Below, in pieces: positions 1-63,346 of a DNA stretch of 63,346 nucleotides; positions within the stretch are counted from its first letter, which is position 1; each line of letters opens with the position of its first letter. Under the pieces are notes generated by a model, which had not been told where the DNA came from, ran no database searches, and worked only from the letters and a program-made list of their open reading frames with translations. The position numbers and the translations under genes are program-made. Origin of the DNA: Spirochaetaceae bacterium (GTDB taxonomy: Bacteria; Spirochaetota; Spirochaetia; DSM-27196; PWMO01); contig JBKHCS010000005.1 in assembly GCA_046541715.1 (NCBI GenBank), positions 1-63,346 on the forward strand. Reading direction: 5' to 3'.

Positions 1-290
1 CCCTCGGTCGTTCCGGACTCCAAGACGATACGCTTGGTCGTAAGCGCCGAGGAATGGACCCAGCCACTCACGCCGGCATCCGTATCCACACGGAACCAGG
101 GGCCCTGTTCTTGAAGAACTTCGACGCGGTCGCCGTAGGCAAGGACGGAAACAACCTGTCCGAGGAAGGCCGGGTTGGCTCGGAGCTGAGTTTCCCGGAC
201 GGTAACGCTCATCTCATTCGACAAAGCCAAGGTGGGGAACAATAGCATCAGCATGACGGCACAGACGACTACCCGATGTATGGATCTCAT
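1..290 (-). CDS. Secreted SH3b-domain protein (partial; C-terminus lies beyond window start)
   Basis: Absent from the ORF track because no stop lies in the window. Minus-strand ATG at 290-288. My translation is MRSIHRVVVCAVMLMLLFPTLALSNEMSVTVRETQLRANPAFLGQVVSVLAYGDRVEVLQEQGPWFRVDTDAGVSGWVHSSALTTKRIV: a signal peptide, then the bacterial SH3 pattern (GD.V.VL...G.W..V....G..GWV). Listed + ORF 54..245 is its antisense shadow. Confidence 0.6.
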   Translation of the reverse strand, partial: MRSIHRVVVCAVMLMLLFPTLALSNEMSVTVRETQLRANPAFLGQVVSVLAYGDRVEVLQEQGPWFRVDTDAGVSGWVHSSALTTKRIVLESGTTE

Positions 291-499
291 AATCGGGAAT
301 TGTACCACAGGATTAGACTAAAATGCCTGGCCGTCAACGAAACAGTTGCTTCGTCCGCTCCCCGGCCAAGGTCACGTACACACCGGGTCGCCGATAAGGT
401 GGGGGCGTACGAGACTCAGAGCGGCCTTGACTAGGTCGTAGGTCCAACCTCCTTCGGGAGTACTTCCGGTTAAGGCGATGGGTAGGATGCGTGAGATGG

Positions 500-2116
500 T
501 CATAATGCGGCTCCTCGACGATAGACGCTTCTTCCTGCAACAACGGTTTCTAGAACCACCAGGTCCTTAATTGTGTTCGACGGGACAGTCAACGGGTTAT
601 CGGAAAGGACGACGAAGTCCGCGTAGGAACCCGGAGAGAGGGTCCCTTTTTCGGCCTCTTGGCCCTCGGCGTAGGCGCTCTCGACGGTGTAACAGCGAAG
701 AGCCTCTTCCGGGGTAATCGCCTCGGGTCCCGGCCGGTTTACCGCCAGGTGAATGCCGTAAAGCGGGTTTACCGTGTCTTCCCCCGGGACGTCGGAACCG
801 AAGGAAAGGTGCACTCCGGCGTCGAGAAGCGAGCGATACGGGTAGGCACGTTCGTACCGGTCCCCGCCGAGAAGGGCTTGGTCCTTGGCCGGGTTCCACA
901 TTGCGTGGGGTTGGGCTGCGATAAGAACACCGAGACGCCGGAGCCGCGGCATGTCGGTTCTTCTGATAAGTTGGGCGTGCTCGAGGCGTAAACGAAGGCT
1001 CGTGACTTCGGGATAGGTCTCTGCCACCGCTTCCACCGCGTCGAGGAGGGTTGACACGGCCCGGTCGCCGATCGCGTGAAAGGCGGTCTGCCGTCGTCTT
1101 TCCGCGGCTTTCCGCACCAGCCCGTAGTAGTACGCACGGCTCCCTGTCGGGCTCCCGGTGTTCTCTGTTTCTCCTTCGTAGGGCTCGTGGAGCCAGGCGG
1201 TTCTGGTCGAGAAGGTGCCGTCGAGAAAGTACTTCCAGGGACCGATCCGGATAAAACGCCCGCCGGAACCGGGGGTGCCCATCATCCGAGCCATCGTCGG
1301 AGCGGGGCCGTAAGGCCAACAGGTAAAACGGCAGGTAAGGGCACCGACACTCCGGAGGGCACCCAAGTGGAGAAGGGTAGTGGGAAACCAGGTGTTATCT
1401 TGTACGCTGGTAATCCCCATCCGGGCGTAGGAGCGGAGAGCCCGGACCAAAAAGCGGCGGTTCTTTCGCGGGTCGGCGTGAAGGGCGACAAACCGCCGCC
1501 GGTGAAGCGGAACGATGGCGGCGTCCCGGAGAACGCCGGTCGGTTCTCCTCCGGCGTCCCGAATAATGACGCCTCCCGGGGGATCCGGCGTGTCCCTGGT
1601 GATGCCGAGTGCGGCGAGCACCCGACTGTTGACCCAGGCCCCGTGACCGGAAAACTGCAGCAGTACTACCGGGTTTTCCGGAAACGCCTCGTCGAGGAGC
1701 TCCTTCCTCGGTTCCGGGACGCTGTCGTAGTCCCATCCCTGGGCCAGAATGGTCTGTCCCCGGCCGACGTCGCGGTAGCGATCCGCAAGAAGTCGCAGGA
1801 TCGACTGCGCGTCCATTCCACCGAGACGGACCCGGGAGAGCATGTCGCCGTAGGCAACTGTATGAATGTGGTTGTCATTGAATCCGGGAACGACTACCCG
1901 ACCGCCGAGATCGTGAACCATCCGTGGGTGGAAACCGTCCGGTATGCGCGCCGAGACCTTTCGCCACTCTTCCCGGCTCCCGGTCCGGAGAATCCGTCCC
2001 CGATCGGTTTCGACGAAATAGGCTTCCGGTCGGCCGGAAGCCAAGGTTATAAACCGTCCGTTTATCCAGTAACGTCTTCCCACAGGCTTGCCGTCTCCCC
2101 CTTCTGACCCTATCAT
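500..2116 (-). CDS. Amidohydrolase-family metal-dependent hydrolase (YtcJ-like)
   Basis: ORF 500..2410 trimmed to the ATG at 2116 ([10 protein letters not shown]); the upstream extension overlaps the patatin gene. Motifs [10 protein letters not shown] (HxH), FHAIGD, SFGSDVP. The N-terminus [10 protein letters not shown]...VETDRGRIL is typical of this family. Confidence 0.8.
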
Positions 2117-2132
2117 ACACAGCAAAGGGACA

Positions 2133-3050
2133 ATGGCTAAGAGGATAGGAATCGCCTTTGGTGGGGGAGGGGCCCGGGGTCTTGCCCACGTTGGGGTCAT
2201 GAAGGCTCTCGAACCGCACCCCGAACTCAGACCGACACTCTTCGCAGGGAGCTCCGCCGGTTCTATCGCCGGAGCCTTGTTTGCCGCAGGGCTTTCGTTG
2301 AGCGAAATCGAGCGGGCGACGGGGGAGATGGAGTGGTTCCGGGATGTTATCCGCCTCTCGGATACCGTGCGGCATATTTTCGAAGGGTTCCAAGGCGGGT
2401 TGGTTTCCAACGAGAAGCTCGGCGAGACCCTGAACGACCTCCTCGGTCACAGGACCTTCGATCAACTTCCCTACGACCTCGCCGTGGTAACGAGCGATCT
2501 GGAGAGCCGCGCCCGGGTTGTCTTTACCTCGAAACGGGTGGTCGCCCGACTGGACCGCAAACCGCTGACCGACTTTCTTCCGCCGCCGGATTACGCCAAA
2601 CCGGGGGTTCAGACCGTTATCGTCTCGGACGTGGTGGACGTGGGTCTGGCCGTCCGGGCAAGCTGCGCGGTTCCCGGGGTCTTCGTTCCGGTTAAGATAG
2701 CCGGTATGCATCTGGTTGACGGCGGCGTCTTCGACCAGGTACCCGTTGATGTCGTAAAGGGGATGGGTGCCGATCTCACCATCGGCGTAAGCCTCGGACT
2801 CGGCTATCAAGGGCGGCAGTCAGGCAGCGCGATTCAAGTTCTCGGAGCGACCATCAGCTACTTGGGTCTCCATCAGATACGTCGAAGCCTGGATATGGCG
2901 GATCTGGGATTCCAGGTTTCGGGGATCGACAGCCGCAGTCCCGTCCGAGAGGGGCAGAGAGACCTAATCGCGATCGGAGAAAAAGATATGCAGGAACGGA
3001 TTCCCCTCCTCAGGCAACGGGTCCGGGGCCCCTGGGCCGCTCTCTACTGA
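2133..3050 (+). CDS. Patatin-like phospholipase
   Basis: ORF 2088..3050 trimmed to the ATG at 2133, preceded by AAAGGGA. Motifs GGGGARGLAHVG (oxyanion hole), GSSAGS (GxSxG nucleophile), LVDGGV (catalytic Asp). Confidence 0.85.
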   Translation: MAKRIGIAFGGGGARGLAHVGVMKALEPHPELRPTLFAGSSAGSIAGALFAAGLSLSEIERATGEMEWFRDVIRLSDTVRHIFEGFQGGLVSNEKLGETLNDLLGHRTFDQLPYDLAVVTSDLESRARVVFTSKRVVARLDRKPLTDFLPPPDYAKPGVQTVIVSDVVDVGLAVRASCAVPGVFVPVKIAGMHLVDGGVFDQVPVDVVKGMGADLTIGVSLGLGYQGRQSGSAIQVLGATISYLGLHQIRRSLDMADLGFQVSGIDSRSPVREGQRDLIAIGEKDMQERIPLLRQRVRGPWAALY

Positions 3051-3700
3051 AGGTCGCTCATCTCGATAGGCCAGGTGTACGCCTGCCGGCTGCTGTTTAG
3101 CTCCACCCGGAACGAGTAGTCGTCGGTATCCTCGTCGACGGCAAGTACGTCGTAAGAGACGGTAGAATCGGAAACGGGTACCGCAAGGGAGAGCTGATCG
3201 TCCGGCCCGAGTATCGTCCGGGCGTCCAACATGTCGACACCCCACATCTCCGAGTCACTTGGGGAAAAGAAGACGAAGTACATCTCGTAGGGTGTGTCGT
3301 TCGTGAGGGTAACTTCGGCAAAACTAAAGCGCCCCGTTCCGTTCGGGTCGTAGTGGTCCAGGCTAATCTCTATGGACCCAGGCTTGCCGTCGCAGATCTC
3401 GTAGTCCCAGACAAAGTAGGTGTCACCGTCTTCGTCGATCGCCATAAAGTCGAAAGTGTTGCACTGCTCCGGGTAGTGGAGGTAGAAGTCGATTTCCTGA
3501 CCGTTATCGAGGGACCGGGTGCTGCCGAGGATGTCGGCTCCCCATTCGTCGCTGTCTCCCGGGGAAAAGAAGAGATACAGGATATCGAACCCGGAATCGT
3601 TGTAAAAGGTAATCGAGTTGAGCTCCTCGGGGTTCATCGCCGCCAAGGAGCCGGCCAAAAGCGTTGCCACGAGGAACGTCAGCAATGTACGTTTCATCAT
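3044..3700 (-). CDS. Secreted protein made of two tandem copies of an uncharacterised ~75-aa domain
   Basis: ORF 3044..3856 trimmed to ATGATG at 3700, with GGAGG upstream. Signal peptide MMKRTLLTFLVATLLAGSLAA. Two clearly homologous halves (ITFYNDSGFDILYLFFSPGDSDEWGADIL...AIDEDGDTY and VTLTNDTPYEMYFVFFSPSDSEMWGVDML...AVDEDTDDY). Confidence 0.6.
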   Translation of the reverse strand: MMKRTLLTFLVATLLAGSLAAMNPEELNSITFYNDSGFDILYLFFSPGDSDEWGADILGSTRSLDNGQEIDFYLHYPEQCNTFDFMAIDEDGDTYFVWDYEICDGKPGSIEISLDHYDPNGTGRFSFAEVTLTNDTPYEMYFVFFSPSDSEMWGVDMLDARTILGPDDQLSLAVPVSDSTVSYDVLAVDEDTDDYSFRVELNSSRQAYTWPIEMSDLQ

Positions 3701-3796
3701 CAGCCTCCGGAAAAGCGGCAGTAAGTTCCTTATTACTATAGTCCATTTCGTCCGGATGACAACGCAGGGAGACCGAATAGTGAGCGAACTGTCAAT

Positions 3797-4933
3797 ATGA
3801 ACGGATCGGATAAGCAGCGTCCAAAGTGGTCTCGCGTCGAAGGGCGACTTGTCCACTATCTGACGGCGGGTCCCCTGGCGCTCGCGACCATCGGGGTCTC
3901 AATTCTTATGCTCTTGGCCGATACGCCCTATCTGGTTGTCCAGGGTTCATACGCCCTCCGTGACATCTTCGGCGCACGTCCCTTCGACAGGGTGCCGAAT
4001 CCTTCGGAGTCCGAGGAGCTTCTCTTCTCCCGGGCGCGGGATATCAGAAGCTTCGGTATCGGCGAGCTCGGCCTAGCGGACACCGATAGTTATACCCGGT
4101 ACCGGCGAATAGAGCGCGAGGCCCTGGTCTGGGTTGTATCCGGAGTCAGACAGACTGCGTGGGAGCGGCACCTCTGGCGCTATCCCTTTGTCGGCGCCCT
4201 CCCGTATCGCGGTTACTATCGTCCCGAGGCGGCGCGCCGGGAGGCGGAGCGCCTAAAGGCCGGAGGCTACGATACCATCGTGCGACCGGTTACGGCCTAT
4301 TCCTTTCTTGGGGTGGTTCCAGACCCGCTCTACTCCTTTGCGGTAGGCCGGCCGCACTCTTCTTTGGCCGACCTGATTCTCCACGAGATGGCCCACGCCA
4401 CGCTCTTCGTATCGGGCTCCGGCGCGTTTAACGAGAATTTTGCCACCTTCGTGGGGCAGGAGGGTTCCCGGAGATACATCGTCCGAACGTACGGCGCCGG
4501 TTCTCCGGAGTATGAGCAAATGCTCGCTCGCCGGAAAGACCGGGACGCCGCCCGGCGGCTTCTGATGGGGCTCCATGAACGGCTGGTCGTACTCTTTGAA
4601 GAGAAAGGGCGAGTGGACCTGCTTGCCGCGAAGGAGGAGATATACCGAGAGTTCCAGTCCGACCTGCAGGCGAATTACCAACGCTACTTCCAGACCGACG
4701 GCTACCGGTGGCTTGCCGAGAGGGAGCTGAATAACGCGGTGGTGGACCTCTTTATGACCTATTCCGGGGAGGTAGATCTGTTCTACCGTCTTTTGGATGC
4801 CCGGGGGGGCTCCCTCGAGGCGGTTCTCGAGGAGCTGAAGAGCCGACGCCGGGAAATCCGACGGAAGGGCCTCGACGCCGTGCGTCGTTTAGCGGAAGTC
4901 TCTGCTTTCGACGGGGGTGGGAGCGACGGATAG
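3797..4933 (+). CDS. Putative zinc aminopeptidase (DUF2265-like predicted aminopeptidase)
   Basis: 378-aa ORF with an N-terminal hydrophobic anchor and the zincin motif LILHEMAHATLF (HExxH). Overall layout resembles the predicted-aminopeptidase family. Its 3' end overlaps dnaE2 convergently by 45 nt. Confidence 0.55.
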   Translation: MNGSDKQRPKWSRVEGRLVHYLTAGPLALATIGVSILMLLADTPYLVVQGSYALRDIFGARPFDRVPNPSESEELLFSRARDIRSFGIGELGLADTDSYTRYRRIEREALVWVVSGVRQTAWERHLWRYPFVGALPYRGYYRPEAARREAERLKAGGYDTIVRPVTAYSFLGVVPDPLYSFAVGRPHSSLADLILHEMAHATLFVSGSGAFNENFATFVGQEGSRRYIVRTYGAGSPEYEQMLARRKDRDAARRLLMGLHERLVVLFEEKGRVDLLAAKEEIYREFQSDLQANYQRYFQTDGYRWLAERELNNAVVDLFMTYSGEVDLFYRLLDARGGSLEAVLEELKSRRREIRRKGLDAVRRLAEVSAFDGGGSDG

Positions 4934-7900
4934 CGCCGGCGAAAAGCACGCCTCGACGATAAGATGGGGTAATCCTTCGCCCCGTTCCACCCGGCCGGAG
5001 ACCCCCAAGAACGAAGAGCTCAGAATGATGTTCCGGTGCTCTTCGAAGGTTTGTCGCCGGATGACGAGATTCACAAAGCCGCTCTCGTCCTCCAGGGTGA
5101 TAAACACGGTACCGCCGGCGGTATCCGGCCGCTGCCTGCAGATCACGAGCCCCGCGTAGCTTACACGACTTCCTTCCGGAGACGACCGGAGTGTTTGGGC
5201 GTCGGGGAATCCCTGGTCCGTAAGCTCACTGCGGTAAGGCTCCAAGGGGTGACCGGTGGTGCTGTGGGCACCCCAGGTATAGTCCCACCGGATTTCGTCG
5301 GCCCGGCTCAAGAGGGGAAGCTCGACCGGCTCGGTTCCCAGATCGAAGGCGTTTGCCGGCACCCCACTCCCGGCTCCCCCGGAGACGCCCCAGAGGGCCT
5401 CCCGGCGCTCCCTTCCAAAGCACCCAAGGGCACCGCTTTGCGCCAGGGCCGCTAGGGTATCTTGCGGAAGCCGGGTCTCTTGGACGAACGCTTCGAATCG
5501 AGGTGCTTCTCCGGTGCCGGATAGACCTTCGCGGTAGGTGTGGATGCGCTGCCAATCACCCTTTCCGAGTCCCTTGACGAATCGCAAGCCCATCCGAAGG
5601 GCGTACCGAGGCGCGTGGACCCCGGCGTTCCGAGGCCGGGGTAGGCGCAAGCTCTCGGGGACTTGCCTTAAGGGTACCAACCGGCAGTCCCAATCGCTCG
5701 AGAGAAGGTCCATCGGCAGTACCGTAACGCCGTGGCGCTTCGCGTCCTCGACGATGGTAGCCGGTGCGTAGAAGCCCATGGGCCAGGCGTTGAGAAGGGC
5801 GCAGACAAAGACCTCCGGGAAGTGGTAGCGCATCCAGGCGGTACAGTAGGCAATCAAGGCAAAGCTCGCGGCGTGGCTCTCCGGAAAACCATACTCACCG
5901 AATCCCTTAATCTGGTCGAAGACCCGCTTGGCAAACTCCTCCGGGATCCCCTTGGCGACCATCCGGGAGACCAACTTTTCTCCGTGGTGTTCCATACTCC
6001 CGCTTTTTCGCCAGGCTGCCATGTCCCGCCGGAGCTGATCCGCCTCACCGGGGGTATAGTCCGCGGCGACGATTGCCAGTTTCATCACCTGTTCCTGGAA
6101 GAGGGGGACTCCGAGCGTCTTCTTGAGAACCGGCTCCAGCTTGGGGTGAGGGAAGGTGATCGGTTCTTCGCCGTTCCGGCGCCGGAGATAGGGGTGCACC
6201 ATGCCGCCGGTAATGGGCCCCGGCCTGACGATGCTGACCTCGATAACCAAGTCGTAGAAGGTTTTCGGACGTAGACGGGGAAGCATCGCCATTTGGGCCC
6301 GGCTTTCTACCTGAAAAACCCCGACCGTATCCCCCCGGCTGAGCATGCCGAAGACCCCGGCGTCCTTCGCCGGGATGGTAGCCATCGAGAGGTCGACGGC
6401 AAAGTGCTCCTTGAGAAGACGAAAAGAGTAGTCGAGGTGGGTCAAGGCCCCGAGACCGAGGAGGTCTACTTTAAAGAGCCCCATCGCCTCGACATCGTAC
6501 TTATCCCACTGAATAACGGTTCGGCCGGGCATGGTGGCGTTCTCCACCGGGACGATGCGATGCACCGCCTCGCTTCCCAGGAGGAATCCCCCGGGATGAA
6601 TCGAAAGATGCCGGGGGAAGCCGAGAATCTCCCGGCAGAGCCGGCGAAAGAGGGAGACAACCGAGGGGCCGTGCTTTTCCCGGGAAGCGTCTTCCGGCTC
6701 TTCGATAAGCGTCGCAAAGGCCTCCTCCAAGCTGCTGTCCCGGTGGGAGAGGAGCTTGGCCATGCGGTCGAGGGTGGTCTCGGGAAACCCGAGGACCTTC
6801 CCGACGTCCCGGACCGCCGACCGTGGGCGGTAACGAACCAGGTTCGCGACCATGGCCGCCCGGTCCCGACCGTACTTCCGGTACATGTGGGCGATAACCT
6901 CTTCCCGACGGCGGTGCTCGATGTCGAGATCGATGTCCGGTGGCTCCGCCCGTTCTCTGGATAAGAAGCGCTCAAAGAGCAAGTCCATTCGAACCGGGTC
7001 GATCGCCGTAATACCGAGGCAGTAGCACACAGCCGAATTGGCCGCAGAGCCCCGGCCTTGGCAGAGAATACCCTCTTTCCGGCAGTACTCCACCAGGTCC
7101 CACATGGTCAAGAAGTAGCCGCAGTAGTCCAGTTCGCCGATAACTGCAAGCTCTCGTTCGAGTTGGGCGAGAACCGCTTCCGGCACGTGCTCTCCGTAGC
7201 GTTTCTTTGCCCCTTCGTAGGTAAGCTCCCGAAGACGGTTCTCGGTGGTATATCCCCCGGGGAGATGCTCCGAGGGGTAGCGGTAGGTAATCTCGTCCAG
7301 AGAAAAGGTACACTCTGCGGCAATTTCCTCGGTTCTCCGGAGAAGCTCCTCCGATTCCGGATAGCGGTTGCGGATTTCCTCGAGGCTCGGCATGGCGTAG
7401 CTGTCGTTAGGGCGAAGCTCCGTTCCGGTTTCCGTCAGGCGGATACCCCGGCGGATACAGGTAAGGGTGTCTTGGAGCATCTGTCGCTCGGCGTCGTGGT
7501 AGAGAATCTCCGGAAGCGCCACCGCCGGAATTCCCAACAGGTCGGCCACCTCGAGAGCCTCCGACGTGGAGCGCTTCTCCTCCGGGGTGTAGTGCCGGGA
7601 GATACCCAGGTAGAGCTTTCCGGGAAAGCGGGCCTTTAACTCCGGAAAGAAGACCTTCGGCGGCGGAGGGTTTCCGGAAGAAGCCTCCGGAAGGTCCGGC
7701 GGCAAGATAACGGCGATAAGGTCCCTCCCGTGGTCGCAGATCTCCTGCAATTCTACCGAGCTTTCCCCCTTAGGGCTCCGCATACGTCCTCTGCTAATGA
7801 GGGTCGAGAGGTCTCCGTAGCCGGAGGCATTCTTTACTAGGAGCAAGAGGGAATGAGCCTCTTTGACGGTAATTTGGGAACCGACGATCAGCTTTATTCC

Positions 7901-8077
7901 GTATTCCTTTGCGGCGAGATGGCCCCGGACCACACCGTAAAGCCCGTCGAGATCGGTTATTGCGACGGCGGGTAGGCCAAACCTCCCGGCGGTTTCCACC
8001 AACTCCTCCGGAGTACTCGCCCCGATGAGGAAGGAGTGGTTGCTCTTGCACCAGAGGGGAACGTAGCCGGAGCTCAT
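4889..8077 (-). CDS. dnaE2: Error-prone DNA polymerase III alpha-like subunit DnaE2 (ImuC)
   Basis: ORF trimmed to the ATG at 8077 (MSSGYVPLWCKSNHSFLIGAS, PHP-domain start), which forms an ATGA overlap with the imuB stop. About 1060 aa with a PolIII-alpha core (GRGSAANSAVCYCLGIT, IHPGG, FQVESR). Sits last in an imuA-imuB-dnaE2 order. Confidence 0.9.
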   Translation of the reverse strand: MSSGYVPLWCKSNHSFLIGASTPEELVETAGRFGLPAVAITDLDGLYGVVRGHLAAKEYGIKLIVGSQITVKEAHSLLLLVKNASGYGDLSTLISRGRMRSPKGESSVELQEICDHGRDLIAVILPPDLPEASSGNPPPPKVFFPELKARFPGKLYLGISRHYTPEEKRSTSEALEVADLLGIPAVALPEILYHDAERQMLQDTLTCIRRGIRLTETGTELRPNDSYAMPSLEEIRNRYPESEELLRRTEEIAAECTFSLDEITYRYPSEHLPGGYTTENRLRELTYEGAKKRYGEHVPEAVLAQLERELAVIGELDYCGYFLTMWDLVEYCRKEGILCQGRGSAANSAVCYCLGITAIDPVRMDLLFERFLSRERAEPPDIDLDIEHRRREEVIAHMYRKYGRDRAAMVANLVRYRPRSAVRDVGKVLGFPETTLDRMAKLLSHRDSSLEEAFATLIEEPEDASREKHGPSVVSLFRRLCREILGFPRHLSIHPGGFLLGSEAVHRIVPVENATMPGRTVIQWDKYDVEAMGLFKVDLLGLGALTHLDYSFRLLKEHFAVDLSMATIPAKDAGVFGMLSRGDTVGVFQVESRAQMAMLPRLRPKTFYDLVIEVSIVRPGPITGGMVHPYLRRRNGEEPITFPHPKLEPVLKKTLGVPLFQEQVMKLAIVAADYTPGEADQLRRDMAAWRKSGSMEHHGEKLVSRMVAKGIPEEFAKRVFDQIKGFGEYGFPESHAASFALIAYCTAWMRYHFPEVFVCALLNAWPMGFYAPATIVEDAKRHGVTVLPMDLLSSDWDCRLVPLRQVPESLRLPRPRNAGVHAPRYALRMGLRFVKGLGKGDWQRIHTYREGLSGTGEAPRFEAFVQETRLPQDTLAALAQSGALGCFGRERREALWGVSGGAGSGVPANAFDLGTEPVELPLLSRADEIRWDYTWGAHSTTGHPLEPYRSELTDQGFPDAQTLRSSPEGSRVSYAGLVICRQRPDTAGGTVFITLEDESGFVNLVIRRQTFEEHRNIILSSSFLGVSGRVERGEGLPHLIVEACFSPALSVAPTPVESRDFR

Positions 8078-9537
8078 TGGATGGCTCCCTGGAGCATCCA
8101 ACGCCCGGCCCTTTTGTCGTAGTAGAGCCAGAGGGGGGTGCCCCTGTCGTCGTCGACGTAGTAGTAGGCCCGGTGGTAACTCTTGGACCACCACCCGCCG
8201 CTATAGAGGAAGGGCCCGGCGCTAAAGCTTCCCCGGGGCTCCTCTTTCAAAAGAAGGGGGGAAGCAAGAATCCGCCGGACGACCGTAGGCACTCCGGGAA
8301 TCGCGATCGATTCTTCCGGCTTTCGAGGGAGCAAGCGAAAGCGCGAGAGATCGTCTACCCAGACGTACTGTTCTTCCGGAAGATACCCCATTTGTGTTTG
8401 GGCTACGGCGACGCTCCGGTTGCCGAACTCTGCCTGGATGAGGGAAAAGGCCTTAGTCGCCATAGCCCAGTCGTGACGATGGTTCTCGCCGCCGAAGAGA
8501 GCCCCCTGGGTGTTTCTAGCCTCTCGGGTATCACAACGGAGGCGGACACCTTCTATGCGGCTCGAGAAGGCAAGCCCCCCGAGGCGGAGCCGGAGAAGCC
8601 GGCGAAGGAGAGCCGGCCGGGTGGTGGCCGTGGCAGGGGCAATTTCTTCCAGCTCGGAGGCACCGTCTTCGAAATAGAGTCCGACCCACAGCTTTTGGAC
8701 CGCAAGCCGCGCCTCGGTTACCTCTACGATCAGCCGTTCCAAGAGCTCATCGAGGTGGACCATTATCTCGTCGAGTCCCGAGAGGGGGGCGGTAAGGTTC
8801 TTTGTGTAAGAGAACTCCTGTTCCTCTTCGAGGCTCTGGAAGGGGAGCTCGAGATCCCCGGATGCAAAGTGATAGACCTTGGCGGCCTCGGACCCAAGGC
8901 GCCGGGCAACCTCACTTCCCGGCAGCTGCAAGAAGTCCCGGACGGTGTATAGCCCCAGATCCACCAGGCGCCGGCGGACCTTTGGGGGCAGGGGAAGGAG
9001 CTCTAAAGATGCTCTCGCCGCGGTCCGGCGTTCCTCCAGGGGCTCGTGCAGAAGCGTCGGGGCCGTGCTGCCGGCGGCAACGAGGTAGCTACCGAAGCGG
9101 GAAAACCCGACGGCAATACGCGCATCAAGTCCTTCCTCCTCCAGGGTTTCGACGATTGCGTCCATCCAGGCGGAAAAGGAGTCAAACAACGGAAAGAGGC
9201 CTGCAGCGTCTATCCAGAGCGTTCCCAGGTCGAAGTCGCAGAGCTCGATCTCCGGGGCGAAGCGACGCAGGCGCGCGACAACTCTTCCCCGATGTTCCAC
9301 CAGCAGAGATTCGGAAACGACACCCGCCTGAAGACGGGGCTCCAGGGTAAGCGCCGTGGCGTAGCGCATACCCCGGCGGACACCCCGATCCCTCGCTTTA
9401 CCGTTTATCGAGAGGATATGACCGTTTGGGCTGTCCGCGGATATAACCGCCACGGCCTCCCGGCGCCATGGCGGGTGTTGCATCATGAGGATCTGGAGCG
9501 AAAACTCCGGAAGGTTAACGCAGGCCAATCGGGGCAT
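8074..9537 (-). CDS. imuB: ImuB, Y-family-polymerase-like accessory protein
   Basis: ORF trimmed to the ATG at 9537 (MPRLACVNLPEFSLQILMM, typical ImuB/DinB-like N-terminus). Position between imuA-like and dnaE2. About 487 aa. Confidence 0.8.
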   Translation of the reverse strand: MPRLACVNLPEFSLQILMMQHPPWRREAVAVISADSPNGHILSINGKARDRGVRRGMRYATALTLEPRLQAGVVSESLLVEHRGRVVARLRRFAPEIELCDFDLGTLWIDAAGLFPLFDSFSAWMDAIVETLEEEGLDARIAVGFSRFGSYLVAAGSTAPTLLHEPLEERRTAARASLELLPLPPKVRRRLVDLGLYTVRDFLQLPGSEVARRLGSEAAKVYHFASGDLELPFQSLEEEQEFSYTKNLTAPLSGLDEIMVHLDELLERLIVEVTEARLAVQKLWVGLYFEDGASELEEIAPATATTRPALLRRLLRLRLGGLAFSSRIEGVRLRCDTREARNTQGALFGGENHRHDWAMATKAFSLIQAEFGNRSVAVAQTQMGYLPEEQYVWVDDLSRFRLLPRKPEESIAIPGVPTVVRRILASPLLLKEEPRGSFSAGPFLYSGGWWSKSYHRAYYYVDDDRGTPLWLYYDKRAGRWMLQGAIQ

Positions 9538-10105
9538 GGTAGGTGATACGCCGTCGCCATTGAGGAGCCGCACGCCGGTCCCTTTCGGCGGTCAGGGTTA
9601 AATCGAGGCGCCCCTCGCCGGCAGGCTCGAGGCGGGTATCGAGCCGGAGGGACGTTAAGCTGCCGAAGATGCTCCGGAACGTACCCTTGAGGGCCGAAAG
9701 GGCCACCACTCCACACCGTACCTTTCCCGCGAGCCTCATAAGACGGCCGGCGATACCGTCCGGAATTCCCGGGTGCTTTGACATATCGAGAACAATCAGA
9801 CCAAAGGCCTCGCTCCGGAGAAGATACTCCAGGGCCTTCGTTGCTTTCGTGGGCGTATCGATCCAGAAAAAGGTGAGAAGCGAGAGGTCGACGCCGTTTC
9901 TTTCGAGATCCGGGGGAAAGACGGTGTGGAGGGTCGTCGAAATCCAGCCGCAGAGCTCGCCTTGCTGCTGCGCTTCCGCCAGCAGCGAAGAAACCAGGGA
10001 AAGTTGGCCGGATCCGGAAATTTCTACCAGACTACCGGCTATCCGTCGGTAGCCGAATGTCGGGAGATCCGATGGTGATGGGAGGTCTTTTGCCGGAAGA
10101 AGCAT
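9515..10105 (-). CDS. imuA: ImuA-like (SulA/RecA-fold) cassette protein
   Basis: 196-aa ORF overlapping the imuB start by 23 nt. GSLVEISGSG...LCGWI and LIVLD segments resemble the truncated RecA/SulA fold of ImuA. The call rests mainly on cassette position. Confidence 0.6.
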   Translation of the reverse strand: MLLPAKDLPSPSDLPTFGYRRIAGSLVEISGSGQLSLVSSLLAEAQQQGELCGWISTTLHTVFPPDLERNGVDLSLLTFFWIDTPTKATKALEYLLRSEAFGLIVLDMSKHPGIPDGIAGRLMRLAGKVRCGVVALSALKGTFRSIFGSLTSLRLDTRLEPAGEGRLDLTLTAERDRRAAPQWRRRITYHAPIGLR

Positions 10106-10121
10106 CGAGAAAAGATTACTA

Positions 10122-10139
10122 TACAGACGTGTAGCTGTA
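10122..10139. promoter_or_regulatory. Palindrome TACAG-N8-CTGTA in the imuA/dus divergent intergenic region (candidate SOS-type operator)
   Basis: Read directly: tACAGacgtgtagCTGTa at 10122-10139, 17 nt upstream of the imuA ATG (10105). On the minus strand it overlaps a TTTACA -35-like hexamer. Confidence 0.3.
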
Positions 10140-10169
10140 AAGAGCCGTTTTGCTTCTTAGGATAAAGGG

Positions 10170-11156
10170 GTGAATGTTGGCTCCGGATGTCTCCCTTGGA
10201 CCGCGACCAAAGATACCCATCACCCCTTGATTCTCGCTCCGATGGCGGGTATCTCCCATGGCGCCTTCCGGCGGCTCGTCGAAGAAACCGCCCCTTTCGA
10301 TCTCTACTTCTCCGAGATGATAAGCGCCGGTCCCCTTCTGTCCCAGGGACGATTCGAAACGTATTACACGGACAGCTACCCGGCCCCTCATCGGGTTGTC
10401 TACCAGCTTCTCTCACCCCGGGCCGACCTTCTGGTAGCCGCCGCCGGACGACTCGCCGAGCTCCGTCCCGGGGGGATCGACGTCAATTTCGGCTGCAGCG
10501 CCCCGGAGGTCGTGCGAAACGGTGGGGGCATAGCCTGGCTCCGGCGGCCCGAAGAGGCTCTCGAGGCGCTCCGGGGAGTCGCTTCTGCGATAACTCCCTT
10601 GCCGCTTTCGGTCAAACTCCGCCTTCCGGAGGGGTACCGACCGGAGACGATGGAAGCCTTTCTCTCTGCGCTGCCGGAGTCCGGCGTCGCGGCGGTAACG
10701 ATCCACCCGCGGCACCAAAGACAGTCTTACAGCCGGCCCTCCCACCGCTCGATATTGAATCGCCTCGCCGCGGCTTCTCCGATTCCCGTTGTCGCCTCGG
10801 GAGACATCTGCGACCGGTCCTCCTTCGATGCGGTCCGTAGAATCCCGGGAATCGCCGGAACGATGATCGGTCGGGGAGCGATTGCCCGGCCCTGGATAAC
10901 CCGGGTGCTACGAGGCACGAACGGCGAAAGCGTGCCCCGGTGGGAACTAGCGAAGCGGTTCTTCGGACTTCTCGAGTCATATCAGCCGGAAGAGTTCTGG
11001 GTATCCCGGTCCCGGCGCTTCTTAACCTACTTTCTCGGGGCCGTTCCCTTCGGGCGCCGCCTTGCGGCCCAGCTTCAAGAAGAATCGGAATATCCGACGA
11101 TACGTCGAGAGGCAGTTGCTTTCCTCCGGCGGCAGGTCCCGGAGACCTCCTTGTGA
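10170..11156 (+). CDS. tRNA-dihydrouridine synthase (Dus family)
   Basis: GTG start. HPLILAPMAGISHGAFRRLVEE and IDVNFGCSAPEV are typical Dus FMN-barrel motifs. 328 aa. Confidence 0.85.
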   Translation: MNVGSGCLPWTATKDTHHPLILAPMAGISHGAFRRLVEETAPFDLYFSEMISAGPLLSQGRFETYYTDSYPAPHRVVYQLLSPRADLLVAAAGRLAELRPGGIDVNFGCSAPEVVRNGGGIAWLRRPEEALEALRGVASAITPLPLSVKLRLPEGYRPETMEAFLSALPESGVAAVTIHPRHQRQSYSRPSHRSILNRLAAASPIPVVASGDICDRSSFDAVRRIPGIAGTMIGRGAIARPWITRVLRGTNGESVPRWELAKRFFGLLESYQPEEFWVSRSRRFLTYFLGAVPFGRRLAAQLQEESEYPTIRREAVAFLRRQVPETSL

Positions 11157-12166
11157 CGAACTCGACCGACCGCCGCTTCCGGCAACTCTTGGTTGCCTCT
11201 TTGATCGTCTTCTTTCTGATTGTCCTCGGAACGGGAGGGTATATGCTCCTCGAGGGATGGTCTTTAGTGGAATCGTTCTACATGACCATTCTGTCGGTGA
11301 GCACTACCGGATTCAGAGAGGTTCGCCCCCTCTCGGTCGAAGGACAGCTGTTCACTGTGTTCCTGATCGTCTTCGGTTTGCTCTCGATTGCCTACGTAGC
11401 CGGTCGGGTGGCTCAGTTCTTCCTCGAGTACTACTTCTTCAGGAGACGCTCCATGGACGCGAAGCTAAAGCGCCTTAAGCAACACCACATCGTCTGCGGG
11501 TTCGGAAGGATGGGGCGGCATATCTGCTCGGTTCTTTCGGAAGCCCATCGGGACTTCGTCGTCGTCGAGCGGAGCGACTCCGGACTCGACGAGCTCCGGG
11601 ACTTCGGCTACCTCCACATCATCGGGGACGCGACCTCCGACGAAGTGCTGCTGAAAGCGGGCGTCGAGGTGGCCGAGGGACTTATCGCCGTCGTTTCGTC
11701 GGACCCGGAGAACGTCTTTACCTGCCTTACGGCTAAGTCTTTGAATCCGCAGATAAAGATTGTCGCTCGGGCTCTCGACGAGGGAACCGAAGCAAAGCTC
11801 CGGAAGGCCGGCGCCGACCGGGTTGTCAAACCGTACGAGCTGGTCGGGCGCCGGATGGCCCAGCTCGTTCTCCGGCCCTCGATTGTCGAGTTTATCGAAT
11901 CGATCGGGCAAACCTCGGGGCAGGACATCAGTATGGAAGAGATCGCGGTACAGACGGGATCGGGCCTCGCAGGGCTCAACCTGGCGGAATCACCCCTCCG
12001 GCGAGAGCTCAACATTATCGTAATCGCGGTGCGAAAAGCCGAAGGCGAGTTTCTCTACAACCCGCCGTCGGATACGGTCATCGAGGCGGGGGACCGTCTG
12101 ATGGCCGTCGGTGACATGAAGGCGCTCCAAGGGCTGACGGCTCTCTGCTCGGAACGGGGAAGGTAG
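11153..12166 (+). CDS. 2-TM pore-loop cation channel with RCK (TrkA-N/TrkA-C) domains
   Basis: ORF 10940..12166 trimmed to the in-frame GTG at 11153 (GTGA overlap with the dus stop). Two hydrophobic helices flank the pore loop SFYMTILSVSTTGFRE. Rossmann motif HIVCGFGRMGRH, then a TrkA-C-like tail. Confidence 0.75.
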   Translation: MTNSTDRRFRQLLVASLIVFFLIVLGTGGYMLLEGWSLVESFYMTILSVSTTGFREVRPLSVEGQLFTVFLIVFGLLSIAYVAGRVAQFFLEYYFFRRRSMDAKLKRLKQHHIVCGFGRMGRHICSVLSEAHRDFVVVERSDSGLDELRDFGYLHIIGDATSDEVLLKAGVEVAEGLIAVVSSDPENVFTCLTAKSLNPQIKIVARALDEGTEAKLRKAGADRVVKPYELVGRRMAQLVLRPSIVEFIESIGQTSGQDISMEEIAVQTGSGLAGLNLAESPLRRELNIIVIAVRKAEGEFLYNPPSDTVIEAGDRLMAVGDMKALQGLTALCSERGR

Positions 12167-12217
12167 CCGGATGGGAACCCACGTGACCTGGAATGCTCGG
12201 CTCTTGGACCCCGACCG

Positions 12218-13033
12218 GTGAGATTGGCCGTCCTCTCGGATCTCCACCTCGACGGCTACCCGGACCCCGAAGAGCTCTTGAACGCGGTCATCGTGTCGGC
12301 GATCGAGGGCGGCGCCGCGGGGTTTCTGCTGGCCGGGGACATTTCCGGAGACTACGAGCTTACGTTGGAGACGCTCCACCGGATGGACCGGGCCTTCGAC
12401 CAGGGTTGCTTTTTTGTTCCGGGGAATCACGATATCTGGAATCAGAACCATCGGCGTCTTACTTCCTGGGACATCTACCATCGCCTCTTGTCCTACCCGA
12501 AAAACTTGGCCCGGGGTCCCTTCGAGCTCGGAACGGGGTGGAAACTGGTCGGAGACATTGGGTGGTACGACTACACCTTCGGGTCGGCGGCTTTTACCCG
12601 GGAAGAGTTCGACCGTATGGAGTACCGGGGACGGGTCTGGCAGGACAGGACGTTCGCACTCTGGGGGATGTCGCCCGCCGACGTTCACCGGCACTTCTTG
12701 GCAAAGTTGCAACGGCAACTTCTTTCAGGGGCGAGGGAGCGCCGGACAGTCATGGTAACCCACGTCGTTCCGGTGAGGGAGTTTACGGTTCCTTTTCGTC
12801 CGCGCATGTGGGACTACTTGAACGCTTTCATGGGTGGGGAATCGTATGGAGAATTGGCTCACCGGGCAGGAGTCGATATAGCGATTAGCGGACACGTTCA
12901 CTTTCGCCGGCAGGTGGTTCGAGAGGGAACCAGGTTTATCTGTAACTGTCTCGGATACCGGTACCAGTGGAGGAGCGGCCGGAACCCCTACGTCGAAATC
13001 CCCGGGGCGCTTACCTACCTGGAGCTCAGCTAG
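12218..13033 (+). CDS. Calcineurin-like metallophosphoesterase
   Basis: GTG start. Motifs LSDLHLD, AGDISGD, PGNHDIW, ISGHVHF. Confidence 0.8.
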   Translation: MRLAVLSDLHLDGYPDPEELLNAVIVSAIEGGAAGFLLAGDISGDYELTLETLHRMDRAFDQGCFFVPGNHDIWNQNHRRLTSWDIYHRLLSYPKNLARGPFELGTGWKLVGDIGWYDYTFGSAAFTREEFDRMEYRGRVWQDRTFALWGMSPADVHRHFLAKLQRQLLSGARERRTVMVTHVVPVREFTVPFRPRMWDYLNAFMGGESYGELAHRAGVDIAISGHVHFRRQVVREGTRFICNCLGYRYQWRSGRNPYVEIPGALTYLELS

Positions 13034-13043
13034 GGGTTCGGAG

Positions 13044-13850
13044 CTACTGCGACATCGAGAGGATCTTCTTGCTGCTCCGCCTTAGAGCCATTTCGAGGAG
13101 CCCCGGAAAGAAACGCTGAGCCAATCGCAAAAGGGGCCCGTAAACGGTGAGATAGGCGCGCTTTTTCCGGCGGCGGACCGCGGAGAAGACCGCTCTTGCC
13201 ACGTCGGTTTGGCTGCTCCGGGCGGGCCGGGTAATGGCTTCTTGGCTCCCGTCCCCACGGAAGACCGTCTTATCCGGGTCGTTCTCGGTAAAACCTACGT
13301 AGACGATTCCGACGTGAACGCCCGAACCGACCAACTCGACCCGAAGGGCGTCGGCAAAGGCGGTTAATCCCATCTTGGCGGCGGAGTAGGCGGCGATGCC
13401 CGGAAAACCCCGGAGCCCCGCGAGGCTCGAAATAAAGAGAAGGCTCCCTTTGGATTCTCTCAAGGCGGGTAGGGCTGCCCGTGTCATGACGGCGCTTCCT
13501 ACCAGGTTTGTCTCGAACATCGCCCGGAATACCGTGGCTTCGGTGTCTTCGAAGCGTCCCCGCATGGATATCCCGGCGTTATTGATAAGGACGTCCAGGC
13601 GGCCGAAACGGTCGAGAGTGCTCTTGAGAAGGTGACTCGCATCGTCCTCTTTTGTAACGTCCCCGGCAACAGAGAGGAGGCGGCCCGAACCGTCGTCGAG
13701 TTGGCTCTGAGTAACGCCGAGCTTGGCGGTATCTCGGCCGTTTATCACGACGCCGTAGCCGTTACGGAGAAAAAGGCGGGCCGTCTCCCTGCCGATTCCC
13801 TTGCTTGACCCGGTAACAATGGCCACTCGAGGGCCCCTTGGACGTTCCAT
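13044..13850 (-). CDS. Short-chain dehydrogenase/reductase (SDR)
   Basis: VAIVTGSSKGIGRETA (TGxxxGxG), INNAGI, YSAAK catalytic motif. 268 aa. Confidence 0.9.
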   Translation of the reverse strand: MERPRGPRVAIVTGSSKGIGRETARLFLRNGYGVVINGRDTAKLGVTQSQLDDGSGRLLSVAGDVTKEDDASHLLKSTLDRFGRLDVLINNAGISMRGRFEDTEATVFRAMFETNLVGSAVMTRAALPALRESKGSLLFISSLAGLRGFPGIAAYSAAKMGLTAFADALRVELVGSGVHVGIVYVGFTENDPDKTVFRGDGSQEAITRPARSSQTDVARAVFSAVRRRKKRAYLTVYGPLLRLAQRFFPGLLEMALRRSSKKILSMSQ

Positions 13851-13870
13851 CTTGTCTCCTCCGAGGGGCC

Positions 13871-14836
13871 TTAGGTTCTCGGGTTGAAGGTAGAGACCTT
13901 CGCGAGACGCTGGAATAACTCCCGCTCCTCCTCGGAAAGCCGGGGAGGAACGGTTACCGAGACAACGGCGTAAAGATCCCCGGCTCCGCCTCCGGCCTTC
14001 TTGAGACCCTTTCCTTTCAGACGAAGCCGCTTGCCCGATGGGGTTCCCGGCGCGAGGGAGACCGAAGCGGTTCCGCCGACGATGGGGACGTCAATCTTGG
14101 ATCCAAGGGCCGCTTCCCAGGGTGTTACCGGGACATCGACCTCGATATCGGAACCGTTTACCCGGAAGGTTGGGTGTTCCGCTATCTTGATGACGAGATA
14201 AAGATCCCCCTTCGGGGAGCCCCCGCCCCCTTCGCCGCCCTGGCCGGCAAGGCGTAGGCGGTAACCGTCTGTTACTCCGGCGGGTAGATTGACCTCGAAG
14301 TTGCGCCGGCGGCTCCGGGTGCGGCCGTAGTCGTCGGTTTCCCTCTGCTCGAGATTGATACTCTTACGGCCCCCGAAGTAGGCATCTTCGAGGGTGACCG
14401 TAACGATGGCTTCCTGGTCTTCTCCCTTGCGGGACCGGGGCGCCCGGGTAAACCCGTCGGCGGCGCCGAAACCACCGAAAAGCGACTCGAAAAAGTCGCT
14501 AAAACCACCCCCGAGGTCTTCGAAGTGAAAAGAGGTAAACCCTCCGCCGGTACGCCCGGCGGTCCGGCCGAAACCTTCCCACCCCGGGGGTGGGGTGAAG
14601 TCTTCTCCCGCTTGCCAGTTGTTCCCGAGGGTGTCGTAGCGTTTCCGTTTCTCCGGGTCCTTGAGCACCTCATAAGCCTCGTTGATCTCTTTGAAACGGT
14701 CCTCGGCTTCTTTGGTCTTGTTTATATCCGGGTGGTACTTCCTCGCCAGCTTGCGGTAGGCGCTGTGAATTTCCTCCGGGCTCGCCTTGCGGTCGAGCCC
14801 GAGAGTCTCGTAGTAATCATGATACTTAACCGTCAA
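13871..14836 (-). CDS. J-domain co-chaperone without zinc finger (CbpA-like DnaJ-class protein)
   Basis: DYYETLGL...[15 protein letters not shown]-domain with HPD, a G/F-rich linker and DnaJ C-terminal domains. No CxxCxGxG repeats. TTG start at 14836 forms a TTGA overlap with the htrA stop. Confidence 0.85.
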
Positions 14837-16377
14837 AGGCTCTCCATTCCTACAACGATTCTATTTCCCTGCCGGACGATTCTAAAGAGGATTTCGTCCC
14901 CGGCGGAATTATTGATCTCCTGGTAGAACTGCCGTACCGAGTCGATCGCATTATCGTTTACGGAGACGATAATGTCTCCCCCCCGGACGCCGGCAACCGC
15001 CGCCGGGCTTTCGGGGACGACCGAAGCGACGATAACGCCCTCCACGTTGCCGGGCACCTGACGCTGTTCTCGAAGCTCGTCGGTAATTCCTATGGCCAAC
15101 ATTCCCGGCCAGAGATCGCTGGACTCGGCAACCTCCTCCTCGGTTCCTCGTCGCTCGAGGGTTACCGAAGCGGTCTGCTCCTCGCCATTACGAATATAAC
15201 GGAAAGAGACGCTGCGCCCGGGCTCGATGTTGCCGATAACCCGGGTAAGCTCAATCGAGTCGTCGACGTTGGTATCTCCGACCCGAGTAATGAAATCCCC
15301 GGGGCGGAGCCCCGAGCGCTCCGCCGGAGAACCTCGATGAACGTTGAGCACCAGAGCGCCCCCGGTACCGTCGATACCCAGGTCCTCGGCGAGGTGCGGC
15401 AGCACGTCTTCCGAGACATCCTGGATGCTCACCCCGAGCCACCCGTAGACGATTCGTCCTTCGGAAATAAAGTCTTCAATAGCCCGTTTGGCATTGTTTA
15501 TCGGTATGGCGAACCCGATACCGACACTCCCGCCGGTTCGGGAGGCGATCCACGTGTTGATACCGATAACCTCGCCGTCCAGGTTAACCAAGGCGCCCCC
15601 GGAGTTCCCGGGGTTAACCGAGGCATCGGTTTGAATGTAGTCGGTAAACCCGGAGATCGACGAACCGGGAGCCGCCCGGCGCCCTAGGGCGCTGACGATA
15701 CCGGCGGTTACCGTCGACTCAAAGCCGAAGGGGTTTCCGATGGCCATTACCCAGTCTCCGACCCGGAGATTGTCCGAGTCTCCAAGGAGAGCGAGGGGAA
15801 GGTCCTCGTTGGTTTGGAAGCGGACCAAAGCGAGGTCCGTTCTAGCGTCCTTACCGACGATCTCGGCGTCGAACTCCCGTTGATCGGAGAGGGTGATCGA
15901 AATTTCGGTCGCGTCTCCCACAACATGATTGTTGGTCAGAGCGTAGACCGTGTTGTCGTCCCGCCGGACGATGACGCCGGAACCGAGGCCCGGTCGGCGG
16001 AATTCTCGCTCTTCGTTCTGATCGGGGGGGCTAGGGCCGAAGAAGAAGTCGAAGGGGTTCTGCGGATTCTCCTGGGTGACTACCTGGACCGTATTGACCT
16101 GAACGACGACCGGAAGGACATCCTGGGCAACCCGACGAAAGGTATTCTGAAGGGAGCGGGCGGCGTTGAGGTCCCGGAGCTCCTCGTCGGTGAGGTTTGA
16201 TTGGCGACGCGGAGGAGCATCCGACTGTTCGGTCTCCGCCCGGCCGCTGACGAGTTGGTAGTCTTCCTCGGCATCGTCCTCCGACGACCGGCCGGCAAAA
16301 AACGCCGCCGCCGCGATTATCAGGACCACGAGCAGGCCGCCACCGGCAAACAACCCAATCCTTGTTTTCTTGTTCAT
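14833..16377 (-). CDS. htrA: HtrA/DegP-family periplasmic serine protease with two PDZ domains
   Basis: ORF trimmed to the ATG at 16377 ([21 protein letters not shown] anchor, GGAGGAGGG upstream). Triad contexts [19 protein letters not shown]. Two PDZ-like segments. Confidence 0.9.
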
Positions 16378-16595
16378 CTGAGTCCCTCCTCCTTGGTAGA
16401 ATATAGTAACGCAGGGCCAAGGGTACCCAGCGTTATACGCAGGAACTGTGCCAGGGTTGCGGCAAAAATCGGCCTCTTTCGGGGCAACGGATGGGTAGCC
16501 GTTATCCACTCTTCGGGTGGATGGGTCGAATAGTAACAACCGGCGCCGGTTACTCTGGAAGTGGCGTCCTATTTCTACTAAGCTGTTGCCACCCG

Positions 16596-18131
16596 ATGAG
16601 CAGAGAGAGAGCCAAGATCGTCGCAATAGGTTCCGGTAAGGGTGGGGTCGGGAAATCGACGACGGCGATAAACCTGACGCTTATTCTGGCAAAGAAGGGA
16701 CTCCGGGTCGCCTTGGCAGATCTAGACCCCCTGTCGAATCTGAGGACCATTCTCGACCTTCCGGAGATCGAGGTCACCGGTGACGATTCCCCGCGTCGGA
16801 TCGCGGCATTCCCCCGGGTCGATCTTCTCTATCCGGCTCCGACGCTAAAGGGGGAGGAAACCCGCCGGCAGCGGAGCGACTTCGCCCTTGAGCTCTCCGA
16901 CGGAATGGCCGGACGGTACGACGTAATCCTTCTGGATCTTCCGGCGGGCATCAATGCGGAGGAGAACCTATCGTACTTGCCCTTGGTGTCGCACCTTCTG
17001 GTGGTGGTTCAGCCCGAGCCCACCTCTCTGGTTTCCGCCGGGGGCTACATTCGAGCGGCCTGGGAGATCGATCCCAATCTCCGGATACACCTCTGGTACA
17101 ACAAATTTGCCTTCGAATCTGCCGCCGAGACGCTGACGTCCGGGGTCGTGGAGACCTACAACCGGTACGCACCGGAAGAGCTACAACTCCCCGAAAAGGT
17201 TGGCGACGCGATCTCTGCTCTTGCGTATATCCCGCCGGACCTCGCCTTAGACCTTCTCGAGACGTCGTTTACCCTGGAAGGCCACGCCCTCTACAAGACT
17301 CAAGGAATTCTCTCTTTTCTCTTCGACCGTTTGACCCCGTTACCGAGAGGTCTCGACACCCCGGAGGCCCGACTGATAAAGGCCCGGATGCAGCGGGTGT
17401 ACGTCGTACGGGACGTTGGCGAGACCGCCCGGCGTCTGGTGGCAGAGGGGCCCGAGGGCGTGTCGTTGGAGGGATACGTCGAGACCCTCAAGGCTTTTTC
17501 GGTTCGCCGGCGTACCGGGGCGGCCCTGGAGTTTATTTCCCAGCGGTTGGAAGAGATTCACGGGGCACCGGGTGGTTACGACGCACCGACTGCTTCCCGC
17601 CGGCAACGGCAGGCAGTGGACCTTATTCTTCGGCTCCTCAAAGAGGTCGCCGCTTCTCCCGCGCTGCTGCGAAACAGCGACGTACGCAATTCGGGAGGGG
17701 TGCTCCTGTTCTACCTGGCGGTGCTAAAGCTGCTTTCCCACCGCACCGTCTCCGCCGCGGTAGAAGGGTTTCTTCCGGTTCGAGAGGACGGCCGGAGAAG
17801 CGTCCGGGACCGTCGCAGGCAGATCGCCTTTCTCGTCGAACGGGATGATGAGTATCACCGGCGCTTTTACTCTCTTGTTCAGCGTCTCTTCCCGCTCCTG
17901 ATGAGGCAGACCGCCCGGTTGTCGGACTCCTTCGGCCTCGGCCCCCTGCTTCTCCGGGACGCCTCGGGCGCGGTAAACCGCTCGGCTTACCTAAAGCTGC
18001 TGACCCGATACCTCCACGATACCCTTAACAGCGGGCTTGGTGTCCTCGTCGGACTCACGATGACGCCCGCGGCAGTGGCCTTTTCCAAGGGGGTGGAATC
18101 ATTGCTCGATGAGATGTACCCAAAAAGGTAA
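16596..18131 (+). CDS. MinD/ParA-type P-loop ATPase with an uncharacterised C-terminal extension of roughly 250-300 aa
   Basis: ORF trimmed to the ATG at 16596 (MSRERAKIVAIGSGKGGVGKSTTAINL, deviant Walker A; LADLDP). The C-terminal half (roughly 250-300 residues; the boundary is not sharp) is helical and Arg/Leu-rich, with no motif I recognise. Confidence 0.75.
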   Translation: MSRERAKIVAIGSGKGGVGKSTTAINLTLILAKKGLRVALADLDPLSNLRTILDLPEIEVTGDDSPRRIAAFPRVDLLYPAPTLKGEETRRQRSDFALELSDGMAGRYDVILLDLPAGINAEENLSYLPLVSHLLVVVQPEPTSLVSAGGYIRAAWEIDPNLRIHLWYNKFAFESAAETLTSGVVETYNRYAPEELQLPEKVGDAISALAYIPPDLALDLLETSFTLEGHALYKTQGILSFLFDRLTPLPRGLDTPEARLIKARMQRVYVVRDVGETARRLVAEGPEGVSLEGYVETLKAFSVRRRTGAALEFISQRLEEIHGAPGGYDAPTASRRQRQAVDLILRLLKEVAASPALLRNSDVRNSGGVLLFYLAVLKLLSHRTVSAAVEGFLPVREDGRRSVRDRRRQIAFLVERDDEYHRRFYSLVQRLFPLLMRQTARLSDSFGLGPLLLRDASGAVNRSAYLKLLTRYLHDTLNSGLGVLVGLTMTPAAVAFSKGVESLLDEMYPKR

Positions 18132-18194
18132 CGACCTCGCGTCATGCCGCAGTTTGGGGTATACTAATCTGTCTTTGGGAGGGGACGATCTAGC

Positions 18195-20108
18195 ATGGCT
18201 TCACAGCCGGACCTCGAAGCTAAACTAGGGCGTATTCCGAACTGGCGCAGCGTCTCCTTTAAGAGCAATATTCTCGCAAGCCTCGACAGAGTCCTCGACG
18301 ACGGTGAGGAGATAGAGGACCTCCTCGAGGGTTTCTATCGAGGGGACCATATTGTTTCCTCCGGGTCCGGCGCCCCGGGAATTCTCTGTTTGACGAGCGA
18401 CCGCTTGATATTCCTCTTGAGCGGTGGGAGCAAAGGGATCTGCGACGTTATCGCATTCGAGGATATCGATACCCTCCGCGCCAAACGGCGGGAGACGACG
18501 ACCAAGATTACAATCCTCCACAAAGGTGGAGAGAGTATCCTTACGTCGACCAAGAGGGCAGGGCAGGCCCGTTCCTTTTTACAGAAACTCGAGGAACACC
18601 TCGATAGCGACCGGGTTGCTGCGGAGGTAGACGTCGGTTCCGGCGACAACGGAGTCCCCGAGGCTGATCGCCTGGAGAACCTCGCTTTTCTCCATCAAGA
18701 AGCGCGGAAGATCATCGAGACGGTAAACGAGTACAAGCAGTTCAACAAGGAGCCGACCTTTCTTTCCCGGCTGATCGACGATGTCTTCGGCGTGATGCGG
18801 GCGAGCCTCAAAGGGGTCCCCCGGCAGGTGGAGGAGACACGCCTCTTTGTTTCGATGGTCTTTTCCTACCTCCGGCAGGACGTCGTTCAAGACCGGGAGC
18901 TGGTCCTCGACATCTTGCGTTACGATAGCCTCCCGTTAAAGCATCGCCGGAAGCTTCTGGGATACTGGGATTCGATTTTCAACTCGATTCAGAAGACCGG
19001 GAGGCGCGACCCAAAGGAGTTGCCGGCCCTTGCTTACCTCAAGGAGTACGACTCCCGGGAGAATACGCGGCATTTCGACCGGGTTGCCGCGGTACTCTTG
19101 AGTTTATCTCAGTTGATCGTCAAGGCCGACGGCAGCGTATCGGACCAAGGTACCGAGACCCTCAAGCGTATACGGGAGTTGATCTACGGCGAGGAGGCGA
19201 CGAAGGCTGCGGCCGCCCGGCAGGTCGCAAAATCCCCCCAGAAGAGACAGGTCGGTCAGGCTGTCGCGGAAGAAAGTCTAGAGGAAGTTCTCGAGCGTAT
19301 CGACGGGCTTATCGGAATGAACCGGGTAAAAGAGCAGATCTATACCTTCGTGAACTTTATGAAGGTGCACAAAGAGAGGGAGCGACGAAACCTACCGGTT
19401 ACACCAATTTCGAAGCATGCGGTGTTCTACGGCCCTCCGGGAACCGGAAAGACAACCATCGCGAGGTATCTCGGAAAGGTCTACCGGTGCCTCGGGTTGC
19501 TCGAAAAGGGGCACCTTGTGGAAACCGACCGGGCCGGTTTGGTCGCCGGGTATGTCGGTCAAACGGCGATCCAAGTCGACGAAATCGTCCAGGAGGCCCT
19601 CGACGGTGTCCTCTTCGTCGACGAAGCCTACACCCTGAGCCCCGAAGGGACTGGGAACGATTTCGGTCAGGAAGCCGTGGATACCCTCCTGAAGCGCATG
19701 GAGGATTTCCGGGACCGACTTGTCGTGATCGTGGCCGGCTATCCGGACGAGATGCACCGCTTTATCGACAGCAATCCCGGACTCAAGTCGCGGTTTAGCC
19801 GCTACTTTTTCTTCGATCACTACGAGCCGGACAATCTCTTGGCGATTCTCGACCTCTTTCTCGAAGGTGCCCGACTTACTCTTACGCACCCCGCCCGCCG
19901 GGAGGCGCGGAATCTTCTCGTTCACTTCTACCGCCGCAGGGATAAGAGCTTCGGTAACGGTCGATTCGTCCGCAATCTCTTCGAACGCATCGTGGAGAAG
20001 CAGGCGAACCGGATTTCGACGGTTTCGCCGCTTACCGACGAGGTTCTCTGCTCTATCACCAAGCCGGATATTCCGACGATAGAAGAGTGCAGCACCACGA
20101 TTATGTGA
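18195..20108 (+). CDS. AAA+ ATPase of CbxX/CfxQ/SpoVK type with N-terminal bacterial-PH-like and central TerB-like segments
   Basis: GPPGTGKTT (Walker A), VLFVDEAYTL (Walker B), VIVAGYPDEM. N-terminus GILCLTSDRLIFLLSG...ITILHKGGE is bPH-like. Centre LSLSQLIVKADGSVSDQGTETLKRIRELIYG is TerB-like. Confidence 0.85.
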   Translation: MASQPDLEAKLGRIPNWRSVSFKSNILASLDRVLDDGEEIEDLLEGFYRGDHIVSSGSGAPGILCLTSDRLIFLLSGGSKGICDVIAFEDIDTLRAKRRETTTKITILHKGGESILTSTKRAGQARSFLQKLEEHLDSDRVAAEVDVGSGDNGVPEADRLENLAFLHQEARKIIETVNEYKQFNKEPTFLSRLIDDVFGVMRASLKGVPRQVEETRLFVSMVFSYLRQDVVQDRELVLDILRYDSLPLKHRRKLLGYWDSIFNSIQKTGRRDPKELPALAYLKEYDSRENTRHFDRVAAVLLSLSQLIVKADGSVSDQGTETLKRIRELIYGEEATKAAAARQVAKSPQKRQVGQAVAEESLEEVLERIDGLIGMNRVKEQIYTFVNFMKVHKERERRNLPVTPISKHAVFYGPPGTGKTTIARYLGKVYRCLGLLEKGHLVETDRAGLVAGYVGQTAIQVDEIVQEALDGVLFVDEAYTLSPEGTGNDFGQEAVDTLLKRMEDFRDRLVVIVAGYPDEMHRFIDSNPGLKSRFSRYFFFDHYEPDNLLAILDLFLEGARLTLTHPARREARNLLVHFYRRRDKSFGNGRFVRNLFERIVEKQANRISTVSPLTDEVLCSITKPDIPTIEECSTTIM

Positions 20109-20169
20109 CGCCATTGGGAGGACAGATCCCAAAGTATGTGATATTTTGGAGATCGTGCGGAGTAGATAA

Positions 20170-21828
20170 ATGAGCATTAGGGTCAAAATTGTCCTTGTCG
20201 TACTGCCCCTCCTCGTCGTTACTCTGGTTCTGGCGGGAAGTGCTTCGTATTTTATGGCGTCGACCGGGATTACACGGATCGCGAAAGACTTTCTCGGTTT
20301 CAAAGCTTCGGAGTTGGAGAAGTACGCCGCCGGGCAGTGGCTTCTGTTGGTGCAAAACGACCTGACCGGCCAATCGGAGATGGTCGAGGCGACCCAAGCC
20401 GCGGTAGCCGGTTTCGCCGGGGGCATGGTCCGGAGCGAGACCGAGTTGATGTTCGCCCTAGGCCCTTCCGGGGATACTGCCTTCTCGACCCAACCGTTTG
20501 AGCTTTCCCCGGGAGAGGGGCGGGCTTTGAAGGAGCTCTTTACCGGCGAGCGTCTCGAATTGCGTACAATCGAGCTTGCAGGCGTACAGCGGGTGGCCCG
20601 AGGTTTCTACTTCGAACCCTACGACTGGTACGTCTTCGTTACCGAAACCCGGGATGCCTTCTACTCCGACGTCGACCGCATCACCACTCAAACCATCTAC
20701 ATCGTCGTCGGAGCGAGTCTCGTATCGGTTCTTCTCCTGTTAGTTTTTGCCAATCGCCTGATCCGGCCCCTCAGCAGAGTCGCCGACACGATGAGGACCA
20801 TCATTACGTCTAACGACCTTTCGTCCCGGGTGCCGGTCGAGTTCAAGGACGAAACGGGGACATTGGCACATACCTTCAACCTTATGGTCGGTGAGCTGGA
20901 TAAAGCCTACTCGCAGGTCAAGAACTACGCGCTCCGGGCGGTTATCGCCCAGAAGAAAGAGGCAAAGATTCGCCAAATCTTCCAGAAGTACGTGCCCCAG
21001 GAGCTTATCGACCAGTTTTTTGAGAACCCGGAAGCCATGCTCGTCGGCGATAACCGGGTTCTGAGTATCCTTTTCTCCGATATTCGAAGTTTTTCCAGCA
21101 TCTCGGAAGGCATCATGCCGGATCAGTTGGTGCAGTCTCTCAACGCGTATTTTTCGGTAATGGTCGACATCATCATGAATCGCCGGGGAATCGTCGATAA
21201 GTACATCGGCGATGCGATCATGGCTTTCTTCGGGGCTCCGGTTAAGCGAGAGGATGACGCCCTTCAGTCGGTCCTCGCGGGGATAGAAATGATCAAGGGG
21301 GTGGAAACGTTCAACAGGAATCAGGAGGCGGCGGGGCTCCCCCCGTTCCACACGGGGGTCGGAATAAACTACGGCGTCGTCACGGTCGGAAACATTGGGA
21401 CCGACCGGAAGATGGACTACACGGTAATCGGCGACATGGTCAACCTTGCCTCGCGTCTCGAGGGACTGACGAAATACTACAAACAGCCGCTGATTATCTC
21501 GGAGAGCCTCCAAGCCAAAGTCAAGGACCAGGTTCCGTGCCGCCTCCTCGATACCGTCGCGGTTAAGGGAAAGAAGTCGGGAACGCGCATCTACACGGCC
21601 AAAGACGATCTTACCGCCGGCGAAGAAGAGCTTTGGAAGATCCACAACCGGGCGATGGATCTCTACTACGAGCGCAATTTTTCTGAAGCCGAACAGCTCC
21701 TCCTGCGGGCCTTATCCCTGGCCCCGAAGGATAGCGCGGCTGCTCTTATCCTCGAGCGTTGTCGAATATACGCAGAGAATCCACCGGGAAAAGAATGGAA
21801 TGGCATCCACATCATGGACTCGAAGTAG
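20170..21828 (+). CDS. Membrane sensor class III adenylate/guanylate cyclase (periplasmic Cache-like domain, HAMP, cyclase, C-terminal TPR-like)
   Basis: Two TM segments bracket about 170 aa. HAMP segment LIRPLSRVADTMRTII...ETGTLAHTFNLMV. Cyclase motifs ILFSDIRSFSS, IGDAIMAFFGAP, GDMVNLASRLEG. Confidence 0.9.
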   Translation: MSIRVKIVLVVLPLLVVTLVLAGSASYFMASTGITRIAKDFLGFKASELEKYAAGQWLLLVQNDLTGQSEMVEATQAAVAGFAGGMVRSETELMFALGPSGDTAFSTQPFELSPGEGRALKELFTGERLELRTIELAGVQRVARGFYFEPYDWYVFVTETRDAFYSDVDRITTQTIYIVVGASLVSVLLLLVFANRLIRPLSRVADTMRTIITSNDLSSRVPVEFKDETGTLAHTFNLMVGELDKAYSQVKNYALRAVIAQKKEAKIRQIFQKYVPQELIDQFFENPEAMLVGDNRVLSILFSDIRSFSSISEGIMPDQLVQSLNAYFSVMVDIIMNRRGIVDKYIGDAIMAFFGAPVKREDDALQSVLAGIEMIKGVETFNRNQEAAGLPPFHTGVGINYGVVTVGNIGTDRKMDYTVIGDMVNLASRLEGLTKYYKQPLIISESLQAKVKDQVPCRLLDTVAVKGKKSGTRIYTAKDDLTAGEEELWKIHNRAMDLYYERNFSEAEQLLLRALSLAPKDSAAALILERCRIYAENPPGKEWNGIHIMDSK

Positions 21829-23023
21829 GGGTCTACCCTTCTTCCACGCGTTTCTCCATCTCTCTTTCGCCCTTGGGATAACCCTTTCGGCATCGAGCCA
21901 AGAGCTGGCTCTCCCGCGACCCGTGCTCCTCTATAACGACGACCCGTCGGTAGACACGAAGCCTATCGAGGACGTTGTTCTCCGGGAGTTGGAGCGCCGG
22001 CTCTCCGAAGACCAGATTGAGTACCTCGTCCTCGACGACGGCTTTTCTACCGAGGACACCCCGGCGGAAACGATTCTGGTGTCGGAGTTCGGTATCGCCG
22101 AGGATCGGCTCTACCTCTTTCTGACCCTGAGAAGCTTTGATACCGGCGCGACCCTCGGGGGTGCAGCCGGCCGCTTTACCGTAGATATCGGTCTCTTTAA
22201 CCAGGTAGCCCGGCTCTACGAAGAAATCAACCCAAGGGTCGCGCTGCAGAGTTCCCCGGCCGGCGATGAGACCGCCGCGGCAGAGCCTGCCGAAGAAGGC
22301 CCGTCCCTGGTGTCCGCGGTCCGGTTTGTCTCTCCCCAAGATGGAGTAGAAGTCCGCCGAGGGGGGGATGGACAACTCTTGGGAATTACCGACGGCGGCG
22401 AGGTGGTAACCGACTATCTTGTTCTTGGGGCCGGCGAGGAGTTGCCCTTGCTCCTCGAGCGGCGGGGCTTCTATCCCAAGGAGATTACGGTGAAGCTTGG
22501 TCCGACGCGGGAGGATCCCATCGTGCTGCCGGCTCTCGATCGGGCCACCAGGGTAGCGACATACCTTGGGTGGAGTCCCCAACAGGTCCTTGGTCTATCC
22601 CTCGGAGCTCGGTACTACCTGCAACCCGACGTGTCGTTTCTACAGCTCGAAGCACTCTATCACCTCCAACGGGATTTCAACGCTGAGTCGACCGGAAGCA
22701 GCTCCCATTTCGACACCCGCTTGGCCGGCGGCCGTTACCTTCTGCTCGGTTATTCGTCCTGGTTTCGAGTCTCCCTAGAGGCGGCCGTCGGGGTGATCTA
22801 CACCTCCTTTCCGGCCAAAGAGCTCGAAGCTTACATAGACCCGTACGTAACCCCCGTTGCACTCTCTTTAGAGGCGAACGGGTCGAATGTCTCGGTTTTT
22901 GCGCGCTTCGAAACACGCTTTGCGCTTTCCGGAGCGAAGGCATTCTTTCCTCCGGGCGTTATAGAGGTCCCTGGGCAGGACCTGCCGATTATCTCGACTC
23001 TAGGGGTGTTGTCGAAGTGGTAA
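21800..23023 (+). CDS. Signal-peptide envelope protein with PEGA-like middle and beta-barrel-like C-terminal half (hypothetical)
   Basis: The ATG at 21800 overlaps the cyclase 3' end by 29 nt. N-terminus RSRGLPFFHAFLHLSFALGITLSASS. C-terminal alternating hydrophobic strands, ending in W. No known family assigned. Confidence 0.5.
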   Translation: MASTSWTRSRGLPFFHAFLHLSFALGITLSASSQELALPRPVLLYNDDPSVDTKPIEDVVLRELERRLSEDQIEYLVLDDGFSTEDTPAETILVSEFGIAEDRLYLFLTLRSFDTGATLGGAAGRFTVDIGLFNQVARLYEEINPRVALQSSPAGDETAAAEPAEEGPSLVSAVRFVSPQDGVEVRRGGDGQLLGITDGGEVVTDYLVLGAGEELPLLLERRGFYPKEITVKLGPTREDPIVLPALDRATRVATYLGWSPQQVLGLSLGARYYLQPDVSFLQLEALYHLQRDFNAESTGSSSHFDTRLAGGRYLLLGYSSWFRVSLEAAVGVIYTSFPAKELEAYIDPYVTPVALSLEANGSNVSVFARFETRFALSGAKAFFPPGVIEVPGQDLPIISTLGVLSKW

Positions 23024-24270
23024 AGAAAAGGGCGACCTGCCGCGTCTTCTTGCCGGCGTGCCTACTCCTGTTTCTCCTGGGGACCGGTTCCTACCAGGCG
23101 CTGGGGGCGTCTCCCGGCGGTACGACCGGAGGCAGGGTTGTTGCGGTGTTCTTTTCGGTGGATACGGAGCAAGAGGTTCCGACGACCCGGGGAACCGAAG
23201 AGGCGAATCTCTTACGTTCCGGGCTCTTTACCAGCTTGGCGGCCAACCTCGACGGCTACTCCTTCGTCCTTCTCGGAAACACCGTCCCGGAACGACGGGA
23301 CGGAGCTGCGGTCGCTGCCGGAAGCGATGCCTGGATTGCGGCAACTCTCGCCCGGGGACCGACGACAATCGACGTCCGTGTCACCGTAAAGGATCTCTAC
23401 TACGAGAATCCAGGGGCGGCTCTAGAATACCAGATTCCGGTGGGTGCCGCGTTCAGAGGAAACACCGGTCGCTACTGGTTTCCGGCGGTAGATTTTGTCG
23501 AGTCCCGTCTTCTTTCTTCCGAGTACGAGACGCTGCTGGTCGTTTCCGGCGTCCCGGGTACCACGATAACCGGCCTTGGTAGAGAAACCTTGCTCATCGG
23601 CGACAACGGAAACCTTGGAGTACATCTTCCTTTTGGGGAAGTATTCGATTACCGTAGCGATGCCAAAGGCTATCACCCTGTCGACGGGGAGCTTAGGACC
23701 ACTTCGCCTGAGGCCCGGCTTTTCCTCAGCCAGCCGCCGAGGGGAAGATTTACCTACGAGGCGTTCCTGACGGGGTTCAGTTACCCCGGCGCCGGGGCGT
23801 CCATCCATCTCGTGCCGGCCTGGAGCATGGTTCGTCTCGATCTCTTTACCTACGCGTTCGGTATCGTTCCTTACGCCGAAGTGGGAGGCGAAGAGGGCAG
23901 ACTCGTCGAGAGCGATCCGGTCTCCCATTTGACTGCCTGGCTTCTCCAACACCTACTCCCGACGGCAAGACGCTTGCGTCCCTATGTCGGGGTGGGGGGC
24001 AGCGTCCGGATGTTCCACACCGGTGGCATGTTACGGCCCGAGCCGGTCTCGCCCTACGGTGCTACCGCGTTACTTGGGCTCGAGGCCCCTGGGGGATACG
24101 GTGCCTGGTTTTTCGAGTATGCGCCGCTTTTCTACTTTGTCGACGAGCCGGATCTGTGGAACGATCAGTTTTCCAGCGGCCGGCTGGGTTACCTGAGAAT
24201 AGGGGATAACGCACTGGATTTAATGATGGTTCGTTTCGGATTTCGGGTTACGCCTCCGGGATGGCGATAG
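23017..24270 (+). CDS. Signal-peptide envelope protein, same architecture as the preceding gene (hypothetical)
   Basis: The GTG at 23017 overlaps the previous stop by 7 nt. Signal peptide KKRATCRVFLPACLLLFLLGTGSYQALGA. PEGA-like segment VSGVPGTTITGLG...GYHPV. Strand-like C-terminal half. Confidence 0.5.
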   Translation: MVKKRATCRVFLPACLLLFLLGTGSYQALGASPGGTTGGRVVAVFFSVDTEQEVPTTRGTEEANLLRSGLFTSLAANLDGYSFVLLGNTVPERRDGAAVAAGSDAWIAATLARGPTTIDVRVTVKDLYYENPGAALEYQIPVGAAFRGNTGRYWFPAVDFVESRLLSSEYETLLVVSGVPGTTITGLGRETLLIGDNGNLGVHLPFGEVFDYRSDAKGYHPVDGELRTTSPEARLFLSQPPRGRFTYEAFLTGFSYPGAGASIHLVPAWSMVRLDLFTYAFGIVPYAEVGGEEGRLVESDPVSHLTAWLLQHLLPTARRLRPYVGVGGSVRMFHTGGMLRPEPVSPYGATALLGLEAPGGYGAWFFEYAPLFYFVDEPDLWNDQFSSGRLGYLRIGDNALDLMMVRFGFRVTPPGWR

Positions 24271-24274
24271 AAGG

Positions 24275-26509
24275 CTATTCTTCGACGAAGGAGAGAAGCT
24301 CTCGAATAAACTCCTGCATTCTGGGATCACTACTGTTCTCGAGCTCCCGGGTCAGATAGCGCCGGCGTTCTTCCTCGTCGGTCATGCTGCTCAGGTTGAA
24401 CACCAAGTCGCCGGCTTCGAGGAGGGCATTGCTTCGGCCGGATGCTTCGAAGGCTCGATCGTATTCACGGATAGTATCCCCGAGGCCCGGAAGCACTTCG
24501 CGTACGGTTTCCTCCTGAAGAAAGTCGTCGAGATAGAGCTTCGCGGCGATTCTTCCCGCCTCTTCGTCTTCCCGGAGGGTCTCTGCCTCTCGTTCTCGAT
24601 ACTCCGTATAGGCGGTCCGGAGGCGCTCGAGACGCGCCGCCGCGGCCTCGGCCTCGGGAGTAGAGCTCTCTACCGCGGACGGCGGCAGTTCCGTGACCGG
24701 GACAGCGGGCTCCTGGTTGTCCTGTTGGAGGGACGCCACTTCGGCTTCCATCCGGTCTAAGCTCTCTTCCAAATCACCTATCTGAGCTCTCAAGCGTGAC
24801 ACAAGGTCCTCGTTACTCCGGAGCGCGATTCGCTCGGAGGCAATGGCCTCCTCCAAACCGCCGAGGGCATCGTCCCGATAGGCGCTTTGGGGATACTCCT
24901 CGAGAAGCCGAAGAAAGGCGGCGATCGCCTGCCGATTCTGTTCATCTTCAAGGGCGGTGCGTCCGTCTCGGAGGAGAGGCTCAGAAGAAGCGGTCTGCAC
25001 GGCCACTGTCTGCTCTTCGTTGAGGAGAAGAGAGAGCCGTCCTATTTCCGACACTACCGACCCCAGACCCGGGTCGTCGCTCGGCAAAAGAGAAACCGCG
25101 TTCTGGTACTCGGCGAGGGCCTGTTGATATCGCTGTTCCGCCGCAGCTTGTCGAGCCCGCTCGAGAGCAGCGCCGGTTCTCTGTGCTTCTTGGAGGTCCG
25201 CCCTCCGCAGTTCGGCCTCGAAGCCGGCTTGCCGCTGCGAAAGTAAGTATTCGTGTCCCTCGGACAGGGCGGGAATTACGTTCAAGGCTTCCACATAGAG
25301 GCTCTCAGCGGTGGCACTATCGCCGTCGATTGCCGCCTGGTTACCGCGGTTCACCAATTCGGTAACCTGCTGTATCTGTCGCGCCGCCGCGAGGACCGAA
25401 CCGCTTGACTCGGAGCGAGACTGACGTTCTTCGACGAGCTGACGGAGGGAGTTGACAACAAAGCGTTCGGTTGCCTGCCGCTCTTGAATTAGGGGAATCT
25501 CCTGAAGGGTAGGGTCGTTCAGGTAGGTCTCGAGAGCATCGAGCCTTTCGAGGGCGCTGTCGTATTCTGCGGCGCGAATATCATCCCGGATACTACTATA
25601 GAAACCGACGATTTGCGCCGAGACTTGGCTCTCTCTCTCCTGTAACTCCGCGAGGTTCGACAAACGACCCTGCGCCTCCGAGAGCTGTGCCTCTTGGGCG
25701 GAAAGAGCCTCTGCGGCCTGAGCCTCTATCTCCGCCTCCCGGGCGGCGACCTCTTCCTGGAGCGCGGCCCGCTCCCCCTCGAGGGCGGAGAGCTGCCGCT
25801 CGAACTCGTCTTCGAGGCGCGAAAGATTCTCTTCGAGTTGCCGACGTTCGGCGGCGGCTTCTGCTTCCAAGGCCGCGAGCTCTTCTTCGAAGAGGGCTTG
25901 CCGGGATTCCTCGAACCCCCGTAATTCTTCCTCGAGTTGGGCTTCCGAAACGCCTTGGTCCAGGAGACGTTGCCGCTCGGCGCTCAATTCCGCATTTAGT
26001 CGTTCCCGGAGAGCCCGTTCCCGGGAGGCGATCTCCGATTCGAGATTCGCCTCGAGAGATTGTCGCTCCGCCTCCATCCTGCTGAGGCGGAGCTGAATAT
26101 CGCCTATCTGTGCCTCCTTCGCGGCGAGCTCTTCTTCGGACTGCCGGCGAAGGGCCTCGATAAGCGCGTTTTCCGCAGTCTGAAAGGCCGAGGGCTCGGA
26201 GACCAAAGTACGTTCCTGCTCTTGAAAATAGAGGGATAGACCGTAGACGCCCCCGAGGGCGATAAGGAGACCAAAAAGATTGACGAGAAGCGGAAGAAGG
26301 AGGCCCCGGCGTTGAGCGGAAATTCGGAAAGTGTCCTCGTCTACCCGGATCTTGTTTTCCGCGGCAATCTTATCTATTTCGGAGAGAATCTCGTCCTCCC
26401 CGGCAACCGGCGCCTCGGAAGATGGCTGCGCCAATTCCTCGGGATCGAAGGTGCCCGGTAGGCGATGAGTACGGCGATAGTGGTCTGAACGCTTAAGAAG
26501 CCCCGACAC
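24275..26509 (-). CDS. Single-pass membrane protein with very long coiled coil and TPR-like C-terminal region (hypothetical)
   Basis: GTG start. TM segment LLLPLLVNLFGLLIALGGVYGLSLYF. About 250 aa of E/A/R/L/Q heptad-rich sequence, then TPR/YbgF-like helices (LLEEYPQSAYRDDALGGL). Confidence 0.6.
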   Translation of the reverse strand: MSGLLKRSDHYRRTHRLPGTFDPEELAQPSSEAPVAGEDEILSEIDKIAAENKIRVDEDTFRISAQRRGLLLPLLVNLFGLLIALGGVYGLSLYFQEQERTLVSEPSAFQTAENALIEALRRQSEEELAAKEAQIGDIQLRLSRMEAERQSLEANLESEIASRERALRERLNAELSAERQRLLDQGVSEAQLEEELRGFEESRQALFEEELAALEAEAAAERRQLEENLSRLEDEFERQLSALEGERAALQEEVAAREAEIEAQAAEALSAQEAQLSEAQGRLSNLAELQERESQVSAQIVGFYSSIRDDIRAAEYDSALERLDALETYLNDPTLQEIPLIQERQATERFVVNSLRQLVEERQSRSESSGSVLAAARQIQQVTELVNRGNQAAIDGDSATAESLYVEALNVIPALSEGHEYLLSQRQAGFEAELRRADLQEAQRTGAALERARQAAAEQRYQQALAEYQNAVSLLPSDDPGLGSVVSEIGRLSLLLNEEQTVAVQTASSEPLLRDGRTALEDEQNRQAIAAFLRLLEEYPQSAYRDDALGGLEEAIASERIALRSNEDLVSRLRAQIGDLEESLDRMEAEVASLQQDNQEPAVPVTELPPSAVESSTPEAEAAAARLERLRTAYTEYREREAETLREDEEAGRIAAKLYLDDFLQEETVREVLPGLGDTIREYDRAFEASGRSNALLEAGDLVFNLSSMTDEEERRRYLTRELENSSDPRMQEFIRELLSFVEE

Positions 26510-26623
26510 AGCCTTAGTTATACCAATTAATCCAATATCTAGTAAACATCCGAGGAACTACCTCCCCGTATTGATCATCGGCCTGGTGGTCTATGCGCTG
26601 AAGCGGCAGTTCAATCGAAAATG

Positions 26624-27388
26624 TCAGTTAAGGCTTATCTCTTCACCGAGAGAAAAGGTAAAGACATCCTCGTCGAGAGAGGGAATCTCCGGTTGCTCAT
26701 CGTCCCCGAGTAGAACTTGCACCAGGGCGTCGTTTACGATTCTCTCGATGATCTCCTCGGCCTTCGGAGAAAGACGGACAAAACGGATGCCAAACCCGTC
26801 TGGGAGCGTGCTCGAGGCTTGCCGGGGGTTTAGGATCTCGCACTGGGTAGAGAGGGAAAAGTTACCGAAACGGATGGTAATCTCTTCGACGGATCCGGGG
26901 TCCGGATTCCGGCCGCTTCGCTCGAGAAAAGCTCCCCCTGCGCTCAAGGCTCGTATCCGGTGGGTTGCGTGTTGTGAAGGGGCCGGTCCGAGGGTGGCCT
27001 GGAGCGGCCAATCGAAACGGTTGAATTGCCGACGGTCGGGTTGGGCTCGAGGAACGATGGCCTCTCGAAGGGAGTTTAGTATTTGCTCCTCCGACTGCTC
27101 GATAGGTACCAACACCGCCCCCTTTGGGAGTGGAAAGGGAAGCTCCGCCGGGTCGGTGACCACCGCCACGACGATGGTTGGGAAGAGCCGCACGAAAGAA
27201 CGTAAAAGCCTGCCATCTTCGTCGATTGCCCCGTTAAGCTCTACAACAACCGAAACAACATTCTTCCGGTGGACGACGTGCTCAACCAGACGCGCTGTGG
27301 TTTCTGCTACAACTACTTCCCGTTGCGGCGCGGCCGCCTTCACGATTTCCGGGGAAATGGCCCGGGCGTAGAGGATAACTGTTTCCAT
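26624..27388 (-). CDS. Pseudo-receiver + PilZ domain protein (putative c-di-GMP receptor)
   Basis: ORF trimmed to the ATG at 27388 (METVILYAR). The N-terminal REC-like fold lacks the acidic pocket (VVVELNG where D is expected). PilZ motifs RRQFNR (RxxxR), then ALSAGGAF (xxSxGG) about 26 residues later. Confidence 0.65.
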   Translation of the reverse strand: METVILYARAISPEIVKAAAPQREVVVAETTARLVEHVVHRKNVVSVVVELNGAIDEDGRLLRSFVRLFPTIVVAVVTDPAELPFPLPKGAVLVPIEQSEEQILNSLREAIVPRAQPDRRQFNRFDWPLQATLGPAPSQHATHRIRALSAGGAFLERSGRNPDPGSVEEITIRFGNFSLSTQCEILNPRQASSTLPDGFGIRFVRLSPKAEEIIERIVNDALVQVLLGDDEQPEIPSLDEDVFTFSLGEEISLN

Positions 27389-27395
27389 AGCTCGA

Positions 27396-28214
27396 TTATA
27401 CACGATTCGGTGCTTTTCGTTCCCGGCCGGCGAAGAGCAGGCCACCGCAAAACAGAGCGAAGGCAATCAAGAGCGCCCCGCCGAGGCGTCGGAGAAAGGA
27501 CCCTCGAGCCGGATCCGGAGTAGCTTCTTGAGCTTTCAGAAGGATGACACCGAGAACCTCTACACTTCTCGACCGTGAAAAGCTGAGAACCGGCTGCGCG
27601 AAGTAGACTTCCGTTGCGGTCCCGGATCGCCCGGTGGGTATTTCGATTACCTGCTGAAGCGACGTCGAAACCTCGGCGAGTCGCGCGTTCCCCGCTTCGT
27701 AGAGAAGCTTGAACTCCCGGTCGAGGCGCTCGAGGCTGGATTGGTCTTCGTTCCTCCCTTCGACGACGACCTCGACAATTTCCGCACCGAGCTCCCGAAG
27801 GCGTTGTGCAGTATCGCCTACGAGGTCATTCGCCTCCTCCCGCGCGACGGAGACAAGGGGACCCAAAAGGTCGTCGAACTCCGAGGGATCCGGGAGCGCC
27901 TTGCCGGGGGTAGCATAGGAGAGCTCGAACTCCGGTAGGCGGGCGTCCCCCGGAGACCGGTAGAAGAGGAGGACCGATTCAACCTCCCGGAGGTCGTCGA
28001 CCCTGCGTCCGACCTCGAAGAGCTCGGTTCTCGAAAGCGTGGGGCGGGAGAGTATCGGCTCCGAAACGGCTGCCGTCGCCTCGAGAACGAACCGCCCCTT
28101 CTCGGTTACCTGCTCTTGGGATGCGGTCTCGACGAAGACCCGGGCCTCCTTAAAGGCGTAGGCAAGGGGTGCGAGGGGCAACAGTATCAACAGGAGGGTA
28201 AGCAGACGACGCAT
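27396..28214 (-). CDS. Hypothetical envelope protein with signal peptide and C-terminal TM anchor
   Basis: ORF trimmed to the ATG at 28214 (MRRLLTLLLILLPLAPLAYA). C-terminal LGGALLIAFALFCGGLLFAG. The alternative start at 28292 would add 26 cytoplasmic residues. No family recognised. Confidence 0.5.
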   Translation of the reverse strand: MRRLLTLLLILLPLAPLAYAFKEARVFVETASQEQVTEKGRFVLEATAAVSEPILSRPTLSRTELFEVGRRVDDLREVESVLLFYRSPGDARLPEFELSYATPGKALPDPSEFDDLLGPLVSVAREEANDLVGDTAQRLRELGAEIVEVVVEGRNEDQSSLERLDREFKLLYEAGNARLAEVSTSLQQVIEIPTGRSGTATEVYFAQPVLSFSRSRSVEVLGVILLKAQEATPDPARGSFLRRLGGALLIAFALFCGGLLFAGRERKAPNRV

Positions 28215-28290
28215 GGGGGTAAACGTAACGCTTCTTATCGACTCCTCCAATATCCCGTGTCGCTTTTTGAGATTCGTGATATAAGGTGCC

Positions 28291-29376
28291 ATGCCTCCGA
28301 CCACGCGGATTCTGCACTGCAGTGACCTCCACCTGGTTCACGCCGGAGAAGCCAAAGAATACGGTCTGGCGGTTCTTGGAGAGATTCTCGATCTCGCCCG
28401 GGAGGAGTCGGTAAGCATGGTCCTGGTGTCCGGCGACCTCTTCGACAGCCGGCGCGATTTTGAAGCGTTGCTTCCGAAAGTCGACTTTCTTCTCGGCGAG
28501 AAGCTCGAAGACGTTCCGATGGTCTTGATTCCCGGTAACCACGAGGAGCTCCTGAGAGGCTCGGGGCCTCTAAAGCCCTTATCTTCAACCCGTCAGCTCC
28601 ACATTGCCCGGGAGCTTCCCTTCGGACACCAGGTCTTCGACGGCTTCGACCTGATTACGATTCCCTTTCAGAGCGGGTACGGGGGATTCGAGGAGTGGCC
28701 GATTCCTCCGAAGGGGGACAGACCGAGGATAGTGGCCGCCCATGGGTCGGTTCTCGGTGCTTCGATACCCGAGGGCTTCGTCGAGGAGAGGGACAGCGTC
28801 CTCGACGGCGAGCTCTTTGCCCGGTGCGGGGCGGATTACGTCGCCCTCGGCCACATCCATCAAGGGCGGGAGCTCATACAGGACGGGATCCCGGTTGTCT
28901 ACCCGGGCTCGTCCCGTGTCTGGCGCCAGGGGGAAGTCGGGCCTCGGGGAGCCTACCTTATTGAGATCGGGGAAGAAGTGGCGTATTCTCGCCGGACCCT
29001 AGAGTCCGCCGGGCAGTTCCGGGAGATTCACTTGCTACTCGACGATAGTGTTTCTCAAAGAGTTGCGGAGCTCTCCCGGAACTGGAAACCGACGGATTGG
29101 GTCCACCTTTCCTTCTTGGGACTAATCAGCAGCGAAGAGGAAGCGGAACGAGAAACCGCGGGTCGCGCGGAGTCCCTCGCGGGAGTGGTTCGCCGTGTCA
29201 CCGTCGACCGAAGCGAACTCTTGGTAGTTCCGGAGGCCAAAGACTCCCCCTTGGTCGCGCGTTTTCTTTCGGAGTGGGAGCGACTCGGGGAGGAGTACCG
29301 GGGAACCGAGCTCGAAGACGCGTGGGAAGAGTCGCGGATCGTCGGGCTCGAAAAGATTGCGAGGGCTCTCGGATGA
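28291..29376 (+). CDS. SbcD/Mre11-like metallophosphoesterase nuclease (YhaO-like)
   Basis: Motifs ILHCSDLHL, VSGDLFD, IPGNHE, ALGHIHQG. Stop overlaps the next start (ATGA). Confidence 0.8.
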   Translation: MPPTTRILHCSDLHLVHAGEAKEYGLAVLGEILDLAREESVSMVLVSGDLFDSRRDFEALLPKVDFLLGEKLEDVPMVLIPGNHEELLRGSGPLKPLSSTRQLHIARELPFGHQVFDGFDLITIPFQSGYGGFEEWPIPPKGDRPRIVAAHGSVLGASIPEGFVEERDSVLDGELFARCGADYVALGHIHQGRELIQDGIPVVYPGSSRVWRQGEVGPRGAYLIEIGEEVAYSRRTLESAGQFREIHLLLDDSVSQRVAELSRNWKPTDWVHLSFLGLISSEEEAERETAGRAESLAGVVRRVTVDRSELLVVPEAKDSPLVARFLSEWERLGEEYRGTELEDAWEESRIVGLEKIARALG

Positions 29377-31616
29377 TTTCGAGAATTTTGCTCCCGAGGT
29401 ACGGCTGTTTTACCGACGCCTCCTTCGACCTCGGTCAGGTCACCGTGTTTACCGGGCCGAACGAGAGCGGAAAATCGACCATCTTCGACGCCCTCTTCGA
29501 CGCGATTACCGAAGCGCCCGGCACCCATGGCAAGGTCAAGGCGAACACAGGGCGTTACGGAAAGGAACGCCGTGTTGTCCTCGAAGGTTCCCTGCCTTCC
29601 CCGGCGATTTCCCCGGAGGAGTTTCTTTCTATCCTTGCGGTCGACTCGGGAGACCTTACGGTCCCGGAGGGACGGGGCCCCTGGCTCGACCGATTGAAGG
29701 CGCAGCTCTTTACGGATGGGGTGGATCCCGGCGGCTTAGCCAGGGAACTCGCTGCGGAGGCAACGGAGCGAAAGAACGCCCGCCATATGCGGGAGCTCCA
29801 AAGCCTTATCGAGAGGCGAGGGGAGCTCGTTGGGGCGCATCAACGAGCCCTCGAGCGGCGTAGCGAGATGGTGCGCCGGCGCAAAGAGGCGGACACAGCA
29901 GCCTCAAGGCGGGGTAGCCTTGAAGGGCGGCTGACGACGGTGGTCGCGGCCCGGAAGGCGGCCGAAACAAGCCTGGCGGCCGTCGAGCAGCAGTGGCGGC
30001 GACGACAGATTGGCCGGGCCCTCGGCGAGATAGGTGACCTTACGCGGATCGAGGGCGAGTTGGCCCAGGCTTCCCTTCCGGGTGAAGAGGCGCTTCGAGA
30101 GTTGGAGGCTCTTTCCAAGCGGCGGGACGACGCCCTATCCGCCCTCGGCGAAGGAGCCCGGGAAGTTGAAGCATTGCGCACCCGGCTCGATGAGGCGACT
30201 CTCGAGCTTACCGCCCTGGAGTCCGAAAGCGGAGCGTTGAGGCATCAGATAGCCATTGCCCAAAATCTCCGGGGCATCCTCGAGGCGCAGTACGGCTCGA
30301 GGGCCTTGATCCGAAAGACCGTTACCACCGGCGGCGGAGTCGCTTTAATACTTCTTTCGGCCGCCGGAGGGATTCTTTTTCCGGGTGGTGCCCAAACGTT
30401 GTGGCTCTCCGCAGGTGGGGTACTCCTCGGATTGCTCTTGCTGCTCCTCGGACTTCGTCGCCGGGGACCGAAGTTTGCAGACATTCGCGACAGATGGGCC
30501 GCAGCGACGGGAAAGCCTCCTCTCTCCGAAGGCGTCGAGGGACTTCGCAGGGAGCTGTCGGGAATAGAGTCGGTCTTGCAGCACCTCGAAGGGCAACTCT
30601 CCGAAGCGCGTCGCACGGTTGAACAGTGCTCCAAGAACGTGCGGGACGCCGAAACCCGGGCCCGGGAACTCGAAGAGAAGCATACCGGGGCAACGACACT
30701 CGTCGACCGATGGCTTTCCGAGCATCGCGTCTCGACACCCGGAGAGGCGGCTCGCCGTGGTCAAGAGAGGCGAGACCTCGAGCAGCGGCGCTCCCTGCTC
30801 CGGGAGCACCTCAAGCCCTGGCAGGAAGAGCTCGGGGTCAGGGACCTCGGCGCACTCCAGGAGGAGCTCCGGGCTCAACTGGGATCCCTCGATCCCTTGT
30901 CGGCCCACGGAGGGGTCGACGAATCGGACGTTCCCAACCTTCGGCGGCGTGTTGCCGAACTGGAAAGCGAGGAGCAAACTCTTAGGGAAGAGATTCGGCG
31001 GCTGGACACGGAGGAAAAGAGCAAACGCGCCACGTATTCGGAGGTCTACGCCGGACTGCCGGAGCAGATACTGGCGATTGAGCGGGAGCTCGAGGCCACG
31101 GAGTCTCGGATAGCGGAGGTTGATCGGAGACGACGCGCCTCGGCGATCGCCTCGAAGATTTTCGAGGGTCTCTCCGCCGACGCGACGATTCAGCTCGGAG
31201 GGCTTGCTCAGGAGCTTGGAACGGCGTACCGGGACATCACCGGAAGCGAGGCCCTCGTCGTCCTCGAGAGCATGGACGCCAAAGAGGCCTCGGCGGTTGA
31301 CGCGGGAGGCATAACCCGGAACATCGCGGACCTGTCGCAGGGTACCAAGGACGTGTTGATGTGGACCTTTCGCGTTGCCATGGCCAAGAAGGCGCGGCCG
31401 GAGCCGGCGATTCTAGTTCTTGACGATCCGTTTCTCGCAGTAGATAAGGGACGCATCGGAAAATGCCTTCTCCTGCTGCGGGATAGCCTTATCTCCGAAG
31501 GGTGGCAAGTCGTACTTCTTACGAAAGACCGCAGTCTCGGGGAGGCGGCGACCACATTGCATCCGAAGAGCGTCCTCTACGAGCTGAACCGTCCGGGTGC
31601 CGGTGCCGATACTTAG
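29373..31616 (+). CDS. SbcC/Rad50-like SMC-type ATPase with a transmembrane hairpin in the coiled coil (YhaN-like)
   Basis: ORF 29097..31616 trimmed to the ATG at 29373 (MISRILLPRYGCF). Walker A GPNESGKST, signature LSQGTKD, Walker B ILVLDDPF. Long heptad region interrupted by GGGVALILLSAAGGILFPGG / LWLSAGGVLLGLLLLLLGL. Confidence 0.8.
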   Translation: MISRILLPRYGCFTDASFDLGQVTVFTGPNESGKSTIFDALFDAITEAPGTHGKVKANTGRYGKERRVVLEGSLPSPAISPEEFLSILAVDSGDLTVPEGRGPWLDRLKAQLFTDGVDPGGLARELAAEATERKNARHMRELQSLIERRGELVGAHQRALERRSEMVRRRKEADTAASRRGSLEGRLTTVVAARKAAETSLAAVEQQWRRRQIGRALGEIGDLTRIEGELAQASLPGEEALRELEALSKRRDDALSALGEGAREVEALRTRLDEATLELTALESESGALRHQIAIAQNLRGILEAQYGSRALIRKTVTTGGGVALILLSAAGGILFPGGAQTLWLSAGGVLLGLLLLLLGLRRRGPKFADIRDRWAAATGKPPLSEGVEGLRRELSGIESVLQHLEGQLSEARRTVEQCSKNVRDAETRARELEEKHTGATTLVDRWLSEHRVSTPGEAARRGQERRDLEQRRSLLREHLKPWQEELGVRDLGALQEELRAQLGSLDPLSAHGGVDESDVPNLRRRVAELESEEQTLREEIRRLDTEEKSKRATYSEVYAGLPEQILAIERELEATESRIAEVDRRRRASAIASKIFEGLSADATIQLGGLAQELGTAYRDITGSEALVVLESMDAKEASAVDAGGITRNIADLSQGTKDVLMWTFRVAMAKKARPEPAILVLDDPFLAVDKGRIGKCLLLLRDSLISEGWQVVLLTKDRSLGEAATTLHPKSVLYELNRPGAGADT

Positions 31617-31625
31617 ACTATCAGA

Positions 31626-32093
31626 ATGGACCGAGGGCAACGTGTTTACTTCTTGTGCGCACTTCTCTTCTCGTTTGTTTCCGCCATGGCGCAGGGACAG
31701 TCGCGAGAGATTCGGACTCCCCTCCATTGGGCTGCCCACCATGGGTTGGTAGAGATCGCCGGGCAGCTTCTGGAGGCCGGGGCAGATATCGATTCTCCTG
31801 ATATCTTCGGACGGACCCCCCTTCATCTCGCCGTACGGCATCCTTCGATGGTCGGTTTCCTGGTTTCCGAAGGTGCGACCCTAGACCCCCGGGATCACTT
31901 ATCTAACACCCCGCTCCACGCCGCCATTTGGGTTCAGAGCGCCCGAACGGTGGAGATTCTCGTAGCCGCCGGGGCCGACGTCGACGCTCGAAATACCGGG
32001 GGCTACACCCCTTTGGACCTTGCGATCCGCAACGGTACTTCCCGGGCGAATAGGCGGCTGGTCTCCTCGTTGGTCGGCGCCGGGGCCCGGTAG
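31626..32093 (+). CDS. Secreted ankyrin-repeat protein
   Basis: Signal peptide VYFLCALLFSFVSAMAQG. Repeats TPLHWAAHHGLVEIAGQLLEAGADID, RTPLHLAV, NTPLHAAI, YTPLDLAI. Confidence 0.8.
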   Translation: MDRGQRVYFLCALLFSFVSAMAQGQSREIRTPLHWAAHHGLVEIAGQLLEAGADIDSPDIFGRTPLHLAVRHPSMVGFLVSEGATLDPRDHLSNTPLHAAIWVQSARTVEILVAAGADVDARNTGGYTPLDLAIRNGTSRANRRLVSSLVGAGAR

Positions 32094-32099
32094 GGGCGA

Positions 32100-32510
32100 C
32101 TAGACGTTCCTGATCCGCGCAAGGATAATACGGTGGGCTTCCTCCGGATCGTCGACGTCGATCAGCAACTCTTCCGTCGCGCAGAGCACGCGATCGACCA
32201 GCCGGTTAAAGGTAACCTCCGCCCCCGCCGCTTCGAGGGCGGATCTTCCGAGGTAGCTGATGGTCTCGGCGTGTACCCTGCGGATTCCGAGACGAAGAAT
32301 AAGGAGGGCGGCGGCCTTGCCTACTATGCGGTCCCGGACCGACAGGGCGCCGGGGTCTATCTCCAGGTCGCCCGGCGGATTCGAGAGAAAGCTCTCCAGC
32401 TCCAGAAGCGGATGGAGCCACTTCCCGTAGCTGGAAAATATCGGCCTGCCGTTCAGAGAGACCGTGAGACTGGGGGTTGATTCGGTAACCACGGTGGCGG
32501 AGTATAGCAA
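32100..32510 (-). CDS. DUF1893-like (TM1506-type) small protein
   Basis: Segments GRPIFSSYGKWLHPLLEL, RIVGKAAALLILRLGI and IDVDDPEEAHRIILARI match my memory of the DUF1893 family. TTG start, uncertain. Confidence 0.5.
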   Translation of the reverse strand: MLYSATVVTESTPSLTVSLNGRPIFSSYGKWLHPLLELESFLSNPPGDLEIDPGALSVRDRIVGKAAALLILRLGIRRVHAETISYLGRSALEAAGAEVTFNRLVDRVLCATEELLIDVDDPEEAHRIILARIRNV

Positions 32511-32816
32511 GGGGCTTTAAACGTGTCACGGTTTGGGTATCATTTGTCGCGAGCTGCATTGTCAAAGACCGAGCCAAAACCTTGTGGCGCCCAAGACCTT
32601 GGAGCGCATTTCCGTCCGAAATGCTCGGACCATTGCGAAAAAGCTCTACCAGGGGGCACGGATAGAGCTTGGTCCCGGTGGAATCCATCAGTTAGAGGGC
32701 CCGACAGAATGTTGGTTGGGCGGTCCGGGATCCCATCGAGAGGGTGGCAGGGGTAAATATCTCGAAACGAAGCGGGCAACTCTCTCGACAGACCGCTTAT
32801 TCCTCTGTAGCCTGCC

Positions 32817-33710
32817 GTGATGCACGACGCGAGAAACCTCCGAACAGACGGACTCCTTCTCCTTACCTCCGCTATTTGGGGCTTCGCTTTTGTCGCCCAA
32901 CGGGCGGGAATGGAGACTATCGGGCCCTTTACGTACAACGGCGTCCGCTTTCTTCTCGGAACAGTGACGCTGCTTCCCCTCTCCGTAATGATTCGCCGGC
33001 GGCCGGGAGCCGGAGGACTGAGGATACGCGACGCGCTCATTGCCGGCGTTCTTCTCTTTCTCGGCTCCTCCTTTCAGCAGGTCGGACTGGTCTACACGAC
33101 CGCCGGTAAGGCGGGCTTTATTACCGGCTCCTACGTCGTCTTGGTTCCGATTGTCGGAACCGTGGCCGGGCTATCCCGGACCGGGTTGGGACGATGGCTC
33201 GCCGTCTTTCTTGCGCTTGCCGGCCTCTACCTTCTCAGTATTCGAGAAGGGTTTACCATCGGAAGGGGGGACGCCCTGGTAGCCCTTTCGGCGGTTTTCT
33301 TTGCGCTTCATGTCCTCTACCTCGCCAAAGTAGCCCGCCGGAACCCGGTCGTGCCTTTAGCCGTCGTGCAGTTTTTTGTCACAGGAGTCTTCAGTCTCTT
33401 TTTTGCCGTTATCGTCGAGGCACCTCAAATCTCGCCGATTCTTGAAACCTGGCTTCCCATCCTTTACGGCGGCTGTTTTAGCGTAGGGATCGCCTATTCC
33501 CTCCAAGTGGTTGCCCAACGGACGGCGCATCCAACCCATGCCGCGATTATTCTGAGCCTCGAAGGGGCCTTCGCTGCCCTCGGGGGGTTCCTCCTTCTCA
33601 GCGAGCGCCTCTCGGTGCGAGAAGCGGTGGGATGCGGTGTGCTCCTTTTGGCCATGCTGCTCAGCCAACTCGCCGTACCTCGTCGGAATGAGGTGATGCC
33701 GCCGCTGTGA
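32817..33710 (+). CDS. DMT-superfamily (EamA-like) transporter
   Basis: Ten hydrophobic segments in two EamA-like halves. N-terminus LLLLTSAIWGFAFVAQRAG. GTGATG start. Confidence 0.85.
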   Translation: MMHDARNLRTDGLLLLTSAIWGFAFVAQRAGMETIGPFTYNGVRFLLGTVTLLPLSVMIRRRPGAGGLRIRDALIAGVLLFLGSSFQQVGLVYTTAGKAGFITGSYVVLVPIVGTVAGLSRTGLGRWLAVFLALAGLYLLSIREGFTIGRGDALVALSAVFFALHVLYLAKVARRNPVVPLAVVQFFVTGVFSLFFAVIVEAPQISPILETWLPILYGGCFSVGIAYSLQVVAQRTAHPTHAAIILSLEGAFAALGGFLLLSERLSVREAVGCGVLLLAMLLSQLAVPRRNEVMPPL

Positions 33711-34351
33711 CCATTCGGCAGTTTGAATCGTATGTAACGACGGTCAGACAGCTGCTTTCGGAGCCATTACCGGGGATAGAAGCACACCTTGTTATGGCGC
33801 CGGAGGGGAGGATCGGGAAGGATTACGACCCGCAGCCGAAAAATGCTCGTCGCGGGTCGGTACTCCTGCTTCTCTATCCTGCCGAGGGAGGCCCGACCAT
33901 CCCCCTTATCAAACGGAGAGAGGGCCCCTCGGTGCACTCCGGACAGATTGGGCTTCCCGGTGGGGCCCACGAGGCACCCGAGGTTTTCCCGGTCGATACG
34001 GCACTCCGGGAAACCGAGGAGGAGATCGGCATTCCGGCTCGGAAGGTTGAGGTTCTCGGCGCCCTTTCGCCCCTCTACATACCCCCGAGCAACTTTTCCA
34101 TCACGCCCGTCGTAGGGGCTCTTCGGGAGTCTCGTCCCGGGTTCGTTCCGGAGCCGGGAGAGGTCGCGGCTATCCTGCCGGTCCGAGTCGGTGTTCTTTC
34201 AGAGGGCCGCAGGATAGCGAACTTTTTGGGGAGCAGGGGGGCAGTCGTGGCCCCGTGCTACCAGGTCGGTAAGGAACTCGTTTGGGGGGCGACGGCGATG
34301 ATTCTCAGTGAGTACTTTACAGTACATATTCAGATTTTGAAGGCCTATTAG
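33707..34351 (+). CDS. NUDIX hydrolase, CoA-pyrophosphatase type
   Basis: GTGA overlap with the transporter stop. SVLLLLYP...LIKRREGPSVHSGQIGLPGG (CoAse signature) and NUDIX box GGAHEAPEVFPVDTALRETEEEIGI. Confidence 0.85.
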   Translation: MTIRQFESYVTTVRQLLSEPLPGIEAHLVMAPEGRIGKDYDPQPKNARRGSVLLLLYPAEGGPTIPLIKRREGPSVHSGQIGLPGGAHEAPEVFPVDTALRETEEEIGIPARKVEVLGALSPLYIPPSNFSITPVVGALRESRPGFVPEPGEVAAILPVRVGVLSEGRRIANFLGSRGAVVAPCYQVGKELVWGATAMILSEYFTVHIQILKAY

Positions 34352-34366
34352 AAAGTGTGTTATAAT
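34337..34366 (+). promoter_or_regulatory. Sigma70-like promoter TTGAAG-N18-(TGT)TATAAT at the NUDIX/ROK junction
   Basis: Read directly: TTGAAG 34337-34342 and extended -10 TGTTATAAT 34358-34366. It lies over the annotated GTG (34355) of the ROK ORF. Confidence 0.3.
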
Positions 34367-35590
34367 CCGTGCGTGACCCTCACATCCTCTTTAATAGCTC
34401 GACGAACATCAACGAGAATTAAGGACCTCGAAAAAGCTCGGATTTTCGGGGAGATTCTTTCATCGAACACTACCTCCCGGACACGACTCGCCCGGGAGCT
34501 GGAGCTTCGGCCAACAACGGTCTCTAACGTAATCAAGGAGCTGATCGACGACGGACTCGTCGGGGAATCGACCCGTCCTTCCGAGGGCCGCCGAGGGCGG
34601 CCCCACCTTTTGCTTCGCCCTCATCTGAACCGCTTGTCCGCAATTTCGATCTACGTCGTATCTACGGCAATTCGGGGCGCCCTGGTCAACCTCGGAGACG
34701 AGCTCGTCTCCGAGCGGAAACGACCCCTCCCGGTAGGCGCCGAAAACGACCAGATCATGGAGGCCATCTTCGATGTAATCTCGGAGCTCGCTCGGGAGGT
34801 TCCGGCTAATTCGGAGTTGGTCGGTGTCGGGCTGAGTCTTCCGGGGCGTCTCAACTCGCAACGGAGCGAGTGGTCTCAAACCAGTCGTTGGAATCGGCTG
34901 CAGGACCTCTCCTTCGAAAGCATCGAGCGTGAACTGGGGGTTCCCGTTCAGCTCTTCAACAGCATGGACGCCCAGCTCGAGTATCTTCTCAGCGCCCAGG
35001 CGTACTTGAGGCGGTCGGGTGTCATTCTGGTACACTGGGGGTTCGGCGTCGGTGCTTCCTACTCGATGGACGGAGAGGTACTCGGGGACCGGACCGGTCA
35101 TTTTGCCGAGATCGGTCACTGGAGGGTAAACCTCGGGAACGAGCGGCTCTGTGCCTGCGGCTCCGTTGGGTGCGTCGAAACGGTTTCCGCCCTCTGGTCG
35201 CTCCTTCCGGAGCTGCGGAATCGTTATCCCGGCACCCCGGAAGACGAGAATGATTTTGCGGTTTTTCTTTTGGATAATCCGATAGAAGAGGACGCGGTCA
35301 TGGACGAAGCGATCGACACCATGGCGGTGGCCCTGAGGAACCTGTATCGGATACTGTTTCCGGAGTTCATTATGGTTCACGGGCCCTTTACCAACAAGCG
35401 GACTCTGTTTACTAAACTATCCCGGCGCTTCTACCAGGAGCTCGGAACGGACCAGACACGAAGGGTTACCCTTAAGGCCCTCAAAATGGACAACCGCCGG
35501 GAGATTCTCGGAAGCTGTTATCCTTTTTTTCGTTCCGCTCTCGACCAATACCTGATTGCTCGGTGGGGAAGCGCCCAGAGACCAGAGTAG
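34355..35590 (+). CDS. ROK-family transcriptional regulator
   Basis: N-terminal wHTH TSRTRLARELELRPTTVSNVIKELIDDGLV and a ROK sugar-kinase-like domain with the zinc motif CACGSVGCVE. Start uncertain (34355 or the in-frame GTG at 34373). Confidence 0.8.
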   Translation: MCYNPCVTLTSSLIARRTSTRIKDLEKARIFGEILSSNTTSRTRLARELELRPTTVSNVIKELIDDGLVGESTRPSEGRRGRPHLLLRPHLNRLSAISIYVVSTAIRGALVNLGDELVSERKRPLPVGAENDQIMEAIFDVISELAREVPANSELVGVGLSLPGRLNSQRSEWSQTSRWNRLQDLSFESIERELGVPVQLFNSMDAQLEYLLSAQAYLRRSGVILVHWGFGVGASYSMDGEVLGDRTGHFAEIGHWRVNLGNERLCACGSVGCVETVSALWSLLPELRNRYPGTPEDENDFAVFLLDNPIEEDAVMDEAIDTMAVALRNLYRILFPEFIMVHGPFTNKRTLFTKLSRRFYQELGTDQTRRVTLKALKMDNRREILGSCYPFFRSALDQYLIARWGSAQRPE

Positions 35591-35597
35591 GCGCAAA

Positions 35598-36089
35598 ATG
35601 GCGGAAGCTCTCGGACCGAAGGACGTCGGAGAAGCCCTTCTCCGGCTTGGAAGCAATACCTCGGTCCATCATTTCGACGATCATACCACCACGTCTCAGG
35701 ACGCAGCCCGGGTTCTCGGAATTCTCCTCGGGCAGATAGCCAAGAGCATTTGCTTTCTCGGTGGTGGTGCGCCGTTCCTCGTCGTAACCAGCGGCGACAC
35801 CAAGATACTCGAAGCCCGGATTGCCAAGGCGCTTGGAATCGGTCGAAAGAAGATCAAAATCGCGAAACCCGACCAATGCGTGGAAATCTTCGGCTACCCT
35901 CCGGGCGGCGTGCCGCCGGTGGGCCTGAGAGACCCCGACATTCCGGTCTACGTCGATCGCACCTTGAACCGGTACCACGTCGTCTGGGCCGCCGGAGGCT
36001 CTCCCCACGACAATTTTCCGACCTCTTTTGACGCGCTTCTCGAGCTTACCGGGGGGACGGCGGTCGAGTGGGCGGAGGTAGTACGCTAA
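35598..36089 (+). CDS. YbaK/EbsC-type aminoacyl-tRNA deacylase domain protein
   Basis: ORF trimmed to the ATG at 35598 (MAEALGPKD). IAKSICFL...FLVVTSGDTKI...FGYPPGGVPPVG matches the YbaK/ProX editing-domain pattern. Confidence 0.7.
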   Translation: MAEALGPKDVGEALLRLGSNTSVHHFDDHTTTSQDAARVLGILLGQIAKSICFLGGGAPFLVVTSGDTKILEARIAKALGIGRKKIKIAKPDQCVEIFGYPPGGVPPVGLRDPDIPVYVDRTLNRYHVVWAAGGSPHDNFPTSFDALLELTGGTAVEWAEVVR

Positions 36090-36132
36090 CACGAATTTGA
36101 CCGGGGTGCCACTGCACGCCTACTTTAGACGG

Positions 36133-36621
36133 ATGAAGGTGGCAGTTCTTAGCGACATACACGACAACATTTGGAATTTAGAACGGACCCTGGACCAGGT
36201 GAAGGCTCTCGGCGTCTCGCGTTCGTTCTTTTTAGGGGATTTTTGCGCTCCCTTTACACTCAAGCAGTTGGCCGAAGGCATAAACGGGCAGATCGATGTC
36301 GTATTCGGCAACAACGACGGTGACACGCACCTACTGACCCAAGTAGCCGGGGATCACCCCAACGTATTCCTCCACGGACAGTTCGTAGAGTTGGAGGTGG
36401 ACAAGCGGCGGATTGCCCTTACGCACTACCCGGACATTGCCCGGGGTCTCGCCGAAGGCAATTACGATGCAGTCTTCTACGGACACGATCACACCGCTTT
36501 CTCCGGGGAGGTCGGTGCGACGCTCTTGGCCAATCCCGGGGAGGTTATGGGGCGCTTCGGGTCTCCGAGCTTCGGGGTCTACGACACGAGCGCCCGGAGC
36601 TTTCAACACGTTTCCCTTTGA
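36133..36621 (+). CDS. YfcE/MJ0936-type small metallophosphoesterase
   Basis: ORF trimmed to the ATG at 36133 (MKVAVLSDIHDN). Motifs LGDFCAP, GNNDGD, YGHDHT. Confidence 0.8.
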   Translation: MKVAVLSDIHDNIWNLERTLDQVKALGVSRSFFLGDFCAPFTLKQLAEGINGQIDVVFGNNDGDTHLLTQVAGDHPNVFLHGQFVELEVDKRRIALTHYPDIARGLAEGNYDAVFYGHDHTAFSGEVGATLLANPGEVMGRFGSPSFGVYDTSARSFQHVSL

Positions 36622-36622
36622 C

Positions 36623-37255
36623 CTACCGTCTCTCCGGGGGCTCTAGGATGTCGTGCACTATGTCGGCTAACTCCCCGTAAGTGGTGCAGCGAAAATCTGG
36701 GGCGACCGTCGGTTCCGGACCGCCGTCCGGCGGCACGATCCAACAAGAAACGACTCCGGCTCGCCGGGCGGTTTCTACATCGTCCCGGTAGTCCCCGACA
36801 AAGAGTAGGGCGGATGGGCTCACGTTCCAGGTTTCCGCGATGTGGATAAGGGCCTCCGGTTCCGGCTTTCTGGGAAAGGGATCCTCCCGCGTTATAATGG
36901 GGACGAACCATTCCGGGCGCAGGCGCACGAAATTGTCGAAGGCGACCGTCAACGAAGCGCGGGTGTTCCGGGTCAGAATAGCGAGGGGAACACCCTGATC
37001 CCAAAGGCCGGCGAGGAACTCTTCAACCCCGTCCCGAGGAACCGAAGCGGCGGCGGCGTCCCGTTCGGCTCTTAGGAGTATTTCGAGGGCAGCTGTCCGG
37101 CGTGTCGCGTCGCGGATCTCCTCGATCCAGTGAATAATCGACTGTTCCTCCGGACAGCCAATCTTCCTACGGATCGCCCCAAAGTCTATGGCCCCGGGAT
37201 GAGTCAATGTGCCGTCGAAGTCGAAGACGATACCACGAACCGTCGTCTGTATCAT
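36623..37255 (-). CDS. HAD-superfamily hydrolase
   Basis: ORF trimmed to the ATG at 37255 (MIQTTVRGIVFDFDGTLT, DxDxT motif). Also ILTRNT and VGDYRDDV motifs. Confidence 0.85.
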   Translation of the reverse strand: MIQTTVRGIVFDFDGTLTHPGAIDFGAIRRKIGCPEEQSIIHWIEEIRDATRRTAALEILLRAERDAAAASVPRDGVEEFLAGLWDQGVPLAILTRNTRASLTVAFDNFVRLRPEWFVPIITREDPFPRKPEPEALIHIAETWNVSPSALLFVGDYRDDVETARRAGVVSCWIVPPDGGPEPTVAPDFRCTTYGELADIVHDILEPPERR

Positions 37256-37277
37256 AACGATAAATGTTAAGAACCCG

Positions 37278-37286
37278 TGATACAAT
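37278..37286 (+). promoter_or_regulatory. Extended -10 element TGATACAAT
   Basis: Read directly. It points away from the HAD gene towards the + strand terminator about 80 nt downstream. No good -35. Confidence 0.3.
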
Positions 37287-37292
37287 GTTGAC

Positions 37293-37397
37293 GCAGGGAA
37301 TCAAAGCCGGTACAGTTATAGATGCCAGGAAACATGATACATCACAGCCTAATTCCCTGGTATACGCGCCCGCACCTCCCCGCGGGCGCTTTTTTTT
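37293..37397 (+). ncRNA. Candidate ~100-nt structured small RNA (unclassified)
   Basis: Bounded by the extended -10 (37278-37286) and the intrinsic terminator (37366-37397). A perfect 8-bp closing helix CAGGGAAT 37294-37301 / ATTCCCTG 37352-37359. No credible ORF. I cannot match it to an Rfam family from memory. Confidence 0.3.
37366..37397 (+). terminator. Rho-independent terminator (GC hairpin + T8)
   Basis: GCGCCCGC (37366-37373), loop acctcccc, GCGGGCGC (37382-37389), TTTTTTTT (37390-37397). The U-tract exists only on the + strand. Confidence 0.7.
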
Positions 37398-37444
37398 GCC
37401 CCTCAGCTGGGGCGGACCCGGATTCGAGATCGGGCTACCCGGGG

Positions 37445-37720
37445 TCAGTCCCGACCGGGACCGCCGCCCTCTCGCCGGGGACGCGCTTCGTTTACCTTGA
37501 GTCGGCGCCCCTCGAACTCGAATCCGTTTAGGGCAGTCTCCGCCGCTTCGGCGGCCGCCTGGTCCGCCATCTCGACGAAGGCGAATCCGCGGGAACGTCC
37601 GGTCTCCCGATCCAGGACCACATTGAGGGAAGCCACTTCGCCATATTGCTCGAATAGAGCCTTCAGGTCCGGACCCTGAGTCTGATAGCTAAGGTTTCCG
37701 ACGTACAACTTGACCGCCAT
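37445..37720 (-). CDS. RRM (RNP-1) RNA-binding protein
   Basis: ORF trimmed to the second ATG at 37720, which has better spacing from AAAGGA. KLYVGNLSY (RNP-2), RGFAFVEM (RNP-1), Gly/Arg tail. Confidence 0.9.
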   Translation of the reverse strand: MAVKLYVGNLSYQTQGPDLKALFEQYGEVASLNVVLDRETGRSRGFAFVEMADQAAAEAAETALNGFEFEGRRLKVNEARPRREGGGPGRD

Positions 37721-37843
37721 GCACATGTCCTTTTCGCCGACCCAAGTGGCCGGCACACTCGAGATTCCTTAAGATACACCCGCAACTCCGGCTACGCAAG
37801 TATCACGATTGACCTCCGGCACGGGGGATTCTACCTTTCCCGG

Positions 37844-38680
37844 GTGGACACGACTATCTTGGACGAGGCCGCGTGGTACCTCGCAGAGCGCCGGATCGCG
37901 GTCTTGACGGGAGCGGGCATCAGCACCGAATCTGGAATTCCCGACTATCGCGGTCCCGACGGGGCCTTGCGGAAACGAACCCCAATAACCTACCACCAGT
38001 TTCTCTCGGATCCCAACAGCCGACGGCTTTACTGGGCCCGGAGTGCCGTCGGCTGGCCTCGGGCCGCCTCCGCGGGGCCGAACGCGGCACATTTCGCCCT
38101 TGCGCGTCTCGAAGAGACCGGATTGATCACGTCGCTCATCACCCAGAATGTCGACGGACTCCACCAACAGGCGGGAAGCAAAGCAGTTATCGAGCTCCAC
38201 GGCAGCCTTTCGAGGGTGGTTTGCCTGGAGTGCGGTCATAGGGTTAGCCGACGAAGCGTTCAACATAGGATCGAAGAGCTTAACCCGCGTTGGGAGAACC
38301 GGCGCGCCGAGACGGCCCCGGACGGCGACGCCGAGGTGCCGCGATCGCTTACACAGGAGTTCCAGGTGCCCTCTTGCTCCGAATGCGGGGGGCTCCTTAA
38401 GCCCGATGTCGTCTTCTTCGGGGAGAATGTTCCGAAAGCGACCGTCGATCGGGCCTTCGCAGCCGTGGATGCCGCGGAAGCGCTCTTGATCGCCGGCACG
38501 TCTCTGACGGTCTACTCGGGTCTGCGTTTTCTCGACCGGGCGGCGAAGAAGGGTATCCCGGCTGTTGTGGTAAACATGGGAGAGGTCCGGGGGGCACACC
38601 TCGCGGCGATGCACGTGGAGGCGCGCCTCGGGGAGGCGCTACCGGCCCTCGTGGATCGATTGATTAGGAATAACGGCTAA
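37844..38680 (+). CDS. cobB: NAD-dependent protein deacylase (sirtuin, CobB-like)
   Basis: GAGISTESGIPDYRG, TQNVDGLH, zinc ribbon CLECG...CSECGG, GTSLTVYS. Confidence 0.9.
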   Translation: MDTTILDEAAWYLAERRIAVLTGAGISTESGIPDYRGPDGALRKRTPITYHQFLSDPNSRRLYWARSAVGWPRAASAGPNAAHFALARLEETGLITSLITQNVDGLHQQAGSKAVIELHGSLSRVVCLECGHRVSRRSVQHRIEELNPRWENRRAETAPDGDAEVPRSLTQEFQVPSCSECGGLLKPDVVFFGENVPKATVDRAFAAVDAAEALLIAGTSLTVYSGLRFLDRAAKKGIPAVVVNMGEVRGAHLAAMHVEARLGEALPALVDRLIRNNG

Positions 38681-39135
38681 AGAATTCCCGGGGGGCTTCC
38701 GGCGTGTTCCGCGATAAGCTCCTCGATACCTTCGACAAGACGGCGCAATCTCCGGTCTCGGACTGCGTCCTCACGCCAGAGGACAAAGCTCCTACGCTGT
38801 TTGTCATCTACGGTGATAAAGGTAAAGAGAACCTCCTTGAACTCTTGAACGCGCGTATTCTCTTCACGACGGTCGAACCGTGCACTCTCGACGAGGGACC
38901 AGATTGCCGCACCCTCCTCAGGAGACATGGTCAATGGACCAAGAGCGCTCATCTCTCCGGCGCGGGTATGAGTGACGATAAGGGAGTTCCGGCTTGTGAT
39001 CTCTATGCTCCAATCCGACTGGGAGCCATCGTCCAAGCCAATCGTAAAGAAGCCGAATCCGATCAAGTCCTGTGACGAAGCCCCCACAACGGACAGAACC
39101 GCAAGTAACATCACCATTGTAAATCGTTTACCCAT
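38677..39135 (-). CDS. Hypothetical secreted protein
   Basis: AGGAGG 9 nt upstream of the ATG at 39135. Signal peptide MGKRFTMVMLLAVLSVVGASS. No family recognised. Confidence 0.5.
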   Translation of the reverse strand: MGKRFTMVMLLAVLSVVGASSQDLIGFGFFTIGLDDGSQSDWSIEITSRNSLIVTHTRAGEMSALGPLTMSPEEGAAIWSLVESARFDRREENTRVQEFKEVLFTFITVDDKQRRSFVLWREDAVRDRRLRRLVEGIEELIAEHAGSPPGIL

Positions 39136-39165
39136 GGCTGTTGACCTCCTGTAGTATATGTCTGG

Positions 39166-39918
39166 TCATAGGCCGATCTTGCAGCGAAAAACAGGTTTGC
39201 CGGTGCTCATGCCGGCTACAACGGCCCCTGAGTCCCAAAGCTCACCGACAAGCTCCATACTGCTATTCCCGACGAGCTCCGAAACAAAATTGATGTCGAT
39301 CGAGGAGACCTGCCTCGCAGAAAGACGCTCCGGGGGAATCAAGGAAAAGGCCCACCGGAGAAACTCCGCATTGTTGACGTGGTTGTTGACGTCTAATTCG
39401 GTGTAGGTCACGGGAACCGTCCTCGAAAGCCGTAAAACCTTCGCAGGTTCGGCGCCAATCTCCCCGATCTCCCCGACCTTTCCGGGCACTTGCTCCGGAG
39501 TAAACCCGGGAAAGCGCGCCAAATCCTCTTCCGAAAAAACGTTCTCCGGCCTGAGAGGACGCCGAGTGTTGCCGTCGAGAACTACCCAGGCCGAAGATGC
39601 CTCGAATACCGGCGTATCCGAGACCGAGCCACCGAAACGCCTGATCGCGAAGGGTCCGGAGACGCCCAGAGGCTCGGTCTCGAGAACCAAATCTTCTCCC
39701 CAGAGGGGCCATCTAGCGAAACCAATCGAAAGGCGGGTGAGAGCCCAGAACCGTCCCTGATCCTTCAAGGATGTGTACCCGAAACCGAGCTCTTCGGCGT
39801 TCTTCCAGGCCATGTCCTCCAAGAAACTCAAAACAAAGTGGGGCTTGAGGCGCCCGTACAGATCGCCGTGATAAGAACGGACTGGGTATGTATCCCTTCT
39901 CCCGAGGGTGCTCTGCAT
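39166..39918 (-). CDS. Acyl-ACP thioesterase
   Basis: ORF trimmed to the ATG at 39918 (TAATG overlap with the upstream stop). YPVRSYHGDLYGRLKPHFVLSFLEDMAWKNAEELG...GRFWALTRLSI...VNNHVNNAEFLRW matches the double-hotdog Acyl-ACP_TE pattern. Confidence 0.8.
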   Translation of the reverse strand: MQSTLGRRDTYPVRSYHGDLYGRLKPHFVLSFLEDMAWKNAEELGFGYTSLKDQGRFWALTRLSIGFARWPLWGEDLVLETEPLGVSGPFAIRRFGGSVSDTPVFEASSAWVVLDGNTRRPLRPENVFSEEDLARFPGFTPEQVPGKVGEIGEIGAEPAKVLRLSRTVPVTYTELDVNNHVNNAEFLRWAFSLIPPERLSARQVSSIDINFVSELVGNSSMELVGELWDSGAVVAGMSTGKPVFRCKIGL

Positions 39919-41465
39919 TAGCGGGCGTCCTCGAGGGGAATGGGTGCCAAGGGCCTCTTTCCGGCAACGATATTCGCCGCGATGCGACCGCTCAGGGCGG
40001 CGGAAATGACACCACCGGGCCAGAGGGCATAGTGTCCCGCGGTGTAGAGGTTCTTGATCGGCGTTCGTATCATGTTCAGCGTTTTCCGTCGAAAGAGAGG
40101 AGAGACGGTATCCTGATAACACCAGCCACCGGTCGAGCCCTCGGAGTTTCGGGTGTAACGCTCCAAGGAGAGGGGGGTACCGACTTCGTAGTAGCTTATC
40201 TTTCGAGAAAGGTCAGGAAAAAGGTTTTCCGCCGTCGCCACCAACTCCCGGCCGACGGCCTCTTTGAAGGGTTTGTATTCCGGGCGCCTAGGAACGTCAT
40301 ATCCGCCGTTCTGCCAGTAGTTTTGCCAGGCGGCGGAGCTGTAGGTCTGAAGGGTCATCGTCGAGTGACCCGGGGGAGCAGTTCCGCTTCCCGGGGTTCC
40401 GAAGGCGTTCAGGGCGACCCACATCCGACTGTGAATATCCCTCGGAGAACCCTCGTCGGGAAACAACACCTCATAGTTGGGAAAGTAGAAGAGATGTTCC
40501 GCCGAAAGACGTTTCCGGATCTCTTCGGGAGGAAGGGAGACACCGAGGAAGACCGTAAGAATGGCCTCGGTAAGCTTGGCCGAGACGACTCGTCGGCGAC
40601 GCCGGACGCCTGCGTTATCCTGGGGCAGAAGCTCTTCAAAAAGCCGACGGTAGTCGCCGGCGTAGACGACCTTGTTGGCGGAAAGGCTGTTCCCGTCGGC
40701 GAGCACGAGCTCGACGCCCGCGTCCCGAGTCGGCCGGACGGCGGTTACGAGGCTCCTGGTCCGGATGGTGCCTCCGGCGTCGACGACCTTTCCGGCGATG
40801 CGGTCGAGAAGCGCTTGCATCCCCCCGACGGGATACCAGTAGTCCTTGGCCCATATGTGCCAGAAACCGGCGAAGAAGAGGTAGGGCATCCGGTAGTAAC
40901 CGACTTCGGTGAGCCAGTGGCGGAGCACCGGGTTTTCGATGACCGAGCACGCCTTCTGCCGGTAGGTAAAGCGGATCCACCGGGCGAGGCGCGTGAACCA
41001 GGGAGCCATCGACAGAAGCCGCTTGAGGGAGTAGTCGTTGATCAGGGGGAGCCGGTTAGCGTCTCCCACCGCGTCGAGGAACCGCGAGACCTCGCCGATT
41101 TCCCGGAAGAGGGGAGCAAGGCCCCGCTCCTCCGGGAACGCCTCTTGAAGGGCCTCTCGAACCGAATCGACGGAGTCGATGAAGAAATCAAAATCGTCGC
41201 TGACCATTCGGTAGCGAACCTTGATCCAGTCCTGGGTGCCGTACACTCCCAGGGCTTCTAGAATCGGGAACACGATGCCAAGGCTTTCGAACGATTGGTC
41301 CCCACCGTCGAAGTAGTACCCCCGGCGCCAAAAACCCGACATGTTGCCCCCGACCTGGTGATTCTGCTCGAAGAGGGTAACGTTTCTCCCTTCCCGGGCC
41401 AGAAAGGCGGAGCAGACAAGCCCCGAAATTCCGCCACCGACGACGGCGATGTCGCAATCAGGCAT
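39918..41465 (-). CDS. FAD-dependent oxidoreductase of the phytoene-desaturase (CrtI-like) family
   Basis: ORF trimmed to the ATG at 41465 (MPDCDIAVVGGGISGLVCSAFLAREGRNVTLFEQNHQVGGN dinucleotide fold). C-terminal LYTAGHYALWPGGV. Confidence 0.8.
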   Translation of the reverse strand: MPDCDIAVVGGGISGLVCSAFLAREGRNVTLFEQNHQVGGNMSGFWRRGYYFDGGDQSFESLGIVFPILEALGVYGTQDWIKVRYRMVSDDFDFFIDSVDSVREALQEAFPEERGLAPLFREIGEVSRFLDAVGDANRLPLINDYSLKRLLSMAPWFTRLARWIRFTYRQKACSVIENPVLRHWLTEVGYYRMPYLFFAGFWHIWAKDYWYPVGGMQALLDRIAGKVVDAGGTIRTRSLVTAVRPTRDAGVELVLADGNSLSANKVVYAGDYRRLFEELLPQDNAGVRRRRRVVSAKLTEAILTVFLGVSLPPEEIRKRLSAEHLFYFPNYEVLFPDEGSPRDIHSRMWVALNAFGTPGSGTAPPGHSTMTLQTYSSAAWQNYWQNGGYDVPRRPEYKPFKEAVGRELVATAENLFPDLSRKISYYEVGTPLSLERYTRNSEGSTGGWCYQDTVSPLFRRKTLNMIRTPIKNLYTAGHYALWPGGVISAALSGRIAANIVAGKRPLAPIPLEDAR

Positions 41466-41510
41466 GAACGTGATGCTACGCCGCCGCGGCCGGGGCGTCA
41501 AGGCGAGGGG

Positions 41511-42302
41511 TTACAGGTTCTCCTGAAAGAAGGCGACCATCTGGCTCCATGCGGCGCCGGCTTCCCCACCTTGATCGTAGTTTTCGCTTCCGACGAAGGC
41601 GTGTCCAACCCCCGGGTAGATGGTAACCGTTACGTCGGCGTTACGACTCTCGAGGGCCGCTTCGAAGGCTTCCACCTCACTCACCGGAATCGAACCGTCC
41701 TCGGCGCCGAAAACACCGAGTACCGGTCCCTGACGACCGAGTTGACCCAACTCCTCCGCGTCGGTAATCGGTCCACCGCCGTAGAAGGTAGCTACCGCCG
41801 CGAGATCGCTTCGTCTGGTACCGAGGTACATCGAATGAGTCCCCCCGAAGCAGAAGCCGACGGAACCGATTCGCCCTGCGTCCACATCCGATCGGCTCTT
41901 GAGATACTCGAGAGCGGCGTCGAGGTCGCCGAATATCTGTTCCCTGGGCGTTTCGGTAACCTGGCTCCGGGCGGCCTGGGGCGTCTGGGCGACGCTTCCC
42001 CGAAATCCATCAGGAGCGAGGACAACGAAACCCTCGTCCGCCAAGGCGTCGGCGAGAGCAGCGATGTCCTGATTGAGGCCCCACCATTCGTGAATCATCA
42101 GAACGGCCGGAAAAGGACCCGATCCCGAATTCGGTTCTGCGAGGTAGCCGGTCAGGGTGGTGCCGTCGGACGCCCGATAGGAGACGTTTGTCGAAGCCGG
42201 GGCCCGGGGATCCGCTTCGTCCCGTTGCCCGAACACCGAAGCCGTCGCAAGCATTAGTAGCAAGGAAACCCATAGTAACCGGAGTAGTTTAGTGCGCATC
42301 AT
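41511..42302 (-). CDS. Secreted dienelactone-hydrolase-family alpha/beta hydrolase
   Basis: Signal peptide MMRTKLLRLLWVSLLLMLATASVFG. IHEWWGLN, nucleophile elbow GFCFGG, C-terminal GVGHAF. Confidence 0.75.
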   Translation of the reverse strand: MMRTKLLRLLWVSLLLMLATASVFGQRDEADPRAPASTNVSYRASDGTTLTGYLAEPNSGSGPFPAVLMIHEWWGLNQDIAALADALADEGFVVLAPDGFRGSVAQTPQAARSQVTETPREQIFGDLDAALEYLKSRSDVDAGRIGSVGFCFGGTHSMYLGTRRSDLAAVATFYGGGPITDAEELGQLGRQGPVLGVFGAEDGSIPVSEVEAFEAALESRNADVTVTIYPGVGHAFVGSENYDQGGEAGAAWSQMVAFFQENL

Positions 42303-42381
42303 CTTGACCTCCGAATAGTAAGATTGGCTTTCTGATCTCCCGGGTCAAGAATTTGCGAAGGTTAACCGCAAAGAAAGGGAC

Positions 42382-43542
42382 TCACCGGGCCAGACGAAAC
42401 CCGGGGAGAGCACCTTCGATTACCGAGGTGTCTACGCAGAATGCGAGACGAAAGTAGCCCGGGCTCCCAAAACCGCTACCGGGAACCGCCAGAATACCCT
42501 GCTCCTGAAGCTTGTAGACGAAAGCGACGTCGTCGCCGCCTGGGGCCTTCGGAAAGAGGAAGAGCCCTCCTTCCGGGGGCAGAAACTCGTATCCCGCCTC
42601 CTGCAGGGAGTCGCAGAGCAACGTCCGACGCGCGGCGTAGGTTTCAATGTCTACCCGGGCCCCGAGGATGTGAGGAAGAACACGTTGCATCAGACCGGGG
42701 GCGTTTACGAAGCCGAGAATCCGGTTTGCAAGGACGGCAGCCCCGACAAGGTCGTCGTGGTCTCGGGCCCCGGGGTTGACCGCGATATAGCCGATGCGCT
42801 CTGCGGCAAGACTCAACTCCTTCGAGTAGGAGGTGCAAACGATACTGTTAGGGTAGGCCGCGAGCACCGGTGGTACCGTAACGTTGTCGAAGGTGACCCC
42901 CCGGTAGGGCTCGTCGCTTATCAGATAGATCGGCGAACGCCGGTCGACACTCCTTCGCTCGAGGAGCTCTCCGAGGGCTCTGATCGTCGTCTCGGGATAC
43001 ACCCTCCCGGACGGGTTATTCGGCGAGTTGATAATGACTGCGGCTACACCGTCCAAAGCGGCGTCGATGGCCCCGAGGTCCAGGTCGAAGTCATCCTTCG
43101 TCGGCACGACGACGAGGACGCCACCGTGATTAGCCGCGTAGAAGCGGTACTCGACGAAGTAGGGAGCCGACACGAGAACCTTGTCACCGGGGTTGAGAAG
43201 TGCCTTCAGGACCACATTAAGGGCCCCGCCGGCGCCGCAGGTCATCACGATGTCTCCGGCGGAAAGGTCGGTACCTTGGAGCTCCGAAGCGCGCGAAGCG
43301 ACGGCACTCCGGGTGCCTTCGAGCCCCGCATTGGGCATGTAGCCGTGGATTCCCGGTCGCCGGAGCGAAGCCTCGGCGGCGAGGGCGTCGTAGAAGCTCT
43401 CCGGAGGAGGTAAGTCGGGGTTCCCGAGGCTCAAGTCGAAGACCGGTTTTCCGGCCCGGCGCATCGCGTCGCCGGCTTCGAACATCTTTCGGATCCAGGA
43501 GGAGCTTTCCATTGCCTCCCGGACGCTTTGCGAAATGGCCAC
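42382..43542 (-). CDS. Class I/II PLP-dependent aminotransferase
   Basis: GTG start one nt into the upstream stop. LSLGNPDLPPP, NSPNNPSG, TSYSKELSLAAERIGY (PLP lysine). Confidence 0.9.
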   Translation of the reverse strand: MAISQSVREAMESSSWIRKMFEAGDAMRRAGKPVFDLSLGNPDLPPPESFYDALAAEASLRRPGIHGYMPNAGLEGTRSAVASRASELQGTDLSAGDIVMTCGAGGALNVVLKALLNPGDKVLVSAPYFVEYRFYAANHGGVLVVVPTKDDFDLDLGAIDAALDGVAAVIINSPNNPSGRVYPETTIRALGELLERRSVDRRSPIYLISDEPYRGVTFDNVTVPPVLAAYPNSIVCTSYSKELSLAAERIGYIAVNPGARDHDDLVGAAVLANRILGFVNAPGLMQRVLPHILGARVDIETYAARRTLLCDSLQEAGYEFLPPEGGLFLFPKAPGGDDVAFVYKLQEQGILAVPGSGFGSPGYFRLAFCVDTSVIEGALPGFRLAR

Positions 43543-44561
43543 TACCGTCTCCGAATCTCGCCGTCCTCGACAATGCGGTCGGCCTGGTCCATAACCTCCT
43601 CGGGAATAGAGATTCCCAACTCGCGAGCCACATCGAGATTAAGAATCATATTCATTTGGGCTGGATCTTCGACGAGAATGGTCGGGATACTCCCCGGGTC
43701 TTCCCCCTGAAGAATCCGGTCGATCAGTTCCCCGGTAATCCGACCAATCTGATACCAGTCGAATCCCCAGGCGACAAACACTTCGTTCGTCTCCGCCGAC
43801 GTGGGATCCGCCGACAACACCGGTATCTGATTCCGCATCGCGACGTCGCTCAGGGCGCTCAAGGCCGACACGACCTGATTGTCCGTACTGACGTAGATTG
43901 CATCCACCCGACCGACAATCGACTGGGTCGCCTGGCGTACCTCTGCGGGGTTGGTGATGGTCTGGCTGATGAACTCGATACCGAGGTTTTCGCAGGCGCG
44001 GCGAGTCTGCTCCGCGAGGAAGACCGCATTCGCCTCGCCGCTCGAGTAGACGTGCCCGAGAGCCCGGATGGGGCGCAAGGACATCATAAACTCTATCTGT
44101 TGCTGAACCGGGGTCCGGTGGGAGACACCGGCGATTCCGGCTTCGCCCCGGTCCAAAGATTCCACGAGACCGGCCGAAACCGGGTCGGTGATGGCGGTGT
44201 AGACTACGGGAATATCGTCGAGGGCCGCCTTTAGCGCTTGGGACGTCGGCGTGGCAATTCCGACCGCAAGGTCGACCCGATCCGCTTGGAATTTGCCGGC
44301 GATCTGCCGTCCCGTCGAAACGTCGGCGTTGGCATTTTGAAGGTCGTATACCACGTTGTCCCGACCGCGGTCGGCGAGCTCCTCTTGTATTCCCATTTCG
44401 ACGGCGTCGAGGGCAGGGTGAACGACGAACTTCGAAATGCCTATTACAATATCGTCCGACTCCTGGGTGCCGGTCGCCGAGAGCACAGGGATTCCGGTAA
44501 CCAGCAGGATGACGGCAAGCAATGCCGGAAGACGGCTCTCGATCGGTAGCAGCGTTTGCAT
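43542..44561 (-). CDS. ABC-transporter substrate-binding protein (ABC_sub_bind/DUF534-like), orphan
   Basis: Signal peptide. IGISKFVVHPALDAVEMGIQEEL and later segments fit the family. No permease or ATPase gene is adjacent. Confidence 0.7.
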   Translation of the reverse strand: MQTLLPIESRLPALLAVILLVTGIPVLSATGTQESDDIVIGISKFVVHPALDAVEMGIQEELADRGRDNVVYDLQNANADVSTGRQIAGKFQADRVDLAVGIATPTSQALKAALDDIPVVYTAITDPVSAGLVESLDRGEAGIAGVSHRTPVQQQIEFMMSLRPIRALGHVYSSGEANAVFLAEQTRRACENLGIEFISQTITNPAEVRQATQSIVGRVDAIYVSTDNQVVSALSALSDVAMRNQIPVLSADPTSAETNEVFVAWGFDWYQIGRITGELIDRILQGEDPGSIPTILVEDPAQMNMILNLDVARELGISIPEEVMDQADRIVEDGEIRRR

Positions 44562-44635
44562 TGACTCCTCCTTCTTATTTCAGAAGAAACTACCACGCGA
44601 CCAGGAACAAAGGGAATATTACTTGACATTTTCGC

Positions 44636-45556
44636 TTGGCTTGTTACGGTTTTGGCGTGGCCCTCGTTACGTTTTCCCAGTTTCTCTCGGTAATCGAAAT
44701 ACGGACCAAGATCGTTAGTGTCTCTTCCTTCGGGCTGGGGACGCTCTTTGCGGCAACCGTCGTTCCCCTCGATCCCCTTCTAACAACCTTGATGGCTTTG
44801 GCCGTCCTCGCGGTCGATATGGGCACCACCGCCTTCAACAGCTTCTTCGACTTTATGAGGCGGGTCGACACCAACGACTTCGCCAGGGAGCGGGAAAAGG
44901 TTCTTCTCCACGAGGGTGTGCCCCCGGGGGCGGCCCTGATCATAGCCGGTGGTCTGTTCGCGATCGCGGTAGCCTTGGGCCTGATCCTGAGCTTCTTGGT
45001 CGGCCTCGAGGTTGCGGTGATCGGGGCCGTATCGATGCTAGTCGGCTTTCTGTATACCGGCGGGCCCCGGCCCTTGAGTACGACACCCTTCGGAGAGCTC
45101 TTCGCGGGCGGATTTCTCGGGAGCGTCCTCTTCCTCCTTTCCGCGTATATTCACACGGGATTCGTAAGCCGAGAACTGTTCCTTTCCTCCCTCCCGTCGC
45201 TCTTTCTCGTCGCGTCGATTCTGGCGGTCAACAACGCCTGTGACAGGGAGGGCGACAAGGCGGCCGGGAGAAAGACTCTCGCCATTCTTCTTGGGGGGGA
45301 GCGTGGACCCTACCTAATCTACCTTCTCGGGGCTCTCGCTTTTGGGGCGGCCTTTGCGTCCCTCCCCACCGAACCCTTCCACTATCCTATTCTCGGGGTG
45401 ACCCTCTTCGTTTCGGCAGGGATCTTCGTTTCGATGCACCGTCGAGGCTATCGCCACGAAACAAAACTATCGTCGATGGGTTCGATCTCTCAGATCTTTC
45501 TTCTCTACACCCTTGCGGCCGCAATAATTCTGCTCCACCGATCGACGACCGCCTAA
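44636..45556 (+). CDS. UbiA-family prenyltransferase (MenA-like)
   Basis: Eight or nine TM segments. Asp-rich motif NSFFDFMRRVD, second acidic motif NNACDREGD. Start uncertain (TTG 44636 or GTG 44655). Confidence 0.75.
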   Translation: MACYGFGVALVTFSQFLSVIEIRTKIVSVSSFGLGTLFAATVVPLDPLLTTLMALAVLAVDMGTTAFNSFFDFMRRVDTNDFAREREKVLLHEGVPPGAALIIAGGLFAIAVALGLILSFLVGLEVAVIGAVSMLVGFLYTGGPRPLSTTPFGELFAGGFLGSVLFLLSAYIHTGFVSRELFLSSLPSLFLVASILAVNNACDREGDKAAGRKTLAILLGGERGPYLIYLLGALAFGAAFASLPTEPFHYPILGVTLFVSAGIFVSMHRRGYRHETKLSSMGSISQIFLLYTLAAAIILLHRSTTA

Positions 45557-45768
45557 CGAGACATCATGACCATCGAGACCTTTTCCCTCCAGGACAACGC
45601 CTTCGGGAACTCGGGGGGGTCTCCTTAACATCCGGCCGTCAAGCCGGTCGGGAAGCCGGCCGAAAGATAGAGATTGCTGCCGCAACAGGAATACACCAGG
45701 CATAAAATAACTGCCTCGCCAGCGATATTACCGCTTCGCCGGGGTCCACTGAGGCGCGGTAATGCGGC

Positions 45769-46257
45769 TTGACGGGCACTTACTGCTTGCGCAGTTACTG
45801 CCAGGCCTGGTATCTTCGAAGGGTGGTTCAACCCGAAACCCATACCCTTGCCTATCTCCTGCGGAATCTGTCGGTCGAGGTGGATGCACAGCTAAACGAG
45901 GCCCTCTCTCCCTTCGGGTTGTCCGCGGCGCAGTGGCGGGTCCTTTCCGCCGTCGATTCGGGAAAGGCGTCCTCTCCGGCGGAGATTTCGAACCTTCAGG
46001 ATATCGACAGCGGTTCCACAAGCCGAATGGTCCGGCGGCTTGAGCTGGCAGGGCTGCTGGAACGGGAGGAGCATCCGGCAGACAGGCGGGCGGTTCGTCT
46101 TCGGATTTCGAAGAAAGCAGCGGCGGTGCTTCCAAAGGCTTCCTCTGTAGCCGAAGCGTTCTACCGCAAGGTGGTTTCCGACATGGCCCCCTACGAGATC
46201 GAGCATCTCCGGGCGCTCTTGCAGCGCCTCCTAAACAACGTTCGGGCAGGGGCTTAA
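45769..46257 (+). CDS. MarR-family transcriptional regulator
   Basis: LSAAQWRVLSAV...SSPAEISNLQDIDSGSTSRMVRRLELAGLLEREEHPADRRAVRL is a winged-HTH MarR pattern. The true start is probably the internal GTG near 45823. Confidence 0.8.
   Translation: MTGTYCLRSYCQAWYLRRVVQPETHTLAYLLRNLSVEVDAQLNEALSPFGLSAAQWRVLSAVDSGKASSPAEISNLQDIDSGSTSRMVRRLELAGLLEREEHPADRRAVRLRISKKAAAVLPKASSVAEAFYRKVVSDMAPYEIEHLRALLQRLLNNVRAGA
45782..45795. promoter_or_regulatory. Palindrome ACTGC-TTGC-GCAGT just upstream of the MarR core (candidate autoregulatory operator)
   Basis: Read directly at 45782-45795. It sits inside a near-direct repeat CTTACTGC / GTTACTGC. Confidence 0.25.
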
Positions 46258-46439
46258 GGCGTCTAAAGTTCTTGCCGAAAGAGCGACGAGGGCATACTAT
46301 TTGCCCAACAGAATCGATGAGTCTTCGACCGATTCGTGCGGTCGTAACGCGTGCCTAACAAACCTGTTCTATTTGTCTGTTGTCAAGATATCTCTGAACG
46401 TCCCGTGTGCCGTCGATCACGGGAAAACGGGTAAGAACG

Positions 46440-47507
46440 ATGATGCGAATTAGCGGAAGATCGGCAGGAAACCACAGATACGGCTTCTTGCTGGTCGGTT
46501 TAGGGCTATCGCTGCTCCTGGTCGGATGCGGCGGCAATCGGGGACAGGAAGAGCTCGAAGAGGGTGACGACGCCGTGTCGGTCCGGACACTCGAAGTAAG
46601 TCCCGGCACCTTCTACGAGGTCGGCGAGTACTACGGAACGGCGTCGGGCATCGAAGAGGCCCGCCTCATATCGGTTTCCGGGGGCCGGGTAAACCAGGTT
46701 CTTGCCGAGGTCGGAGACCAGGTGGAAGCGGGGCAGCCTCTCGCCCGAATCGACGCCGACAAAGCCCAGAGCCAGTACGAAACGGCGGTTCTCCAGGAGC
46801 GCATCGCCCGGGAGGAACTCGACCGGCAACGTCGTTTCTTGGAGATGGGGAACACACCTCAGGTTGCCGTCGACCGGGCCGAGCTTGCCTGGCGTCAGGC
46901 CCGCACCAACGTTCTTGAAGCACGGCGCGTCCTCGACGGGGCCTTGGCGATTTCTCCGGTCGACGGAGAGGTGGTAGCGAAGCACATCGATCTCTACGAC
47001 GAGCTTGCGCCGGGACAACCGACCTTTACCGTTGCGGATCTCTCACGGATGAAGGTCGTTGTCGGGGTGCCGGAAGGGGACATTGCCGGAATCGAATCCC
47101 TCGGGGCCGCGGAAGTTACTTTCCAGAGTTTTCCCGAACGCGTCTGGACCGCAGAGGCGACGAGCTTTTCCCGGAAACGGTCCGATAACACGCTCTCCTT
47201 CGACGTCGAGCTGGTGCTGGACAACGAAGACCGTGTCCTCCTCTCGGGGCTTACCGCGACGGTGCGGTTGGTCCTCCGGGAACTCGACGATCGAATCGTT
47301 ATTCCCAGCGAAGCGGTCATCTCCCAGGGGCGCAATACCTACGTGATGGTGGCAAACTCGACTACCGCCCGGCGTATCCCGGTAACCCTGGGGCCTTCGA
47401 ACACCGAGCAGACCGTTATTGCCGCGGGTTTGGCCCCGGGTGACGAGGTAATCGTCGAGGGCATTAACCAGATTGCCGACGGCGTGCGAGTGCGGACGAT
47501 AGAATGA
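46440..47507 (+). CDS. RND efflux periplasmic adaptor (MFP/HlyD family) lipoprotein
   Basis: ORF trimmed to ATGATG at 46440. Lipobox LLLVGC. Biotinyl-lipoyl-like VGDQVEAGQPLARID, coiled hairpin, beta-barrel domains. Confidence 0.85.
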   Translation: MMRISGRSAGNHRYGFLLVGLGLSLLLVGCGGNRGQEELEEGDDAVSVRTLEVSPGTFYEVGEYYGTASGIEEARLISVSGGRVNQVLAEVGDQVEAGQPLARIDADKAQSQYETAVLQERIAREELDRQRRFLEMGNTPQVAVDRAELAWRQARTNVLEARRVLDGALAISPVDGEVVAKHIDLYDELAPGQPTFTVADLSRMKVVVGVPEGDIAGIESLGAAEVTFQSFPERVWTAEATSFSRKRSDNTLSFDVELVLDNEDRVLLSGLTATVRLVLRELDDRIVIPSEAVISQGRNTYVMVANSTTARRIPVTLGPSNTEQTVIAAGLAPGDEVIVEGINQIADGVRVRTIE

Positions 47508-50500
47508 TCAAGCTCTTCATCCAGAAGTACATGGCGGTCTTTATCTTCTCGTTGCTCATCGTGATAATGGGCGTGATCTCCTACGCACAGCTCCCCCGGG
47601 AGTCGACTCCGGAGATAAAGCAGCCCTACATTTTTATTACGACGACCTACGTCGGTGCCTCCGCCCAGGACGTCGAAAGCCTGATTACCGAACCGATCGA
47701 GCAGGAGCTCGACGGCCTCGACGGCCTCGACGAGATTACCTCCGAGAGCCGTCAGAATTTGTCCTTTATTTTTGCCGAATTCACCTCCGACGTAACCGTC
47801 GAGACCGCCTTGCGCCGGGTCCGGGACCGGGTCGACCTGGTCCGTCCGCAATTACCCGGGGACGCCGACGATCCCTTGGTTCAGGAGTTTAGCTCTTCGG
47901 ACTGGCCGATCTACTCGGTGGTCATAACGCACCCCGACGGCATCCGGCGAATCGAAGATTCAGCGGAAGTTCTCCGGGAGGAGCTCAAACGGATCGCCGG
48001 GGTCCTCGACGTCGATATTGCCGGGCAGGTTACCAAGGAGCTCGCAATCGAGTTGGATCCGGCACGGCTCCAACTCTACGGTTTCGCGATCGACGATGTC
48101 GTTGCGGCCGTCCAATCGGAACACGCCTCAATTCCCGGGGGAGAGCTCCAGAGCGATTCGAAGAACTACGCAATCGCCGTAACCGGGGAGATCCAGGATG
48201 CCAGGGTGTTCGAAGACGTTTTTGTTACCAACGACGACATTCGGGTTCGTCTCGGGGACCTTGGGTCGGCACGGTTCCAAGAGGCGGATCCGGAGACGTT
48301 TTCCCGGTTCAACCGCACCCCGGCGATAACGCTATCGGTTACGAAGCGCCTGGGGGCGAACATTATTGATATCGTCGAGGCGATCGACCGACGGGTCTTC
48401 GAGCTCAACCAGATCTTTCCCGAGGGGACGGAGATTGTCGTTTCCTACGACGAGTCCCGGTACATCCGGGATATGATTGCCGACCTGGAAAACAATATGT
48501 TTACCGGCTTCGTGCTTGTCTTGGCGGTTACGATCTTCTTCCTGGGATTTCGAAACTCGCTTTTCGTTTCCCTTGCAATTCCCTTTTCGATGCTCCTGAG
48601 CTTCTTTGTTCTTCGGGTAATGGGGGTTACCCTGAACATGATTGTCCTGTTTAGCCTCATCCTAGCCTTAGGGATGCTGGTGGACAACGGTATCGTCATC
48701 GTGGAGAACATCTTCCGCCATGGGAGTCTCGGAAAGAGCAGAACAAGAGCGGCCCTCGATGGTTCGAAGGAAGTGGCCGGCCCGATTATCGCCAGCACCC
48801 TGACAACCTGCTTGGCCTTTTTCCCAATTATCTTTATGCCCGGCATAATGGGGGACTTTATGTCCTACCTTCCGATTACCGTCATCGTTGTCCTCGCGAG
48901 CTCCCTCTTCGTCGCCCTCGTTATCAACCCTGTCTTCTGCGCCCGGTTCTTGAGCGCGTCGGAGGAACAGGAAAAGAGAATGTCCGAGGGTAGCGGATTG
49001 TTCGTCCGGCTCCAGGGCGCCTACGAATCGGTCCTGGGCAAGACGACCGGCAGGCCGGGGCTCTCGATCAGTATGGTCTTTCTCCTCAGCCTCGCGGGTA
49101 TGGTAGTTTTCGGTTTAATCGGGAAAGAGCCGCTCTTCTTTCCGTACCTCGACCCGGAGCGCTCCCGAGTCCGGGTGGAAGCACCCCAGGGGACTCCCCT
49201 CGAGCGAACGGACGATATTCTCCGGGAGCTCGAGCAGATCGTCCAGGCTACCCCTGCCTCCCTCGACAGTTTCGAAAGCATAGCGGGACGGGACGGAGGG
49301 GATACCGAGAGCCACCGGGGCAGCATCAACGTTACCTACAAGCCTTTCGTGGAACGCGAAATTCCCGGCGCCACCGCGATCCGAGAGCTTGCCCGAAACG
49401 TAAACGACGTGACCGGCGCTATAATCACGGTGGAGGAGGGAGAACAGGGCCCGCCGACGGGGGACGATATTTCCTACGAGATACGGGGGGCCGACTACGA
49501 GGTCCTCGGGGAATACAGCAGTCGCATCCTCGCGGTTCTCTCGGAATACGAAACGGTCCTCAAGGAATTCGACACGGATTTCGAGGCCTCCCGCCCGGAA
49601 TATCAGGTTGAAATCGACCGGGGAAAAGCCGCATTTCACGGCGTCTCGACGGTTCAGATCGCCCAGACGGTCCGGCGGGCCATCAACGGAGGCGTGATCG
49701 GCACCTATCGGTACGACGGAGACGAGTACGACATCGTGGTCCGGTATAACAAACCCGCTCGGGATTCCCTGAACAGTTTGCGGAATGTTCAGGTCGTCGC
49801 CCAAGATGGGTCTCGAGTACCCTTGAGTGCCGTCGCCGAGGTTTCCCCCCGGACGTCTCTCGGGGTTGTCAAGCGCAGGAATCTCAACCGAGCGGTTACC
49901 GTGTGGGGAAACTTCACGCCGGACATTCCCAATCGAGGGGAGATTGTCGGCGAGATTGACGGCCGGGTTCAGGAGATCGTCAAGGCGATGCCCCCGGGCT
50001 ACGCCTTGGGGCAGGGCGCAGGCCTCGATATTCGCGCCGAATCGACAGGGTTCCTTGTGCAAGCCTTTATCTTGGCGCTCTTCCTGATCTTTGTCGTCCT
50101 GGTCGCGCAGTTCAACTCGGTTCTCGACCCGTTTATCATAATGTTCGCCGTCTTTCTCTCTTTGGGCGGCGTATTCTGGGGTTTCGCCGTGAGCCAAATG
50201 AATTTTGTTATCATCATGTCGGGGATCGGATGCATAGCACTCGCTGGAGTTGCGGTAAACAACTGCATCGTTCTGGTAGATTATACGCACCTGTTGGTCC
50301 ACGAAGGCGTCCATTGGCGGAAGGCGATTATCGAAGCCGGAAAAACGCGCCTGAGACCGGTTATTCTGACGGCCCTCACGACGGTCCTCGCCCTGGTGCC
50401 CATGGCCTTCGGGGTGAGTTTTAGCGTCCAGGAGTTTCGTTTCCTCCTTGGAAGCGAGTCGAGCCAATGGTGGACTTCCTTCGCCTGGACGATGCTCTTC

Positions 50501-50605
50501 GGTCTAACCTTTGCGACGGTTATGACTCTGGTGGTCGTTCCGACCCTTTTGACGGTCAAGTACCGCTTTTTGGAGAAACACGCCCACCGTTTCTCGATGC
50601 ACTAA
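47504..50605 (+). CDS. RND efflux transporter permease (AcrB/HAE1-like)
   Basis: ATGA overlap with the adaptor stop. 1033 aa, 12-TM/two-large-loop layout. Typical segments LALGMLVDNGIVIVENI and IALAGVAVNNCIVLVDY. Confidence 0.95.
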   Translation: MIKLFIQKYMAVFIFSLLIVIMGVISYAQLPRESTPEIKQPYIFITTTYVGASAQDVESLITEPIEQELDGLDGLDEITSESRQNLSFIFAEFTSDVTVETALRRVRDRVDLVRPQLPGDADDPLVQEFSSSDWPIYSVVITHPDGIRRIEDSAEVLREELKRIAGVLDVDIAGQVTKELAIELDPARLQLYGFAIDDVVAAVQSEHASIPGGELQSDSKNYAIAVTGEIQDARVFEDVFVTNDDIRVRLGDLGSARFQEADPETFSRFNRTPAITLSVTKRLGANIIDIVEAIDRRVFELNQIFPEGTEIVVSYDESRYIRDMIADLENNMFTGFVLVLAVTIFFLGFRNSLFVSLAIPFSMLLSFFVLRVMGVTLNMIVLFSLILALGMLVDNGIVIVENIFRHGSLGKSRTRAALDGSKEVAGPIIASTLTTCLAFFPIIFMPGIMGDFMSYLPITVIVVLASSLFVALVINPVFCARFLSASEEQEKRMSEGSGLFVRLQGAYESVLGKTTGRPGLSISMVFLLSLAGMVVFGLIGKEPLFFPYLDPERSRVRVEAPQGTPLERTDDILRELEQIVQATPASLDSFESIAGRDGGDTESHRGSINVTYKPFVEREIPGATAIRELARNVNDVTGAIITVEEGEQGPPTGDDISYEIRGADYEVLGEYSSRILAVLSEYETVLKEFDTDFEASRPEYQVEIDRGKAAFHGVSTVQIAQTVRRAINGGVIGTYRYDGDEYDIVVRYNKPARDSLNSLRNVQVVAQDGSRVPLSAVAEVSPRTSLGVVKRRNLNRAVTVWGNFTPDIPNRGEIVGEIDGRVQEIVKAMPPGYALGQGAGLDIRAESTGFLVQAFILALFLIFVVLVAQFNSVLDPFIIMFAVFLSLGGVFWGFAVSQMNFVIIMSGIGCIALAGVAVNNCIVLVDYTHLLVHEGVHWRKAIIEAGKTRLRPVILTALTTVLALVPMAFGVSFSVQEFRFLLGSESSQWWTSFAWTMLFGLTFATVMTLVVVPTLLTVKYRFLEKHAHRFSMH

Positions 50606-50618
50606 TCGCGGCGGATCG

Positions 50619-51482
50619 ATGAAACGTCCCGGGGCCGTCGCCGTAACGCTTGTATTCCTTGCCGCCGTCGTTTTCCTAGCCGGCTGTGTCGGCGACCCGG
50701 AGGCGGTCCGGCCGGCCTTAGAGGGCGTCGAACCGCCGGAGCTTCCGGATCCGGAGTGGGAGTCTTGGGAGAGGGATATCGCGTATGCGTACCTCCGGAT
50801 CGACGCCCGCGACGGATCGGTAGCCCTCCATCTTGTCCGGTTTGACCCGGCCGAAGTCCCTTTTTTCGTCGAAAGCCGCCGAAGTAGTGAAGGAGCCGTC
50901 CTAATCACGGACCCAAAACGAATTCTCCGGGAGAGTGGTGCCCTCGTTGCGGTCAACGCGTCGCCCTACGCGACCGAAGCCCTCCACGCCGGTGCCGAGG
51001 CGACCATTTCCGGACTTTCCGTCGAATCCGGACGGCTGGTATCGCCTCCGTCGGATCGGTTGTGGTCTTTCTCCGTAACCGACACCGGGCGCTTTTACCT
51101 CCTACCCCCCGGCGCCCCGCCTCCCGAGGGGGCGTACCAGGGTGCCGGGGGCTTCGCACCCCTCGTGGTCGACAAAAGAGCCCGGGGATACTCGGGACCG
51201 AGGGAAGCCCGGACCGCAATCGGGGAGGATGGTCAGGGGCGTCTGTATGTCGCGGTTGTCGACGGACCACGGAGGGGACATAGCCGGGGCGCCACCACGG
51301 AGGAGCTCGGACGGTGGCTCGCCCGCTTGGGCATCGAGAACGCCCTAAATCTCGACGGCGGCGGCTCGAGTGTGCTTCTGCGACGGGGACGAACGGTTAA
51401 CCGTCCGGTTGCCGGGTTACTCTATGGCCGGCGAAGGCCGGTGGCCAACGTCCTCCTGATAGGCGAGGGCAACTTGGAGTAG
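50619..51482 (+). CDS. Phosphodiester glycosidase family protein (DUF2233/NAGPA-like), lipoprotein
   Basis: Lipobox FLAGC. C-terminal RTAIGEDGQGRLYVAVVDG...ELGRWLARLGIENALNLDGGGSS is the family hallmark. Confidence 0.75.
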   Translation: MKRPGAVAVTLVFLAAVVFLAGCVGDPEAVRPALEGVEPPELPDPEWESWERDIAYAYLRIDARDGSVALHLVRFDPAEVPFFVESRRSSEGAVLITDPKRILRESGALVAVNASPYATEALHAGAEATISGLSVESGRLVSPPSDRLWSFSVTDTGRFYLLPPGAPPPEGAYQGAGGFAPLVVDKRARGYSGPREARTAIGEDGQGRLYVAVVDGPRRGHSRGATTEELGRWLARLGIENALNLDGGGSSVLLRRGRTVNRPVAGLLYGRRRPVANVLLIGEGNLE

Positions 51483-52784
51483 GGGCGACTCCCGGGCCAA
51501 GAGCTCCTCGTCCAACCCGAGAATGCTTCCAAGGGATTCTTCGAGGCCCCAGAATACCGGGAGATAGTACTCCGCCGGCAGCCCAACGAGCCGCCGGCGA
51601 CCGATTACCGAGGCATCCGCTTGGGTGTGATGCTGGCTCAGGGCAGCTCTCTGAACCTTTCCGAGATCCTCAGCCTGCCCCCGTTTCGGTACGCCGAAGG
51701 TGACGGGGTAGTGCTCCCTCTGGAACGGGTCGACCGATACCAGATAGCCGTCGGGGCCCTCTCCCTGGAAGCGGAGCTCTTCAACGGCCCTTCTCACGAG
51801 ATAGCCGGTCGCCTCGTGCTCGAAATGCTCCCTCGCATCGGAAGCCAGATCCGGAGAAACAATAAACCGGGGTCCAGCCGCCCGGATCAGCGCTACCAGC
51901 CGCTCGACCAGGAGCTCTTCGCCTCCCCAGGCTTCAAGGATCTCCTCTAGCCCTCTCTCGTCGGCAATTCCGTTGTACGGATGGTTAGGAAGCCCCATAC
52001 GGATGTAGTAGTCCGAGCCGAGAACCCGAAGGGCCTGCTCCGCTTCCCGGACCCGCGTATCTCGAAGCGCCCTTCCCGACAGCGGGTGGTCTTCGTATCC
52101 GGGCACGCCGGCCCGGTAGGGGTAACGGTCCACCCCGGACTCGCCGTCGGTCAAAAGAAGCGTACCGATGGAGAGCCCCCTCCGAGCGAGCCTCGCCATC
52201 AGGACGGCAAAATCGAGGCTCTCGTCGTCGGGATGGGCGTGGATAAAGAGAACCTCAACCGAAGAAAGGCTTTCCGGCAACGCACCCTCTTCGAAAGCTC
52301 CCGGGGGAACCTGCACCGTATTCCGGTAGCCGTGCTCCTCGAGGCTCAGGGGAACAAGGTCGCGAATCGATTCGGAAATTTCCGCCGGGAGGCCCGGTGG
52401 TGCTTCCGTCGAGGTCGCGTCAGCGGGTGGGAGGTCCCCAGGGGCGTCAGTCGGCCGGGCAGCCGTCCGGGTGTCCCCGTCAACCATGGATTCCCAGGGA
52501 AGGACTGATTCGTGGCTGTCGGCAACGGCGGCGCGACGGGTCGGTTTCGGCGGCAGCAGAACTCCCAGGATTGTGGGAACCAACACACAAACAAGAATGA
52601 CGCCCAGTCCGATAAGCTTCGGTCCCCGGGTGAGGAATCGCAGCTCCGGGTCGAAGCGCCGGCGAAAACCGGGGTACTTCGCCAGCCGCAAAAAGCGGAG
52701 GAGAAAGCTGGTAACGGCAAACGCGGCAAGAACAATGACCGGCAGGATGAGAAGTCCGCTGTAAGAGAGGACCGTTTCGACCAC
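51417..52784 (-). CDS. Membrane-anchored PIG-L/LmbE-family deacetylase
   Basis: GTG start. Two N-terminal TM segments, a Pro/Ala-rich linker, then VLFIHAHPDDESLDF and LLLTDGESG. Confidence 0.8.
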   Translation of the reverse strand: MVETVLSYSGLLILPVIVLAAFAVTSFLLRFLRLAKYPGFRRRFDPELRFLTRGPKLIGLGVILVCVLVPTILGVLLPPKPTRRAAVADSHESVLPWESMVDGDTRTAARPTDAPGDLPPADATSTEAPPGLPAEISESIRDLVPLSLEEHGYRNTVQVPPGAFEEGALPESLSSVEVLFIHAHPDDESLDFAVLMARLARRGLSIGTLLLTDGESGVDRYPYRAGVPGYEDHPLSGRALRDTRVREAEQALRVLGSDYYIRMGLPNHPYNGIADERGLEEILEAWGGEELLVERLVALIRAAGPRFIVSPDLASDAREHFEHEATGYLVRRAVEELRFQGEGPDGYLVSVDPFQREHYPVTFGVPKRGQAEDLGKVQRAALSQHHTQADASVIGRRRLVGLPAEYYLPVFWGLEESLGSILGLDEELLARESPLLQVALAYQEDVGHRPSPAIE

Positions 52785-52790
52785 CGTCGG

Positions 52791-53765
52791 TTACCACCAG
52801 GTCTTCATCTTGTAGAGCTCTCCCCGTCCCGGGTCTACGTAGTAGTATTCCTCGCCGAAGAGGGAGAACGCAAAGCTCGGATCCCCCGATTCCGTGTCGA
52901 GAGGAAGATTCGGACCATCTTCGTAAAGCCGTTCGAGGCGTCTCTCCTCACGATCGTAATAGACGACGCCGTCGGTGGTAAAGGAGACTGAGCCCCTCGC
53001 AACGTCTTCAACCCCTTCGGGGAGCGGTGTTACATAGAGATCTTCTTCGATCCAGGAGGTAGCCGGTGTATCAAGGCTATCGGGGAAGATCGCTCCGTCA
53101 AAGGAAAAAAGCACGATCTCGTCCGAGGGACTAAAATGAATAGCTACTATTATTTCGTCGGTGTCGTCTATGTAGAGGGCATCCTCGATCTCGATGGTCG
53201 TATTCGGGTCCCAGGGCAAGATTCGGTAGTCGCCGGTGGCTCCTGCTGCCCATGCGTCGTCGTATTCCTCGATTTCGAGCCAAAAATGGGCGCCGTCGTC
53301 GCTCACGTCGATAATCCAGTTGGTATCCGCGAAATTGCTAAAGCCATGCCGAGAATCGCCCGGTACCAGGGTGCCGGGTGCGGGCGTTCCAAAGCTCCCG
53401 TCCGGAGCAATGGAGACATTTCCAATAATCATATCGAATCCGGCGGCGAGCATCATCAGCGACCCAAACTCTCCGGCTACACCTTGCTCGCTCGCGGTTC
53501 CGCTGAAGCGGAGCTTGAGGTCGTCGTCGAACATCAGAAGCCTGTTTTCGACGGAGGGCGGTCGGTCGAGAACGAAGAGGTATTCTCTCTCGGTGTCAAA
53601 CAGAACGCCCATCGTGATGTCGTCGATGGGCCCCTGAAGTTGGGACTCGACGTCGACTATCCTCTCGATATAGGACAACCGCAGCGGAAAGAGGGAAGTC
53701 CCGGCGAACCGGCAGCCGGAGAGTATCACGAACGTTAAGGCTGCGACGGCGTATCGGAGTTTCAT
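52791..53765 (-). CDS. Hypothetical lipoprotein
   Basis: ATG at 53765. Lipobox VILSGC. No family recognised. 6 nt upstream of the PIG-L gene on the same strand. Confidence 0.55.
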   Translation of the reverse strand: MKLRYAVAALTFVILSGCRFAGTSLFPLRLSYIERIVDVESQLQGPIDDITMGVLFDTEREYLFVLDRPPSVENRLLMFDDDLKLRFSGTASEQGVAGEFGSLMMLAAGFDMIIGNVSIAPDGSFGTPAPGTLVPGDSRHGFSNFADTNWIIDVSDDGAHFWLEIEEYDDAWAAGATGDYRILPWDPNTTIEIEDALYIDDTDEIIVAIHFSPSDEIVLFSFDGAIFPDSLDTPATSWIEEDLYVTPLPEGVEDVARGSVSFTTDGVVYYDREERRLERLYEDGPNLPLDTESGDPSFAFSLFGEEYYYVDPGRGELYKMKTWW

Positions 53766-53872
53766 CCCTTCTTTTTCCAGTATACCACGCGAGCCCCCTG
53801 TGCTCCATTGCTGTCGGCTTCGAAGTCGTCTACCATACCATCGACACTAACGGATCAGGAGAGGAGTGGGAG

Positions 53873-54874
53873 ATGGCCGAGAGGATTGTGGTTTTCGCGA
53901 CGAGTTTTCTCGATGATCTGGTGACCCGCCCCCCGGGGCACGGTGAGGCGAAGAAGAAGCTCGAAGAAGGTGCCGCGGAGCTCGGGTTCGAGGTCGAGTA
54001 TCGCTGCGACCGGGACCCCTTGAAGGCTCTAGAATTGACGGAGCTAAAGGATGTCGTCGCAGTGATCGCCGACCTCGAAGAGTACTCCCCGGACCTCTTG
54101 GCAGCAGTCGGTCCCGCCGGCGGCGGAAGCCTTAAAATAGTCTCCCGCTACGGCATAGGGTACAACAACGTCGACCTCCCGGGGGCCACCAAGGCCGGGG
54201 TTGTGCTAACCAACACGCCGGGAGCAAACGCCCGGCCGACGGCGGAGTGGGCGGTCTCTACGCTCTTAGACGTCGCCGGGCGGCGGGTTCTCCACCACCA
54301 ACGGGCTTCGGTAGGAGAGGGCAAGTCCGGCCCCTCCCGCCTCGACGTAACCCGCCGTACCGTGGGAATCGTCGGTACAGGGAACATCGGTCGCAATGTT
54401 GCGGCCCTCCTGTCGGGTTTCGAACCGAGGCTTCTGGTTTCCGACCCGTACCCCAACGAAGAGTGGGCCCGGACGGCCGGTGCGCGGTACGTTCCCGTCG
54501 ACGAGCTCTGTGGAACGGCTGATTTCATCACGCTCCACGCCGCCACCTCGGATCAGATAATCGGGGAAAAGCAGCTCTCCCTCATGCGGGAGACGACGGT
54601 CCTGGTCAACTGTGCCCGGGGTATTCTGGTGGACAACGAAGCCGCCTACCGTGCAGTCAAAGAGGGCCGCATCTGGGGATACGGCATCGACGAGGTCTGG
54701 ACCTACGACGACCTTCCCCTGGAAAACGTAAACATTATCGCCAGCCCCCACGTCGGGTCGGACAGCGACCTCGGCAAGGTCAACATGCAGCTGGCGTCCA
54801 CCGAGAACGTTCTCGACTTTTTAAGGGGTAAGACGCCAAAGTACGTCGTCAATAGGGAGGTCCTCGAGTCGTAA
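53873..54874 (+). CDS. D-isomer-specific 2-hydroxyacid dehydrogenase (PGDH-like)
   Basis: GGAGAGGAG upstream of the ATG. VGIVGTGNIGRNVA (NAD fold), LVNCARG, SPHVGS. Confidence 0.9.
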   Translation: MAERIVVFATSFLDDLVTRPPGHGEAKKKLEEGAAELGFEVEYRCDRDPLKALELTELKDVVAVIADLEEYSPDLLAAVGPAGGGSLKIVSRYGIGYNNVDLPGATKAGVVLTNTPGANARPTAEWAVSTLLDVAGRRVLHHQRASVGEGKSGPSRLDVTRRTVGIVGTGNIGRNVAALLSGFEPRLLVSDPYPNEEWARTAGARYVPVDELCGTADFITLHAATSDQIIGEKQLSLMRETTVLVNCARGILVDNEAAYRAVKEGRIWGYGIDEVWTYDDLPLENVNIIASPHVGSDSDLGKVNMQLASTENVLDFLRGKTPKYVVNREVLES

Positions 54875-54881
54875 CCGCCTT

Positions 54882-56348
54882 TTAGGCGTCGGTGCGTCTA
54901 AGTTCGGCCAGGCGGGCGTCGATTTTGTCCAAGAAGTCCCGGGCGAAGGGGGGCGCCGTGGTGAAGAGGCTGACACCGACAAAGAGCAGGGTCGAAAGGC
55001 CAAGTCCCCACACGCTCGGCCAAACCCCGAGGGGATACCAACCGGTGGCATACAGCAGCGCGGTGCCGAGGCCGGCGACGATCACCGACGTCAAGGCGCC
55101 GGCGGCGGTTCCCCGGGCCCAGAAGAAAGCGCCGATTATCGCCGGGGCCGCGACCAGGAGACCCCCGGACGCCATGCTCGAGAGCACCGTAATCAGCCCC
55201 GGGCGCAGGTAGGCGAAGCCGATACACGCGAGGAGAAGCAGGAGCATCGCCCCTCGGCCGATACCGGTCTCCCGCTCTTCCGAGAGCCCCGGCCGGAGGG
55301 TCTTCGCCACGTCCCGGGCAAAGAGGGAGCTCAGGGTAAGGACGATGGAACCCAGGGTCGAGCTGGCCGCCGCAAAGATCCCGATAAACAATAATAGTGC
55401 CAGTCCAACCGGCACCGTAGTCAAGAGAGCCGGCATCGCTCCGTCGGGGTTTTCGAGTCCCGGGAGAATCGCCGCGGCCTGAAAACCGTAGAGCGTGGTG
55501 ATTAGGGTATAGACGAGACCGAAACCCGAAAAATAGAGGATCATCCTGCGGATGTTCGCAATCCGGTCGGGCACGAAGAGCCGCTGAGACACCTGGGGGT
55601 TCGTCAGGGCGAAAAAGGACCAGGGCAGGGTGATGCCGAGGAAGAAATTGATGTCCCACTGGATGGTGAGTAGCTCCGAATAGTCGAGGCTAATGGTCTC
55701 GAAGAAACCGCCGAGCCCCCCAAAGTAGCGAACCGCCACAACGATAAACACCAGAATCGCCGTGGTAAGCATGGTTACCCCCTGGACGGCATCCGTCCAG
55801 GCAACGCTCCGCATTCCGGCCCACAGCGAGGTAATCCCCGCGACGCCGGCCATTACGACGACCCCGGCCATGTAGGGAATTTCCCCCCCGGTGAGGCCCT
55901 CGACCAGGAGCCCGGCACCGATCAGCTGTACGGCGGAGTAGGGAATAAGCATTACGAAGGCCAGAAGGGCCGTCGCCGTTCCAACTTCCGGGCTGTCGTA
56001 CCGCTTGGCAAGAAGCTCACTCGGCGTAACGAGGTCGTACATCTGTCCGGCAAACCAGAAGCGCGGGGCAAAAACTACCAGGAAGAAAACGGTAAAGAGC
56101 AGGTAGGTCATCTCGAAACCGAGGGCCGCGACCCCGAAGCGGTAAGAAAGCCCGACGAGCCCCACCAGCATAAAGGCGCTATAGGTCGTTGCTGCGTAAG
56201 TCATTCCCGAGAGAAAACCCCGGAGGCGCCGGCCACCGATAAAATACTCCGAGGATCCGGCCCGAAGACCCTTTCGAGATGCCCGCGCTACGAGAGCCGT
56301 GACCAGGGTCCAGAAGGCGATTGCTCCCCAAACATAGAAGGGGTTCAT
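54882..56348 (-). CDS. Sodium:solute symporter (SSS family)
   Basis: 488 aa with about 13 TM segments. N-terminal region EYFIGGRRLRGFLSGMTYAATTYSAF is typical of SSS transporters. Confidence 0.85.
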   Translation of the reverse strand: MNPFYVWGAIAFWTLVTALVARASRKGLRAGSSEYFIGGRRLRGFLSGMTYAATTYSAFMLVGLVGLSYRFGVAALGFEMTYLLFTVFFLVVFAPRFWFAGQMYDLVTPSELLAKRYDSPEVGTATALLAFVMLIPYSAVQLIGAGLLVEGLTGGEIPYMAGVVVMAGVAGITSLWAGMRSVAWTDAVQGVTMLTTAILVFIVVAVRYFGGLGGFFETISLDYSELLTIQWDINFFLGITLPWSFFALTNPQVSQRLFVPDRIANIRRMILYFSGFGLVYTLITTLYGFQAAAILPGLENPDGAMPALLTTVPVGLALLLFIGIFAAASSTLGSIVLTLSSLFARDVAKTLRPGLSEERETGIGRGAMLLLLLACIGFAYLRPGLITVLSSMASGGLLVAAPAIIGAFFWARGTAAGALTSVIVAGLGTALLYATGWYPLGVWPSVWGLGLSTLLFVGVSLFTTAPPFARDFLDKIDARLAELRRTDA

Positions 56349-56527
56349 TACCTATGGCTCCAGGGACGCATATAAAAGGCGGCCGCAATTATTCCGAGGC
56401 CCGGAAGAATAGTCCAGAGAAAAAAGCTCCCCATAAACGACGCGGTGTCCCGGAGATAGAGATACGGAATCGCGATATCCACCAGAACCAGGAAGACGCC
56501 GATCGCCAGGAACATTTTTCCCTTCAT
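56348..56527 (-). CDS. Small 2-TM membrane protein preceding the symporter (DUF3311-like)
   Basis: Not in the ORF track (59 aa). My translation is MKGKMFLAIGVFLVLVDIAIPYLYLRDTASFMGSFFLWTILPGLGIIAAAFYMRPWSHR. Its TAA overlaps the symporter ATG (TAATG). Confidence 0.6.
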   Translation of the reverse strand: MKGKMFLAIGVFLVLVDIAIPYLYLRDTASFMGSFFLWTILPGLGIIAAAFYMRPWSHR

Positions 56528-56565
56528 GTGTAAAGAATGTAGTCGGCCGCGCCCCGAGATACAAC

Positions 56566-56601
56566 CGGTTTTAGCTATCCGAGCGGTTTTAACTATCCGA
56601 C
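56566..56601. repeat. Head-to-tail 18-nt tandem repeat (2 copies, 16/18 identical)
   Basis: CGGTTTTAGCTATCCGAG (56566-56583) directly followed by CGGTTTTAACTATCCGAC (56584-56601). The second copy covers the ParA stop codon. Confidence 0.85.
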
Positions 56602-57365
56602 GGTGTGTTCCGGTTCTTCGGCAGCGAAAGAAGCACCGCCGTCTCCTCCCAAAGCTGCCGAAACGCCAAGGACGCCTTCGCTTTCGGGTTCGAAACGACG
56701 ACGGGCTCCCTGGTTACGCCCATCTTTTCGACCACCGAGGCGTACGGAACGACCGCCGTGATACGCCCCCCGGCCAACGCGACGACCCGGGGGATCAAAT
56801 CACGGTGGAGTTTCTTGCGAACGTCGGCCATCGACACGAAGGGATGGAATCTCTCCCGTGACAGCTTTTGTTTTTCGGCGACCCGAAGGATTTGCTCGAA
56901 CGCGTTAATGGAAAGAACGGACGGAATAACCGGTACGAGCGCCAGATCCGCCGCCCGGATGAGATTCTCGCCTTCCAGTCCAATGGACGGCGGAGCGTCG
57001 ATGACCAAGAGGTCGTACCGCTTACCGAAACCCGCGAAGGAAAGGGAGATTCTCTTTTTCGTGTGACTCTCTTTCGCTAGCTCTCGGTCGAGACGACGAT
57101 ACGATAGCGCAGCCGGAAGAAGGTCCAAATTGCGATAATCGCTCTCGCGAACGCTGTCTCGGAGTCGCTTGCCTCCCCGAAGCAGCGTTCGTACGTTCAG
57201 GCCCTTCGGCGGCCGCACGCGGAGGTAGAAACTGGTGGCCCCCTGCGGGTCGAGGTCGCACAGAAGCGTCCGATAACCGGCCTCGGCCGCGAGATACGCA
57301 AGGTTTACCGCGGCGGCCGTCTTCCCGACGCCTCCCTTGAGGTTATAGAGCGTAAGGGTCTTCAC
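56589..57365 (-). CDS. ParA-family P-loop ATPase (orphan, no adjacent ParB)
   Basis: GTG start in a GTGA overlap with the upstream stop. MKTLTLYNLKGGVGKTAAAVNLA (deviant Walker A), LLCDLDPQG, LLVIDAPPS. Confidence 0.9.
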   Translation of the reverse strand: MKTLTLYNLKGGVGKTAAAVNLAYLAAEAGYRTLLCDLDPQGATSFYLRVRPPKGLNVRTLLRGGKRLRDSVRESDYRNLDLLPAALSYRRLDRELAKESHTKKRISLSFAGFGKRYDLLVIDAPPSIGLEGENLIRAADLALVPVIPSVLSINAFEQILRVAEKQKLSRERFHPFVSMADVRKKLHRDLIPRVVALAGGRITAVVPYASVVEKMGVTREPVVVSNPKAKASLAFRQLWEETAVLLSLPKNRNTPSDS

Positions 57366-58903
57366 TTCCGCTTCTCCTTTGCCGGTATAAGCCGCCTGCG
57401 GGCGGCCGCGATCTGTCTCCGGTAGGTTTTGACTCGGGCGTCGATCCCGTCCATGAAGGCGTTGCTTTCCTCCGAAAGGGTCGACACCAAGGCGCCGATG
57501 GCGGCCGCCACCCGGGGTTGCGTGGTCTCGTCACCATGAATGATCGCAAGTAGGCTCTCTTGCTGCACCGCAACGTCCTGGAGCCTGCCAAGGGCGTCTT
57601 GAAATCTCTTTAGCTCCCGGATTGCGCGGTCTACGGATTTCTCCGGGTACACCGGCGACACTGCCTCCAAGAGGTAGCGAAGCTTCTTGCACTCTATCCG
57701 AACACGATGCCTCGCGATCTCGGACGCGTCCGCCCCGGAGAGAGAAACCAAACCTTTCTCTACGCGTCTCAATCGCCGTGAAAGGCTTCGGTCCGCCGAT
57801 TTACGCAAGGTGTCTCCCGCGGGACCGGCTCCAAGTGCTTCGATGAGGGCTTCGATGCGGTTGATCTCCCACTCGTACTCTTGGCCGGCGAGGTACTCTT
57901 TCAGCTCACGATAGCGGATCGCTCGCTCTTCGGCCGCCCGGCGGAAGTAGGAATCGATGCCCTCGCGCAATTCCGGGGGAACTCGTTTCGTGTAGGACTG
58001 CCGACATAGCAGCAGGACGTCGAGATCCCGAAGTGGACCCGTGGCGGAGGCGACGACTTTAAGGCGTCGAGAAAGCTCTCGGAAGATCGCTGTGTCGACG
58101 GCAGATCGGAACTCCGGCAGCAGCGATCGCATGCGACGAAGGGCCACGCGATAGTCGTGGAGGAACTCGCTGTCCGTGTCCGCTATAATGCCCCCTTCGT
58201 TTTGTCGTATTACCGCGAGATTGGCTGCGAGAAGATCGGCAAGCGCCCGGCCGGCGCTGGTTTCCGGCGTAAGTGGAACGACAGGGCGGGAGCAATAGGC
58301 GTCCGGCCCTCGCCCATGCCATCCGGCGGCCGCGGCGACGATGGAACCCGGTGATTCGGATCGTACTGCTCCGTTCGCCCGGGCAAAAAGCTCGGCAACG
58401 TCCCGGTCGTACCCCCGGAGAGGAAACACCAGCAGAAACCGGGCCCCTCCTTCGTTCCCCGTAGCGGACCTTACCTCCTCCAGCTCCACCCGGGCGATGG
58501 TCTTTCGGTTGTCGTCCTCGATCCTTCCCCGTCGCCGAAGAATCGTCGCAGTGCCAACCTGCCCGAGGGCCCGTAAGGCGAGCGTCTTCTCTAGAATACC
58601 TCGAAGCGGAGAAGGCAGTTCCCACGGCAGAAGCCCTTCGAGCCGTTCAGGTGTCGGCCCGTTGTAACGTATACGTTCTCCGTTGACTTCACGAAGGAAC
58701 AGCCGACCGTCGTGACTCTCGAGGGCGTACCCCCCGTTGAACAGGCGAAAATCGAAGGTATCGTAATACTCGATACGCTCCCGATGTCCATCGTCGAGAA
58801 CGATCCTGCAATCGTCTCCGAGAACCTGGTGTTCTACCGAGGCATCGAGGATTCGGTAGACCAGGAGAACCCGCCGCTCTTCCGGAGGCCGGGGGCACGT
58901 CAT
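57362..58903 (-). CDS. CYTH-like + CHAD domain protein
   Basis: ORF trimmed to the ATG at 58903 (ATGA overlap with the upstream stop). N-terminal half IEYYDTFDFRLF...ARVELEEV is CYTH-like. C-terminal half has His/Arg-rich helices LHDYRVALRRMRS, HRVRIECKKLRYLLE and LKRFQDALGRLQD, as in CHAD. Confidence 0.75.
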   Translation of the reverse strand: MTCPRPPEERRVLLVYRILDASVEHQVLGDDCRIVLDDGHRERIEYYDTFDFRLFNGGYALESHDGRLFLREVNGERIRYNGPTPERLEGLLPWELPSPLRGILEKTLALRALGQVGTATILRRRGRIEDDNRKTIARVELEEVRSATGNEGGARFLLVFPLRGYDRDVAELFARANGAVRSESPGSIVAAAAGWHGRGPDAYCSRPVVPLTPETSAGRALADLLAANLAVIRQNEGGIIADTDSEFLHDYRVALRRMRSLLPEFRSAVDTAIFRELSRRLKVVASATGPLRDLDVLLLCRQSYTKRVPPELREGIDSYFRRAAEERAIRYRELKEYLAGQEYEWEINRIEALIEALGAGPAGDTLRKSADRSLSRRLRRVEKGLVSLSGADASEIARHRVRIECKKLRYLLEAVSPVYPEKSVDRAIRELKRFQDALGRLQDVAVQQESLLAIIHGDETTQPRVAAAIGALVSTLSEESNAFMDGIDARVKTYRRQIAAARRRLIPAKEKRK

Positions 58904-59463
58904 TTCCGATCCTCCAGGGACGGAGGCTTCGTCGTAGAACTGAGCCCGAGTCGCGCGCGAACCAATTCGACGCCGCCTCCGCATTCTCTTACACGCCGGG
59001 CAAAACTATTCCGAAGAACCGACGGCGTAACCGAAACAGCGACCCCTGCTTCCCTTCCGTATCTGGCGAGAAACTCTCGTACGTAGCGGTTCTTAAGCTT
59101 GTTACCCTGCAAAGTGGTAAAGACCAAGAGGCTGTCGCTCTGTGGCCGGACATAGATCCATTTTTTCAAAAGCGCTATCGTTTCGTCGCAGAGAGGTACC
59201 CGGCGTTCACCGTGGCGACGGGCGACGATCGCGTTTTCGTCCCATAGAATATCTCCGATTTGAAGGCCCCCTTGTTCCTCGGGCCGCGAAAACCCGTCCC
59301 GGACGGTTTCCTTCCCAACTAATTCCGATATCTTTAGGCCACCTTCGATAAGAATACGCATGATAGCTGCGTTCCGCAGGCCGGTTCGGGTGTGGATTTT
59401 CGGCATCGACAGAAGGCGGTCGCATTCTTCTTTAGTCAAGAACTTCCTGGGTGGTTTATTCAT
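58900..59463 (-). CDS. Tyrosine-recombinase catalytic-fold protein lacking catalytic residues and the N-terminal core-binding domain
   Basis: 187 aa. LTKEECDRLL, GLRNAAIMRILIEGGLKISELVG, ERRVPL, VTPSVLRNSFA and RLGLSSTT align to XerC/D box I/II. However, Arg-I is Lys, HxLRH reads SVLRN, and there is no Tyr nucleophile. Confidence 0.65.
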   Translation of the reverse strand: MNKPPRKFLTKEECDRLLSMPKIHTRTGLRNAAIMRILIEGGLKISELVGKETVRDGFSRPEEQGGLQIGDILWDENAIVARRHGERRVPLCDETIALLKKWIYVRPQSDSLLVFTTLQGNKLKNRYVREFLARYGREAGVAVSVTPSVLRNSFARRVRECGGGVELVRARLGLSSTTKPPSLEDRK

Positions 59464-59493
59464 GTACCAAGTAAATTCGGAATTATTAGGTGG

Positions 59494-59521
59494 ATCTTAA
59501 CACTATACTTACATAAGTCAA
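59494..59521 (-). promoter_or_regulatory. Sigma70-like promoter TTGACT-N16-TAAGAT for the recombinase-fold/CHAD/ParA operon
   Basis: Minus-strand TTGACT = 59521-59516 and TAAGAT = 59499-59494, in the A/T-rich divergent gap 59464-59549. A + strand TATACT (59504-59509) may serve plsC. Confidence 0.4.
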
Positions 59522-59549
59522 GCATTTTCGGTACTGTTGAGCGCCGATT

Positions 59550-60269
59550 ATGACGAAAACCCTTGCGATCGGGCTGTACTTCTGGACCCTCCTCGGTGCA
59601 ACCTCGTTCCTTCTCGTGCCCTACGGGCTGTTGAGGCTTCTCGGTCAAAACGCCGTCGCGTACCGGTATGCCAAAGCGGTGGCGCGGACCTGGGCGCGTC
59701 ATCTGCTCTGGTTTGGGAGAATTTCGGTCCGTATTGACGGGCTCGAGCATTACCCCCGGGGCGCCCGGAGGGTCTGCATCGTCGGCAATCACCAGGGGTA
59801 CGCCGATATCCTCCTCCTCGAAGCGCATTTGCCGGAGGTAGGGGGTTTCGTCGCCAAGGAGGAGCTCAAGCTGGTCCCGGTCTTGAGTACCTGGATGAGA
59901 ATCTTCCGATGCGTCTTTATCGACCGGGGGAGCGTTCGGCGGGGAACCCGGGCTCTCGACAAAGCCGTCAGGAATATTCGGGACGGCTATCCGATGCTCA
60001 TTTTTCCGGAGGGCACCCGGAGCCACTCCCGCCGGGTCGGGCTGTTCAAGGGCGGGAGCCTGAAGCTTGCCGTCGAAGCGGAGGCCACCATCGTTCCCGT
60101 GACCATCGACGGAACCTACAAGGCACTCGAGGAACACCGGCGTATCCGCCCCGCGAAGACCCGGTTGATAGTCCATCCCCCGGTTTCCCCCGGGGAATAC
60201 CGGCACCTCCGGCGAGGCGAATTGGCCGAACTGCTTCGGAAGATTGTTTCGGCACCTTTGAAGTCGTAG
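59550..60269 (+). CDS. plsC: 1-acyl-sn-glycerol-3-phosphate acyltransferase
   Basis: N-terminal TM segment. GNHQGYADILLL (NHxxxxD), FPEGTRS, VPVTIDG. Confidence 0.9.
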   Translation: MTKTLAIGLYFWTLLGATSFLLVPYGLLRLLGQNAVAYRYAKAVARTWARHLLWFGRISVRIDGLEHYPRGARRVCIVGNHQGYADILLLEAHLPEVGGFVAKEELKLVPVLSTWMRIFRCVFIDRGSVRRGTRALDKAVRNIRDGYPMLIFPEGTRSHSRRVGLFKGGSLKLAVEAEATIVPVTIDGTYKALEEHRRIRPAKTRLIVHPPVSPGEYRHLRRGELAELLRKIVSAPLKS

Positions 60270-60339
60270 TTTCCGGTCGCGTCGCACTTGTCCAACCGTA
60301 CCGGGGGCAGTATCGTTGACGAGGCAATTGAGAAGAGAG

Positions 60340-60684
60340 ATGACCGTACAAGAGATCGCATCAGCTACCCAGGGCGTTTTGCGCTGTGGGGAAGCAAACC
60401 AGTCAAGAAACCTCACGTTTGCCTTCGCGTCGGATCTTATGAGTGACGTTCTGACCGTGACGGAAGATGGAATCCTATTGATAACCGGCCTTGCGACCGT
60501 TCAAACGGTTCGCACGGCCACGATGGCGGACGTCGACACGGTCCTCCTTGTGCGCGGCAAGCAAGCCCCGACGGCAATGATCGCCCTCGCCGAGGAAAAC
60601 GGATTGGTTATTATCGAGTCGCCGTTTTCGATGTTTCGCGCCAGCGGCGTGCTTTTCACAAAGGGCCTTTCGCCCATCTATTGA
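60340..60684 (+). CDS. DRTGG-domain-like small protein
   Basis: ORF trimmed to the ATG at 60340 (GAGAAGAGAG upstream). ASDLMSDVL...GILLITGLATVQTVRTATMADVDTVLLVRGK...GLVIIESPF resembles the DRTGG domain. Family call from memory only. Confidence 0.5.
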   Translation: MTVQEIASATQGVLRCGEANQSRNLTFAFASDLMSDVLTVTEDGILLITGLATVQTVRTATMADVDTVLLVRGKQAPTAMIALAEENGLVIIESPFSMFRASGVLFTKGLSPIY

Positions 60685-61469
60685 AAAGTAGACCTCCTCA
60701 GGTATACTTGAAGGAAGAAATGGAAGACTATCGAGAGAACCTTGACGCCGGAATAAACAGCAGGATCCGGAGCCTTCAAGGAAAGCTCAAGGCAAGCCGG
60801 GACGCCCTGAGCCGAAAGAAGCTGGTAGACAATATCAGCAAGCTCGAGCAGGAACGTCTCCACACCGAGAACCTCTTTGCCGATGACGAAGAAGAAGAGG
60901 GCGGTGAGCTTCCGATTCTCGCTGCCATCAAGGAGCGATACTCAAACGTATCCGAGCAGTATCGTGCCCAGGTTCGCGAAATCCGGGATCTTCTTATCTA
61001 CATGACTTACTTCGAGGACGAGTTTCTCGGACTCTTTCACGAACGGAAACTCCGTCTGGACGTCAAGTTCTCGGTCGAGCGCGACGGCTTTTATAACCAA
61101 TTCAATCAGCTCCATCGCCGCGCGTTGACCTACTGCGACGAGTCCAACCGTATCCAAGGTGGAAACTACACCAAGAGCTACGAAGACGATATTTTGCGCC
61201 GGATGGTCGAAATGCGGCACGGCGTCTATATCGAGGCCGATCGGTTCTTTCGGCAGGTCATGCGCTTTTCGGCGGATCTCCTCAAGGATATTCGAGGCGA
61301 CCAAATTCTCTGTCAAAACGCCGACGATCCCCTCGAATACTCCGCTTTAGACCGAGAGAAAGAGTTGCGGAACCTAACCGTCGTCGAGGGAATCGCCCGG
61401 CTGAACGAGGTATGCCGCGAAATCGTGGATTTTCTCGACGTCCCCGATTTTCAATCCGGACTACGCTAA
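60681..61469 (+). CDS. Hypothetical helical/acidic protein
   Basis: 262-aa ORF. TTG at 60681 (TTGA overlap) or ATG at 60720. Charged coiled N-terminus. No motif recognised. Confidence 0.5.
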   Translation: MKSRPPQVYLKEEMEDYRENLDAGINSRIRSLQGKLKASRDALSRKKLVDNISKLEQERLHTENLFADDEEEEGGELPILAAIKERYSNVSEQYRAQVREIRDLLIYMTYFEDEFLGLFHERKLRLDVKFSVERDGFYNQFNQLHRRALTYCDESNRIQGGNYTKSYEDDILRRMVEMRHGVYIEADRFFRQVMRFSADLLKDIRGDQILCQNADDPLEYSALDREKELRNLTVVEGIARLNEVCREIVDFLDVPDFQSGLR

Positions 61470-61473
61470 TCCC

Positions 61474-62322
61474 TTGTCGATTCCAACATACGCAATACCT
61501 CAGGATGTAAGAGTTCTCTCGTCGCAAAGGATCGGCATCGCAGAAGTAAACAACGTCTACCGCTGCGTCGGAGAACGAAACGGAAGGGAGTTCACCTTCT
61601 ACCTCAAGATTAACCGAGGGACCGACACCAACATGCCGAACGAGCGGGACGTCCTCGTTGAACTAGCCGGAACAGCTCTTCCGACTCCAAAGGTTCTCTG
61701 GCACGGAAAGAACAGAAAGGAGTTCTTGGCACTTGAAAACCGAGAGGGGGTTATGCTCCTCGACCTACTGAACCCTGCGAGCCCGTATCACCAGCCACAC
61801 CTGCGATCCCAGACCTTGGAGAGCTTCGGGGAGTCGGTCGGACGTCTCCACAGCCTCGATCTGGATTGGCCCGCGATGAAAAGAACCTCCCTCTACGGCT
61901 TTCTCGGAGAGGAAGAGATTGACGACTGGGAGTTCGGAGAAGTCGTCCTTTGGCTCCGGGCCAATCCGCCTCCGAAGAAGAGCATGGTCTTTACCCACGG
62001 CGACCTGAACGACCGAAACATTCTGGTCAAAGGGGGAGAGGTTACCGGTATTCTCGACTGGGAGAGCGCCGGGATCGGATGGCGGGAGTACGACCTGGCC
62101 TGGGCCCTCCGGGAACGGAGAAACTACATGAATACGCCGGAGACACGGAACAGCTTTATCAAAGGGTACACGGCGTACAGTAGCTACGATCCGGAGGCCC
62201 TGCGGTGGGCAATGGTGATGAACTGCCTCCACGTCGCCTACTGGTGCCGGGAGAGCTTTCCCTATTTCAAGACATTCAACCTCGAACAGGCCAGGCGAGC
62301 CATGTTCGAAGGGTACGAGTAG
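61474..62322 (+). CDS. Aminoglycoside-phosphotransferase-fold (APH/choline-kinase-like) kinase
   Basis: TTG start 4 nt after the previous stop. Catalytic loop FTHGDLNDRNILV (HxDxxxxN) and ILDWESAG. Confidence 0.8.
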   Translation: MSIPTYAIPQDVRVLSSQRIGIAEVNNVYRCVGERNGREFTFYLKINRGTDTNMPNERDVLVELAGTALPTPKVLWHGKNRKEFLALENREGVMLLDLLNPASPYHQPHLRSQTLESFGESVGRLHSLDLDWPAMKRTSLYGFLGEEEIDDWEFGEVVLWLRANPPPKKSMVFTHGDLNDRNILVKGGEVTGILDWESAGIGWREYDLAWALRERRNYMNTPETRNSFIKGYTAYSSYDPEALRWAMVMNCLHVAYWCRESFPYFKTFNLEQARRAMFEGYE

Positions 62323-62336
62323 AGGGGGGAAGGAGC

Positions 62337-62933
62337 ATGGAGCTCCAGGCAATACGACACGCGCAAAGCACCGCCCAGACGGGGGGAGATGACTGGCTCG
62401 ACCCGGACCTCACGGCCCTCGGGGAACGTCAAGCCCGGGCCGCGGCGGACTATTTCTCCGATAAGGAATTCGACTTAGCCTTAATAAGCCCCTTGCGTAG
62501 AGCACGGCGGACCTTCGAGTTGGCCTCTCCAAAGGCAGGCCACGCCCGATTCGATTCCCGGTTGGTGGAATGCACCCTCGACCGGGGGCCAGGTTACGAC
62601 TACCGGGAGATTCTGCCCTACTCAACCCCCGGTTCCGCCGAGGCCGATACCGAGGATATGTGGACAGCCCCGGCGGGGGAACGCATAGCTTCCCTCCTAC
62701 AGGAGCTTCGGGGACTTTCCTTGGAACGCGTGCTCCTGGTCGCGCACAACGGCATCCTGAACGTTCTCCGGAGCCACATTGCCGGGTCCCCGATTCCCGG
62801 AGAGCCGGGGTTGGACGACCTCTTACGAGCGCATCAGACCGACAACACCGGCGTCCACGGCTTTTTTCTCGGCGTGACCCCCGCCGAGGATCGCCTGCTC
62901 TTCTGGAATCGGCCGGCGAGCCCCCTGACCTAG
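62337..62933 (+). CDS. Histidine-phosphatase (phosphoglycerate-mutase-like) family protein
   Basis: ORF trimmed to the ATG at 62337 (MELQAIRHAQS = RHG-motif variant). LISPLRRARRT, VAHNGILN. Confidence 0.75.
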   Translation: MELQAIRHAQSTAQTGGDDWLDPDLTALGERQARAAADYFSDKEFDLALISPLRRARRTFELASPKAGHARFDSRLVECTLDRGPGYDYREILPYSTPGSAEADTEDMWTAPAGERIASLLQELRGLSLERVLLVAHNGILNVLRSHIAGSPIPGEPGLDDLLRAHQTDNTGVHGFFLGVTPAEDRLLFWNRPASPLT

Positions 62934-63169
62934 AGATACTCGCCGAGCTCGTCGGGAAAGAGCTGTTCTAGGGTTATGTGCACGATAATCTCCGACCTCA
63001 ATTCCTCCTGGGATCGACGACTTACTCGGTAGGCGAGAACCCGAGGACTCGAAAGAGGTAGCGGAAGGGGACGCGCGTTGACGTCAAGGGGAGGCCCGAC
63101 GGGGACGGGATAATCGACTTCTTGGGTACCCCCGTCGGGGAAATGCACCAGGTAGGTAGTGTACTTCAC
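62930..63169 (-). CDS. Hypothetical small protein (weak call)
   Basis: 79-aa ORF with a GTG start only 4 nt from the 3' end of tRNA-Gly. Pro-rich centre, no family recognised. Confidence 0.3.
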   Translation of the reverse strand: MKYTTYLVHFPDGGTQEVDYPVPVGPPLDVNARPLPLPLSSPRVLAYRVSRRSQEELRSEIIVHITLEQLFPDELGEYL

Positions 63170-63173
63170 CGAA

Positions 63174-63244
63174 AGCGACCGATGGGAATCGAACCCACAT
63201 CACCAGCTTGGAAGGCTGGGGTAATGCCATTATACGACGGTCGC
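63174..63244 (-). tRNA. tRNA-Gly: tRNA-Gly (anticodon UCC)
   Basis: Folded by hand. Acceptor GCGACCG/CGGTCGC, D-loop AATGGCA, anticodon stem CCAGC/GCTGG with loop CTTCCAA, T-arm GTGGG-TTCGATT-CCCAT, discriminator U. 71 nt, CCA not encoded. Confidence 0.9.
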
Positions 63245-63346
63245 GAGCGCCTCAGATGGTATTCACAAGCCGAAGGTTCCGTCAAGCCTTCGGAAGTATC
63301 AACGAGCCTGTTGATGCATAAGCATCAAATCCCGGCGGGCGAAGCC

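Follow-up and report, generated by a model that had tools for sequence, protein, structure and literature searches.

A CHAD-ParA gene pair preceded by a recombinase-fold gene: a putative positioning system for polyphosphate granules

The three genes described here are best explained, with somewhat better than even confidence, as a ParA system for the positioning of polyphosphate (polyP) granules, in which a CHAD protein (ORF2) would be the cargo adaptor of the ATPase (ORF3) and a recombinase-derived protein (ORF1) would regulate the operon by binding to its operator. The CHAD and ParA proteins as a pair probably position polyP granules, and ORF1 is a probable ligand of a site that is conserved at the operon promoter. 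Comparison of genomes indicates that CHAD followed by ParA is an ancient, widespread and tightly coupled module. Only rarely has a recombinase-like gene been added to it.

Layout of the operon

The window, i.e. the whole stretch of 63,346 nucleotides that was analyzed, originates from an uncultured Spirochaetota of a microbial mat. The genes and domains of interest are as follows:

59463 to 58900 (58900..59463), minus strand: ORF1, open reading frame of 187 aa; catalytic-domain-only protein of the tyrosine recombinase fold (Pfam, XerD/XerA alignment, AF2, dN/dS)
58903 to 57362, minus strand: ORF2, open reading frame of 513 aa
58289..58903, minus strand: N-terminal domain of ORF2 (~aa 1-205), TTM/CYTH-like β-barrel without ExExK (AF2, Foldseek)
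57362..58258, minus strand: long CHAD domain of ORF2 (aa 216-513) and stop codon (Pfam CHAD, 4e-52)
57365 to 56589 (56589..57365), minus strand: ORF3, 258 aa, GTG start overlapping the ORF2 stop; ParA/Soj-type deviant-Walker-A ATPase (LKGGVGKT; D37/D39; D123) (Pfam AAA_31, 9e-32; CbiA)
59494..59521, minus strand: σ70-type promoter, TTGACT-N16-(TG)TTAAGAT (consensus scan)

The three genes are translationally coupled and follow a conserved promoter on the minus strand. The overlaps that the original prediction had named, ATGA at 58903-58900 between ORF1 and ORF2 and GTGA at 57365-57362 between ORF2 and ORF3, can both be read off the sequence, and GGAGG-type ribosome-binding sites are found 5' of ORF2 and ORF3. 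The start of ORF2 is placed at 58903 (513 aa) and not at 58984 (540 aa), in agreement with homologues of exactly 513 aa. The promoter that had been proposed at 59521-59494 (TTGACT-N16-TAAGAT) was found again by a consensus scan, with 9/12 matches and a TG ahead of the -10 hexamer. By count alone it is weak, as two sites were found where 0.9 were expected. The hexamers (-35 TTGAC, -10 GTTAnnAT) are kept in four to five orthologous loci, and synonymous sites are saturated among the four orthologous loci that keep both of them.

A scan of 50 window ORFs against Pfam detected no ParB-type domain, and no parS site was identified. The window contains no ppk1, CYTH or NUDIX gene, and there are no mobile-element genes near the trio. 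A tRNA-Gly gene is located at 63174-63244, 3.7 kb from the trio. No RNA runs containing the operon sequence were found.

The CHAD protein and the ParA-type ATPase

The C-terminal domain of ORF2 is predicted to be a polyP-binding module, and ORF2 is a bona fide long CHAD protein. The domain matches the CHAD protein of Chlorobium tepidum (CtCHAD; 6qv7) with an E-value of 1e-39 and superimposes on the polyP complex (6qva) with a TM score of 0.88, at an identity of ~30% across the aligned domain (Foldseek). The polyP contacts of CtCHAD have been validated by mutation (PMC6537752). According to the alignment, all of these validated contacts are conserved in ORF2, where they correspond to H249, R252, R256, R292, R409, Y410, R429 and K432.

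The N-terminal domain appears to be a degenerate TTM/CYTH-like barrel, as judged from its predicted fold only. In the AF2 model of ORF2 (pLDDT 92), this domain resembles YgiF (5a60) and thiamine triphosphatases in Foldseek searches. The Pfam CYTH profile gives an E-value of only 0.039, which is under the Pfam cut-off, and the ExExK signature is not conserved, whereas stand-alone CYTH proteins of related loci have EIERKF. The earlier assignment of ORF2 as CYTH-like plus CHAD is thus firm for its second half and limited to fold for its first. The full-length ORF2 model aligns to 5a60; YgiF, an E. coli tripolyphosphatase, also has a TTM-like domain followed by CHAD. In YgiF, however, the TTM domain is catalytic and the CHAD domain is short, whereas in ORF2 ExExK is missing and the CHAD domain is of the long type with a central pore (PMC6537752).

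ORF3 is a complete ParA-type ATPase. Among solved structures, the ParA/Soj proteins 8ray, 1wcv and 2bek come closest to it; McdA (6non) is among the solved relatives as well (E-value of 5e-8), but Soj is nearer. The Arg in the 'DxR' segment of Soj, i.e. the non-specific DNA-binding residue R189 of the B. subtilis protein, corresponds to R183 in the alignment. ORF3 reaches no NCBIfam cut-off, scoring 84 bits against the 180 required for partition ParA.

The linkage of ORF3 to CHAD was examined in 80 species-representative genomes that carry its closest ParA relatives (38-48% identity) and cover ~17 phylum- or class-level groups. A CHAD gene is nearby in 71/80 genomes and lies directly upstream of ParA on the same strand in 67/80. 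In 35 of these 67 the two genes overlap by 4 bp, and in another four by 1 bp; nine of the 80 genomes have no CHAD gene near ParA. As the loci differ in their flanking genes, the linkage is not explained by shared synteny. In eight Chlorobiaceae, the CHAD proteins encoded next to ParA share 49-65% identity with CtCHAD, which very probably belongs to the same family. Like ORF2, it has ~510-520 aa with the long CHAD in its C-terminal 300 residues (Q8KE09; PDB 3E0S, 6QV7, 6QVA). Work on CtCHAD was confined to the isolated polyP-binding domain and did not discuss its N-terminal domain or any link to ParA (PMC6537752).

The neighborhood of the CHAD-ParA pair concerns phosphate and polyP metabolism. 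Genes for ppk1, catalytic CYTH, NUDIX or pst-phoU-phoB are frequent neighbors. PPK1 is encoded at a distance of up to 6 kb in 15/80 loci (directly upstream in L009), 16 loci have a stand-alone CYTH gene of the catalytic type (EIERKF), and several have NUDIX genes. In the cultured Paracoccus marcusii, pstA-pstB-phoU-phoB are annotated ahead of CHAD, AAA family ATPase, CYTH, NUDIX and CYTH, in this order. One ParA-CYTH fusion protein was also found.

These associations, the fusion protein and the nine close ParA relatives with no adjacent CHAD gene would also suit an ATPase that positions nothing. Together with the CHAD protein, ORF3 might then regulate polyP metabolism in an ATP-dependent manner or serve it as an assembly factor, possibly acting on granule nucleation, on granule size, or on access of PPK1 and polyphosphatases. 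The ParA/MinD relatives FleN and BcsQ are such regulators or scaffolds. This alternative is unlikely: the closest solved relatives of ORF3 are the nucleoid-binding Soj/ParA proteins and not FleN or BcsQ, the Arg position for DNA binding of the Soj type is retained (R183), and the obligate partner is a binder of the granule surface rather than an enzyme.

The recombinase-fold protein and the TACCGAA sites

Its sequence identifies ORF1 as a catalytically dead catalytic domain of a tyrosine recombinase. Residues 7-176 match Pfam Phage_integrase (6e-16), and the N-terminal core-binding domain is absent. In the alignment to XerD, the Arg-I position is K44, the His-II position is S148 and the His-III position is L174; Arg-II is retained as R151. 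The chain ends 13 residues past LGL and has no Tyr. The XerD alignment restores neither Arg-I nor the Tyr nucleophile, and the dead active site claimed originally is borne out. The AF2 model (pLDDT 86) is nearer to the Xer recombinases (TM score of 0.74 to XerA, 5hxy) than to SroF (0.57-0.61), which is also present among the fold matches.

ORF1 could be a decaying integrase left over from a mobile element, with ORF3 a chromosome or plasmid partition ParA whose ParB is encoded elsewhere and with CHAD adjacent by chance. The tRNA-Gly gene 3.7 kb away and the single synteny shared by all close ORF1 orthologues would agree with this; by itself, such identical synteny cannot distinguish functional linkage from inheritance. 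The reading frame is intact in at least nine clusters, however, and the dN/dS ratio of 0.12-0.17 equals that of the neighbor genes, which points to purifying selection. The matching ratio, together with the confirmed fold, argues for a selected gene and not a remnant. The absence of mobile-element genes nearby, the CHAD-ParA adjacency in 67/80 species genomes, the missed NCBIfam partition-ParA cut-off (84 bits against 180) and the recurrence of the trio in three other unrelated contexts also speak against the remnant explanation, which is largely refuted already and can hardly be maintained.

The trio does recur beyond the window lineage. The relatives P0286, P0288 and P0290 (32-40% identity) have Lys at Arg-I and Ser at His-II, and each of their genes immediately precedes CHAD-ParA, with genomic surroundings that differ from case to case. 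They retain Arg-II, LGH and Tyr; in the window lineage, Tyr, His-III and the C-terminal helix are lost. The CHAD-linked clade consistently has Lys or Asn at the Arg-I position and Ser at the His-II position. P0291, a catalytically intact relative, is not upstream of CHAD-ParA. The recombinase-like gene is nevertheless rare: 1.84 billion proteins contain six clusters that match at E<=1e-30, and none of the 83 other CHAD/ParA loci inspected at first has the gene.

The original prediction, a ParA-based positioning module with ORF1 or the CHAD protein as adaptor, stands in part. The dead ORF1, the ParA that belongs to no ParAB pair and its link to a polyP-binding CHAD protein are all upheld, the link much more strongly than could be foreseen from the sequence, and comparative genomics backs CHAD as the adaptor. 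ORF1 is unlikely to be a general adaptor, being absent from those 83 loci. In other genomes, the adjacency is common for CHAD-ParA and rare for the complete trio.

The promoter of the operon is bracketed by two sites:

59522..59534, minus strand: site 1, GTACCGAAAATGC, conserved TACCGAA half-site abutting the -35 hexamer
59471..59483, minus strand: site 2, ATTCCGAATTTAC, TACCGAA-type half-site that forms a direct repeat with site 1 at a distance of 51 bp

Site 1 is the sole exact match of RTACCGAAWWYGC in the window and is invariant in orthologous loci L001, L002, L006 and L007; its core motif is also found upstream of distant int-like genes. Site 2 lies in the 5' leader, ~10 nt downstream of the -10 hexamer. 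The two direct copies are 49-51 bp apart in all orthologous loci. TACCGAA occurs in 10/10 upstream regions of the recombinase-like gene examined and is missing upstream of 63/64 CHAD genes that lack this gene (background frequency of 0.117 per kb). In L092, L094, L098 and L099 it forms an inverted repeat, ACTACCGAA-N(5-11)-TTCGGTAGT, whose arms (10-14 bp) and spacers (5-11 bp) have a geometry that resembles a recombinase core site; L096 has a single copy. As the repeats of the window lineage are direct and not inverted, they would be bound in another way than those of the distant relatives. Another factor could bind the TACCGAA sites.

The core-site geometry, the Arg-II, LGH and Tyr of P0286, P0288 and P0290, and a match of ORF1 to the NCBIfam DNA invertase family (2.9e-8) raise the question of whether the recombinase-like proteins have retained enzyme activity, in the Tyr-keeping clades at least. 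Acting on the inverted repeat, they would work as a FimB/FimE-like promoter switch or in a nicking/topoisomerase-like manner, and ORF1 would have lost this function recently. FimB and other short recombinases do not need a large N-terminal domain for their activity. On the other hand, an Arg-to-Lys change at Arg-I inactivates catalysis. The Tn1549 integrase that was crystallized with DNA (6en2) bears this same substitution. The Lys/Asn at Arg-I and Ser at His-II throughout the CHAD-linked clade, and the purifying selection on a lineage devoid of Tyr, His-III and the C-terminal helix, also make retained activity very improbable. Moreover, with a single core-like site per locus there is neither a partner site nor an invertible segment.

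The sites could instead be the counterpart of parS, with the dead recombinase as a ParB-like centromere-binding protein and autorepressor that ties ParA and the CHAD-coated granules to a chromosomal locus. In plasmid partition cassettes of types Ib and II the centromere-binding protein doubles as an autorepressor, and the centromere may overlap the promoter. The order of cis-site, site-specific DNA binder and ATPase mirrors such cassettes, the recombinase-like gene is always accompanied by the motif, and the trio is kept in unrelated contexts. At least 67 CHAD-ParA modules manage without the recombinase-like gene, however; each locus has one or two sites and no arrays, the 63-kb window holds no further exact sites, and sites over the -35 hexamer and the transcription start region fit simple repression. 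A centromere-like anchor is thus a quite improbable, minority reading. As the conserved companion of ORF1 is TACCGAA at its own promoter, an operator-binding regulator is preferred.

Proposed mechanism and related systems

The protein-protein, protein-DNA and cell-biological steps of granule positioning outlined here are all inferred. By analogy with ParABS and McdAB, ATP-bound ParA dimers would coat the nucleoid, and the basic CHAD domain would let the CHAD protein coat polyP granules. Another surface of the CHAD protein, possibly the degenerate TTM-like domain, would then stimulate ATP hydrolysis by ParA; a conserved basic N-terminal peptide like those of known ParA partners is not evident in the CHAD family. 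The resulting ParA gradients would guide the granules, leading to their even spacing and inheritance by both daughter cells. ORF1, having lost catalysis, might have kept site-specific DNA binding; its most likely targets are the TACCGAA sites on both sides of the promoter, from where it would regulate the operon, probably by autorepression. Two observations in other bacteria stand against the positioning of granules by ParA. The spacing of polyP granules has a ParA-independent explanation in P. aeruginosa, namely AlgP (PMC9239181), and in S. elongatus it is independent of the only ParA-family ATPase (PMC13556221).

McdA-McdB is similar in that a small ParA-type ATPase without ParB is encoded next to a binder of membraneless or proteinaceous cytoplasmic cargo, and the diffusion-ratchet on the nucleoid proposed here would be shared. 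It differs in that the cargo here would be polyP granules, the CHAD/TTM-like adaptor is unrelated to McdB, the adaptor gene precedes the ATPase gene and is translationally coupled to it, and ORF3 is nearer to Soj than to McdA. With ParABS the operon shares a deviant-Walker-A ParA whose best solved relatives are Soj/ParA, and a promoter with a cis-acting repeat presumably bound by a dedicated DNA-binding protein. Unlike in ParABS, no ParB-domain protein was found among the 50 window ORFs scanned and no parS was identified, ORF3 falls under the NCBIfam partition-ParA cut-off, and the constant partner is CHAD, the putative DNA-binding protein of recombinase fold being found in a small minority of modules.

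The original prediction also held that no system of such composition had been described. This has to be qualified, as ppk-parA-CHAD has been drawn as a conserved cluster of the same three gene families in Acidithiobacillus, with parA labeled as a chromosome/plasmid partition gene and no role proposed for it (PMC6416229; PMC10892726). A recombinase-like gene is unreported there, and the cross-phylum breadth and translational coupling are undescribed. The CHAD-ParA pair is widespread but unstudied, and the literature searched shows this cluster in passing only.

For ORF1, the nearest parallels are MrpR (YopR, SPβ) and SroF (phi3T), recombinase-fold repressors that have lost recombination and bind repeated elements (PMC10516654; 10.1101/2025.11.27.690993). 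ORF1 likewise has the tyrosine recombinase fold with a dead active site and may bind DNA in a similar way. MrpR and SroF, however, control lysogeny in phages as repressors and, at ~300 aa, possess both domains, whereas ORF1 is chromosomal and consists of the catalytic domain only.

Gene organization and surroundings

The three genes are located on the minus strand of the window as follows:

ORF1, 59463..58900, minus strand: recombinase-fold protein, 187 aa
ORF2, 58903..57362, minus strand: protein with a CYTH-like and a CHAD domain, 513 aa
ORF3, 57365..56589, minus strand: ParA-type ATPase, 258 aa, start codon GTG

In the raw sequence, ORF1 and ORF2 share an ATGA overlap at 58903-58900, ORF2 and ORF3 share a GTGA overlap at 57365-57362, and the ribosome-binding sites GGAGG and AGGAG lie upstream of ORF2 and ORF3. 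Since the closest homologues of ORF2 are exactly 513 aa long, translation must begin at the coupled position 58903, and not at 58984 (540 aa) as in a longest-ORF call. A consensus scan, which is statistically weak (2 sites against 0.9 expected), places a promoter-like TTGACT-N16-TAAGAT, with a TG preceding the -10, at 59521-59494. Both the -35 and the -10 hexamers are kept in four orthologous loci, even though synonymous sites there have reached saturation (dS 1.6-2.7), and the promoter thus represents a phylogenetic footprint. The predicted arrangement of three ORFs, joined by the two overlaps behind a sigma70-like promoter, is borne out by the overlaps as read directly and by the conserved hexamers.

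Judged by its neighbouring genes, the region is ordinary chromosome. The neighbours are a divergent acyltransferase, a DRTGG protein, an APH-family kinase and a histidine phosphatase, followed by a small membrane protein with an SSF symporter, a 2-hydroxyacid dehydrogenase and an RND efflux pump. No phage, IS or ParB genes were found around the trio among the scanned window ORFs, nor were ppk1, CYTH and NUDIX genes found in the window. The window DNA is matched in microbial-mat metagenomes; a search for co-transcription found no RNA runs with window sequence, the matching runs being DNA from microbial mats only.

Several other features of the window were noted:

54882-56527, minus strand: 59-aa membrane protein and 488-aa SSF-family symporter
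63174-63244, minus strand: tRNA-Gly(TCC), 3.7 kb from ORF1
16491-20108, plus strand: second ParA/MinD-like P-loop protein (546 aa), then a 637-aa AAA+ ATPase
4889-9573, minus strand: 1101-aa DnaE-type polymerase alpha subunit, overlapping an upstream 499-aa IMS/ImuB-like Y-family gene

The membrane protein and symporter genes follow ORF3 after a 61-bp gap, in which no terminator is predicted, and might belong to the same transcript as the trio. They are syntenic across all orthologous loci and have no counterpart in distant trios. Integrase-associated island features are absent between the tRNA gene and ORF1, so nothing indicates that an integration site is marked by ORF1. In the 546-aa protein, the CbiA, AAA_31 and MipZ matches are confined to the N-terminus; a HAMP-adenylate/guanylate cyclase and several ORFs without a Pfam match lie downstream of the AAA+ ATPase. 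The arrangement of the DnaE and Y-family genes resembles the imuB-dnaE2 damage-inducible mutagenesis cassette.

The CHAD-ParA pair

By its sequence, ORF3 is a complete Soj-like ParA, for which ATP-dependent dimerisation, DNA binding and a partner-stimulated ATPase activity are predicted. The segment LKGGVGKT (residues 9-16) is a deviant Walker A motif of the form xKGGxxGK[ST], and K10, D37, D39 and D123, which are the signature Lys and the Walker A'/B aspartates, are invariant in a 48-sequence alignment. ORF3 matches Pfam AAA_31 with 110.9 bits and reaches no NCBIfam cut-off (ParA_partition, 84.4 bits against 180). Among solved structures, it is nearest to those of ParA/Soj proteins (8ray, 2e-18; Thermus Soj, 1e-15), with FleN, MinD and McdA further down. 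R183, which hardly varies in the alignment, lies opposite the Arg in the 'M.D.R' ('DxR') segment of Soj, the non-specific DNA-binding R189 of B. subtilis Soj. The 50 window ORFs scanned contain no ParB-type Pfam domain, in agreement with the original description of a deviant-Walker-A ParA without a nearby ParB, and no ParB gene was called beside ParA in related loci.

The CHAD part of ORF2 is recognized by Pfam PF05235 (4e-52; 177.8 bits against a cut-off of 25.6) and matches the crystal structures of the Chlorobium tepidum CHAD protein (CtCHAD), whose complex with polyphosphate (polyP) has been solved, with an E of 1e-39. The AlphaFold2 model of ORF2 (pLDDT 92) has the fold of two four-helix bundles and superimposes on the CtCHAD-polyP complex 6qva and on 6qv7 with a TM of 0.88, while the whole model aligns to YgiF (5a60). 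CtCHAD comprises residues 207-522 of Q8KE09, has the same architecture as ORF2, and shows 49-65% identity to the CHAD proteins encoded next to ParA in eight Chlorobiaceae. Mutations at H253, R256, R260, R296, R418, Y419, R438 and K441 lower polyP binding by CtCHAD (PMC6537752). The equivalent residues of ORF2 are H249, R252, R256, R292, R409, Y410, R429 and K432, where the match of R429 to R438 comes from pairwise alignment to CtCHAD only; six of the contact residues are invariant in 61 CHAD sequences and K432 is nearly so. As polyP binding and granule localisation are established for CtCHAD and the R. eutropha phosins (PMC6537752), the CHAD domain of ORF2 is predicted to bind polyP. A search of the CHAD proteins for a conserved basic N-terminal peptide of the ParA-stimulating type gave nothing convincing.

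The N-terminal domain of ORF2 has the tunnel-shaped beta-barrel fold of the triphosphate tunnel metalloenzymes (TTM), in degenerate form; it is related by Foldseek, with a probability of 1.0 and a modest target-normalised TM of 0.41-0.55, to thiamine triphosphatases, GBAA_1210, YgiF and other TTM proteins. It stays under the Pfam CYTH cut-off (0.039; 14.2 bits against 23.2). Given that the ExExK motif is missing in ORF2 and its 60 homologues, whereas the stand-alone CYTH genes beside related modules all carry EIERKF, this domain is probably no triphosphatase. Thus, of the proposed CYTH-like plus CHAD architecture, the CHAD profile and the CYTH-like fold stand, and the CYTH profile and the catalytic motif do not.

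Homologues of ORF3 at 45-50% identity number in the thousands and occur across phyla. Spot checks of loci from other genomes and metagenomes (L-numbers) revealed PPK1-CHAD-ParA-CYTH-NUDIX (L009), CYTH-CHAD-ParA in a Verrucomicrobiota MAG (L010), and CHAD followed by a ParA-CYTH fusion (L011, metagenomic protein P0101). A species scan with one genome per species, sampled from the ParA side, supplied the best 80 ParA relatives among the matches listed; ORFs called in these loci were searched by phmmer and by an HMM built from the hits. Of the three-gene adjacency in the original prediction, the CHAD-ParA part is conserved, the CHAD gene being directly upstream of ParA in most of these loci.

Table. 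CHAD genes in the best 80 ParA loci among the matches listed
CHAD gene present: 71/80
CHAD directly upstream, same strand: 67/80
4-bp CHAD-ParA overlap: 35 of the 67 directly-upstream loci
1-bp CHAD-ParA overlap: 4 of the 67 directly-upstream loci
CHAD downstream of ParA: 2/80
CHAD convergent to ParA: 2/80
No CHAD: 9/80

The other directly upstream CHAD genes of these 80 loci are mostly separated from ParA by gaps of <=22 bp. About 17 phylum- or class-level groups are represented: Calditrichota, Dadabacteria, many Desulfobacterota, Poribacteria, KSB1, Binatia, Chlorobiaceae and Dormibacterota; Beta-, Gamma- and Alphaproteobacteria, Actinomycetota, Lentisphaerota, Entotheonella, Latescibacterota, Chloroflexota, Rhodothermales and Verrucomicrobiota. 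CHAD is downstream of or convergent to ParA in L020, L044, L053 (Candidatus Binatia) and L047 (Entotheonella), where the pairing is kept; the gene order is not universal.

In their 6-kb flanks, 15 of the 80 loci carry PPK1, 16 a catalytic CYTH gene and 7 a NUDIX gene. In the cultured Paracoccus marcusii CP157, the independent RefSeq annotation reads pstA-pstB-phoU-phoB, CHAD, 'AAA family ATPase', CYTH, NUDIX, CYTH. Extended modules often have EIERKF CYTH and NUDIX hydrolase genes downstream of ParA (L009:7735-8615; L083:6747-7178; L107, P. marcusii pCP157_03, 7026-8507). Because the flanks vary by locus, the CHAD-ParA pairing reflects functional linkage and not synteny. A ParA that regulates polyP metabolism, instead of positioning a cargo, would be at home among such polyP-related genes. 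This is a rather unlikely reading, as the solved structures nearest to ORF3 are those of Soj/ParA proteins and as its partner binds granule surfaces and is not an enzyme.

The recombinase-like protein and its promoter motif

ORF1 consists of the catalytic domain of a tyrosine recombinase, with a dead active site, and its sequence is maintained by selection. Its residues 7-176 match Pfam Phage_integrase (PF00589; 6e-16, 59.1 bits against a cut-off of 27.1), and the NCBIfam XerA, XerD and XerC models match by their C-terminal halves only, far under cut-off. The N-terminal core-binding domain is missing: the match starts at residue 7, corresponding to XerD residue ~109, and full-length Xer proteins in the family alignment have ~100 more N-terminal residues. 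The AlphaFold2 model (pLDDT 86, pTM 0.84) matches XerA (5hxy) in Foldseek with an E of 6e-11 and a TM of 0.74; it can also be superimposed on further structures of Xer, Int and Cre proteins and, less closely, on SroF, a phage repressor.

Table. Catalytic positions of tyrosine recombinases in ORF1, from alignment to XerD, XerA and the family
Arg-I: K44 (GGLKISE)
Lys-beta: aligns to R82/R83
His-II: S148
Arg-II: R151, retained (SVLRN)
His-III: L174 (LGLS)
Tyr: missing; the chain stops 13 residues past LGL

This pattern is identical in all nine ORF1 family clusters, save for one non-conserved Tyr in the homologue P0008. The Pfam profile and the structure model confirm the recombinase fold of the proposed non-catalytic protein, and the XerD/XerA alignment confirms its loss of the Tyr, Arg-I and the N-terminal domain; no profile alignment restored the Tyr and Arg-I of an ordinary integrase. 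A frameshift restoring the Tyr was also considered and rejected. The extension in the ORF2 frame (AQFYDEAS) would put the Tyr ~5 residues after LG and not 11, the overlap involves the STT codons, and homologues back the 513-aa ORF2 start.

In the most ordinary reading, ORF1 is the remnant of an integrase and ORF3 is part of a ParAB pair. However, all nine 90%-identity clusters (152-205 aa) share the substitutions of ORF1, and dN/dS is 0.12-0.17 for ORF1, compared to 0.14-0.23 for ORF2 and 0.09-0.12 for ORF3. ORF1 is therefore not a remnant, and this reading, which also calls for a ParB, is barely credible.

Among 1.84 billion representative proteins, HMMER finds only 6 ORF1 matches at E<=1e-30, and 83 CHAD/ParA loci lacking a recombinase-like gene contain no ORF1-like ORF, even at E<=1. 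The close orthologues share the entire neighbourhood, with the acyltransferase on one side and the SSF transporter on the other. Their synteny is thus uninformative on linkage, and more distant relatives are needed. The next relatives (P0286, P0288, P0289, P0290 and P0292; 32-40% identity) are also short and have in common with ORF1 a Lys at Arg-I, a Ser at His-II and a loop inserted after box I; they retain LGH and the Tyr. The genes of P0286, P0288 and P0290 are each directly upstream of CHAD-ParA in wholly different neighbourhoods (GGDEF-EAL and DHDPS; a PIN toxin pair and metallo-beta-lactamase; a short contig), so that the trio, when sought in other genomes, does recur in unrelated contexts. 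P0291 has an intact active site, adjoins an AbiEi-like gene and has no CHAD link. A metagenome scan with the recombinase-like profile returned 8 loci, of which the short contig L099 is the clade member and the others carry ordinary Xer-type recombinases.

The CHAD-linked relatives have lost Arg-I and His-II and keep LGH and the Tyr, and the intact P0291 is unlinked. The loss was therefore likely stepwise, with Arg-I and His-II going first in the CHAD-linked clade, and His-III, the Tyr and the C-terminal helix later in the Spirochaetota lineage of the window. The ParA and CHAD proteins linked to recombinase-like genes are pairwise 41-55% and 23-35% identical, no more than to those of modules lacking such a gene, and these identities do not support a tight subclade or a single recent acquisition.

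P0287 (L098:286-1050), another member of the Lys-at-Arg-I clade, has a TACCGAA inverted repeat upstream and a ~60-aa Cys-rich C-terminal extension (CTHC...CENC), which is possibly a zinc ribbon. Any CHAD gene downstream of it would fall beyond the end of the short contig.

Two direct copies of RTACCGAAWWYGC, at a distance of 49-51 bp from each other, flank the promoter in the window and in its orthologous loci: one abuts the -35, and the second is ~10 nt beyond the -10. In distant trios, the same core is arranged as an inverted repeat that closely precedes the recombinase-like gene.

Table. TACCGAA motif sites upstream of recombinase-like genes
Window, 59471-59534, minus strand: two direct copies of RTACCGAAWWYGC
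L092:5922-5950: AACTACCGAA-N9-TTCGGTAGTT
L094:1414-1449: AGTTTACTACCGAA-N8-TTCGGTAGTAAACT
L098:~240-275: TACTACCGAA-N11-TCGGTAGTA
L099:370-398: TACTACCGAAAA-N5-TTTTCGGTAGTA
L096: single copy

All recombinase-like genes examined from this clade have TACCGAA at their promoter. The remaining loci of the 106 examined have no such inverted repeat, and the 7-mer precedes only 1 of 64 CHAD genes in loci lacking a recombinase-like gene (background, 0.117 per kb). As the motif is kept in the promoters of proteins that are only 38-47% identical, it is best explained as the predicted binding site of the recombinase-like proteins themselves. An RNA hairpin is disfavoured, since the copies in the window lineage are direct repeats and one of them, lying before the -35, would not be transcribed.

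The arms of the inverted repeats (10-14 bp) and their spacers (5-11 bp) have the geometry of a recombinase core site. Together with the retained Tyr, this geometry could mean that the Tyr-bearing relatives of ORF1 keep enzymatic activity. This is very improbable: these proteins share the substitutions at Arg-I and His-II, and in place of paired core sites as recombination substrates the distant relatives show one core-like inverted repeat and the window two direct half-sites 51 bp apart, for which no partner site was found in the window. In this clade, a tyrosine recombinase has probably been exapted step by step as a DNA-binding protein, while the core-like site was kept.

ORF1 has a recombinase fold and has lost catalytic residues, and operator binding of the MrpR/SroF repressor type is predicted for it from the co-occurrence of TACCGAA with the gene. 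It is closer to Xer proteins (TM 0.74) than to SroF (TM 0.57-0.61), and the likeness is therefore an analogy and not a sign of common descent. Alternatively, ORF1 and its TACCGAA site might serve as a centromere-like anchor, which would suit a gene order of cis-site, DNA-binding protein and ATPase. This alternative is unlikely, given the position of the sites at the promoter.

A possible positioning system for polyphosphate granules

By combining sequence, predicted structure and gene context, on which the functional claims about the trio rest, it is possible to outline a mechanism. The best-supported interpretation is a ParA/MinD-type positioning system with the polyP granule as its cargo. 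The CHAD domain would bind polyP, as shown for its close homologue CtCHAD, whose binding residues are conserved in ORF2. The gene linkage suggests that the CHAD protein is the obligate, co-translated partner of ParA, and family membership and the conserved Soj-type Arg suggest that ParA forms an ATP-dependent matrix on the nucleoid. By analogy with ParB, McdB and others, the CHAD protein might then stimulate the ParA ATPase, causing the granules to be spaced and inherited. ORF1 would bind the TACCGAA sites and regulate the promoter, as suggested by the co-occurrence of motif and gene, the position of the sites and the precedent of the recombinase-fold regulators MrpR and SroF (PMC10516654; 10.1101/2025.11.27.690993).

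A more elaborate version is a three-part partition machine, in which ORF1 and TACCGAA are a ParB/parS-like centromere, the CHAD protein is the granule adaptor and ParA is the motor. The granules would be coupled to a chromosomal locus and co-segregated with it, and the far commoner two-gene CHAD-ParA would provide general, hitherto unrecognised polyP-granule positioning across many bacterial phyla. This version is improbable as a whole; the recurrent adjacency of the three genes agrees with it, and the loci without a recombinase-like gene would have to do without the centromere.

The trio and the CHAD-ParA pair are undescribed as a system in the literature searched, which misses most subscription journals. 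The original claim that no system of this composition has been described holds to that extent, and is qualified by a conserved ppk-parA-CHAD cluster drawn in two papers on Acidithiobacillus, both of which class parA as a chromosome/plasmid partition gene and suggest no role (PMC6416229, PMC10892726). The CHAD structural paper names no ATPase or partition gene (PMC6537752), a ParA/MinD review and a multi-cargo study do not name polyP as a cargo (PMC11407121, PMC10241942), and a review of polyP chromatin treats ParA for carboxysomes and DNA only. According to a 2026 study, how polyP is localised in E. coli and Caulobacter is still undefined, and localisation in S. elongatus does not depend on its only ParA-family ATPase (PMC13556221).

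For the spacing and inheritance of bacterial polyP granules, CHAD-ParA is a concrete candidate mechanism. New cargo and adaptor would be added to ParA/MinD positioning, CHAD phosins would gain a function beyond polyP binding, and ORF1 would be a further example of an exapted recombinase fold. Cultured carriers of CHAD-ParA are Paracoccus marcusii, Nitrosomonas europaea, Sedimenticola and Marinospirillum; the literature and the related Chlorobiaceae suggest that the pair also occurs in Acidithiobacillus and, probably, in Chlorobaculum tepidum.
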